Shown: piece after piece, positions 1-64,000 of the stretch
How positions within the stretch are numbered: the stretch's first letter is position 1
Layout of the letters: each line of letters starts with the position of its first letter
Assembly (NCBI GenBank): GCA_050084985.1
Contig: JBITNC010000001.1
Span: 121,086,001 to 121,150,000 of the forward strand
Direction of reading: 5' to 3'
Length of the DNA: 64,000 bases
Origin: Nageia nagi
Taxonomy: Eukaryota; Plantae; Pinophyta
Program-made: the position numbers and the translations under genes
The notes under the pieces: model-generated
The model's database searches: none
The model's input: the letters and a program-made list of their open reading frames with translations, nothing else
Told to the model about the DNA's origin: nothing

Positions 1-400
1 TTTCAAGACCCAAATATGTGTATTGAAATCAATAGTCCAGCAAAGGAGAAACTCCCAAAATAGTTATCCTTCTTGTCTTCTAAACTACTTCGTATTCTGT
101 AAACAAAATAGTAGCATGATGATTGATTCCTGTGAGATTTGGAGACTAACATAGGGGGTTGTTGTTAAAATAACTGAGAAAGTATCATGGTATTATATGA
201 TATAGCCCCTTGTACGTCTATCATATAGAAAAGACCTCATCAATGGACAGGTCACACAAGCTTGTTTTTCTTGTAAAATCTGAAATTTGCAGCAATATTA
301 GAAAGATTTTTAAGATAGCTAGCAGGAAACTGCTTTTGACAACTTTTGAAACAGGTATTAGAGATGCATGCAAAATATAAAAGTAAAACAAGTGTTGTAA

Positions 401-1551
401 TGTGACGTCCCCCTCGCATAATTGTAAATAATTCTGGAATCCAACGGATTCTCCTTTTGTATTATATTTCATTATTTAATTGTGCCTTAAGTTAGTACTA
501 GGGATAGAAGACTTAATGGGTCATTGGACCCCATTGTGAGCCCCAAGTGGGCTTTCTCCCTCCCAAGTGTAGATTAGGCATCTTAATGTACTTGGATATC
601 CTGATACATGATTGTGGAAATCCCAAGGTCTATTTAGCACTTAAGTGGATGGATGAGCACTTAATGCCCCAACGTTGAGATTGGGAGCACTTGTGCACAT
701 GACACCCACGTTGCCCCCCTAGATACCCACAAATGCCTCCTAGACCAACGCATGTATTCGTGGACCCACGTGGAGCATAGGGAGGCCTAAATACCCATGT
801 TGGATTTGGAATGACTCCTAGGTGCCAACGTTGGGGCTTGAGGGGACTGGGTGATGACATTGAGGTGCAATGCAGATTCAGGAAAGCTATATTAGCCCTT
901 GGAGCCTCATTTGCTAGATATGTTGAATAATTGATTATTGCTTATACTGTCAAGTGGACAGAAGTCTTAGCGTAGAGCTAAGCAAGATCCCCAGGTGTAG
1001 CATCTAGGAGGATTAATAGGTTGGGATCTTGTTCATCTACGACTTTGGTGTAGCACCCTAGCCCATCCGGTGGTATTCCGAGGTTGAGCTTCTACCTTCA
1101 GTGGTTGCTGGGATTTGAGGAGGGCTCCTTTGGTGGAGAGGAATCAAGTTCTGAGAGAGCAAGACTATCCCATTCACCATCCATCCGTCCAGTAGTGAGA
1201 GACACACGTTGTGCCCTAGTTGGCTCCTTGGAGGCCAATGTCCAGCCTTGGGGGCTTGGTATTGTATCTTTGATCATCATTTATCTTACATATAGCCATT
1301 GGGCACTTGGATCGCCATATTTGTCTTGTGTATGCTTTACTATTGCAACATTGTGGTGTGATTGTTCATTCTTGCATATTGTAGCTTGACGTTGGCATTG
1401 TGAGCTTGTATTCATTGATATTTGCTAGTCTTGGCCATACGTTTGCAATATTGTATTGATTATGTTTAATCTGGATACCCTAGGTCAGATGTTGGAGCAT
1501 ACTTGTGTATTTTGAGCTATTTGCATTTGATTTTGTAATTGGATCTTTACA
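401..1551 (+). repeat. 5' LTR of a truncated chromovirus-type Ty3/gypsy element (element A)
   Basis: TGTGACG...TTACA ends, followed directly by a PBS. Shares motifs (ccattgtgagccc..gtggg, ccaacgttgg repeats) with the LTRs of elements B, D, F and the solo LTR at 62432. Confidence 0.8.
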
Positions 1552-1552
1552 G

Positions 1553-1564
1553 TGGTATCAAAGC
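1553..1564 (+). promoter_or_regulatory. Primer-binding site (tRNA-iMet type) of element A
   Basis: TGGTATCAAAGC 1 nt after the LTR end (consensus TGGTATCAGAGC). Confidence 0.85.
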
Positions 1565-1585
1565 TTGCATCTGGCCAACTTGTGA

Positions 1586-1890
1586 ATGAAAGATGCTATT
1601 CACAACTACTACACCAGGTCAAGCATTAGAAAAGAAATGGCATCTGCAAGGAAGAGCGGAAAGTTGCAGCTTGATGAGATACCTTCTAGGGTCACCCAAG
1701 AGGAAGATCGCTGGCCATGGATGAACGAGGTGCCGAATGAGGGTGATTCTGATGAGGAGAATGAGGCGCCAAAAGGGAGGACCACTTCGGTTAGGAGGAG
1801 AAGCCCTACTCCAGCTCGGAAATCCACGCCTGAGAGGCGATTCAATGAGCTCATTTCGGCCATCCACAACATGATGGAGCTATCACCTCT
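1586..1890 (+). pseudogene. N-terminal gag-like fragment of element A, truncated
   Basis: ORF MKDAIHNYYTRS... starts just after the PBS. No capsid, PR or RT sequence follows; the sequence switches to an unrelated accessory ORF at about 1900. End coordinate approximate. Confidence 0.55.
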
Positions 1891-2070
1891 ATGCAAAGGC
1901 AAATGAACACCATCCAACTCTGCCAAAGATGCACTAAAAAGGTATGGGGATTTCTTTCTCCAAAATCAACATTTTTCTTATATTAAGATATATAGATCTT
2001 CTGTGGAGCCGTACTAGTTGCCTAGGTATGTTAGCAATAGGCTAGTCTTGATGGAGATTATGAGGCAACT

Positions 2071-3440
2071 TGTAATATCCCCAAATATTCTCAATGCAAA
2101 AATTAACCAAGAAAATACCAAATAAATATCAAGCAATGGTCCTAGGCATTCCATGAACTATACTAAGGCATCAAACATGGAAAATAACAAGCCAAGAAGC
2201 CCAACGATGCACCTCTCTAGCTGGATTCAACCGTTATACCCCAATGTCACAGTTGGGGGCTCATATACCATGCAAAACACACCCAAAATGCCAACGATGC
2301 ACCATACAAGCATATACACATAGAAATAACTTAATTTTGCAAATATGGAAGCATAAACATCAAATATGGAGACAAGAAATGAGATCCAAGTATGTCACGA
2401 CTTCAATTATTGACAATGAAGAGTACAATACCGAACAGGCCCAAAGGGCTCAACGTTGGCCTCCAAGGAGCCAACTAGGGCATATAATGAGCTGAGATAG
2501 ATTCTGAAACTGATGTAGAACAATCACCTCCTACCAGTTTTGTGGATGCCTCACTGAAAGGCTCCTTCACAGGCTAGCTCTCGGCATAGAGAATGAATGT
2601 GATTTCGGAATGCCATCGAATGGATTCAAAGGTGCAAACCACTTGTGGACGCCTTAGGGTAGGGCAACCTCACTCGCATGAACATTCACCTCAATCGTAA
2701 GAGAAGGTGTTGTATGCCTCTTGAACTCTTCTTGTGCGCTGCGCTCAAGGGTGCTTGACACTGCCAATTCTTTGGAACTCCGAAGAGAAGGTTTTCTGTA
2801 TATAATCAAGTCTATCTCTTCATCAAGGCTCTTTTGCCATATATAGCTCACCATTGGATTTGGATCTCACCTAGGAGTCATCCCCAACCTCTCCAAACTC
2901 AACGTTAGCCTCTTGGAGGCCCAAGATCTCCAACATGGGTGCCTAGGAGTCAAGCATGCCCAACGTGGGTACCTAGATGCCATAAATGCTCAACGTGGGA
3001 GTCCAAGGTGCCACTAATGGCAACGTGGGTGTCTAAGGTGCCACACATGCCAACGTGGGAGTCCAAGGTGCCATGTGGGTCTAGGAGTCATGCGTGGGTG
3101 CAAGGGGGTCATCATGGGCCAACGTGGGGGTATAGGAGTCTCTCCAAGGTTGGCGCATGTGTACAAGTGCTCCAAATCCAACATTGGGGCAAATAGGTGT
3201 TTATCCATGCACAAGTGTCATCTAGGTGCTATACAAGTCTTGGGATTCCACAATCATCTTTAGGATCTCCAAGTGCATTGAATGATAAATAAAATAATAC
3301 ATCCTAGCTTGAGAGGAAAATGACCTTTATAATTGTATCCCAATTAACTAACAACAAATACATGAATAAATAAATATTTACAAAAAGGGAATCCTTAGGA
3401 TTTCAAAATTGATTATTTTTTACAAAAAAGGGATGTTACA
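2071..3440 (-). repeat. 3' LTR of element B
   Basis: Direct repeat of 20140-21542 with many substitutions; adjacent PPT. Confidence 0.93.
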
Positions 3441-3459
3441 AAGCCTCCCCTCTCGAAAT

Positions 3460-3626
3460 TGCTTGCCCTCAAGCAATTCAATGATGGATGTGCAAGTATC
3501 TTAGCTCCTTCCCATGTGGAATCTTCATTAGGCAAGTCCTTCCACTTGATCAAGTATTCCTGAATCTGACTTGATCTCAACTTCTTCATTCGGGTCTCCA
3601 ACATCTTTTCTAGAATTAAACCAGCC
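3460..3626 (-). pseudogene. Element B integrase C-terminal chromodomain
   Basis: KMLETRMKKLRSSQIQEYLIKWKDLPNEDSTWEG; joins PPLDEEG at ~16893 once element C is removed. Confidence 0.9.
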
Positions 3627-3631
3627 GTCCC

Positions 3632-5420
3632 TGATGAGTTAAATAATGACACTCCAAATTCCCCCAGGGCTGTCACTACCCTCCCCTTAGTGATCCTCAC
3701 ACCTGTTATTGTGAAGGGACCAGTTAACTCAAAGAGCTGGTACACCAACACTCAGGAAAGCTTTTAGTTGCCTCTCACTAAGTTTGGAATATCAACATTT
3801 ATCCCCTTCATTACTTTTATCAAATCCGGGAGGTGTTCAAGGCTGTATGCTATTGAGCTCTGCTCTCTAAGCTGTATCTACTTCAAGCAAAGTGGCAGAA
3901 AGCAAATGTGCAGAACTGAACGTTGCAGAATTGAAAGTACAGGAATCTGAAATACTAAAAGAGAGACAAACTGGAAAATACTGAACTTAAAGCAAACTCA
4001 CATTTAAACTTGGAAAGTACAGAAAGATAAAAGAGTCTTCTACCATTTGGAGTGGGCCCTTGCTCCTCTTGGTGGAAGACTTAGAGAACTCAGAACTGGA
4101 AACTCTTTAACAGATCACTTTATTGTTGCATGCAATTCGTCTTACACAGAATGTGCTTGACAAATCTAATACAGAGCTTCAACACAATAATCTATTCACA
4201 CAATACTTTCTTAATTTTCTAACCCCTCCTACCGTCAACAATTGAGGTATAAATATCCTCCATTGTTTAACAATAGGTAGGTCAAGAATAACCATAATCT
4301 GAACAGTATTCTGTTATGGAAAACAGAATCATTTATTCTACTAACTGACTAATACTAAAATTATCATACTAGTAGTATCCATGCCCTGTCTAAAGAGAGC
4401 TGCAATCCCTTAGAAAAAGGGATAGCTCATCTCAACAGGTCAGCACTATCTATTTACATTCATAGGTAGTTTTTTTATGCTTAAATTGGAGTCAAACATA
4501 CACCAAAAACAAGAATCATATCTGACTATATCTGATGTGTTGAAACCATGCTTCTACAGACTATATCTGGAGCAGTTCATATCTCCTAAATATCTGGATC
4601 ATACAAGGTTAGAATAGAGCTAACAATATAGTCAAGGATGACAGTCAACTCTCAGATCTAGGCCTGGAGTGGAAGCTCCGGACGAGTTTGAAGCAGGAGC
4701 TCCGGACGAGTCCAACATAGAGGCTCCAGACAAGCTTGAAATAGAAGCTCCGGACAAGCTTGAAATAGAAGCTCCGGACAAGCTTGAAATAGAAGCTCCA
4801 GACGAGTCTGGAACAGGCGCTCCGGACGAGTCTGGAATAGGCGCTCCGGACGAGTCTGGAACAGGCGCTCCGGAGAGTCTGGAACAGGCGCTTCGGATAG
4901 GTCTGAAATGGAAGCTCCGGACGAGTCTGGAGCAGGCGCTCCGGACAAGTCTGGGAGATAGAGACCTTTGACACGTCTGAGTTGAAGACCTTGGGTGAGT
5001 TGAGAAGGGCTCCAGACAAGTCTGGAGGAGAGCTCCAAACAAGTCTAGCTCTTCTTTATTCAGATGAGGCGCCAACTATGTCTGGAGCGGAGCTCCGGAC
5101 GATGCAGACCTGTTTAAAAATCTGTCTGGAGCGGAGCTCCGGACAATGTAGAATTTGTTCAAAGGCATCTTCACAAGACTTGCAACCCATCCAAATTACC
5201 GACCATCATTCTATGTTGCAAAAAGAAGCATTTTGGTTCAAAACAAACACAAAAGTATAATCAGTATGCACAAAATACTAATATAAGGAAGGTATGCATT
5301 TAACCATATATTAAGCAACTAGATAGTTCAACCATTACAAATAATCCGTCCCATAATGTCCAAATATACAAAATGAACCATTGAACCGTGCCAAAACCAG
5401 GTAATTTCTGAGACTCATCA
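3632..5420 (-). repeat. 3' LTR of element C (1789 bp)
   Basis: TGATG..CATCA ends; direct repeat of 15030-16887. Confidence 0.96.
4675..4960. repeat. 24-bp tandem repeat in the C 3' LTR (12 units)
   Basis: Units GCTCC(G/A)GAC(G/A)AG....; explains the spurious APDxxxxx ORFs. Confidence 0.9.
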
Positions 5421-5527
5421 CTCTCCCCAACTGAAAACATTGCTACCCCTGGAGCAATAAAGAAGGAGACAGTTTCAATCAGAATCACTGGAACTGTCAT
5501 CAACAGTAACAACTGATGGAGCATGAA

Positions 5528-7790
5528 CTAGATGAGCCAAATCATAGGGTCCGTCAGCGAGTTGCAATCTTTGGCGGGTCCGAATGTCAATGGTGCCTTG
5601 TTGAACTTGTGGAACACTTGCTCCTCCACCATGTTGCCGGATAAGCCGAGACTCCAAGTTCTAAATGCAGCATTTGATTGGGGCCCGTTTTCATTCTCAT
5701 CTGGAACAGGGAATAGAAGTAACGGAGGACGAAACTGACTACCAACCCAATTATCAGGATCTCTTTCTAGCAGAGAGATGAGAGAGAGAGCTCTCCTTCT
5801 GCTCCAATATAAATTACCAGGTGTGAACACTTCACGAACACGGAGCTCATAGTGTAAACCCATCCAACGTGTGTTACAACACACAACAGCTTCATCAAAC
5901 ACAGTGTGAAGAGTTTCTCGGCATTCCTGTACACATTGTGATATTGCTGCTTTATACTGGGCTTTAATGGGGCCCTGTACAAGAAGTGCACGCAATGCAG
6001 CCTGAAACCGTTGGGGAAAGTATGCTTCAATTCGCATTGGAAAGACATCATTCTCCTGATTGTTCTGGAATTGAGCTATTTCTTTTCTCCACTAAATCTG
6101 ATTTAATAGGGCAGAAATAAAGGCTCTTAACTGGACTTCTCCCACATACAGGTTAACAAAGAACCCCCGATCAGACGGAACAAAGAAACCGTGAATAAAG
6201 CATTCACACATCAAGAAGCGTTGCTCTTCCGAAGCAACAAAATATTCCTGAAGAAATTGTTTGGGGTGTCTAAACAATAAGGTCGCCCTTTCGTAAGCTG
6301 TGATAACTGCCATCTATAGAAAAGTTCTTTCAAATATACACTGTAAACTGATGAAGGTGAGCGCAGGTGTAGAATTTCCTCAAAGATGGAGGAAGCATTC
6401 TGGACAAGTTGCCTTGGAACAGCAGAGGTTTGGGAGAGTGCCGCAACTCTACGCTGAGCTTCTTCAAATTTATCTTGTAGACTCTGATGCTCAGCCACCA
6501 ACTGTGTATGTACTGTGTTGAGATCAGAAGAGGCATATTGTTCCTGCGCTATCTGATATCTTAATTCTTCAATCTCCTCTCGCAGCCTAGCAGTGGAAGC
6601 TTTCTCTTTTGTCAAAGCAGACATACAATCAAAATTCTGCTGAATTCTGTCCTTTAAAGCTAACTGTTCAGCTGTGATGTGCTTAATCATTACATGGAGT
6701 GTCTGTGCGTCCATGTGTTGTCGCCGCATTGTGTGGCATTAGCTGCAGCCAACTCTCTGTTTTTCTGTTCTGTCTCAGCATATTGGGCACGCAGAATCTG
6801 ATTTTCTTGCTCCAATTGTTTAGTCTTTCCCTCTAATTCTTGAACCCGAGTTAATAGCAATCCATATGACACGTCTGGAGTAGTAGGCGAATTTACAGTC
6901 ACAAAATCCAGCTGCAAACTGATAGAAGCTTGTGGTGATGCAAACACGTGATCTCTTCCTAGACGGTCTAGCGGAAGACTCTGCATGTGGTTGACAGATG
7001 GAAGGCTTATCTTGGATATGAGCTGTTGGAACTGCCTCTACCCGATTTATGCTAATACAGGTATCCGTTTCAGCAGCCTCCTCCTTGCCTTTTAAAAATG
7101 CTTGCCAGGCTTCTTCTCCACCAATTTGAAGAAAATACTCTCGACAGATTAGAGTGATAAGTCCATGGTGTTTCAAAGGTGAAGTCTGATTCGACTCACG
7201 CACTTAGCAACCATGGACTGCAGACTATCAAATAAATGCTGGGGAATATTATACCTGTACTTTGTTGGGTGTCGTAATTGAACCAATAGTCGCATCTGAT
7301 GTCCCTGCAGTGTTGCATACTGGCCCTCACAAAAGAAATATTTCAGCACCCAGGTGGCAACTTCACTCCAAGGCTCGGGCAGGGAAACGCGATTAATTCC
7401 TCGGTCGCGTCCTTTGCTCGTGAATTTAGTTGTGCGGGGTTCAGCAAGATGATGGAAGGCGTCGAGAACATCGTCCGGCGATTCCTTTCAAGTGTCAACT
7501 CTTTGCCTTCAGCAGGGATACCAGAGATGGAACTGATTACTGCAGGAGAAACTGGAATGGTGTGCCCTCGTAGAGTAACAGAATTCTCATTCAATTCGGC
7601 TGCAAACTGCCGCACCAACCAGAGTTCATGGCCCTGAAATTTGTCGAAAAACGGAAGCCATTGGGCCGTGGCAAATATTTCTGACACCCTTTGATCCTTC
7701 CGGAGCTCTTCCGTCGAGCTGGGTTCTTCTCGGCGCTTCTGACCCATTTTTCTGACAACCAGTTGGTCTGCAAATGCTTGGCTGGAGTTT
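5528..7790 (-). pseudogene. Element C extra 3' ORF (env-position accessory protein, ~750 codons, frameshifted)
   Basis: Consecutive same-strand ORF pieces 7343-7747, 6820-7203, 6690-6986, 6211-6729, 6092-6313 and 5528-6037 lie between integrase and PPT. The central part is coiled-coil-like. Confidence 0.75.
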
Positions 7791-8671
7791 GAATGTGGTG
7801 AGGTGGCGAACAGAGCTTATGGCACAGTTGTTATTTGGACATGCAGGTTCAAATAATTTTATAACAGTTAAACTACTAATTACCTAAATAATGATGAAAT
7901 GACATACCATTAATGGCGGATGGTGGTGGAGCGTGAAAATGGACGTCCGGTACGTGTGAGGATGGTAAGGTGATATACCACTGATTGCATGCATGATAAT
8001 CTGGAGCCGCCTCTTGCCTCCAATGAATCACATGTCATGTGAAGGACGTTTGACATGTGTGAAGTATTGGTTGATGTGAAGTAAAAAGGTGGCGGTTGAT
8101 TTGTGTGCAGGGAAAAAGGTGTCAGTTGGTTTTATTTATGGCGTGGAAAGAGGTGGCAGCCAGTTTTTAAACCGTGTGCCATGGAGTGGTGAGTATGGAT
8201 GTGAGGATACGTGGATGTACTTGGTTACTGAGCTGTCGCGTGGTCCGTTGTGCTGCGCTCCCGACAGGTGACGTGTCCTTGAAGACTGGTCCATCACGTT
8301 GTAACTGAAATCGTGTCGAGCGCATTGTGCAAGGGAGGTGACGAAGAAACTGGCAGCTCTGGACGTGTTCGGAGAAACATCGTCCAATGCTCAGTAACCA
8401 TACGTATGCAAGATTCACACCATCTTTCGGAACTAAAATAGTCCCTGTTGACATGGGAATTCTGCATGTGACCCTGCATTATTATATAATATATATATAT
8501 AATTTTAATTTTTTTTTTTTTTTCGTTTTTTTTCTTTTTTTACATATAATACTAAGCTTCTTGTGTTTCCAGTGTCAATGGTTTTCACCCGACAAGTGTC
8601 AGTTTCCTGATTTTCACTTGTCGACTGCCACATCCACTGGAATCACTTATTTATAGAGCTGATCAAAGAGT

Positions 8672-11600
8672 TTATTTTACCACATCCGAGGAAGAAGAGG
8701 CTTCCCCGGATACATCAGGATCTGCTATCTTTATCTGCTGTGTGAATTGCTCCTTCGTTGATGGTATCAAATATGGTCGGAGGCGATGTCCATTAACCAG
8801 GAGAATCCTCCGAGAATTGTCAATTGGCTGTAACTGGACTGAACCATTAGGGAATATTTGAAGAATCTTATATGGCCCCAACCATCGTGTCTGGAGCTTC
8901 CCTATGAAATCATTATATCGGGAATCAAATAATAGAGCCCATTCCCCTACTTGAAACTGATTCTGTTTCAGATTTTTGTCATGCCAAAGTTTCCGTTGAT
9001 GTTGGATGATTTCAGTATTATGCAATGCCTCCATTCTTATTTCATCCAGCTCATTTAACTGGAGCAGTCTATTTTTCTGAACTTCTGTTATGTCCATCCC
9101 AACTCCTAGGGCTGTTCTCAGTGTCTGGAGCTCAAATTCTATTGGCATTAGAGGCTTCTTACCAAAAACCAATTCATATGGAGTAAATCCAGTGGTGGAT
9201 TTCCACATGGTATTGTATGCCCAAACTGCTTCAGGAAGCCTGGATACCCAATCCTTTCTGTGCGAAGCTACTGTCTTGGTCAATATATTTTTCCAGCTCT
9301 CTGTTAGTAACTTCAACTTGTCCATTTGTTTGTGGGTGATAGGGCGAAGCCTTCCTATGTCGGATTTGATATTAGTTTACAAAATGTTGTATTGTCCTTG
9401 ACATGAACTGCAGACCCTGATCAGAAACCAAAAACCGAGGAGCTCCAAATCTCTGCATAATGTTATTATACATAAAATCTGCCACCAATTCTTCTTTGGC
9501 ATGTGCCAAAGCTACTACTTCCACCCACTTAGTGGCATAATTAGTACAGACTAGTATGTGTCTCTTACCTCGAGATGGAGGATTAATAGGTCCAACAAAG
9601 TCGATGCCCCATTGCTCAAATGGTTCAAGCATCCACTGTGGTTGTAATGGCATCTGAGTAGTAGCAGTTGGTCTACCCATTCGTTGACACTGGTCACATT
9701 GCTTCACATATTTCCTAATGTCTTTGTGCATGGAAGGCCAAAAATAACCAGCTCCTAGGACTTTATGAATGGTTCGTTTATCAGAATAGTGACCTCATGA
9801 CGGCTCATCATGACATGCACGGATAACGTCAAATACCTCATCTGTCCGTAGACACCTTCGGAGTGCATAATCAGGTCCATATTTAAACAATAATCCATCC
9901 ACCCATTTGTATGATGCACTCTGCTTTATCAGTTGTTTCCTCTGATTTGGAGACAGATATGGAGGAATTCTTCCAGTGGCAAGATAATTAGCAATGTCTG
10001 CAAACCATGGTGATTGTGTAGAGATTGCAAATAGTTGTTCATCTGGAAAAGTATCCTCCACAAGCTCATCTTCTCGAATGATGTTCAGTCTAGACAAGAA
10101 ATCTGCTACTACATTTGTCTTGCCAGGTTTATCAATTATAGTCACATTAAACTCCTGTAATAATAGCAACCATCTCACGATTCTTCCACTTACCACAGGT
10201 TTGTTCATGAGATATTTAATGGCAGCATGGTCAGTATGAACAAACACTTGGTACCCTGTGATATAGTGTCTAAATTTATTGATGGCATACACTACTGCTA
10301 GGAATTCTTTTTCTGTAGTAGTATAATTTCTTTCAGCTCCTACCAAGTTTTTGCTTATGTAATAAATAGCATATGGGGACTTACTTGGTTCTTCTTGTCC
10401 TAGGACTGCTCCAATAGCATAATTTGAGGCATCCGTATGAATGTGGAATGGAAGTTCCCAATTTGGACCTCTCAACACAGGAGTTGTGGTGAGTTTTTCT
10501 TTGATGGTCTGAAAAGCTTCTTCACAGTCAGCCGTCCATTCAAATTCATTGTCCTTATGCAGCAGGGCAAATAATGGGGCTGCTATTTTACTGAAATTTT
10601 CTATAAATCTTCTGTAGTATCCGGCATGTCCCAAGAAGCTCCGGACATTGTTTGAGTCTCAGGTTGAGGAAGTTGCTTGATAACTTCTATCTTCTTGGGG
10701 TCCACCTGAATCCCTTGGGCTGAAATATGATGGCCCAAGACTATTCCCTCCTGTACAAGCATGAAACATTTTTCATGGCTTAAGGATAGATTATGCAGTT
10801 TGCATCTCACCAATACTTTTTCTAAGTTCCTTAAGGCATTTTCAAAAGTGTTGCCATACACTGTGAAGTCATCCATGTACACTTCAACGCAATCATTAGT
10901 CAGATCTGAGAAGATTGCTAGCACAGCTCTTTGGAAGGTTGCTGGTGCATTGCACAAGCCAAAAGGAAGAACCTTGTAAGCATATGTACCCCATGCACAG
11001 GTAAATGTAGTCTTGCCCTGATCTTCTTCTGCAATTTGTATTTGGTTATAGCCACTGAATCCATCTAAGAAAGAGAAATACTGTTTACCAGACAGAGTGT
11101 CTAACACCTGATCAATGAAAGGCAATGGAAAGTGGTCCTTGAATGTGGCTTTATTGAGAGCTCTGTAGTCAACACATACCCTCCATTTGCCATTTTTCTT
11201 AGGCACAATCACCAAAGGTGAGACCCATTGACTATCTGAGATAGGATAGATGAATTCAGCCTTCAACAGCTTCTCAATTTCAGTCTTAACAACTTCTTTA
11301 AGTGCAGGATTTATTCGTCTAGGAGGCTGCTGGACAGGCTGGTTTCATTCGTATAAATATGATGGGTACATATTTGAGGATGAATTCCTTTCATGTCTGA
11401 GTAATCCAAGCAAAAGCTTCGGTGTGAGTGGTCAAGACATCAAAAAGCTTCTTCTCTTGTTCATCCGTCAGCCAATTGCTGATATTAAGAGTCTTTCCTG
11501 GTAATACTTCAATAGTCTTAATCCCAGGCTTGGTCAGATTACTCTGTTCTGGAAGCTGAACTAGGGAATTCAAAGGACAAGAGTGTGGGAATAAGGAATG

Positions 11601-14600
11601 GAATACCCTTGTTCTTTCCCTGAAAGTATCCCTTTTGGAACAATGTGAGTAAGAGGACATTTGAACATTGCCAACAAGGCTGCTTGTTCTTCTGAAGGAA
11701 CATTAAAAATAATGCTTTGTAATGGTTCGACCACTGAATCTCCCCTTTCCTCATCACTGCCCTCTGATTCTCCTTCCTGTTGCTCCGGACAGTGATACTG
11801 TATCTGTTCCAGACTAGGATCTTCTTCTATCTCCTCGACATGGTCCTTGATGGTGATGGTTGCTAATGTTGCAAAAGTGTCATGTGCATCCATGTCAGGC
11901 TCGTCGATCCATACCTGATTGTGATAATCCAATGTTGGTTGGGCAGGTGGGTACAAAGAAAGTGTCTTTGTGTTTAGGCCATTAGAAATAGTCATGTCCC
12001 CGGACCTACAGTTGATGTATGCAGCTGCTGTGGCTAACCAAGGTCTACCCAGTATGACTGGATATCCAGAAGGCTGTGCTCTTGTCTTTAACAGCAGGAA
12101 ATCCACTGGATAGCTCCAAGAATCTACTGTACATCTTCTACAATTCCTTCCGGCTTAGCTACTGTTCGGTCTGCCATTTGTAACTAGTTGAAGTGGGCTG
12201 TATATTTGACAAAAATAGTTTTTGAGACATGTCCAGAGTCATGATATTTATTGCTGCTCCCAAATCAACTAAAACATTAGGCACTTTAGTGGTCCCTATG
12301 TTAATGGTAATGACAGGATTTCCCGGATCACCATACTTAGGAATTACCAAATTTCCGGCCAAAAGATCAGCTACTTTACCATCTACTTTAATAGTCTTTG
12401 GATAGACTTTCTTTCTTCTTCCTCTCCTGTGCATGCATAATTCTTTAACCATCTTGTTTAGCTCAGGAACCTGTTTGATTGCTTGTAATACAGGTATAGT
12501 GATATTCAATTTCCTCATCTCTTGCAGTAGTTCTGATTCTATTTCTTGAGGTTTTTCCATCAGTCTCTCTGGATATGGACTAACTGCTGTCTGGAGCTCC
12601 TTATTATGTGCAGGTGCAATTGTTTCTGTTGGTGGCTCCAGACTATCCTTGTTTGCTCTCCTGGAGATTCATCTGAGCTGTCCACCTCTACTTCTGTGAT
12701 AACAGGAGGTGTAGGATCTGGCAATTTCTTACCAGATCGTAGCTCGATTTCATTGCATTGGATAGCATTTATTGATGCTGTCTCTCCTTGATCAATCTGA
12801 TAGGCAGGCGCTGGAGCTTGCCTGTTATTATTGGGGTTGGGAACAGGTTGGGCAGGAAGAGCTGGTTGCTTCGGAGGTTGTTGCTGCTGATTCATTGGTT
12901 GTTGTTGATTAATAGGTGTGGTGGCAGCAAACCTTGCCTTCGCTGTCCTTAATTATTCCAGTTCTGCCGATTCTGTCCTCCATATTGCTGCCATTGTGGA
13001 TTTCCATTGTGGATTTCCATTGTGGAGAATCCCATTCATATACTTGCCAATCTGGGTTTGCCATCCATGGGGAATTGTGTGGCATGTTCCACCAATTCGG
13101 ATTTGTTGGCCTAGAAAAATAAGGATTTGGGTTTCCTTGAAAATTATTATTTCCCCTAGGCCCCATTGCTCCCATATAGTTCATGTTCATGTTTGGGGCT
13201 GCTACAGACATTTGTGCTATCGTTAGATAGTCACAATCATCTGTTGGATGGTCATTATTGCACAGGCTGCATATATGGGTGGTGTTCAAAGGACATTCAT
13301 GTAAAGCATGTTTCTTCCGGTATCTAGGACAGTATCTTGATGAGAATTCATCAATGGCTTCCTTCTTCGAATTTGTGCTTTGGAAAGAATCCTGCATTTC
13401 TTTCAACTTGTTTGCTGTCCCCTTCAGTTGACTTAGTTCAAACAGAACATCAGTCCTGAAGTTAGCAAATTCTTCTTTGATTTCACTTGCCAATCCAGTC
13501 TCCATTCGACCATCATTCTGAAACCTGTCGCTTCTCTTCTGTGATCTGGTCCTTGAATAGTTTCTACAGAGTTCCACAATTTCATCAAGAGTTAACTTAT
13601 TGACATTACCTTTTCCCATCAGATTGAGGACTTCCAATGTGGAATCCAGAAGCCCTCTTAAAAAGATGGTCTTGGAGAATTCTGGATCCATGGTTGTACC
13701 CACTTCTTTGAACAAATAGGAATCTGTCAAGGTAATCTTCAAGGCTTTCTGAGGTTGCCTGTGTGAGCCGAAACAGTTCATCCTTCCTATCTTTAACTCG
13801 ACAATACTCTTGATATTTTTCTAAGAAGGCTCTTTCCATTTCTTGCCAAGTAGAGATAGAATCTGGAGGTAGTCCCATGAACCACCTCATTGCATTGTCC
13901 TTCAGAGTGGATGGAAAGAGTTTTAATTTCTGTTCATCCATTTCATAGTCATAAGTTTTGCACAATATTTTGAACTCAACAAGAACTGATCTGGATCTTC
14001 ACTAGAAAGACCTTTGAAAATAGGTAAGACTGATGGTGAAATATTTTTCATAGGAGCCTGAGTTCCAGCAGCAAGCCGAATGGGATAAGTGAAAGTTTGG
14101 GTTGAAGTTTGAGGAGTACCCCCTACTCCAGAACCACCACTTCCTCCAGACATATTTACCAGCGGATTGATATATATACTCCTAATATGATCCAACTCTG
14201 GTATACTACCTTTGCGGTAGTGAATATGGAAGGGTTTCTTGGCTGCCTCCTTCTCAGCTTTAGAATCACTTTCACTAGAAAGAGGTTGACTAATGGATAA
14301 TGGTGAAGGTTTATCAAAGGAATGGATGAATGGATGAGATGTTGGGGTCGGAGTGACTGTATCCGGAGCAGACTCAACTAAATTTGGCTGAAGAGTTAAT
14401 TCTGCAAACCGTATAGGTGCTAAAGGAGATGTATCTGTAAATCTCTATATTGTTTAGGTGGATCTGAAAATCTCAGAAATGGTGGTAAGGATGGACTAAT
14501 GAAAGGTGTTTCTTCTGCAATTTCTGGATGTTCACGTTTTGGACTATGATCTGACTCCTCTTCTGCACTTGTTGGCTCAATTTCTTCCACAGGTCTAGGC

Positions 14601-14689
14601 TTTGGCCTAGTTTCTTCTGGTTGCTCCACCTGATGTTCTTCAACAACTATACTACTTCCTTGTTTTTCCACAACCTTTCCTGAATCCAA
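8672..14689 (-). pseudogene. Element C gag-pol (Gag, protease, RT, RNaseH, integrase), broken by 1-bp frameshifts
   Basis: Gag KLKLFPSTLKDNAMRWF and Cys/His knuckles; PR VLVDLGAAINIM; RT VEVYMDDF; RH IHTDASNYAIG; INT WGIDFVGP/VSDQG; WLGPY motif. Confidence 0.95.
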
Positions 14690-15008
14690 CTTTTTATTTT
14701 TGGGGGGTTTTTGTGGTATTGATTTTTGTGTTTTCTGTGGTTTTCCTACAACTACTTTCTTACTACCTTCTCCTTTACTACTAACAAATCTCCTTTATTA
14801 TCTCTTAATCTATTCATACATTCTCAAGCAAATAATCAAACCAAACTATCACAACTTCAACAACAGTTCTCTGCAGATTCTTAATATAGGTTATTGGGGC
14901 CACTCATTCTGTTAAGAATTGAGGAACCAGGATGGCACCCGATTGCAAATTGGCTCTGTCAAGTCCCCTATCCTTAAGAACTACAGAGATAGCTCAATCA
15001 ACACCGTT

Positions 15009-15026
15009 TCCCCGGCAACGGCGCCA
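15009..15026 (-). promoter_or_regulatory. Primer-binding site, tRNA-Asp type
   Basis: Minus strand reads TGGCGCCGTTGCCGGGGA, the PBS typical of Athila-lineage elements. Confidence 0.92.
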
Positions 15027-15029
15027 AAA

Positions 15030-16887
15030 TGATGAGTTAAATAATGACACTCCAAATTCCCCCAGGGCTGTCACTACCCTCCCCTTAGTGATCCTCACAC
15101 TGTTATTGTGAAGGGACCAGTTAACTCAAAGAGCTGGTACACCAACACTCAGGAAAGCTTTTAGTTGCCTCTCACTAAGTTTGGAATATCAACATTTATC
15201 CCCTTCATTACTTTTATCAAATCCGGGAGGTGTTCAAGGCTGTATGCTATTGAGCTCTGCTCTCTAAGCTGTATCTACTTCAAGCAAAGTGGCAGAAAGC
15301 AAATGTGCAGAATGAACGTTGCAGAATTGAAAGTACAGGAATCTGAAATACTAAAAGAGAGACAAACTGGAAAATACTGAACTTAAAGCAAACTCACATT
15401 TAAACTTGGAAAGTACAGAAAGATAAAAGAGTCTTCTACCATTTGGAGTGGGCCCTTGCTCCTCTTGGTGGAAGACTTAGAGAACTCAGAACTGGAAACT
15501 CTTTAACAGATCACTTTATTGTTGCATGCAATTCGTCTTACACAGAATGTGCTTGACAAATCTAATACAGAGCTTCAACACAATAATCTATTCACACAAT
15601 ACTTTCTTAATTTTCTAACCCCTCCTACCGTCAACAATTGAGGTATAAATATCCTCCATTGTTTAACAATAGGTAGGTCAAGAATAACCATAATCTGAAC
15701 AGTATTCTGTTATGGAAAACAGAATCATTTATTCTACTAACTGACTAATACTAAAATTATCATACTAGTAGTATCCATGCCCTGTCTAAAGAGAGCTGCA
15801 ATCCCTTAGAAAAAGGGATAGCTCATCTCAACAGGTCAGCACTATCTATTTACATTCATAGGTAGTTTTTTTATGCTTAAATTGGAGTCAAACGTACACC
15901 AAAAACAAGAATCATATCTGACTATATCTGATGTGTTGAAACCATGCTTCTACAGACTATATCTGGAGCAGTTCATATCTCCTAAATATATGGATCATAC
16001 AAGGTTAGAATAGAGCTAACAATATAGTCAAGGATGACAGTCAACTCCTCAGATCTAGGCCTGGAGTGGAAGCTCCGGACGAGTTTGAAGCAGGAGCTCC
16101 GGACGAGTTTGAAGCAGGAGCTCCAGACGAGTCCAACATAGAGGCTCCAGACAAGCTTGAAATAGAAGCTCCGGACAAGCTTGAAATAGAAGCTCCGGAC
16201 AAGCTTGAAATAGAAGCTCGGACAAGCTTGAAATAGAAGCTCCAGACAAGCTTGAAATAGAAGCTCCAGACGAGTCTGGAACAGGCGCTCCGGACGAGTC
16301 TGGAACAGGCGCTCCGGACGAGTCTGGAACAGGCGCTTCGACGAGTCTGGAACAGGCGCTTCGGATAGGTCTGAAATGGAAGCTCCGGACGAGTCTGGAG
16401 CAGGCGCTCCGGATAAGTTGGGAGATATAGACCTTTGACACGTCTGAGTTGAAGACCTTGGGTGAGTTGAGAAGGGCTCGAGACAAGTCTGGAGGAGAGC
16501 TCCAAACAAGTCTAGCTCTTCTTTATTCAGATGAGGCGCCAACTATGTCTGGAGCGGAGCTCCGGACGATGCAGACCTGTTTAAAAATCTGTCTGGAGCG
16601 GAGCTCCGGACAATGTAGAATTTGTTCAAAGGCATCTTCACAAGACTTGCAACCCATCCAAATTACCGACCATCATTCTATGTTGCAAAAAGAAGCATTT
16701 TGGTTCAAAACAAACACAAAAGTATAATCAGTATGCACAAAATACTAATATAAGGAAGGTATGCATTTAACCATATATTAAGCAACTAGATAGTTCAACC
16801 ATTACAAATAATCCGTCCCATAATGTCCAAATATACAAAATGAACCATTGAACCGTGCCAAAACCAGGTAATTTCTGAGACTTATCA
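15030..16887 (-). repeat. 5' LTR of element C (1858 bp)
   Basis: TGATG..TATCA ends; direct repeat of 3632-5420. Confidence 0.96.
16072..16430. repeat. 24-bp tandem repeat in the C 5' LTR (15 units)
   Basis: Same unit types, with one extra 'tttgaagcagga' unit and two extra 'cttgaaatagaa' units. Confidence 0.9.
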
Positions 16888-16892
16888 GTCCC

Positions 16893-19500
16893 TCTTCATC
16901 AAGTGGTGGGAGTGTAGTTGATGATGTGTCTTGCTGTCCCACAACCTTCTTAAGGAGTGACACATGAAAGGTGTTGTGAATCTTGCTCTCCTTGGGAAGC
17001 TCTACTTCATATGCAGCTTCTCCAACCTTACGCAGGATTTTGTATGGGCCAAAAAATCTTGGCTGTAGTCTTTCTTGTCTTCTCTTCTTGAGGGAGGATT
17101 GTCGGAATGGTTGCAACCTCAAATACACCATCTCTCCTACTTCTAAGGTTCTATCAGTCCTCCTTTGATCAACATACTTCTTTTGACGGTTTTGGGTCAT
17201 TTGCAAGTTCTCCTTTAGAGCATTCATGATGTCTTGGTTTTTCTGCAAAAAATCTTTAGCTTTTAGGGTTTTTCCTTCATCAAAATCAAATCTGTGAAGT
17301 TAGGAGCATCTTAACCATACAAAGCTTTGAAAGAAGACATTCCTATAGACAATAGGTGCATAGAGTTATAACAATACTCCCCATGTGGATCCATTTAGCC
17401 CACGTTTGTTGCTGCCCTGTTACATAGTGCCTCAAATACCCTCTATCCATTTGTTTACAATTTTTGTTTGCCCATCAGTTTGCGAGTGATAGCTAGTGCT
17501 TTGGGTCAAATTAGTGCCACTCAACTGAAAGAGTTCTTGCCAAAACATGCTCATAAACTTGCCGTCCTATCACTTACAATTCATTTTGGCAACCCATGCA
17601 ATTTGAATATTTCTTTGGAGAGCAAATCAACCAACTGTACAGTTGTATATGTGATAGTAATGGCAAAGAAATGGGCAAACTTAGTAAGCCTATCCACTAC
17701 TACAAAAATACAATCTTTACCTTGCACTTTTGGAAGACCTGTAATGAAATCCATAGAGATATCTTCCTACTTTTGTTGTGGAATAGGCAATGGTTGAAGT
17801 AGTCATGCTGGCCTTAAATTCTCCTTTTATTTTCCTGACATTGCACACATTCCTAGACTTGTTTGCAAATGTCCTACTTCAGCCCTCTCCATACAAATCT
17901 CTCCCTTACTGCTCTATATGTTTCATGATCCCTGGATGACTTACAAGGGGGATATTTTGCAAAGCATGGAGCACCTTTTCCTTCATTTTTGAGTTAGGGG
18001 TCAAGAAAATTATGTTATTTTTCAAAATCAACCCCTCCCTAACCGCGTATCTCTCATTTTTAACAGTCCCATCTAAAATGCCTTGAGCAAATTCATCTTT
18101 GACATATTCAGCCATATACTTGTTTTCCAATCGACAGAAATAAAAGAGAGAGAGTAAAAAGAAGGGTTCCTAGACAATGTATCAACAACTATATTCTTTT
18201 TCGCTTTGATATACTGAATTTCAAAATCAAAAGACTGAAGCTTACTTACCCACCTTTGTTGCTTCTCACTCAAATCTGATTGGCTGAGAAAGTATTTCAG
18301 GTCATTGTGGTCACTTTTGATGATAGAAGGGCCACAAACTAGATACTGCCTAAATCTCTCCAACGCTATGCATAATGGCCAACATCTACTTGTCATACAC
18401 ACTAAAATTCTGTTGTGTTAGCGAGTTTTCTGCTTTCAAATGCTATTGGCTGTCCTTTTTGAATGAGTCCAACCCCAACACCAAGTTTAGATGCATCACA
18501 TTCAATAGTAAAAGGGACTGAAAAATCAGGAATAGCTAAGGACAAGAACACAACCTTTTTGAGATTTTCAAAGGCATCTTGAGCACTATCACTCCATACG
18601 AATGCATCCTTCTTGGTCAATTGTGTCAAAGGGACAGCCAAGTGTGAGAAACCATTTATGAACGTCCTGTAGTAATTCAATAGCTCTAAAAAGCCTCTTA
18701 ATTGTGTCAAGGTGGTGGGCATCGGCCAATCTTGAATTGCTGCAATTTTTTGCTTATCCACCCTTAACTCCCTCATGGCTAATTACATGACCCAAATACA
18801 AAATTTCAATCATGCCAAACTCACATTTGGATTGCTTGGCATAGAATTTCTTATCCTGCAATATGCTCAAAACGTGGTCTAAGTGTTGCAGGTGCTCCTC
18901 CCACATTTTGCTATACACCAATATATCATCAAAGAAAACCAAGACAAACTTTCTTAGCTGTTTCCTGAAAACCTGATTCATAGCTGATTGAAAAGTGGCT
19001 GGTGCATTAGTCAATCCAAATGACATAACTAAAAAACTCAAAATGTCCATAGTGTCATCTAAATGCAGTTTTGTTTATATCCTTCTCCTTCATCCTTATT
19101 TGATGATATCTTGACCTTAAGTCAATTTTGGAGAAATATCTAGCGCCATCTAACTCATCAATAAAATCATCTACTCTAGGGATGGAATACCTATTTTTGA
19201 TGGTCTTCTTGTTGAGCATTCAGTAGTCAATGCACATCTGCATGGTTCTGTCCTTCTTCTTGACCAACACCATCGAAGAAGCAAAGGGACTCAAGCTTGG
19301 TCGTATGGACCCCATATCTAGCAATTCCTTGATAGTTTTCTCGATCTTATCTTTGTAGACTTTTGGATGCTGGTAGGGAGTGATCATGGCGGTTTTGCAC
19401 CTTGCTCCAACTCAATGGTGTGCTCAAATCCTCTTGAGGGCAAAAACCCTCTCAGCATGTCTCCAAAAATGTCAGGGTACTTGTTCAGGATGCGTTGGAC
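16893..19500 (-). pseudogene. Element B pol (RT-RNaseH-integrase), frameshifted
   Basis: ORF fragments include [18 protein letters not shown] (18754-19050), IECDASKLG (18402-18776) and the GPY/F motif RFFGPYKIL (16802-17248). Confidence 0.92.
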
Positions 19501-20139
19501 CTCCTTGGCTGCGATCTCTCTTCCCCATTATGTGACGTAGGGATTCCCTTGGCCAAGGTGAAGATACAACCCCACTCTATCTCCTCCTTCCGAACGATAG
19601 TGCTCATCCTCTTGGTCGATGTGGCCTCCAACCTATTACATGCTGCTCCGAATCTGAGTGAAAGCTTCTATTCACTCTATTTCTTCAGATCTAGGGGACT
19701 AATTGCATCCTTGATGCTCTCCGGACGACCCAGATCCAGATGTTGGGGGCATGGTTGGCTTTTCCTCTCCAATGTTGGATTTCTTCCTTTCTACAACCCC
19801 GTATCCCAAGAGATCTTGATAAAGCTGAAAAGTGATGTCTCTTTGGAATTCTTTGGAGGTTCCATGGTAGATTTGGAGCAAAACTTTGATCTTTGGTGGA
19901 GTCTTATGTGGCGGAATAGATCTGGGCTCCCATGTCTATCCTCTTTTTTTCGTCATCTTTCCTCATGCCTTTCGCCCAAATACCACAAGAACTTCTCCCT
20001 TTCTTCTTGAGGGACCTTGTTGTCTTCAAAATGCTGAGTAACTGGCGGAAAACTACCTTCCTAAATTCGGACTTCTTCATTCTGGCTGTAGATCTGGCTT
20101 CCATTTTCACAGGTGACAAGATCTCATCTCTGATACCAC

Positions 20140-21542
20140 TGTAATATCTCCAAATATTCTCAACACACAAATTAGCCAAGCAAATGCCAAATAAATATCA
20201 AACAATGCTCCTAGACATGTGACAAACCATACTAGGGCATCAGACATGGAAAATAACAATCCAGAAGCCAAATGATGCACCTCTCTAGCTGGATTCAACC
20301 CTTTTAGCCCAATGTCACACTTGGGGGCTCATGTACCATGCAAAACACACCCAGAAATGCCAACGATGCGTCATACAAGCATATACATACAAAAATAGCT
20401 CAGCATTGCAAATGTGGAAGCATGAACATCAAATATGGAGACAAGAAATGAGATCCAAGTATGCCATGACTTCAATTATTGACAAATGAAGAGTACAATA
20501 CCGAACAGGCCCAAAGGCCTCAACGTTGGCCTCCAAGGAGCTAACTAGGGCATACAATGAGTTGAGATAGACTCTGAAACTGATGTAGAACAATCACCTC
20601 CTACTAGTTTTGTGGATGCCTCATTGAAGGGCTCCCTCACAGGCTAGCTCCTGGCGAAGAGAACGGATGTGATTTTGGAATGTCACCGGATGGATTCAAA
20701 GGTGCAAACCACTTGTGGACACCTCAGGGTGGGAAGCATCACTTGCACGAACATTCACCTCAATTGTAAGAGAGAAGGTGTTCTATGCCTCCTGAACTCT
20801 TCTTGTGCGCTGCGCTCAAGGGTGCTTCACATCGTCAAGTATTTGGAACTCCGAAGAGAAGGGTTTCTGTATATAATCAAGTCTATGTTTGCATCAAGGC
20901 TCCTTTTCCTTAGCTCACTGCTGGATCTGAATCTCACCTAGGAGTCATCCCCAACCTCCCCACACTCAACGTTAGCTCTTAGAGGCCCAAGATCTCCAAG
21001 TGGGTGCCTAGGGGTTAAGCATGCCCAACGTGGGTACCTAGAAGCCATAAATGCTCAATGTAGGAGTGCAAGGTGCCACGCATGGCAACGTGGGTGTCTA
21101 AGGTGCCACACATGCCAACGTGGAAGTCCAAGGTGCCACTGGGTCTAGGTATCATGCGTGGATGCAAGGGGGTTATCATGGCCAACGTGGGGGTCTAGGA
21201 GTCTCCCAAGGTTGGTGCATGTGTACAAGTGCTCCCAAATCCAACATTGGAGCAAAATGGTGATTATCCATGCACAAGTATCATCTAAGTGCTTTACAAG
21301 CCTTGGGATTCCCACAATCATCTTTAGGATCTCCAAGTGCATTGAATGATCAATAAAATAACACATCCTAGCTTGGGAGGAAAACATTTCTCATGGGGCT
21401 CAGCTCACAAAGTGGTTCCAACGGACCTTTATAATTGTATCCCCAGTAACTAACAACAAATACATGAATAAATAAATATTTACAAAAAGGGAATCCTTAG
21501 GATTCCAAAATTAATTATTTTTTACAAAAAAAGGATGTTACA
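20140..21542 (-). repeat. 5' LTR of element B
   Basis: Direct repeat of 2071-3440; adjacent tRNA-iMet PBS. Confidence 0.93.
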
Positions 21543-24500
21543 CAACTGACATTCTTGCATGAGAACGTTTGGCCAAAGAAGTCGGCTACCACAAACTTAC
21601 TAGTAATAGTGGGTGAATACCAGTGTTGATTTTGGGTTGATGTGGACACAATGAAAGAAGAACTTGAGAAGTACGATTTCAACAAGATGAGTACAACTGA
21701 GCACTATGACTGGATCACAAAATACACAACTTCGTGTGAAGGAACGAAAGAAAGCATACAACCATAGGTCATTCGGAGGTGAAGTGTTGTTTAGGAATGT
21801 GAGTAGTGAGTCCTAGATGAAGAAGATTCGTGTGCAATTACAAGAAGAGGCAAAGACAAAGCAGAAAGTGGTAGAAGAAGGGATAGGTAAATCCTTGTCA
21901 TTTGTCAAGGGAAGTGGCAAGATGAGTCCACCTCCCAAGTCACACTCTATCCTTTGGATGAAGAAGAATAGGTAGGTCAGTATGCTTCTATGCATGGAAG
22001 TCATCGACGGATAGGGCAGTTGAACAGGTTAGAGAGGTGTTAGACGAGCATGCCTTGAAGGAGTTGGAGGAATTAGCAATGGATAAAAGGGTGAGATGTG
22101 TAAGGAACATTATTGAAGACCCATCACCCATAGTTCGACCTATTCGAAGGACAAATCAACCTCCGACTTCAGCAGTTCCACCTTCAAACTCCCAATCTTT
22201 AGGATCATAATATGAAATGAAAAACAAAGAACAGGTGAATGATCAAACCAACGATGTGCAAGTAGAGAGTCAAGCTCGCGCTATGGAGGTAGACCAGAAG
22301 AAGATTCACTTGAAATACTAGGCGAAAGACCTGAGCCCCCACCATCAAATCCTTCCTCATCTAAGAGTAGAGGGAAGAGTTCGACTTCACAAAGTGGCAG
22401 CAAAGAGAGCACAATGAAGGAAGACTCCATGCCTACAATAGTCAATTGAGATAAATGACATAGAGAATCCAAGTGAAGAGGAAAGGTAGTCAAAGAGAAG
22501 TAGGTTGTATGTAGTTTCGTTCAAAAACCCATCGTGGAAACACATTAGCCTACAAGTAGCAATGAATGGGGTATAGATGTGAGTGAGTGCCTTAATGTCT
22601 TTAGGTTCGATGTGGGAGATGAATTCGAAGACATTGAAGAGGACCACCAAGTTGTGGATGGTTCCACTCGGTCGGGTAGGAGCCAGACTTATGTTCAAAT
22701 GAAAGACAATTTAGCGCACATCAAGACAATGTTCATCGGCAAGGCCAACCCTCAAAATGAAGGAGACCTCAATCAAATCACTCAAGTAATCAAGATGGGG
22801 CCAATTGGAATCATTGGATGAAAGCATTCCATCATCTCCAACATGGATGCTATGACAAAAGATGGATTACAAAAGGAGAAAGAGATTAAGAGTTTGAAGA
22901 AAAAATTGGCCGCCCAAAAGAAGTTGACAATGGAGATTGAAATGGCAAGAATGACTCTCGAAGACATCCGGAAGCAAATTCTGTTGAATGAGGGTTTATT
23001 GGCAGTTAAAGAGAAGTTGATTCAAGAAGTCATTGAGGTGGTGACAGTTTGTAAAACCTCTTCAAAGGATTTCCATAGAAGAAGACTAGATGAAGTTGTT
23101 CCAGACAAATAGGGCTTAGCTACTTGGGCAATTGGAAGAGCAGAGGTTGGTTATTGAGAACTCGCAAGAAGCAACAATAAGTACACCGGTAGATGCCAAT
23201 TTTTGTAGAGAATATTGGTTCAATTTGGGGTGATTACGTCAGTTAGGTCCTTTATGTCAAGAGTTAGGCAAAGAGTTGGTAAATATTAGGGACAAGGTGC
23301 ACTCATGAATGGAAAGAATGGAGTATGTGGTAAAGTTCCTCGAGGAAGGTTTAATCAGGGAAGTGTAGTAACTACCGAGGTGAAGCAATTGATGAGGGGC
23401 TTGGTCTGTACGGATGATGTGAATGCCTACCGGACTGGGAGTCATTTTGAGCATATGATGAAGTTGCATGCTTGGAAGCTTGAGATGGAGCGGACCAGAC
23501 GCAAGGTGGATGATTTCATTGCAAAGAATACAACAACACACAGTGAGATTGTCTATGGATTGGAGCTTACCGCATCATACTTGGACGATCATTTTGAAGA
23601 CAACTTTGCCACCCTAGTGCAGCCTTCTGTTGACTTGTATTTCTTCCCCCCCTGCGAGAAAGGACACCGTCGATGAGTGGAGTAGCGTTACTTACCCTTG
23701 CTTGAAAGGACTTTAACCCCAAGGTTTCTTTAACTTATTATTGACTTTAGATTTTCGGTAGGACACATTTTAAGCAATAGTGGTTGATAGTCGACAGGAT
23801 AGCTTTAGGGGGAGGTATGTGCTCAGGGATGGTTACTCACAATTATGTGGACCTATTGGGCTTTATCTCGATCAATGTTCTTGTGGAAATATGCAAAAGC
23901 AAAGGGAATTCAAAGAAAGTTACGAAAGATTTGGTAGTTGATAATAAAATAAGTGACAGGTACTCACCAACCATGACATACATTGTACTCCCCATACAAT
24001 TGTCCGATAGACTACTCTTGGTCTTCCATGGACATTAATAAAACTTTCTTTCTTTCTCTCACCGTTGTGCAGGGTTTGAAGCTTTCATCTCTCAGATTTA
24101 TTAGGAACTTCTACTTAGGTTATCAAGCAGGGGAGGAAACAACTGAGTCCGGATCACTCCCAAGCAAGAGCACGGGGTAGTAGTCAGGGTGGACAAACAG
24201 GTGAAGTGAAACATTCAATTATCTATGTCCCAGTAGGAGATTCCAATCAAATGTCATAAGAGTAAAGTGATTCAAAACACCACAACTTTATGCAAACCAT
24301 AGAAATGGTCATTCGTACATCTAAGAAAGATATTCAACCATCTTTTCCTAAAGTGCCGGACTTTCAAAGAAAATGCTTGTAAATGTATAAACAACACAAC
24401 AACATCATCATTTCATTTACATATCCATGATCCCATGAAATGAGAGATTGCACTTGCATTTAAAAAGAAAGTTCCCCAAAATGATAGATCATACATACAT

Positions 24501-24973
24501 TTAGAAACCTCAACTCTAAAGTGCTTTCCGAAAGATTTGCATTTAACTCAAAAGGAACTCCTTCTAGGAAGCATGTAACTTTTCATACATTGAAGGGTTC
24601 TTTCTCTGATCTATCTATCTATATCCCTTTTTTTTTCTATTCTCCTCCTACTTCAAAAATGACCCAGCTAGGGTACTTATAGCATATATCTAACAACTTC
24701 ATTATATGAAGCGTCGCCCTAATATTAATTGTAGAGTTTCCCTAAAACAACAAAACAACCCTAATACTAATTTGAAAAACGTAAACAATCAACAAAACAA
24801 AATTGCGGCTACACAATACCACTTGAATGTCACATCAGTGTCACTTCACATCACATCAAGTCTTCTTGCAGCCGCGGGAGCAACATCCAAGACTTCCTCA
24901 AGAATCCTGTGACCTGTCATCAAAGAAGGCCCTAGCCTTGGTTAGTCCTACAACAAGTACTCCTGGCAAGTCG

Positions 24974-27900
24974 TTATCCTTCATGTTGTGAAAATTCAAG
25001 ATGTATTGAGAAGTGCATTCCATCTGGAATTTCCAAACGGCCAAATGTTGCTGATTTTCGATGTGTCCCAGCCCTCAATAGGTTTACGTCCTTGGTAAAG
25101 ATAAGCTCCCGAATGGTATTCTGGACTTCCTGAATCACGAGCTCAACTCTCCTATCGCTACCATATTTATTCATAAACTTGATCGACTGCACAAACTGGC
25201 TCATTTGGAAGGTCAGGGTGAACAATAGGTCGATCTTGTTCTTGATCAAATTATCACAATCGCTTGTTGCAAACCTTAGCCAATGTAGGTGGTAGGCAAA
25301 TTCTTGGTAGAATTGTATCCTGCCTGCTTGTATTGCATACATTCTTTTCAGACTCTGGATGGTCTGCTCATGGTTTTGAAAATCCTGCAGTAACTGATGA
25401 GTCCCAGAAATTACTTGCTTTTGGCACGGTTCAATGGTTCATTTTGTATATTTGGACATTATGGGACAGATTATTTGTAATGGTTGAACTATCTAGTTGC
25501 TTAATATATGGTTAAATGCATACCTTCCTTATATTAGTATTTTGTGCATACTGATTATACTTTTGTGTTTGTTTTGGACCAAAATGCTTCTTTTTGCTAC
25601 ATAGAATGATGGTCGGTAATTTGGATGGGTTGCAAGTCTTGTGAAGATGCCTTTGAACAAATTCTACATTGTCCGGAGCTCTGCTCCAGACAGATTTTAC
25701 ACAGGTCTGCATCGTCCGGAGCTCCGCTCCAGACATAGTTGGCACCTCATCTGAATAAAGAAGAGCTAGACTTGTTTGGAGCTCTCCTCCAGACTTGTCT
25801 GGAGCCCTTCTCAACTCACCCAAGGTCTTCAACTCAGACGTGTCAAAGGTCTCTATCTCCCAGACTTGTCCGGAGCGCCTGCTCCAGACTCGTCCGGAGC
25901 TTCCATTTCAGACCTATCCGGAGCGCCTGTTCCAGACTCGTCCGGAGCGCCTATTCTAGACTCGTCCGGAGCGCCTGTTCCAGACTCGTCCGGAGCTTCT
26001 ATGTCAAGCTTGTCCGGAGCTTCTATTTCAAGCTTGTCTGGAGCCTCTATGTTGGACTCGTCCGGAGCTCCTGCTTCAAATTCGTCCAGAGCTTCCACTC
26101 CAGGCCTAGATCTGAGGAGTTGACTGTCATCCTTTACTATATTGTTAGCTCTATTCTAACCTTGTATGATCCAGATATTTAGGAGATATGAACTGCTCCA
26201 GATATAGTCTGTAGAAGCATGGTTTCAACACATCAGATATAGTCAGATATGATTCTCGTTTTTGGAGTATGTTTGACTCCAATTTAAGCATAAAGAACTA
26301 CCTATGAATGTAAATAGGATAGTGCTGACCTGTTGAGATGAGCTATCCCTTTTTCTAAGGGATTGCAGCTCTCTTTAGACAGGGCATGGATACTACTAGT
26401 ATGATAATTTTAGTATTAGCCAGTTAGTAGAATAAATGATCTGTTTTCCATAACAGAATACTGTTCAGATTATGGTTATTCTTGACCTACCTATTGTTAA
26501 ACAATGGAGGATATTTATACCTCAATTGTTGACGGTAGGAGGGGTTAGAAGATTCAGAAAGTATTGTGTGAATAGATTATTGTGTTGAAGCTCTGTATTA
26601 GATTTGTCAAGCACATTCTGTGTAAGACGAATTGCATGCAACAATAAAGTGATCTGTTAAAGAGTTTCCAGTTTTGAGTTCTCTAAGTCTTCCACCAAGA
26701 GGAGCAAGGGCCCACTCCAAATGGTAGAAGACTCTTTTATCTTTCTGTACTTTCCAAGTTTAAATGTGAGTTTGCTTTAAGTTCAGCATTTTCCAGTTTG
26801 TCTCTCTTTTAGTATTTCAGATTCCTGTACTTTCAATTCTGCAACGTTCAGTTCTGCACATTTGCTTTCTGCCACTTTGCTTGAAGTAGATACAGCTTAG
26901 AGAGCAGAGCTCAATAGCATACAGCCTTGAACACCTCCGGATTTGATAAAAGTAATGAAGGGGATAAATGTTGATATTCCAAACTTAGTGAGAGGCAACT
27001 AAAAGCTTTCCTGAGTGTTGGTGTACCAGCTCTTTGAGTTAACTGGTCCTTCACAATAACAGGTGTGAGGATCACTAAGGGGAGGGTAGTGACAGCCCTG
27101 GGGGAATTTGGAGTGTCATTATTTAACTCATCAGTAACTTGGAAATGACTGCAGTTGTGTTTTCTTCTGCCTTCTAGTCATCTGTGAGGGAAATCAATCC
27201 AAGTGAAAATTCGTTGACCACTCTCATTATGTCATTGACCAAGGTTTCTTTGGTTGTTGTGATACCAATGTTTAGGGAAGCTTGTAGCTTAATGTCTTCA
27301 AAGGACATTTTGGAAATTTCTATTTCCTTCACCAACTGATTCTTATCAGCCACCTCCTTCAGCTCTTTTATGGTATTCTCCCTCTCCATGCCTTGGTTGA
27401 CCATTTCATCCACATTATAGTTAATAGCGTGTTTATGCCTGGCCCACCCATTTTTTATAACATTGAATTCTTCAGTGTGGATCTGCACATCTTGAAGGTC
27501 TTGCAGATATTTCTTCTTCGAGTAGCATCTATTGATGGTCATCGTATCCTTCTTCATAGACACAAAAGTGTCGAGTTCTTCAATGGGGATTCTTCGAAGG
27601 CACTCTCCCTCTTCTAGCTAGATTCTTCGTCATCACTACGATAGCTCATCTACAGATCCTTCATGACTACATCAATATGAAAATCATATTTCTTCTACGG
27701 GATAGAACTTGATGCAATATTGGCCAAGGTGGTATTTGTATTAGTGGGAGTGGATTCTTTGGGGATCTCCTCAATTCTCAGCTGCTGGTTTTTGAGCTCA
27801 TCTGTCTTATCTTTGATCCTTAATGGTTTGTGGCTGCCATGTTCTAGCTGCTTCCTTTTCTTTCTTTGTTCTTCACTATCGCCTTTGTCTTCTTGATCTC

Positions 27901-30102
27901 CTCCGCTACTTCCTGCTGTCGAGGTTTTGTTCAGCTTTGAGGTTTTACTGAGGGTTGTCCTGGGTGCTTCTTTCTTAGGTGATGACCTCCTCTTCCTCCT
28001 TGGAGTGGTGGATTCTGTGGATTCGAAAGAGGCGACCTGTTTCTCAGATACTGATCTGGTTGGTAAAGTTTCATTGGCTATCTTAGCTTCGAACTCTCCA
28101 TCAATGTCCACAATCTAGGGTTCTCCCGTGTCAAGCTGCGAGTCTTTGTCATCCTCATGTCCCCTTACAATTTCTCCTTCTTCTGAACTAGACTCGGATG
28201 GACTGGAAGATGAGATGATGTCTCGGAATTTGACGATGAACTGGAATGATGAGGCAAATTAGGCTCTTCAGATTGATTTATGGTGGGAGCGATTTGCTCT
28301 TCTGTCTATGCCTCTACCTTAATAGGTCAGGGAACTCAATCTCTGCATGATCTTTTGTTGGTGTCAAGAGATTGGGGATAGCCAAGGGGTTCTCGGCCCT
28401 GACTGGCATTATAGGTGCTATAGGGAAATCCTTTGGGGTGGCATCCTCGAGCTGTTGCAATGGAAAATCAGGGTATCCTGTTTCTGCCATGATATGGACA
28501 TCTTTGGTAATCTCCTTCACAACGAAATGAATTTCTGGTCCAAAACCGCTTAAGGTGGCATGTTCGCCTATCCATCCTTGGCGTCTCCTCACACTTGTCA
28601 AGGAGGTAGATTTCTCACCTGGAGTTGCTTGGGGTTTACTTAAATTCTGGATTCTTCGATCAATCCGACCTTCCGCTGCCAACACTTGATGTACCTCCTG
28701 AATTTGCTTATCTTCTCTTTTATTCCTGTATCTCTCCTTGTCTCCTAGAGACTTGTGCTCATAAATTATTGTTTTTCTGAAAGCTCTTTTGTAGAAGACC
28801 TGAATTCGCCCTTCAAAATCATAATGAGAAGCTGCTTGCACCTCGTAGAAGTGATAATAAGACAACTCCGTCCTCATTTCTTTGGCCTCTTACCAAGTTG
28901 AACATGTATATTCCTCGATGGAAATGGGGAGGTTCCTTGCAGCATTCTTCTTTTTCCATATATTTTCATGCATAAACAACAGTTGTCTATAGAATTCCAT
29001 GAGGATCAACCGATTATTGGCATAATGGGGCAAGAGATATGGCCTGACTTTAGAACCGTAGACCCGAATATATGTATGTGAGGGTTCTTCTAGGAAATAA
29101 TCCTCTTGCCCCTGGATGGCTTCTACAGCAAAATATGATTTCATTTTCACCATCTGCCTTCCCTTTATCTCCTTGTATATCTGATATTCCCACCCGTCGT
29201 TCCTCATGGCATAGTGATCCCATCTGAATTCTAGCCACCATTTGGGATAGGCTTTTCATGTAGGCTTTGTAGGGTCGTTCAAAATGTCTGTATCTGCATG
29301 CGTTGACTTTCTATTTTTGCCATGGAGAAGGAGATATACAAGATATGAATTCATGTGGAACCTCTTTGAAGAGCCGATCGGGCCAATTGCTGAAGGAGGG
29401 AGTCGTTGATTACTTTGCTCCATCGGATCCTTTGCCTATTCCGATTACAGCAATGAAACCGATGAATTCCTTTTGAACTTGAGGTCGTCCTCCTTACCTG
29501 TGACCCGAGACAACATACTGATAATCATTGAGACAATGGGATAGAATTGTTGTCTCTTTGCATTAATCAATTTGTTTCCAGTGAATTCTTTGCTTTCATT
29601 CTCGAGCCAATCTCGGATGAGATCCCTAGCTTGTTGAGATTTCTCATCCTTTTCGGTGTAGATGACCCCTTCGCCATTTTAGTTGAAAGCCTCCTCAATG
29701 CCCTTTGGGGAGAAATCGAGGATTTTATTGCCATCTGTATCATAGAGGGTGTGAGTTTTGTAATTAGCATGCCTACCAACTTCGTAACAAAGCTCATGGA
29801 AAGGTGTGGCAAACAGGATGAGGGTGGCCGTAGCCAATCCAGAGGTACAAATGACCTCATTGAGCATTTGATTCTTTTCTAATCTTTTGATGTATTGCAA
29901 AGTCTGAATTGGGATCGATATGTGACCAATAAGTATCCTGAATATTGGAGAGACTATTTTTGAACTTGGCCTCCTTCAGGGGATCTTCGAGATTCTCTTT
30001 GAGGAATTCAATCTGAGTGGTTTCAGTTAACCTCACTAGCTGAAGTTCTCGAGTCTTTCTCAATTTGGAGTTTATTTTTGACATATTGATCTTGCAAATC
30101 AA
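24974..30102 (-). pseudogene. Accessory ORF of element E (~1100 codons net), unknown function, interrupted by the solo LTR
   Basis: Chain of same-strand ORF pieces 29857-30102, 29679-29900, 28890-29207, 28314-28877, 27695-28111, 27174-27563 and 24974-25342. Homologous to copy A'; no gag/pol motifs. Confidence 0.8.
25395..27133 (+). mobile_element. Solo LTR of the element C family (10 x 24-bp units)
   Basis: Reverse complement of the C LTRs; TGATG..CATCA ends; perfect TSD GTAAC (25390-25394 / 27134-27138); no PBS or PPT. Confidence 0.96.
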
Positions 30103-30359
30103 ATTGAGTTAGTGTGGGATGGACTGATTGATAGACGTAGTGGGAATGGTATGGGTAGGACGAGTGTGGTGTATGATGCCCGACAATCCTGTATGCCCTT
30201 TGATATGAGGAAGATGATGCAAAAATGCAGGTGAGATTTGAGACTTAATGCTTGTGACAAAAGGTGGTTGGTCTCCTTGCAACATCCAAAGTATGAGCCT
30301 TAAACAATTAATGCAAGTGCACATCCTTCAGCTTATGGGACCAATATGAATGCATGAAG

Positions 30360-31840
30360 GGCTTGGTCGCACCTTTCAAGGATGTTAGCTTTCCAACTTA
30401 GATGAATGATGCTACCAGCATGGAGAATGACTTTATGGGATGTGGCCAAAATGAAGGGATGACGCACAACACAAATAATAGACGACTAACTAAATAAAAC
30501 CAAATTTCAACGGGCATCTAAGTGTGGACCCCTTCCTTAAAATGAGACTTCTTTGATGCATGCATGGGAAATTTCAAAACAAAGATGCAAATGTGATTCA
30601 TATGGATCATGCGACCATACAATTTTGACTAAAAATTGCAATTTTAATGGGCGCATTGTTTTTAAAAGATGGATCCTTATCTTCTTGGGATATTGTGACC
30701 ACGCACATCTAGGATGGTCATGCAAAATGAAACCAACTCAAAATTTAATGACTAAAACAGGTGGCCAATAAATATGGACCGTTTGACTTTATGCAAGAAA
30801 AGGTGGTCTCATACTTCAAAAAGGGTGCAAATGTGACTTAGCAAAATCATGCGACCAGCCTTGGAAAGGTAAATGATTTGCAAAATTTGACCAAGTCTCC
30901 TACTCTTATAGCCATCTTGATTGCCAAGTGGCAACACTTCGGCGGCCGAAGGAAGGATTTTCAACAGGTGTCCAATCCCATGCAAAATGCTGTGGTCGCA
31001 TCTCTCCAAAAAGATGCAAATGTATCTTCTTCAAACATGCGATCAGGGATAGGGGTGCCAAAGTCCAACACTTAGTAAAATGAAGCCAAAAGGGTGGTCT
31101 GCATGCTTCCCAAAAGATGCAAATGTAACTTTTTCAAACCATGCGACCAACTAGAAAATGTCCCAAAATGGACTACTTCAACCAAATTCAACTCAAAAGT
31201 GCCCAATAGGGGTGTTCGCACCTTTCTCAAAAGATAGAAGTGTAACTCTTCCTGACCATGCGAACAACCTTTAAGGGTGTTGGGCTATTACTTAGCCAAA
31301 ATTTGAAGACCAAAACACAAGGAATGGGGTGGTCGCACCCTTTTAAAAAGATGCAATTGTAACTTTTGCCAACCATGTGACCACCTTGGAGCAACACGTT
31401 GGATTAGCTAAAGTAAAAATGAAATTACCTTGCTCTCCTTTTATACTAGCTTGTCATGTCCTGTGTCCACTGCTAAACGGCCAGAATGGAGGTCAAATGA
31501 GGTCAAGGATACACATTAAATGCTAAGATGGGGTGGTCAATATCTCCAAAAAGATGAAAAGGCAACTTTTCTAAAAAATGCGACCAACTTGGAGGATGAA
31601 ATTTGAGTGCACTTAGCCAATTTATAGTCTCAAAATTGTATTGAGGGGTGGTCGCACCTTTTGTAAAAGATGCAAAGGTGACTTTTTCAAACTATGCGAC
31701 CAGCTTGGGAGGGATTTACTTAGTAGAATTCTAGCGTTTTGCCTTAGTCTCTTGGGCCTTTTATAGACCATTTTAGGCGCCAATTGTCATCAAAGGGGCG
31801 GCCATTTTAGAAAGAAAATGAGAATTATGATCGCAGCCTT
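30360..31840. repeat. Degenerate ~110-120-bp repeat array with an internal inverted repeat TGGTCGCA-N~38-TGCGACCA
   Basis: Units at about 30803, 30993, 31094, 31214, 31330, 31534 and 31649, plus partial ones; shared core AAAAGATGCAAATGT. Confidence 0.8.
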
Positions 31841-32188
31841 AAAAATAGACAAGAATGTATTCTCCCTTAGCCACGCAATCACCACTTTTGATGTGAAAAC
31901 TTGGTGATTTTGGACATTCTTTGAAACATGACTGGACCTTCATCAGATGCCCGCATTTCCTTCGTTTTTTACTTGTATGGATACTTTGAGAGTATTCTTT
32001 CATCTGCTGTAAGCAAGTATCCCAGGTGAATTTTAAAGTTGCACTTCGGTTCATCTAACTAGCTTGTCTTCACTACACTCTGAAAAAGTGGTTCTCCAAA
32101 GCTTTACTCTTGTTGAGCTCCATTGTCATCCTTTGACTAAGCGTCCCCAAATTTTTCGAAAAATTAGGGGGTTGTTGCTTCATCAACA

Positions 32189-33475
32189 CCACCTTAGTTT
32201 TTATTATTTTATTTTATCATGGTTATTTTATTTTGTACTTCAAATTATTATATATTTTTGTCAAAGCCTTGTGACGGATGAGGATTTGCTCCGACAAGTG
32301 CTGGAATAAATCTTGTATCGCCAAGTGGCGAATTATTATTGGACCTCTAATAATTAGGGAAAACTTCATTTAGGGTTAGGGTTTTCTTTTGAAAAACTAT
32401 TTATATCCCTTGGAGGCTCATTTGTTAGGGGATCCAACATTTTGCGATTGGAGAATTTTTCTAATATTTTCAAGAAAACAAGTTTTCATAATTGTGAATG
32501 TGGTATATGATTCTAAGTGTTGTGTAAATTCTCATTGCTTGTGACTATGAACATGATATGAATGACTCTTGCTAATCTTAAGTGAATGAATGAATGTTAA
32601 TGCTATCTTGTGTTGCTTTGAAATTTTTCTAATATTTTCAAGCAAACAAGTTTTCGTAATTGTGAATGTGGTATGATTCTAATTGTTGGGTAAATTCTCA
32701 TTGCTTGTGACTATGAACATGATATGAATGATTCTTGCTAATCTTAAGTGAATGAATTAATGTTATTGCTATCTTGTGTTGCTTTGATTACTTGGAGCAT
32801 TTCGTAAATCTTAGTTATGGTGGATAAAAGAGTGCTTGAATATCTTTAGAAGTGATTTGAGTAAAACTTGAGTGCAATAGTTTGTAGTTTGCATACGAGA
32901 CTTGTGTATTTTGGAATAGCTCCGCTATGTCACTTAGCTTAGGAACTTCACTCCCATGTTGACAAACCACTCACATTTCATCATAACCATCTTTGCTTCA
33001 GCTTCTCGCTCCCTCTCCTAGACCACTCTTGTTGTTGGTTAGTAGAGTGGATAAGGAGTGCGTGGAGCCTATACAAGCCTGGGAGAGTTGATGTCCAAAC
33101 TCTACACCAGTCGGTGAGATATCATACACATGAGCTAAACTCATATATCCTTGACCACCTTTTTTTTTTATTTCTCATTTTTTTGGCAACTTTTGCAACC
33201 CCGTAACTAGTGGTATTCAAGAAACAACCCTTGCCAAGGTATTAGACAATCCAAGTTCTTGACAAAATAAATTCGATTTAATATGGCGACAGCTTCAAAC
33301 ATCTCAGCCATTCTTTGAGCCCTGTTCCTGAGTACCCAAAAGAGAGAAGCACCTTGGAGGTAATCAGTCCTCATAGTGGAGGAGAGTAATGCCTCCTCAC
33401 ATGGGGTGTTGTTTCTTTGCTAGCCTTGCCATTCATTTGCCTATTCGCAAGGTAGGAAAGAAAAACGTCCCAACA
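32189..33475 (+). repeat. 3' part of a large LTR (continuation of copy A')
   Basis: TATA-like CTATTTATAT at ~32397. Ends GGAAAG....TCCCAACA like the solo LTR ending at 63788, then switches to host intron sequence. Confidence 0.6.
32453..32787. repeat. Tandem duplication, ~168 bp x2
   Basis: 'aatttttctaatattttcaag...tgttgctttga' occurs twice head to tail. Confidence 0.88.
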
Positions 33476-33884
33476 GGATCAAGAGTGGTTCAAATACACA
33501 CGAGCTTTGTACAAGTTGGCCTTTGAGCAAAGTGTCTAAAAGGGATCTTTCTAATAATTTAACTGGGTATTAAATAGAAAAGTGCTGTTTGATAACTGAA
33601 AAGGTTAAATATCAAAGATGGAAACTTATGCCATGAATCCATGGATGGATATCAAAATAAGAATTGTGACTGTTTATTATCAGCTCTTCCAGTTAATATT
33701 ACAGCATTCTGCTTACAGAAATACATTCTTCAGAAAATATATTGTGATCTTGTTCTGGTTCGACAGTGGCATGATGTTTAATATTTTTCTTTAGGGTGGA
33801 TTGTGAAGGCATGCTGTTTAATTAGCAATGGAACTCATTATGTTGCAACATTGTAATCCCGTGGAAGTATTTGGTTGGTTGCAG

Positions 33885-33972
33885 GTACCTTCTGGAGAAA
33901 AGCTTGTCAGTTGACAATCTTTTTGTATTTATTTTAATTTTTAAGTACTTTCAGGTGCCTCCTATGTATCAG
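33885..33972 (+). CDS. TERC: TerC-family thylakoid membrane protein, internal exon (phase 2 start)
   Basis: cag|G TAC CTT CTG... translates (G)YLLEKSLSVDNLFVFILIFKYFQVPPMYQ|gt. It contains the TerC signature E-x-S-L-S-V-D-N-L-F-V-F and has canonical AG/GT splice sites. This is the plant thylakoid TerC protein, not telomerase RNA. Confidence 0.95.
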
Positions 33973-34233
33973 GTCTGGTTTTGTTGCCTGGGATCTTTCT
34001 GTTTTATATTCTTCTATTTGATCAAGCCTTATTTAATGTTGCACAATTGATATTTTGTAGCTTGTTTTGTATTCTTCTATTTGATCAAGCCTTGTGAAAC
34101 ATTAAATAATGAACGCTAGCTGGGAATGAAATGGTCAAGCAGACATCTTGCCTTAGCAAAGGTCATTTTTGGCATATCTTTGTATTTGTGATTGTGTACA
34201 TCCACTTATTTATATAATGGATTGCACATGCAG

Positions 34234-34314
34234 AATCGGGTTCTTTCCTATGGGATTGCTGGTGCAATAGTATTTCGTGCTTCAATGATTATACTTGGTG
34301 CTGCTACTCTGCAG
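34234..34314 (+). CDS. TERC: TerC-family protein, internal exon
   Basis: cag|AAT CGG... translates NRVLSYGIAGAIVFRASMIILGAATLQ|gt. In frame with the previous exon; matches the TerC 'Q-RVL-GI-GA---R' motif. Confidence 0.95.
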
Positions 34315-34458
34315 GTACTTATTTGAATGAAATTTGCTTACTGCTGGAACTATCTGCAAGCCATTATTAAATGCTGGTTTATTTCTTATTCGTGGTTTAC
34401 TTTTAGTTTTAATCAGATTCTGTTGGTTTATTTCTCTTTTTTCCTTGGTTGGCTGTAG

Positions 34459-34515
34459 AGATTCGAGATAGTGAATTTGTTCTTAGCGGGGATTCTTCTC
34501 TATTCAGCAACTAAG
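34459..34515 (+). CDS. TERC: TerC-family protein, internal exon
   Basis: tag|AGA TTC... translates RFEIVNLFLAGILLYSATK|gt, a hydrophobic TM segment in frame with its neighbours. Confidence 0.92.
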
Positions 34516-36012
34516 GTCTCTCCTCCTCCAACGTTTTCATCAGGAGATATTTCTGTTCAGTTCATTTATTTCCTTCAATTTCCCTGTTTAAAAGTATTTG
34601 TCTAACTGATATGGTTCGTTTGTGCAAAATGGGTATGTGCTGTTTCTAGCTGTGTTACTTTTTTTAACTGATGATTAGATTTTACATTGATTTTCATTTT
34701 GCTTTTATTGACTGACTGCAATCTCTGCAAGGATCAATGTAAACCTAATATTATGTATAAAAATGCGATGAGACTTGTTTTAGTCTAGCTAATCAAAACA
34801 TTATTGACTATTATGACCCCATGAAGGATGAAAGCTACTATAATTTCGCTTCTGTTTCCGTCTTGCTAATTCTTCTTTACAGCTGCAATTCTTTTCCATG
34901 GTCAGTGAGGCTTCATAGGTGCTATGCATAAGAAATTTTATTATGCAGAGAACATTGTTTGCAGTCTAATAGTATGATAAATATTTTTCTCTAATTACAA
35001 TAAAATGGTTTTGAGAATCTTGAACTTGGATGCATGCTTCTTGATTTAACTGAGAGCAGCTCTGTACCAGCTAATTTTCCGTTCAGTGAAATTTGTATCC
35101 ATGTTCATGTGATAACAGATGTTAGGAAATTGAACATATAAACAATTTAAGTTTGATATGTCAGAAAGTGCTTGTGAATCTTCAGAGACAATGTTTGAAT
35201 TTCAAAAGACTGATTTCTTAGTATTGGCCTTGGCTATTGGTGGTCATTGAAGTTATATTATCTGCCACTTTGTCTTGGACACAATAGAAATCCTTCAAGG
35301 AAAAGATGATTCATGAAGTTAGAATTAAATATTGGTGCACTTTCATCGACAGTATCCATGTATCGAGGTTAATTTCACCTGAACTGATAGAAGACAAATT
35401 TCTAGACTCTGCCATATGATGCTTAAGAGTATATCCCTGCAGAATTTCCATTTTTAATGGAAAGTTGGAGCTTTTGATTAGAACATATAAAAATTGTATA
35501 GAAATCACTTTTCAGGCGTTCTATCTATTTCTAATGTGTTTTCTAATAATATTTTTATTATCTTGACTCTTTGGTAATGTTGCAAAGTAATTGACCCCCA
35601 GAAAATCATTAACGCTTAAGATACTTAATTACTTAAATTTATCAAGGAGGGCATGTAGATAATAAAATAGTCTATTAACTTGAGAATTTTTACCTTTGAT
35701 GTTAAAAGGTGGATCTTGTATTGCTTGGAAATAACTCTATTCAGGGGCAAGATGGCTTGCCAGTAGAGATGATACGAGAGCACAGCTGGTATTATGATCT
35801 GCCATATGTACAACAAAAAATAATAACAGTGCCCTACAAATTTCATTGTTAGAACCAATGGACCCGGTAGGACTCAAATCTAGGCCGTCATGATTACCGA
35901 TGTAGGTGGCTCAGCTGCTTTTGTTCAAGTATTTTCCTTGCATTTGTAGATCGACTTCTATTAGCTACCTCAAGTCACACACTGGCGTTCGAGCTTGAGA
36001 ACACCTAGCATG

Positions 36013-36517
36013 GCTCTGATACCATGTTAGAGCCCCTGGACCAACAAGGACTGGAACCATGGACCTCCTGATTGTTGACACAGGCACTCTACCATTGACT
36101 TTCAATAGTCATCAGATACGCAACAGAAACAAATAAATAACATAAGAGAATTACGCAACAAATGTTGAAGAATACCTCTAAGGTTTGGTTATGCAACAAA
36201 ATACTTTTTTAAGGAATGGATCATTTCACAATCTTCCAAAGAGATTCCAGTGTCCAACTACTATGCTGAAGCGAATATTTCACAGTATATCATAATGATT
36301 TCACAATGACATCTTTTATTTATAAACCTCCCAAATAATAATACCGTAGGCATCAAAAGCTCAGGATTGTAGAAACTTATGGGCCCATTGTACCCAATTA
36401 AACCATGTAAGGATATGAACTCATGTTAGTCATTTATGGTAAGTTTGACATATATCATGCAAAACTATAATATGATTTCAAATATACAATAGAACATTAC
36501 ATAAACATTTTCCCAAT
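36013..36517 (-). mobile_element. Short LTR remnant with a tRNA-iMet PBS (probably copia-type)
   Basis: GCTCTGATACCA directly followed by TGTTAG (36025); probable LTR end ..CCCAATA near 36517. No coding domains recognised. Confidence 0.45.
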
Positions 36518-36576
36518 AATCCCTTCTATAGTACCTCAATAAAGATTGCTTTTCCAAGTTAGTCTTTGCTTGAAAG

Positions 36577-39500
36577 TGTGATGTTCCCAAATTATTAGAG
36601 AATCAAGCAATAATTCAGGAAATGAGCAAGAACAAGAAATTATGCCACACAAATACCCAATGCACAAGCCAAAATGGAGAAATAATGCCAACGTCTCAGT
36701 ATTGAACGATGATGGAGCAAGATACAACCAAAATGGCCCAAGAGGGTTGACTTTTGGCTCAAGGGACAGGATCTAGGGCACAATACTCTGCAAATGCTGA
36801 TGTCACACTGCTAGGGCCTTCAACCCTCGGATCTAAGATGCAAGACTGGATTGGCTAAGGGTTTCTATACTTTGTTAAGATCTAGTGAGGGCTACGTCCT
36901 ACTAAACCCTTTCGATGTTGGGTTTTCGTCCAACATGAGGCCCAAGAGATGGCGTTGCCAGTCTGAAGATAGAAGATGTGTAATATGCTCAATCATCCTC
37001 CTCAATACTGCGGCCTGTGCTAGCTGAATATATAGGTGATGCCTCATTGTGGATGTCTAGATCATGCCTAGGTATCATAATGACTCATGTGTCCACTTTT
37101 AATCCATGTCACACTTCTAATCATGCGTTGGGGTCTTGGGATCCCCACCATTAGACTTAAATGCTAATTATGCTCCTAATCTAACTCTAGGAGGGAGACG
37201 TCCCACTTTGGGGCTCACAATTGGTCTATGGGACCCATAAGTCTCCTATTTAGAGGTTACAATCATGTCTACAATAAATAAAACATCACTAACTACCAAA
37301 ACACACCTAAAAAGGAACGGCTTCTAAAAGGGAACATCATAGTCCTCCCTTCCTGAATTGCTTGACCCCAAGCAATGCAAAGTCGATGTGTAAGTATTTC
37401 TGGCCCTTCCCATGTTGCGTCTTCTTTAGGTAAGTCTCTCTGTTTTACCAAGTGGTCCTTAACAATCTGGAATCTTAGCTTCTTCTCCTTGGTATCTAAA
37501 ATGCACTTAGGAACTAATATTAGCTTCCCCTCTTCATTGAGTGATGGTAGGTCTAATGAGGGATTCACATGCCATCCAAGTGCCTTCTTCAAACATGACA
37601 CATGGAAGATGTTATGTATCTTGATGCCGGAGGGTAGCTCCAACTCATATGCTCTCACTATCCCTTCCCCTTCTTGCAGAACACCTTACAAGGCTTGAAA
37701 AATCTTGGTTGGAGTTTTTTTGCCCCTTTTCTCGTGAGCGTGGATTTCTTATAGGGTTGCAACCTCAAATACACCATGTCTCTTCTTCAAATGTGCATTA
37801 TGTCCTGTTTTGATCAACAAGTTTTTGTGACGGTTTTGAGAAAGCTAGAGGTTTTCCATGAGTGTTCTCATGATGTTTTGACTGTACTGCAAAATGTCCT
37901 TGGCCTTTGGTGCTCTTCCATCCCCAAAAATCAAAACTAGGAGCCTCATATCCATAAAATGCCATGAAGGGTAACATTTGTATAGAAAAATGATGAGTGG
38001 TGTTGTAGCAATACTCCCCTAGATGTAGCCATTGGATCCATTCCCACTGTTGTCTTGTAACATATTGTCTCAAGTAAACCTTCTAACCACTTATTTACTA
38101 TTTCTATCTTTCCATTTGTTTGAGGATGATAATTGGTGCTACGTGTTAAGTTCGTTCCACTGAATTTGAAGAGTTCTTGCCAAAAAATGCTCATAAATTT
38201 GGTATCCTTGTCACTTACAATTTCTTTTGGCAACCCATTTAGTCTAAATACCTCTTTAAAAAATAGTTCAGCCACTTGCACAACTGTGTGGGTGATGGTG
38301 ATATCAAAGAAGTGGGCATATTTTGTCAATCGGTCCACCACCAAAAGATGCAGTCCTTTCCCTAGTTTGAGGTAATCTTGTAATAAAATCCATGGAGATG
38401 CCCTCCATTTCTACATGGGGATTGGTAGTGGTTGCAATATTCTTGGAGGATGGATGTTATCTATCTTATTCTCCTTGACATTTGGTAACTCCTTCACATG
38501 CCTAAAAATATCCTCTTAAGTCCTTTCCATGCAAATCTCTCCCTCATGGCCCTGTATGTTTTGACTATGTCGGGTGTCCTGCTAATGGCATATCATGCAT
38601 GGTAGCTATGATATTCTCCTTCATTTTCGATCTTGGCACAAGGTAGATTTGGTTTTTGTATAGGATCAACCCCTCCCTAACTCTAAACTTGTCATCCTTC
38701 AGGTGTCCTTTGAGGATGTTGTGACGATCTAAAATCACCCTCAACAAAAACAAACCAAGCTAGGGCTTCTATAACCCTCAAGCACCCAACATTGCCCTCT
38801 AGGGCATACAAACACCTCAATGCACCAACATGGGCCTCCTAGGTCTTCTTGACTACACACCACACCAAACAATGATCCCACAAAGCTGACGTCAACCCGT
38901 AGGGCTTCTCCAACACTAAGCTAACCACACGAATGCAACACAACAACAATGGACAACATAGAAATAACCACGATGGGGTCACACCACAATATTGAGCCAG
39001 AACAAGCTTCCAACATTAGTATATCACAATGCATGTATACAAAGGGAACAACACAATGATGAGAGAGAGCAAGCTGTATTATATCATGGAATAACAATGG
39101 AGTACAATGAGGATCTCAACATCCAAATCTAGGGTTCCAAACCCTTGTACAAGCCGAACACCTCCTCGAACCCTGGAAACCACTGAAGGTAGAAGCTTTC
39201 CCTCGAAATACCATTGGATGGACTAGGTGACCCACCTAAGTCGTAGAATGCCAGGCATCCAACCCTATCACTCCTCTAGATGCCATCTAGGAACAATGCT
39301 CAACATCGCCTAGACTTGTATGCCCAATCGGGTTCAGTATAGAAGAAGTATAATCAATAGCTAACCTCCTAAGGGAGCTCCATCCTCAATATATAGCCTC
39401 ACGTGTCTATCCATCATACCTCGTTATCATCCCAAGCCAAGTCTATTCCAACGTTGGGGTCAACAGGTCAACCATGCCAACGTGGGGGTCATAAAGGCTC

Positions 39501-42500
39501 TCAAGGTTGATGTGGGGTCTAATGGACCTCCTCAAGCTGATGTGGGGGTCCAAGTGACCTCATAAGCCAACGTGCGATATGTGGGGCCCTCCCAACGCTG
39601 GTATGCTCCTCTATGCACCTCTGGACTATACAAGACTCATACCTATCTAGGGATTCCCACAATCCGGGATAACCTATTACAAGTTAACACAACACTACTC
39701 AAGGGGAGACGTCCCATTATCTGGGCTCACAGTGGGGTCTGCAGACCATAAGCTCCTGCTTGAGTTACACATGTACAACATGATCATAAACAAAACACTA
39801 GATTACAAAGTGACCATGACACATTTTGTCAGGGACGTCACAAAGCCTCCCCTCTCGAGATTGCTTGCCCTCAAGCAACTGAGTGAAGGATGTGCTAGAA
39901 TGTCTTCTCCTTCACATGTTGAGTCTTCTTTGGGAAGATCCTTCCACTTGATCAAGTGCTCTTGGATCTGCCTGTACCTGAGTTTCCTGACTCTAGTCTT
40001 GGATTAATTGTCCCTCATCATCTAGTGGCGGTAAGACCAAAGAAGAGATGTCCTGATGTCGATTGCCTTTTTTAGCAAGGATACATGGAAGGTGCTATGG
40101 ATCCTGCTCACGGAGGTAACTCCAACTCGTAGGCTACTTCTCCAATTCAGCGTAGAATCTTGTAAGGCCCAAAGAAACGTGGATGTAGCTTCTCTACTTT
40201 CCTCTTCTTGAGTGAGGATTGGCGGAAAGGTTGCAGACGCAGTTACACCATGTCTCCCACCTCAAAACTCCTCTCGGTCTTGTGTTGATCATAGAATTTC
40301 TTCTGTCTATCCTGAGCCATCTTCAAGTTCTCTCAACACCCTTAGTATGTCCTGATATTCTTGCAAAAACTGGTTAGCCATGGAGCTTTACCTTCATCAA
40401 AAATCAGATCCGTAAAGTTAGGGGGGTCATAGCCATATAATGCACAAAAGGGGAACATCTTAATGGACGAATGATGAGTAGTGTTGTAGCAATACTCCCC
40501 AACGTGGAGCCACTTAACCCACGTTTGTTGCTGGCCGGTGACATAGTGATGCAGGTACCCTTCAACCCACTTGTTGACGATCTCGTCTGTCCATCAGTTT
40601 GAGGGTGGTAACTCATGCTAGGGTGAGGGCTATTACACTCAGCCTAAATAGTTCCTGCCAAAACACACTCATAAACTTGCTATCCCTGTCATTGACTATC
40701 CTCAATGGTATGCCATGCAATCTGAAAACTTCTCGGAAAAACAAATTTGCAATCTGTATGGTTGTGTGAGTGGTGGTAATGGCGAAGAAGTGGGCAAACT
40801 TGGTGAGCCTGTCAACCACCACCATGATGCTATCTTTTCCTTGGGCTTTCGGCAAGCCAGTGATGAAGTCCATGGAAATGTGTTCCCATTTCTATTGGGG
40901 AATAGGCAAGGGTTGAAGCAAACCTCTCGGCTTCACATACTTGTCCTTATTCTCCTGGCAACGAGTGCACTCTTGGACGTGGGTCACTACATCCTTCCTT
41001 AGCCGTTTACACATGAATCTGTCCTTGACAGCTTGGTAGGTCTTAGCAACACCTGGGTGACGGCGAGGGGTGTGTTATGGAGTGCGTGTAGCACCTTTTT
41101 CCTCACTTCAGACATAGGTGTCGAGAGGATCTTTCCCCTTTTATAGATCAGCCCCTCCTTGACCACATACCTCCTGTTCCTGATTGATCCGTCAAGGATC
41201 CTTGTAGTATATACATCCTATGCATACTCATCCATGACTTCCTTCTTCCATTCGGTTGTGATGGCCGAGAGTGAGCAAAATGATGGGTGTCGGGACAAAG
41301 CATCTGTAGTTGCGTTCTTCTTCCGTTTGATGTACTGGATCTCAAAGTCATATGATTGCAATTTACTCACCCACCTTTGCTGCTTTTCTGTGAGATTGGT
41401 CTGGCTAAGGAAATACTTCAGACTGTTGTGATCACTACGTATAACAATGGCCCACATACCAAATACTGCTTGAACTTCTCGAGTGCATGCATGATAGCCA
41501 ACATCTCCTTATCATACACACTCAGGTTCTTCTCCGAGTTGGTCAATTTCCTACTCTTATAAGCTACAGGCTGCCCATTTCGCATCAACACGTCCCCTAT
41601 ACCTAGTTTGGACGCATCACACTCCACTGTGAATGGGGCTAAAAAGTTGGGTATGGCCAAATAGGGACATGTGCACATCACTTCTTTGAGCTTCCTGAAA
41701 GCCTCCTGTGCCTCATCACTCCAAACGAAGGCATCCTTCTTGGTGAGTTGCGTGAGGGGTGCCTCCAAGTGAGAAAACCCTTGAATAAATCTTAGGTAAT
41801 AGTTGCAACCCAAGGAATCCTCTCAGTTGTGTGAGGGTTGTGGGGATCGACCATTCTTGAATAGCAGAGATCTTCTGTTCGTCCATTCTCACTCCTTCGT
41901 GGCTTATCACATGCCCTAGATAAAAGATCTCCAACATTCCGAACTCACATTTGAACACTTGGCATAGAACCGTTGCTTCTGCAATATCCTCAACACACTA
42001 TCCAAATGCCTGAGATGCTCCTCCCACGTCTTATTGTAGATCAATGTCATCAAAGAATACTAAGACATGCTTCCTCAAATGTTTCCGAAACATTTGGTTC
42101 ATTGTTGATTGGAAGGTGGCAGGAGCATTGGTCAGTCCGAATGGCATCACCATGAACTCAAAGTGACCAAAGTGGCAACGAAATGCTGTCTTGTGTATGC
42201 CCTCCTCCTTCATCCGGATTTGATGATACCCTAACCTTAGATCAATCTTGGAGAAGTACTTGGCTCCATGTAAATCATCTATGAGTTCGTCTACCCTTGG
42301 GATCGGATATCGGTTCTTGATAGTCTTCTTGTTTAGCAGCCGATAGTCAATACACATCCTCATGGTCCCATCCTTCTTCTTCACCAAAACTCCCGAGCAT
42401 GCAAAAGGGCTAGTGCTGGGTCTGATGAACCCCATGTCCAATAACTTCTTGATGGCCTTTTCGATCTCATCTTTATAGGCTTTGGGATATCTGTATGGCG

Positions 42501-45500
42501 TGATTATGATAGGCCTTGCACCATCCTCTTGCTCCACCACGTGTTCAAACCCCTTGATAGTGGTAGACCTTTAGGGATCTCCCCAAAGACGTTTGGATAC
42601 TGATCCAGAATGGTGTGGATCTCTAGTGGCTGCTTCGGAACCTCCTTGGTGTCCAACGTTGGCCTCCTTTGGACAATGTGAAGATGCAGACCCATTCATT
42701 ATCCTTCTTCCAGATTGTGGCGTACATGCTCCTTGCCGAAAATCACTTCCTTGATCTTCTCCAATTGGTTGTGTGTGGCATTGGATCGGAGGGATATCTT
42801 CCGTTTTGCTTTTTTTTTCAAGCTCAAAGTTGCTTCTTCCTGGATACCTTCGTTCGAATCCTCCTCTCCTTCAGATCTTGGGTTTCTTCCTCCTTATTAC
42901 TACCCTTCGAATGGGCCGTTAGGGATGGGTTGTCCTCTTCCCCAATGAAGTTCCCATCCCATGCGTTCACTCCATAACCAAGCAAGTCTTGATACACATG
43001 GAAGGTGACGTCCTTCTGAAAACCTTCAGCCATACCACGATAGATCGGGAGTAAGATCTCAACCCGTGGTGGTGTCTTGTGCGCTGTATTTGGTCTAGGA
43101 AGACGTGGCCTCCCCTTCTTCTTACACATTTTTTTGCATGTCTTTCGCCAAGATACCAAATGAGCTTTCTCCTTTCCTCCATTGGGATCTTTTCCTCCTC
43201 AAACCTTCGGAGCAAATGGCGAAACACCTTCGGACTGTATTCCGACTTCATAGTAATTGTAGATCGACCCTCCATTCCCTCAGGTTGGCAAGATCTTGGC
43301 TCTGATACCACTTGTGATGATCTAAAATCACCCTCAACAAAAACAAACCAAGCTAGGGCTTCTATAACCCTCAAGCACCCAACGATTGCCCTCTAGGGCA
43401 TACAAACACCTCAATGCACCAACATGGGCCTCCTAGGTCTTCTTGACTACACACCACACCAAACAATGATCCCACAAAGCTGACGTCAGCCCTAGGGCTT
43501 CTCCAGCACTAAGCTAACCACATGAATGCAACACAACAACAATGGACAACATAGAAATACCCACAATGGGGCCACACCACAATACTGAGCCAGAACGAGC
43601 TTCCAACACCAATATATCACAATGCATGTATACAAAGGGAACAACACAATGATGAGAGAGATGCAAGCTGTATTATATCATGGAATAACAATGGAGTACA
43701 ATGAGGATCTCAACATCCAAATCTAGGGTTCCAAACCCTTGTACAAGCCGAACACCACAGGAAAGACTCACTCCCTCAAAACTTGAATCTTCTCCTACGA
43801 AGGATCCTCCTCGAACGCTGGAAACCACGGAAGGTAGAAGCTTGCTCTCGGAATACCACCAGTGGACTAGGTGACCCACCTAAGTCATAAAATGCTAAGG
43901 CTTCCAACCCTGTCACTCTTCTAGACGCCGTCTAGGAATAATTCTCAACATCGCCAAGACTTGTATGCCCAATTGGGTTCAGTATAGAAGAAGTATAATC
44001 AATAGCTAACCTCCTCATGGAACTCCATCCTCAATATATAGCCTCACGTGTCTATCCATCATACCTTGTTATCATCCCAAGCCAAGTCTATTCCAATGTT
44101 GGGTTCAATAGGTCAACCATGCCAACATGGGGGTCATATTTGTGCAGTATGCTAACGTGGGGATCCCATGGACCCAGTGTGCCAACGTGGGGGTCATAAA
44201 GGCCCCCAACGCTGACGTGGGGTCTAATGGGCCTCCTCGAGCTGATGTGGGGGTCTAGGTGACCTCATAAGCCAACGTGAGATATGTGGGGCCCTCCCAA
44301 CGCTGGTATGCTCCTCTATTCACCTTTGGACTATACAAGACTCATGCCTATCTAGGGATTCCCACAATTCGGGATAACCCATTACAAGTTAACACAACAC
44401 TACTTAAGGGGAGATGTCCCATTATTGGGCTCACAGTGGGGTCCGCAGACCATAAGCTCCTGCTTGAGTTACACATGTACAACATGATCATAAACAAAAC
44501 ACTGATTACAAAGTGACCAAGACACATTTTGTTGATGGTCCAAATGAGACATCACAAAGCCTCCCCTCCTAGGATTGCTTGCCCGCAAGCAACTAAGTGA
44601 CGGATGTGCTAGAATATCTTCTCCTTCCCACGTTGAGTCTTCTTCGGGAAGATCCTTCCACTTGATCAGGTTCTCCCGGATCTGCCTGTACTTGAGTTTC
44701 CTGACTCTAGTCTCCAACACCCTCTCCGATATGAGGACCAATTTTCCCTCATCATCTAGTGGCGGTAAGACCAGAGAAGAGATGTCCTAATGTCTGATTG
44801 CCTTTTTCAGCAAGGATACATGGAAGGTGCTATGGATCGTGCTCCCCAAAGGTAACTCCAACTCGTAGGCTACTTCCTCAATTTGGCATAGAATCTTAAA
44901 AGGACCAAAGAAACGTGGATGTATACAAACTAAGAGTTTGTTCTGCAGGAATGAGTTTCCTACTTTCAAAAGCAATAGGCTTCCCCTTTTGCATGAGTAT
45001 GACCCTATCCCATACTTAGATGCATCACACACAATTGTAAATGGAATGGAAAAATCAGGAATTGCCAAACAAGGTGCACATTACTCTTTTAAGCTCTTCA
45101 AATGCCCTTTGGGCCTCATTGCTTCAAACAAACGCATCCTTCTTGGTTAGCTGCGTCAGGAGTTCTGCCAAGTGTGAGAATCTTCGATTAATCTCCGATA
45201 GTAGTTGCACAGTCCCAAAAATCCCCTCAAGTGCGTGAGGGTAGTAGGCATTGGCCACTCTTGGATGGTTTGGATCTTTTTCTCATCCACTTGAACTCCC
45301 TCTTGGCTCATGATGTGCCCTAAGTACAGACCACAATCATCCCAAACTCACACTTTGACTTCTTGGCATAAAACTTTTGCTGCTACAAGATCCCAAAACT
45401 GAATCCAAATATTTGAATTGATCCTCCCACGTTTGGTTGTAGATGAGGATGTCATCAAAAAATACCTACACATACTTCCTTAGTTGCTCCCTGAAAACTT

Positions 45501-47934
45501 GATTCATGGTGGATTGAAATGTAGTCGGTGCATTGGTTAATCCAAATGGCATGACTAGGAATTTAAAGTTCCTAAAATGACATCTAAAGGCTCTCTTATG
45601 GATATCTTTCTCTCTTATGCGGATCTGGTGATACCCATATCTGAGATCTATCTTTGAGAAGTTCTTATCTTCATGGAGCTCATCAATGAGGTCATCCACT
45701 AGTGGGATAGGATACCTATTCTTGATTGTCTTTTTGTTGAGCACCCGATAATCAATGCACATCCTCATGGTCCCATCCTTCGTCTTTACCAAGATCACCG
45801 AAGAAGCAAAAGGGCTAGAGCTAGATCGTATGAAACCCATATCAAGAAATTTTTTGATGGTCCTCTCAATTTCATCCTTGTAAATGTGTGGGTGCCTGTA
45901 TGGAGTGATCATGCCTGGCTTCGATCCTAGCTCCAACTCTATGATGTGTTCAAACCCTCGTTTTGGTGGTAAGCCCTTAGGCATATCCCCAAAGACATCC
46001 TTGTGCCTTTCTAGAATCTCTTGGACCTCTTCGTGGGGTGTGGTCTCCTCCTTGTTGATGGACGTTGGCTTGCCTTTGACCATGAGAAAGGTTGCTTCCC
46101 ATACAATGCCTCTTCTCTTGATGATTTTCTTCTTTTTGTGTGCAGACACCAATTGTGGATGCACTTCCATCCTTCCTGCCATTGGCTTTAACCCTCAATG
46201 AAACTTTCCTTTCACCCTTCTTTTTTTGATCCAACAATGCGCTCTTTGTATGTGGCCATATAACCCCTTTCTCCTTGATCCACCTGCAGTGTCTTTCATC
46301 TTGGCTTGGTGCGTGGGGTCTTCTTTCATCACCTTGTGCAGACATCTCAAGTCTAGAAGCCTTCTCGAGTGACAATGCCCCCTAGATAGCTTCGTTGAGT
46401 GAAAATGGTGAGAAAGCCCTCATGAGACTTCTCAATGGCTCCATTACTCCTTCCACAAATAAAGATGTCAACTCTTTTTGGGAAATGTGGGTGACCATGG
46501 CAGCTTTCTGCTGAAATTCTAAGGTGTATGTCTCCAATTTCTCTTGTTACTTAATTACTACCAAATCCATGAAATATTCTTCCTCATCCCTTAGATCAAA
46601 GCAATCCAATATTTGTTGGCCAAGCTCCTCAAATGTGTAGATGAAGCGATGATCATGGGTGTCTTGTCCATGATGCCACCATTCATGCACTACCCCCTCT
46701 AAATGCATGATGGCGATTTGGATGGAGTCTTCTTCTGTTGTTTGATTGAGGGCGAAGCAGGTCCTCAATTTATGCACCCAAACCATAGCTGTTAGCTTGC
46801 CTTCTTCGTTGAATTAGGGATTTTGACCAATCCCTTGAACTCTCCATGCGTTCTTTGTGGCTTCGGGATCTCTTGACTCGATCTTCTAGTAATCCTCAAA
46901 GCTGACCTCCTCCTTGAAGGTTTCGAGATTCCGTTGGTAGATCTGATCCAACATGTCATTCGGCCATGGTGGTGGAGGTGGACGTTGTGATGGTGGTTCA
47001 TCTGAAATGTCTGGCACATATCTCTTTTCTCCTTGTGGATCACCACCCCCTTTCAGAATGTCTTGATGGCCCAACTCCTTGAGTAAATTATGCATTACCT
47101 CAATTGTAACCTCTATTTTCTCCATACTGATTGCAGATCTGAATGACTTACTTCCTTCCATCTTCATAGGATGGTAGGATGAAGCTCTAATACCATTGTG
47201 ATGTTCCCAAATTATTCTTATTCCCAATTATTAGAGAATCAAGCAATAATTTATGAAATGAGCAAGAGCAAGAAATTATGCCACAAAAATACCCAATGCA
47301 CAAGCCAAAATGGAGAAATGATGCCAACGTCTCAGTATGAACAATGATGGAGCAAGATACAACCAAATGGCCCAAGGGACCATATCTAGGGCACAATACT
47401 CTCCAAATGTGAACATCACATCGCTAGGGCCTTCAACCCCCATATCTGAGATGCAAGATTGGATTGGCTAAGGGTTTCTATCCTTCCCAAGATCTAGTGA
47501 GGGCTACGTCCCACTAAACCCTTCCCGCGCTAGGTTTCTGTCCAATGTAAGGCCAGAGAGATGGTGCTGCCACTCCGAATATAGAAGATGTGTAATATGC
47601 TCAATCATCCTCTTCAATGTTGTGCCAACCAAATATATAGGTGATGCCTAGATCATGCCTAGGGATCATAATGACTCATGTGCCTACCTCTCAATCCATG
47701 TGCAGACTTCTAATCATGTGTTGGGGTCTTAGGATCCCCTACCATTAGACTTAAATGCTAATTATGCTCCTAATCTAACTCTAGGAGGTAGACGCCCCAC
47801 ACTGGGGCTCACAATTGGTCCATGGGACCATAAGTCTCCTATTCAGAGGTTACAATCATGCCTACAATACATAAAACATCACTAACTACCAAAACACATC
47901 TAAAAAGGAACGACTTCTAAAAGGGAACATCACA
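36577..47934 (-). mobile_element. Ty3/gypsy chromovirus (element F), old, gag present, protease absent; hosts element D
   Basis: LTRs 36577-37341 and 47197-47934; PBS TGGTATTAGAGC at 47184-47195(-); PPT after 37341. Gag (MHLEGVVHEWWHHG), RT 45466-46182, INT 37946-38344, chromodomain 37293-37658. Flanks GAAAG/AAAAA form only an imperfect TSD. Confidence 0.9.
38720..44925 (-). mobile_element. Ty3/gypsy chromovirus (element D), no protease or capsid, plus the stub of a second tandem copy
   Basis: LTRs 38720-39842 and 43313-44556; PBS TGGTATCAGAGC at 43299-43310(-). A PPT follows 39842 and again 44556. RT 42031-42540, RH 41418-41813, INT 40613-40873. A second chromodomain/INT end occupies 44557-44925. 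Confidence 0.9.
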
Positions 47935-50652
47935 AAAAACACTTTGAAAAATTTGAATACACTCATTGTTAATCCATTCTCCAAAAGTGAGTCTTTTTTG
48001 TGCAACTTTTGGAATAAGGGCAATAACCTTGACTTACATAATGACTATATTCTAGAGCATACATTTGGTTTGTCCATTTTCCATTCGGTGTTGACCTCAA
48101 TTATGAGAAGGTAAAATTATTTTGCACAAGGTAACAGATTCCTTCGCAGCAAGTTTCTCCTTGGCATCATGCACACATAATCAACCGCGTCAAGTCACTG
48201 AAATCTGCGTACAAGGGTAGTGGCCAGCATGTAGAGGATAGTTCTTGAGTTTTCAAACAAAAACAGTTCTGGAGACTTTTGTCTTTTTGTGTGTTAAAAT
48301 GGCTGTGTTGTCCTTTTGTTTACAAAAAGAAGCATGGACATTGATGATCATGCTTTCAGAAACCACACTGATGACATCCAAAAGAACCATGTTCACCCTC
48401 TCTTCTATCCGTGTCACCTGTTCTTTAGCATAAGGTGGTTTCTTGTTTGACTGTGCCTTCTTGATAAGATGGGTGATATATTTATCAAGGATCACCATTG
48501 ATTGTCTGGATTCAAATCTTCAATAACTTCTCCTGCATATACTTTTGTCCCTGGTTCAGGGAGAAGAACGTCTCATCTAAAAGTTAAAAGACCTGACACT
48601 TCACTCTGTTCTGTGTACAACCTGAAGATTGTTTGGAAGAAGCTTGTTATATTCATTCCTTCTTATCATTTACTTTGATATGTAGTACAACTCGTTGGCT
48701 TATGAACTACAATACTTTGTGGCTGCCCTAATCTCATGCCTTTGACCTTCTTAAGTTAAAGTTATAGACAAAATAATACTTGATTATATATGAGTTTTTT
48801 CTTGTCATTAAGACAATGATACACTTTTTCATGAATGTGTTTTTCGTCATTTGTTGCTCTGGATTATCTGTCCTATGCCCATGATTATATGGAAAAGGCA
48901 GTCATTTGCAAGCTATCTTCACTCAAGAAGTGATTGATGATGTCATATTGGTGCTTACTAGTGAAGAGATTTTGTTTCAGGTTTGGCTGGTTATGTAACA
49001 TAACCTACACATAAATAGATAGAAAGAAAGAAAATATATTAATGTCCACAGGTGACTAAAAGCGGTCAATGGGATCGTAATGTCCTGAAAATTTTCACAA
49101 ATAATTCTGCAAATAAAATTTGATCTAAATAATAAAAATTCTGATCTAAAAATATATTCAGAAAATGCCTAGAAAATTTATTCCAAACATCATAAAGTGA
49201 CTAGATCTGCCATACAAATATTATTAAAATTGCAAATAATGTCTCAATACATAGATCTAATATTGATCTAACAAAAAGAGCACAACACATGTAAGAAATA
49301 CCCTCCAAAGCTGGGTGTCACGCTGAATGCAAGCTCTGAAATCTCTGATATAAATGGAAGCTGAAAACACAACCTTGCAAAAATCTGAAACTATAATACC
49401 ACACCAAATCTGAAATACCACACAAATAAGGGTTCCCAAAACCCCAAATCTGATTTTATCTGAATTTCTCCCTGAATCTCTCAAGCAATGAAGTCCAAAT
49501 GCAAACCCTAGATAGGTTTGCCCTCACAAGATACAAGGGTTTTTGTCCTTGACCTTGAAAACCAAGAGGGTTTTCATCCTCAATGTTGGCTCTTGCAGGT
49601 TTTTGTCCACAAGAGTTGATCTCTCTAGGTTTTCGTCCTAAGAGATTAGGGTTTCAGCCTTCAGCCAAAACATCAAGTACAAGAGAAATAAGAATCACCA
49701 ACATAATGTAAATGAAACCCCAAGTCCTCTTTAATAGGAGAAATGTTATAATTCTCCGGTGACTATTTACAAGGTGCCCATTATAACTTAAAAGTTAAAC
49801 CATAATATTACTTCTCTTAATACATTACCCTTATATCCCCTTCTATTTTTTTTTTATTCTTTTATTTGTCTAACTCCACATAGAACACTTTCACACCACC
49901 TAAGATACACAAGTTCCATACTTCACATATACAAATATGCATGATCCTAGAAATGAAAAATGGGGACATCATAGGGATTGGGATGTCATACAATTCTATA
50001 GAAGTATCAAGACTGACCCTTCACAAGGTATGACAAGCTCAAAAAAATACAATGCTGGATCAAACATCCTAAAAAGGGGTTATACAATCAAAATTGTGAA
50101 AGACCTAAAAGAGGCCCATCACAAAGAATCATAAATGGTTTGACAATGCACTTGACTATGTCGTTGTCATAGGAACCTACTGTTTGTGTTTGCAACCACT
50201 CTATTAGAGTTGAAGAATGCTGTGATCCATCGAGTCCTCATGGGAGTATGGGCAACTTGATGCTGTAATTTGGTGTGTTGAGTGGGGAGTGGGGGGTCAT
50301 ATCTCCTCCTCTTTTTGAGTCTCCTTGTCTGATGAGGCTTGAAAAAAGGATGTAATACGATAATCTTCTGTTGGGTATTGGGTGCGAGCTAGAAGATGTT
50401 TCTGGAGAAGGAACGCCTCTTGAAGGTAGAGTGCCACACAATGCCAATCAGGGTATTGAAAGAAGGTAGAGATCGAGCTGTGAGAATCACATAAGAGACA
50501 ATAGTAGTGCCATCAAATAGCATAATAAATTGAGCATTGGAAGATAAAATGCTCCTTTGATTTCATCTCTAGAGAGCACAAATGATAGGGACGAGTCCCA
50601 TGAGCTAGATGATGGTCGATCTCAATCCACAATTAGTGAGAGAAAACTCGAA

Positions 50653-50949
50653 ACTAGCCGAGAAACATCCTCAACCCCATAGATAGGTGTAAATTGGTAA
50701 CCTTAGGGGAAGGATCACCCTTCTATCAATCTGGAGGAAGTGTTGAGAGTAGCGCAGGAACTTGGTGTGAGGTTTTCTTGAGGAGAAACCCATGTGTATT
50801 GGACTAGCCGAGAAACATCCTCAATCCCATAGATAGATGTAAACTGGTATACTTGGGGGAAGGATCACCCTTCTGTCGATTTGGAGGAAGTGTTGAGAGT
50901 AGTGCAATAGTTTGGGTGTGAGGGTTTCTTGAGGAGAAACCCATGTGTA
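50653..50949. repeat. Tandem duplication, ~150 bp x2
   Basis: 'actagccgagaaacatcctcaa...gaggagaaacccatgtgta' occurs twice. Confidence 0.85.
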
Positions 50950-51991
50950 CTAAATAAAGGCTTTGTAGAGTGTCTCACTGATTGAAGTCAAAGGGGTCGC
51001 TGAGGATCTTTGAGTCACACTGAGGAATATGAAGCTTGTATGGTGTGAAGTCCAATTGTTGGATTATATGTGACCTCGGGAACCGACACCAACAACATCC
51101 CTATGTTGCTAGGTCATTCGAAAATGCAAAGGCCCAAGAAGGGAGCCTATCGACATTGCACTTTATGGCTAAGAGACTTTACAACCGGCGAAGGAAAAGC
51201 ACTAATGCTGCAAGAGCACACACCTTTAGAGGAGATATTCTTGGCAAAGAAAATGTTAATAATTGGAATAATCTGTGTGAAAACTACATGCATCCTAATA
51301 TTGTAATTCATCCTCCATATGCAAGCTTTCAAGTTTGATGAAAAGGTGCTTAATAGTAGGCTCTTGATCAATGTTAATAGTTTATGCTTCTTGTTAGCAA
51401 GTTAAAGTGGCATTGATCAAATTCACGAACTAGCGATCCCTAGTACTAACCCTGAAAGTTCAATATGGATTTCATGTGTACCTATATCCCTTGGAACTTC
51501 TTTCGCATTCTAAGCATACGAATAATTTTTTTAAGTGTATTATTCTTGCTGCAAGTCACTGTACATGCATGCACAGTGTAGATGGTGCATGTAACAGCTT
51601 TCATCAACAACAATGCTTAATCTGAGCAAGTTATACCGAGCATGTGAGTTTCATTTCAAGAAAAATATTGTCAGCTCTTGTACAAGTCATCTTTTTTTGA
51701 GGTGGCCATTCTATAATTGCTTATTTATGGGTATGTGGGAGGTCCACAACAAAATTCTTTACAGTAACTTACTTGGTCTTATTTTTACACTCAATTGCTA
51801 GAAGTCTTTTTCTTCCATGAATAGGCATGTTTGCTGAGAGAGTATTTACTGAAAGATTATAAACGTGTTTTACTCTTTGGTCATCAGTTGCTATATAGAG
51901 GCTCTATTATTGAAATAGTTTCTGATATGCTATTGCTATTTTGTATAGTCTTTCTCCTCATTACCGAGTTGCTTATATTTTATTATTTCAG

Positions 51992-52073
51992 CTATTTGCA
52001 GGAGACAATGATGAAGAGGATTTATCAGATAACTTCATTGTAAAGACTTGCAAGAATTTCATTCCAGTGACAT
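51992..52073 (+). CDS. TERC: TerC-family protein, internal exon after a 17.5-kb intron
   Basis: Pyrimidine tract + cag|CTA TTT... translates LFAGDNDEEDLSDNFIVKTCKNFIPVT(x)|gt. This matches the plant TerC 'DLSDNFIVKTC..FIPVT' segment that follows the previous exon. Confidence 0.93.
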
Positions 52074-52534
52074 GTAACTTCTCTTCCACAAACTGCATTA
52101 TGTAGTCACAAACTTTCATAAAGTGTTCATGCAGAGCAGCTGCATATTTGTATTGTGCATTTCAAATGTTTCAGTTATAGCTGAATTCTACTCTTGTATT
52201 AGAGTAGTATGGAATTTTGTTTTTGTAGGGAAACATATTTCTAGCACAGAACAATATAAGAGAAGGTTTATATTTTTCATTTTTTGTGTTTCCTTTTGAG
52301 TGTAGAATATAAGAGAAGGTCTATATGGCTGCTACCTCAGATAAACCATGTCTCCTTCCTCAAACGTATGCTCAGTCCTTTGCTGGTCTGCATATCTCTT
52401 TTGTTGATTTTGGGCCAGCCGTATATTCTCTTTTAGGGCCTTCATGATGTCTTGATTGTCTTGCAAAAAGTCGTTGGCGTTTGGAACCTTGCTATCCCTG
52501 AAAATCATATCAACACAGTTGGGTGCCTCATATC

Positions 52535-55500
52535 CATAGTTAAAAAAATCGGAATTGAATCGGAATCATTTGGTTGCAAGATTCTGATTTTTTGAAAAAT
52601 CGGATAAAATCGGCAAAAAAAGGGATAAAATCAGCATGGAGAAAAAATGAAGGAATTTCTCCTATTTGATATTAAAACAAATCAGTTTTAGCTAAATCTG
52701 AATATCGCACATCAAATAGACAACCTTCCATATAGAATAACACATAAAATATCCAACATTGCATATCAAAGAAATTGTAGAGTTCAATATTACATATCGA
52801 ATGTCAAATGTCAAGGATCAAAAACATTAAAGATTTTCAATGTGACATAACAAAATCTGAATCACAAGATCAAAACATTCATCTAGTGACTGCTACTACA
52901 ACATTGCTATGAGTTATCTCATGTTTTGCCTTCCAATCTCTCTTTTGCAACCCTAGACCTAGTTGTTATTAGAAGTTCATCATCATCAGTATCATCTTCA
53001 AAAGCATCTCCTCTATGTGATGGTCCTTGCTGCTAATGTACCCCCTTAGGCCCTTTTTGCTTCCGTTGCCACCCTTTCAACTTCTCTCCCATTGCAAGAT
53101 CTTGTTCTTTCATCTTTTGATACTGTCAAAGGTGAAATCAAAATCATGAGGCTGTAAAATCAAAATGCATTGCCCAACAAAAGTTGATAAAATATATTCA
53201 AAATCAAGTTCAATAGCTAATCTATAAGTTGAAAATTGAAATCAAAATCCTAACCTCTTCTGGCACATCCTTCAACCATGAAGCCTCAACATCACTTGCA
53301 TCAATCTCATCCAACTCTATTGCGTCATTACTTGTTCCTTTCAATTTGTCTATGAGGAGGCGAAGGCTGTAATGCACAAAAACCAAATCATTCAAGCGCT
53401 TATAGGTAAACCTATTGCGCTTCTTTGAATGAATTTGCTCAAAAGTGCTCCAGTTTCGCTCGCACCCAGAAGAACTAGCTGGTTGGGATAAGATTTTTAT
53501 GGCCATTTTTTGAAGATTTGGTGTATTACCGCCATAATCCTCCCACCATATATCTAAAAAAAAACAGCAGGAAAAACAAATAAGATATGCATTTTTCAAG
53601 ATGTTATTAATTGGGCAATTCACTTTAAAAAGATTGAAAATGCATTTTGTTACTTGGAGCTAGAGTTGCCTTTGATTCTATACATTCTGGGGATGAGAAC
53701 AAGTAGCCTTATGTTTCTTGTAATCTTGAAGCTTACTCTGAAAATTTTGATCCTAATCTCCTTATCTGGCACCAAACGGTTAATAGCCTTGTGGAGACCT
53801 ACAAAATTTAAATGCCCATCAAAATCCAACATATTCAAATCAATAGGTTAAGTTAAAAATTGAAGGCAAAATCCTCAAAGTTGTATTAATATTTACTAGT
53901 GGATACCTGCGTTAATCTCCCCATTGAATGGATCAAAATTGTTAAATAGAAGAACTTGGGGTTCAAGTAAATCCCCACTCCATGTAGAGGCTTATGCAAT
54001 TGAGTATTCCACCTACGATAAACCATGTTCCAAATGTATTGAAATCTTGATGCTTAATAATCGAAAAAAGCAGATATGGCCTCCTTTGTTTTATCTATCG
54101 CCTCATAGATGTACCCATGGATGGCTTCTTTGAGTCCACAAGGCGAAGCGCCCTCACTAAGGGCTCTATAATCTCAAAGTGAATTATCAATTATACAACT
54201 AAATTAATAACAATTTTAATGAATTAAATTTAATCAATTCAATATAGAATGATTAGGAATTTCGGACAGTAGAAAAGTGAAAAAGTTGAAAATTGAAAAT
54301 AGAATTATACCCTCAAAATCTGAAGTGCATCTGTTCAATAATCATCATCAAAGATACAATTAACAATATTCTTGTCCTCTGGTTCACTGCATATTTCGAA
54401 TCCATCTATTTGTTGCTCACAAACATTTGTTTCAATGCAATTCGAGTATTATAAATACTCTGCAATGTAAGAAATGATATTACAAATCGTGTAGTGGCTG
54501 CATGCAAAATTCATAAATTTAATTTAATGAAAATTAAAAAAAAAAGAATATAAAACAATAATAAATGCAATAAATTGAAAGTTGGGAAATAACAAAAAAT
54601 TTACCAAGACGTATTAAACCCTTTCCATTTGTGAAATTTGTCCTCATCAAATGGAGGACCCAAGCATGATTGTAGATATATTTGGTGATATTTTTTGTTG
54701 TTTCCATAACCTCTTTGATCCAATCTACGCTTGCAATGCCCTCAAGAAGTAAGTCGATGACATGTGCAGCAAAGGAGTCCAAAAAATGGTAGGGTATTCT
54801 TTCTCAATCCTCTCCTTGCTTTAACGTATGCAGAAGCGTTATCCGTGATAACCTATAGTGTGCACAACATCAAATTTAAAGTTAAGTTTTAAACTTAGAT
54901 TGATTACATTTTAATTATTAAAAATTTAAATAAAAAAATGATAACATGCACAAAATAAATAAAACAAAATAGATAGATAATAATAAATATACCTGCACAA
55001 CCTTCTCAGCCCCCACCTCCTCGATGACTATTTGCAGCTGCCCAAATGAATAATCATATTTTTTATTTCACCTAATGCATCCACTGACTTCAAGAATACC
55101 AGACCTCTGAAGAAGCAGTCAAAAAGTTTAACAAAGTTCTCCCTCATGTATTGGTCCAACCATCGCTAAGAATGTTGCAACCCTTTCTTCTCCAAATCTT
55201 CTTCTGCTCATCAATAACCCTTTTTGCAATCTAAAACAGCTACATCCAGCATAGGACCTCTCAAATCACTATAAGTTGGTGCTTTGAATTGAACACCACA
55301 AGCAGCAATAGCTCTAACCATGTACTCCTAATATGGCGAGTTCGCAACATTGAAGGAAAATTAGAGTAATTCCAGAAATTTGCAATTGCTTTTTTGGCTT
55401 CCTCAAACTTATCTTTATTCTATGATTGATTAAGTGTGGTTTGGCCACCATTAGGTGCAAAAAAATCACACCTCATTGCACTACTAGAGCTTGCTGGATT

Positions 55501-56413
55501 TCTCATCTTACTGGTGGGGGTTTGCTCTGTTGTTGCAACTATTGCACTACCACTAGCACTGCCCTCTTCAAAGAAATGGCTCTGGGTAGAACCTACCCTG
55601 GAAACCCTGGAGGTGGAGGTGGAGGGGGAGTTGGTAGAAACCCTTTGGCAATTTTTGATTTTGTTCTTTTCTTTGCTTGCTTCTTTGCTGCCTTGACTTC
55701 TATGATGGTAACCATTTGCCTCTGAACATCTTGATCCACCTTAGGGCAAGGTATAGCATTATTTCCAACCATTCTTGCTAAGTGAAATTTCATTCTGTAA
55801 ATACCTCCACCAATAGGTTCCCTACAAAAATTGCAAATAAGAGTGCTTGCTGTTACAGTCTTTGTGACATATGGCCAAGCAACATCTATCCTATCTTTCC
55901 TACGGTTGAAGAACTCATACTTGCAGCTGCAAAAACAAACAATAAAAAAAAACAAATAGCTGAAGCCTTGAAGAGAATAAAAAATACCCATCAAAACTCA
56001 CAAAGCGTTGGAAATTTGGAAACTTACTTGGAATCTCTTCAAATTTGTTGAAAATGGCGTTGGCTCAGCTCCTCTTAGCTCCTCTCAACTTCTCTTAGCT
56101 TTAGAATGCAAAAGAAAATGAAATGATTGAGTTTTTTGGTGACTTAAACCCCTTTACCTGCGCCCAAGACGGCCAGATGATTTTTTGCTGATTTTTTTAT
56201 TGGGAATCGTAATTTTTTTCAGAATCAAATCGGCCAAAAAATCGGATTTAGTCCTAAAAAATCGTCGACCTCGAGATTTTTTTTCTAAAAAATTGCGAAT
56301 CGGAAAAAATCGAATAAACACTTTTTTGAAAAAAATCGGATTCGATTTGAATCAGATCGTTTGCTTGGCCGATTCGGATTTTACTCGATTCCGATTCGAT
56401 TTTTACAACTATG
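52535..56413 (-). mobile_element. hAT DNA transposon with a degenerate, intron-containing transposase
   Basis: 17-bp imperfect TIRs CATAGTTAAAAAAATCG / CATAGTTGTAAAAATCG and subterminal AATCGG/CCGATT repeats. BED finger (CNFC..GGGIYRMKFHLA..CP), DUF659-type motifs (LSDGWT, ITDNA, AAHVIDL) and hAT dimerisation domain (WW..YG..PNLQ..AIKILSQ..SSSGCERNWS). No 8-bp TSD. Confidence 0.92.
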
Positions 56414-59400
56414 AGTTAGGGATGTTCCCCCCTCTTCCTTCTAAGGACTAGGGCTGCCCTTAGCCTAGAAGTGGTCAATTTGCATTTACACTCACTTAGA
56501 GAGCTTGTGCCAAACTAGGGGAGCCGTCTAACCCTAGCGCTAGGATTTTGGAGCTATCTTGGGTCTTGCGCCAGCCTTTGGGAGTCTTGATTGAGTGTAT
56601 TTAAAGTCTTAAGCTTTGCCTTAGAATTTGTTACTGGCTTGTTACAACCCTATACTCACTCTTGGTCATTATTCGTATTATTCGGCTCTCATATTACTCT
56701 TCGAATGTGGATGAATGTTTTTGTATTTCTGCAATGCTATTATCATTCATTGAGTATTCTGGAGCTATATTTCTGTTATGTTACAGATCTAAAGTTGTGC
56801 CCTAGTTTGATCATTTTCACATGTATGAGCTTTATATCATATTTGGTTACTGCTGTTATAATTCAGCCTCGAGGGCATGTTTGAATGATGAATGAATATT
56901 TACTATTGTGTCCTAATTTATGAATGAATGTAGAATTATGCTGAAAAATTGTATAAAGAGTAGAAGAATACAATACATGTTAGTTACTGTTAAGTTATAA
57001 TCCTCATGGGTTATTAATTTAACATTTATATTACAGTAAGTCACATATTTACATGTGGCATTAGGAGGTTAAATAAGTTACATAGTTATTCAACTACATT
57101 ATACTTATACAACAAAATGGTCAATTATATATTGTACACCATTCTGATTCAGTAATTAATCATGGAGTTTACCCATGGTAGCAGAGCAAGGTGAGAAACT
57201 CCATGTCTAAGATTCTGTCTGTACTGTTGAAGAGAGAGTGTTTGGTTGTGGAGGAAGCATAATTTTGGTGCAGCAGTCATACGTGATTTTCCTTGACAGA
57301 CAGGAGTGTGGTCATTGCTTTGTTTTGTGACTATTTTTCCGTGGACGTAGACATTCTGCTGAGAGCCATAGTGGGTCCTCCTGACGTCGTGAACAACCTG
57401 TCCGTGGCCCCTTGCAACTCTTGCCAGCCAGTTAGCGTTTTGCTGTTCGTGGGTAATCCGTTTCGCAGTAATAGTTTCAGTTTCTGCTGTGTGTCTGCGG
57501 CTGCAACAGTCCTTTCTGCCGTCGCCATTACAAGGGACTCGTTAGAATCTGGAGGTGCCTGCTGTGGTTGTTTGGAAACCCTCCTTTTAAAATCCACATT
57601 TTTTTGAAGCACCCGCTGTCCGCTTCAGACCATCAACTGACGAATTTTTATTGAGTTTGCTGGAGACGGACCTGGAGGGTGTCATTTTCTTTGCTGAAAA
57701 TCTGTCTGTCGTTTTCACTGCGTGAGTAGAAGTCCTTGGAGGCTGACGTACTTGCTGCATGAAATACTTGGAAGGAGGGGACGTGACAAACCCTTTTTGC
57801 AGACGTTTTGAAATATGAAACCCTGTGCGTGCAAGGTGATTTGCTTGTTTCAGACGATTCTGCCGTGATAGATTGTGACCAGAAACCCCCTCCAACTTGG
57901 ACATGTGTCATTTTTTTTTAATGTTTGCAGCCGAAATCTGAACCTTCAACGCTTTTCAGTGCTATCGTGGCCCTTCATTCTGGTGGAAACTCTTTTTTTT
58001 TTCAGACAAAATCAGTCTCCAACTCGTTTTTCTGGATGCTCTCAAGGGTTTTTGCAGTGAGTGAAAATTCAGAGGCAGCATTTGATCCAATCCGGCCATT
58101 ACCATACCTTTATTGCGTTGAGCATTGCATTTGAAAGGTGCTACGACATGTTCGGATTCGATTTGGTGGAAATTTGCAGCTGCCGCCATTAAACTCCCAA
58201 AGCTTGAGACTTCACGACGTGCTTTGTGGCGCTTTTCGAACCCTAAAATCATTTCGGGCCGTTTGTTTTAATCTTTGCCCCCGCCACTTCCCTGTTTTGA
58301 ACGTCTTTATTTTCCACATATGGTATTGAGATTACATTTGGTCTTATAAGAGTTGATTAAAGATTAAATTTTTAAATCTTTTGAGAGTTTAATTTGGAGA
58401 TATAAGGTGTATTTTGAGTCATTTAATTATTTGCCGGTTAATATTGGAACTTTCCAATATTTGACATACATTTGCAAAGGAACTATATTTTTTGACGATT
58501 AAGGTTGGATAATGCGGACGGAAGGCTCCTACACTGTACTTATTAAATTTTTACAAACATGGGCTACTCATGAGTTTGATCGAGAGATTGAATTTTTTGG
58601 TTTAGATGGAGTTTTTCAAGTCCTAAAAAGATACGTGGAAGAATATCAATGTGATTTTTGAACCTCTTATTGGTGAGTCTCTTGATAAACCCATTGAAGA
58701 CGAAGCAGCTACTCATAGTGAAATGTCATCAAAGTTTTTCCCCCATAGCTAGAGGTTGAACTCATAGCTCTGACTAGTGACAACGAAGCCAAGTTTGAAC
58801 CAACTTCTACCTGAGAGCTAGTTGATGAAGACTCTCTACCATCTGAGTCAATTGGTGAATATACTCTTGCAAACCAACCACCAAAGACCATCATTGTCCG
58901 AGATGACGATCCACCATAATTAGTTGAACCTATAGTATATCTTGAAATTATGGAAATTGAACATCAGATTCATGAGGCAGTTGATCGCATGTTGATCGAC
59001 TTCAATCAATTTCCAAATTTTTGAGTAATGCTTTGTAACTTTTTTGTTCAGTTTTGTCTGATGAGCAAAGAAACTTTTTCAATAAAATAAAGCATTTGGT
59101 GTTTTTTGGCTAATAGTTTTTTTGTACAGAACAGTTTATAAAAGTTTTGCAACTTTTCTCAATATGCATTTCCTCGTCAACATAATTGGTATTATCTTAA
59201 TTGGCATGACCAATTGGTTCAAGTGGCATTGAAAATTGAAGTACAACCTCATCTTCAACGATTTTGTGATTGGTGTTTGTGATGGTGACACTACGCCTAT
59301 TAAACCAACCGATGCAAAAGAGTTGGTAATTTGGAACATTAAGAATTGTAAGGCGTATGCATTAATCACCACATCCATTAGCGAGGAGGTCAACAAAACA

Positions 59401-59912
59401 TCGCCTCCATAGACGATGCCTGGAGTGCTCTTAAAAAGTTGTGCGACTTATACAACTCACATTCTAAGTTGGAGCTCATTCAACCTCAGCTGAAGCTTTT
59501 CAACTTGAAATTACAAAAATGATCCCATGTCCCTTATTTATGAAATTAGAGCAATCATGCACGACATTGCTACCAAGGTGTCAAAATAGACATTGCTCTT
59601 GCAGCACTCATTAAGGCCCTGTATCCTACTTATTCAACCTTCCTCGAATCACTTCAAGCTAGTGGTCAGCTAAAGCATCTCATGTTTGATACTTTGGCTG
59701 AAAAGATTGTAGAGCGTAAAAAAGTGTTCGGGAAAAAGGTTAGTGATTCAACTTTTGACACAGTGTGCATCGCTTAGACCGAAAAGAGTGCATTTTTCAA
59801 TTCTTCTTGAGGTGAAAGCAGCAACAGAGGATGTGGTTGAAGAAACTCCAGAGGTAGGGGGTAGAAATCAAGGAGATCGTGGTGACAAGAGTGATCGGTC
59901 CCATCTTCATTG

Positions 59913-62900
59913 TGTTGTGTCTGCACAACACACCTCGAAATACAAGATTTTGGGGACCCTATTTTTACAAAGGCTATGAGGTACATTGCCTTGAGATTTG
60001 CAGTTGGCAACGAATAGTTCATTCTGAAGAGTGCAAACATAATATCAGGGAGCAATTCATGGAGATCATGTGATGAAGACCTTGAAGAGTATCAGAGCAT
60101 CCAGTCACCAATTTTGCATCCGAGGAGCCAGGATCTAGAGAGTTCACCAGTAAATCGGATATTTAGGTCTCAAATGGGATAGATGGAGATGGAGTCATTT
60201 TTCAGAGTTTGCCAAAGTTGGAATCAAAAAACACAGGTCAAAAGAGGACTCCATTTCAGACAAGTTTAGGCTTGGAATTTTCGAAATCCACCTAAAGATG
60301 CAAACATTATTCAAAGGAGGGGCTTTTGAAGGTTATTTCTCACAAACCACAAAATTACCATGCAAAATGTATCAAAAAGAGGAAAATCCATGAATCTTGA
60401 TGAAAAAATTTGAATTTTTTTTAGGCATGGGTGGATGCAAAATGGCATTTGGACCAACTTTGGTGTTCTAAAGTTTTTGAAAACATCAAGTTTTGGGCCT
60501 CAAAAAGTTAGGCGGCACTTTTGAGGGTGATTTGTGGAGAGAGAAAACTATGAAATCGCCTAAAATAACCACCCAAGAAAAAAGGGTGCAATTTTGAGCC
60601 AAAACAAAAATTTGATGACATGGTTGCATGGAAAATGGCATTTGGAGCAACTTTTGTATTTGAACTTTTGCAAAAAAATCAAGTTTTGGGTCTCAAAACC
60701 TTAGGAGGCACTTTTGGGAATAATTTCATTAAAAAACTCATGATTTCATAAAAAGACTCATGATTTCACAAAAAAAATTTAAATTTTGGGCAAAAATGAA
60801 AATTTTGGCAATCATGTGTAGAATGGTGAGGAGCATGCATCCCCCTTGAAATTTTTGAAAAAAATGAAAAAAAGAAAATGAAGATTTTGTGGCTAGGCGG
60901 CACTTTTGGAGAGGATTTATTTTGAAAAGGGAAAAAGGAAAGTTTTTTTGTCTCATTCAATGAGAGGTTGACAAGTGGCAAAATCCAAATTTTTGGCAAA
61001 AATGAAAATTTTGAGGATCATGTGTAGAATAGTGAAGAGCATCCATCCCCTTGGAATTTTTGAAAAAAAGTGAAATTTGAGTAAAAAATGACCATTTGAA
61101 CATTTTGGAGGAGGGGTTTTGAAAAAGCTTGAACCACTTCCACCTAGCCAATGTGAACATAGGTTTTTCGGAAAAAATCTCAAACTCAAAATAAAAAACA
61201 TGGGTGTTTGAGGAATACTAAACTAAGCATCTTTAACCTTGGAGGAATTGCCAAAAAAGCTAACATCCACACTTGCCATTGAGCTTATTGCCCAAAAACT
61301 CCAAATAACTAACAAAAAGGCTCAAAAATCCCAAATCTTGCTCAAAAGCTCCAAAATCCAAATCAAGCTCAAACACCTCCAAGATCTCCGCCCAATCTAT
61401 TCATGGCCGTATGAGATCCTTCTGGGCATTTTTAAAATTTTTATAAATCCCCCCCCCCCCCCCTCCTCCTTTCTCAGATTTTAGACCAAAAAATCCATTT
61501 ATCAGAAAATCCTCAAAAGCTTGCCAAGATCGCTAAATCAATGGTGGAATCCACATTTCAGCGGTGCTCAAAGATTTTGAAGGAGATCCAAAACAGGCTC
61601 AAAATCAACAAGATCCTTTGTAAAAGGATCAATTTTCATGTAAATAGATCTAAAGTGGTTAAAAGGATGAATGTTTTCTCCTACCACTTCAAATGTAATT
61701 TCATTTTAATTTGCATTTCAATTAGCCTAGATTAAAGTTAGGGCAACACCAAAAGTGAGCTCCAAAAGTCTATAAATAGACCATAGGGGTTCTCATTTTA
61801 GGGAGAATGTTCAAGTGAAGGACAAGGCCAAATTTCGTGAAAATCAAATTTTTTGTAATTGAGAAGCAAATTGATGTACATGTGCATAACTCTTTTGCAA
61901 CGTAATACAAATGGCTAAAACTTGATTCTAAGTGTGTTATCATCAATTGGAGTTGTGGATTGACCTTTTGAGAGCAAATTATCATAATTCAAATATTTTC
62001 GTGCCATATCCTTGAAAGCTCACGAGTTTTAGGAGAATTTCTTGCAAACTTTTCCAAAGTGTTTGAATTGTCCCAAATTGTTGCTAATCCATTGCTTTCA
62101 TGTATAAATACTTCGTATTCTGAATTGCCTTTCTTTTATGATATCAAACTAGACTACTTGTTCAAAACATGTTCGTCCTTGTGATCCACTCTAAGTTTCT
62201 TTGATTGTTTCGACAATCAGCTTTGCTTTACACTTCTCTTTGAAACGATTGGACTATAGTCATTTGTTTTCAAAGTTGGATGAATCGAACAAGACCTCTT
62301 AATTGATCCAAAAGAAAGAAAGTTTAGACAATGCTAGTATAGTGATAATCATTTTGAAATCCGATCAGTATCTACCTCATTCTCACCCTTTTCTTTTCTT
62401 TATTTTTACTTATTTTAAAATCCATAGCAACTGTGATGATCCAAAAATTAAATTCCCCTTCAAACTAACAATGCAGGATCATCAAACCTTGATGTCAGGT
62501 TTAGGGCATCAACATGCAACCATACAAACCCTCAATGCCAACATTAGGGTTAGAGTAACCAATAAGCATCACAACAAGATAATTATACCAATGCCTAGCA
62601 CATACTTGCGAATGGCAATGAACAATACATCATATTGCCAACGTCTAGCTCATACATGCACAATGAAGCATAAACAATCTAACGCATGCACAAGTATGGA
62701 ATACACAATACACAAATGAGATCCAATGCCCTCTAGCGTATATGAATGATAAGAATGACAATAATACAATACAAACCCTAATGGGCAATCGTTGGCCTCC
62801 TAGGAGCCAACTAGGGCACAATGTTTGATCTCTCCAATACAGGATGAACTATGGAACGTGGGATAGATCTATCACCTCAGATCTTGAGTCCTCTCCATTG

Positions 62901-63788
62901 ATGGAGCCCTCCTTGAACTCTGGCTAACTGACTGAACAGTAGAAGTAAACCGTCGGAATGCCACCGGGTGGGCAAAGGTGCTTCACCAATGCCGTAGATA
63001 ATCAAGATCCCAACGCTTGACTACCCTCTAGACGTTCTGCCTAGGAATGGTTGCTTAGCACCGCTAAGACTTGTGTCTAAAGGACTGTAGTAGAAGTGTA
63101 ATAATAATCAAGTGTGTCCAGTAATGAAGCTCCAATGTCTATTTATACATTATTATGTTTGGATCTCACCTATGAGTCATCCCAGACCCATCTAATCCAA
63201 CATTGGGCATTTGGGGGCCCAATCATTTAAAGTGCCAATGTGGGAGTCATGATTACTCATAATGCCAACGTGGGGGTCGTGTGCATAAATATACCTTAGG
63301 ATTCCCACAACCCGAGATCTTCAATACAATCAAATGCCTAATCTACTACTTAGGAGGGAGACGTCCCACTTGAGGCTCACAGTGGGGTCCATTGACCCAT
63401 TAAGTCTTCTATCCTAAGTTACAATTATAAAGTGTAAATACATGAATGAAGTATATTACAAAGAGGAACCTTTCTAACCCCACAATGAATTACAACTATT
63501 CAAAAGGGATATCACAACAACTTTCGAACTATTGCAAGATAGACACTCAGTCCCTGAAAAAACATGTTAACAGTTACTACCTCTACTACACCACTCAGTT
63601 GATTCCCAAACAAGACCTACACAATTTAAAGCTTGTATTAATGACACAAGCTTTCTGATAGAAACCTTAGGGTATCAGTCCTTACAAGAGGAGTTCAGTA
63701 ACGAGTTCTAACCCATTGTTGGGTTGCTTTCCCGTCTTGATTGTCTCGTGGCGATCGTTGAGGAAGAGGAAAGATTTCCTTCCCAACA
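59913..63788 (+). mobile_element. Large solo LTR (H, ~2.8 kb net) inserted in the copia zinc knuckle
   Basis: TGTTG..CAACA ends; perfect TSD CATTG (59908-59912 / 63789-63793); TATA CTATAAATA at 61770; degenerate internal repeats at ~60400-61150. Removing it restores the copia frame ..SHL-HCTRC. Confidence 0.9.
62432..63516 (-). mobile_element. Solo LTR (I) related to the chromovirus A/B/D LTRs
   Basis: TGTGAT..ATCACA ends; TSD GCAAC/ACAAC (1 mismatch); shares blocks with the LTRs at 401-1551 and 2071-3440; no PBS or PPT. Confidence 0.85.
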
Positions 63789-64000
63789 CATTGCACTCGA
63801 TGCAATCGAAGAGGTCATGAAGTCAGTACCTGTTGTACGCCTTGGGAGAAGATCAAATAATATAGAGAAAAGCGTGAACAACATAGTGATCAGAGTAAGA
63901 ACTCACTTTGTTACAATAGAATGTAACGTTGGTCTCAACGATCTGCTGAACACTTCATACGCATCTTGGGAGGATGCGTGGTTTCTTGACACTGGAGCCA

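Follow-up and report, generated by a model that had tools for sequence, protein, structure and literature searches.

The question raised by this locus of Nageia nagi is whether a retrotransposon can keep a gene inside its long terminal repeat (LTR), and not between its two LTRs. Published accounts of extra ORFs in plants place them internally (PMC7264820, PMC11963269, PMC4408406), whereas here, in a window of 64,000 nucleotides (the whole stretch of DNA analysed), a large coding region lies between an LTR-type terminus and an LTR-type TATA box, within a unit that we call E.

The window is a nest of LTR retrotransposons beside a short exon (34234-34314, plus strand) that matches TerC (PF03741) below the cut-off, at E 0.001. 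Another probable exon lies near 33880-33900, and the nest may sit in giant introns of a TerC-like host gene. Its other residents include an Athila-like element (3632-16890, minus strand) with 1.8-kb LTRs that are 95% identical, an internal extra ORF of its own at about 5528-7816 with a weak PF20167 match, and a PBS that we take to be of Asp type. Decayed DNA-transposon-like coding segments, presumably hAT-like, lie between AATCGG repeats at about 52500-56410.

Anatomy of element E

The features of E and of its two relatives in the window, A' and H, are as follows.

23628..32188, minus: element E, a unit resembling a solo LTR, of 8,561 bp (6,817 bp without the nested solo LTR), TGTTGA...TCAACA
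32141..32188, minus: conserved 5' terminus motif, common to E, H, L002 inner, L005a and L005b
30364..31708, minus: palindromic array, units TGGTCGCA ... AAAAG-n12-CTTTT ... TGCGACCA
31417..31446, minus: upstream TATA-like box and TCATTT motif, candidate ORF promoter
30871..30911, minus: second upstream TATA-like box and TCATTT motif
27134..30084, minus: 5' part of the ORF (ATG 30084), predicted folded N-terminal domain, acidic/Ser linker, start of coiled-coil-like region
25395..27133, minus: nested solo LTR, TSD GTAAC, from the Athila-like family at 3632-16890
24845..25394, minus: 3' part of the ORF, end approximate
24657..24682, minus: LTR-type TATA and TCATTT motif, inferred main promoter (TATA-like box proper 24676-24682)
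23628..24656, minus: R/U5-like tail, about 1 kb, containing a G-rich stretch (23804-23815)
1913..2070, plus: first surviving piece of the A' ORF, 5'-truncated
21548..23627, plus: main piece of the A' ORF, interrupted by E at its last codons
32189..33475, plus: A' stop, hairpin motif (32270), TATA (32397), tail ending TCCCAACA
59913..63788, plus: H, ORF-less relative, TSD CATTG; terminus, array, TATA (61770), tail

On the minus strand E begins at 32188 with TGTTGATG, and much of what a sequence-only reading had noticed was recovered: the TGTTG terminus, the palindromic array, the TATA-like box near 24680, the lack of a repeated LTR (no direct repeat between the 5' and 3' parts at E<=1) and the likeness to the TSD-bounded H, for the head (z 4.9, 0/300 shuffles as good) as for the tail (z 3.7, 1/300). 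That reading had, however, ended E at 23818, and the true end lies about 190 bp further, at 23628. Here the termini form a perfect 6-bp inverted repeat with the TG...CA ends of a solo LTR, the relative in locus L007 terminates at the homologous point, and a sensitive self-comparison places the match to the H tail at 23655-23729, past the earlier end. The 5-mers either side of E are identical at 3/5 positions, so a target-site duplication is at most suggested; those of H are identical at 5/5. At the level of motifs the order is U3-R-U5, the TATA box standing 0.92-1.08 kb before the 3' end in six copies. One segment of the E tail (23956-24075) also occurs in another LTR-like element (48999-49074) and in many unrelated contigs.

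The ORF, its array and its candidate promoters

The coding region runs from the ATG at 30084 to about 24845, net some 3.5 kb or about 1,160-1,165 codons, and the putative main promoter lies 165-400 bp past the stop. The earlier description of a long ORF without gag or pol motifs holds in that the region is coding and shows no gag/pol similarity, while the same queries matched pol in locus L003 as a positive control; it fails in that the frame is not open, with five stops in its longest, 499-codon frame, several frame changes and the nested solo LTR. The latter shares 94-96% identity with the LTRs of the Athila-like element and is missing from an independent copy of the ORF. The ORF was under purifying selection in the past; E itself is a dead copy.

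Upstream of the ORF, the array comprises seven clear 64-nt palindromic units between 30800 and 31708, and weaker ones continue as far as 30364. It is built like the arrays of loci L002 and L005 with a different outer motif, and in our array comparison the palindromic motif changes together with the protein family. A gene in this position had been expected to need its own promoter, and candidates are present at motif level: two TATA+TCATTT sites lie upstream of the ORF, against 0.013 per shuffle, for a pattern derived from other copies.

Relatives within and outside the window

A' had been thought to repeat the layout of E. It does so from the ORF through stop and TATA to the tail ending, but its 5' side was cut near 1913, where it adjoins the start of an unrelated element, and A' is therefore uninformative on terminus and array. 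Its tail carries a 168-bp tandem duplication (32454-32787, 95% identity). Between ORF stop and TATA, a conserved hairpin motif with a GGATGAGG loop is found in A' (32270-32310), L007 (2941), L002 (896, minus strand) and L005 (1425, 14793 and 19280, minus strand); it is missing from E. Contig depth is very high at this hairpin in three of four runs, although we do not take contig depths as copy numbers. No ORF remnant was detected in H, which holds a nested solo LTR of another family at about 62432-63515.

Outside the window, contig pieces 93-95% alike tile 27141-30750 (four runs, at most 3 samples), and one contig of 1,671 nt runs from one ORF half straight into the other, lacking the nested LTR, and extends to 24693, beside the TATA box. 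A contig of 3,432 nt from a related family aligns successively with the end of the ORF, the TATA box, the tail and the 3' end; another (X1, 7,883 nt) extends some 7.4 kb upstream of its ORF match, and the protein P0005 derives from a contig of 17 kb. Seven related loci were drawn from 101 pattern matches in one metagenome scan. L007 tracks E from the ORF through the 3' end at 69-77%; L001 has an H-like array followed by TATA+TCATTT, a 750-nt leader and an open frame of 758 codons; in L002 the ORF continues into a TATA-tail 63% like that of H. L005 contains four members of the group, one of which (L005a, a short form) has its terminus and array joined directly to the last ~20 codons of the ORF, followed by TATA and tail. 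In L005b the terminus, the array and the upstream TATA remain; L002 inner has the terminus with a short array. The ORF remnant is weak or absent in both. ORF-bearing and ORF-less forms thus have both flanks in common, the pattern expected from deletion inside U3.

The order terminus, array, TATA, ORF, TATA, tail recurs in diverged families, although it is complete end to end only in E and no single relative shows all of it. The proposal that the ORF lies inside U3 gains from this order in E and the related loci; the full element that it implies was not found.

Members of the group often insert into one another, frequently in opposite orientation, as E did into A' (further cases at L002 1-1687, L005 770-3007 and 13750-16326, and in the X1 contig at window 24298), and possibly they target their own LTRs. 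L005 also holds a chromovirus-like element (6617-8230, minus strand) with 1.5-kb LTRs, whose internal ORF, without a Pfam match, is related to window 1637-1905, adjoining the truncated 5' end of A'.

The predicted protein

For the N-terminal domain of the E-family protein, a VANC21-like fold is weakly predicted: one solved structure (PDB 9lnk) came top with each of two separately built models and spans the greater part of the domain, at 9% identity. Foldseek of the predicted domain against PDB and viral libraries gave nothing at E<=0.001, a PDB sequence-profile search no match below E 0.01, and the ORF protein does not match DUF1985. PMD (PF10536), Transposase_28 and ATHILA ORF-1 gave no hit in the proteins of E, A' and homologs or in a set of 101 proteins. 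Profile comparison with the extra-ORF piece of the window's Athila-like element showed no likeness (probability 0.1%). The C-terminal part is suggested to be a coiled coil by a crude heptad scan of the sequence. Viral contigs scanned for relatives gave no match, and we take the MMTV sag protein to be unrelated and much smaller.

Solo LTR, mobile cassette or internal ORF

The arrangement is real and evolutionarily conserved, and is best read as a gene in a giant LTR. On balance we regard E as the likely solo LTR of a giant OTA-type Ty3/gypsy element, whose U3 carries a complete accessory gene for a predicted VANC/PMD-like DNA-binding protein that would act through the neighbouring array against host silencing. 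The unit as such is probably an LTR: each round of retrotransposition would place a copy at both ends of the element, and recombination between the two LTRs would leave one behind with its gene cassette whole. What, then, of the element to which it belonged? Among 12 units there was no linkage to PBS or PPT, and no element was found whose two LTRs, flanking PBS-gag-pol-PPT, both carry the ORF. A PBS followed none of nine 3' ends (seven found by pattern and two contig ends) and a PPT preceded none of five 5' ends, both small and biased samples; the 3'-end pattern had given 12 rows, of which five (window 55173 and 34421, L005 14823, L007 5562 and 3060) were set aside because no tail-homologous stretch ends there, and the degenerate 3' end of L005b was left out of the count. 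A TGG 2 nt downstream of the L007 end was rejected as a PBS: that flank reads as another element's gag-protease region, as we take it to be by motif, and has no Pfam match. These absences require a solo:full ratio of about 3 or more (P 0.03 at 2.6, 0.11 at 5, 0.26 at 9), or else an assembly bias against paired repeats.

The lack of PBS, PPT and gag-pol (0/12) also fits a mobile cassette complete in itself, bounded by TG..CA and 5-bp TSDs, whose DNA is mobilised by an integrase or transposase acting in trans; VANC genes are known from DNA transposons, and the failure to find a longer or fused version of the protein points, weakly, the same way. Against it, a TATA+TCATTT box that stands about 1 kb from the 3' end and has nothing to transcribe beyond it is an LTR trait, the inverted repeat is of only 6 bp, short-read metagenome contigs would break at paired near-identical repeats and so favour old solo copies, and long LTRs yield many solos (2.6:1, up to 10.5:1, in the accessible part of PMC3485330); we consider such a cassette improbable. 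Less probable still is an extra ORF of the usual internal kind, 3' of pol, with a true LTR of about 1.2 kb and E deleted or recombined. L002 does show a purine run, 4 nt and TGTTGG after its stop and ends in CCAACA, the TSD of E is imperfect, and Athila env-like ORFs, too, typically have an acceptor ahead of their ATG (PMC7264820, in the text available). PPT and conserved terminus are nevertheless missing between stop and TATA in 5/6 ORF-bearing copies, E included; the terminus motif, with five matches in window and loci, heads an array in 5/5; and H has its array and 1.8 kb upstream of its TATA within one TSD-bounded LTR. The G-rich stretch 23804-23815, put forward earlier as a possible PPT that would overturn the U3 placement, falls within the E tail, on the opposite strand, once E ends at 23628. 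An ORF that does lie in U3 could instead encode some other accessory factor (transcription activator, RNA or particle chaperone, integration helper), the array being an ordinary enhancer or a recombination by-product; we think this rather unlikely, given that one solved structure tops both models and that the palindromic motif varies with the protein family.

Discussion

How might a gene in U3 work? Under our preferred reading of a gene-bearing giant LTR, the array-embedded promoter would give a spliced mRNA, with a spliced leader, ending at the LTR's own R, and splicing of transcripts from the main promoter might be a further source of ORF mRNA, on the pattern of MMTV sag. The predicted protein would bind the palindromes of its own family and oppose methylation, keeping the main promoter past the stop usable. 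To this function, in which the protein would dimerise through its C-terminal coiled coil and keep both promoters accessible, we give somewhat less than even weight. Since U3 is copied to both ends, there would be two genes per insertion and one per solo LTR, and ORF-less short LTRs (H, L005a, L005b, L002 inner) could exploit the protein in trans.

The closest comparison is with the OTA Ty3/gypsy elements (Athila, TatII, TatIII, Ogre, Retand; the 'PMD-CC' eORFs of Tat lineages), which, in the accessible parts of PMC4408406 and PMC6317226 (MOESM4/5), share a large accessory ORF with folded N-terminal domain and coiled-coil-like C-terminal part, tandem arrays, 5-bp TSDs (clear for H, at most suggested for E) and very long LTRs. 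Their eORFs, by contrast, are internal, between pol and PPT or PBS and gag, placements not seen in E; plant LTRs are quoted up to about 5 kb (PMC6317226), as against 6.8 kb for E; and the E-family proteins lack the domain matches of OTA eORFs. For TatII, the supplement of PMC6317226 gives forward eORFs in 27 elements as 23% 5' and 26% 3', and the available text of PMC4408406 gives Tat lineage II as without eORFs; an LTR-borne ORF would reconcile the two. VANC21 and VANC6 of the VANDAL (Mutator-like) DNA transposons, the source of our top structural match, are likewise accessory genes beside family-specific tandem motifs, which the proteins bind and with which they evolve (PMC5735166, as accessible; PDB 9lnk), and PMD is described as similar to the DUF1985 of VANC (bioRxiv 10.1101/2024.09.27.615353, in part). 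They differ in sitting beside a transposase, whereas E has one ORF, LTR-type ends and no second gene, and in a 9-nt motif as opposed to the palindromic units of 60-64 nt in E arrays. A precedent for gene plus second promoter is MMTV sag: the whole gene precedes the main promoter within U3 and is served by a separate U3 promoter, P2 (PMC9412291, accessible text), albeit in a mammalian retrovirus and with a different function. Our literature search, with most subscription papers outside its coverage, found no report of an ORF inside a plant LTR or of giant gymnosperm LTRs.

What the extra ORFs of plant retrotransposons do has long been an open question. Here one unit brings together a candidate protein, a lead as to its structure (VANC21) and, next to it, a family-specific palindrome array as possible target, so that binding is directly testable with an intact natural relative (L001/P0003). 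Recent gymnosperm annotation, in the portion of PMC13477047 available, limits LTRs to 3 kb and spacing to 15 kb; a 6.8-kb LTR exceeds these limits, and such elements could be abundant yet unclassified. We tentatively propose, as less likely than not, that a land-plant Gypsy lineage moved a VANC-like gene for sequence-specific anti-silencing, its promoter and a co-evolving palindromic array into the LTR, that its solo LTRs are working counter-defence cassettes along which ORF-less LTRs ride, and that standard annotation, with its 3-kb LTR cap, misses the whole lineage in gymnosperm giga-genomes. A gene in U3 would double at every insertion and outlast solo-LTR formation, which bears on the retention of retrotransposons in gymnosperms: if this is true, the host's main route of deletion would itself leave counter-defence cassettes behind.
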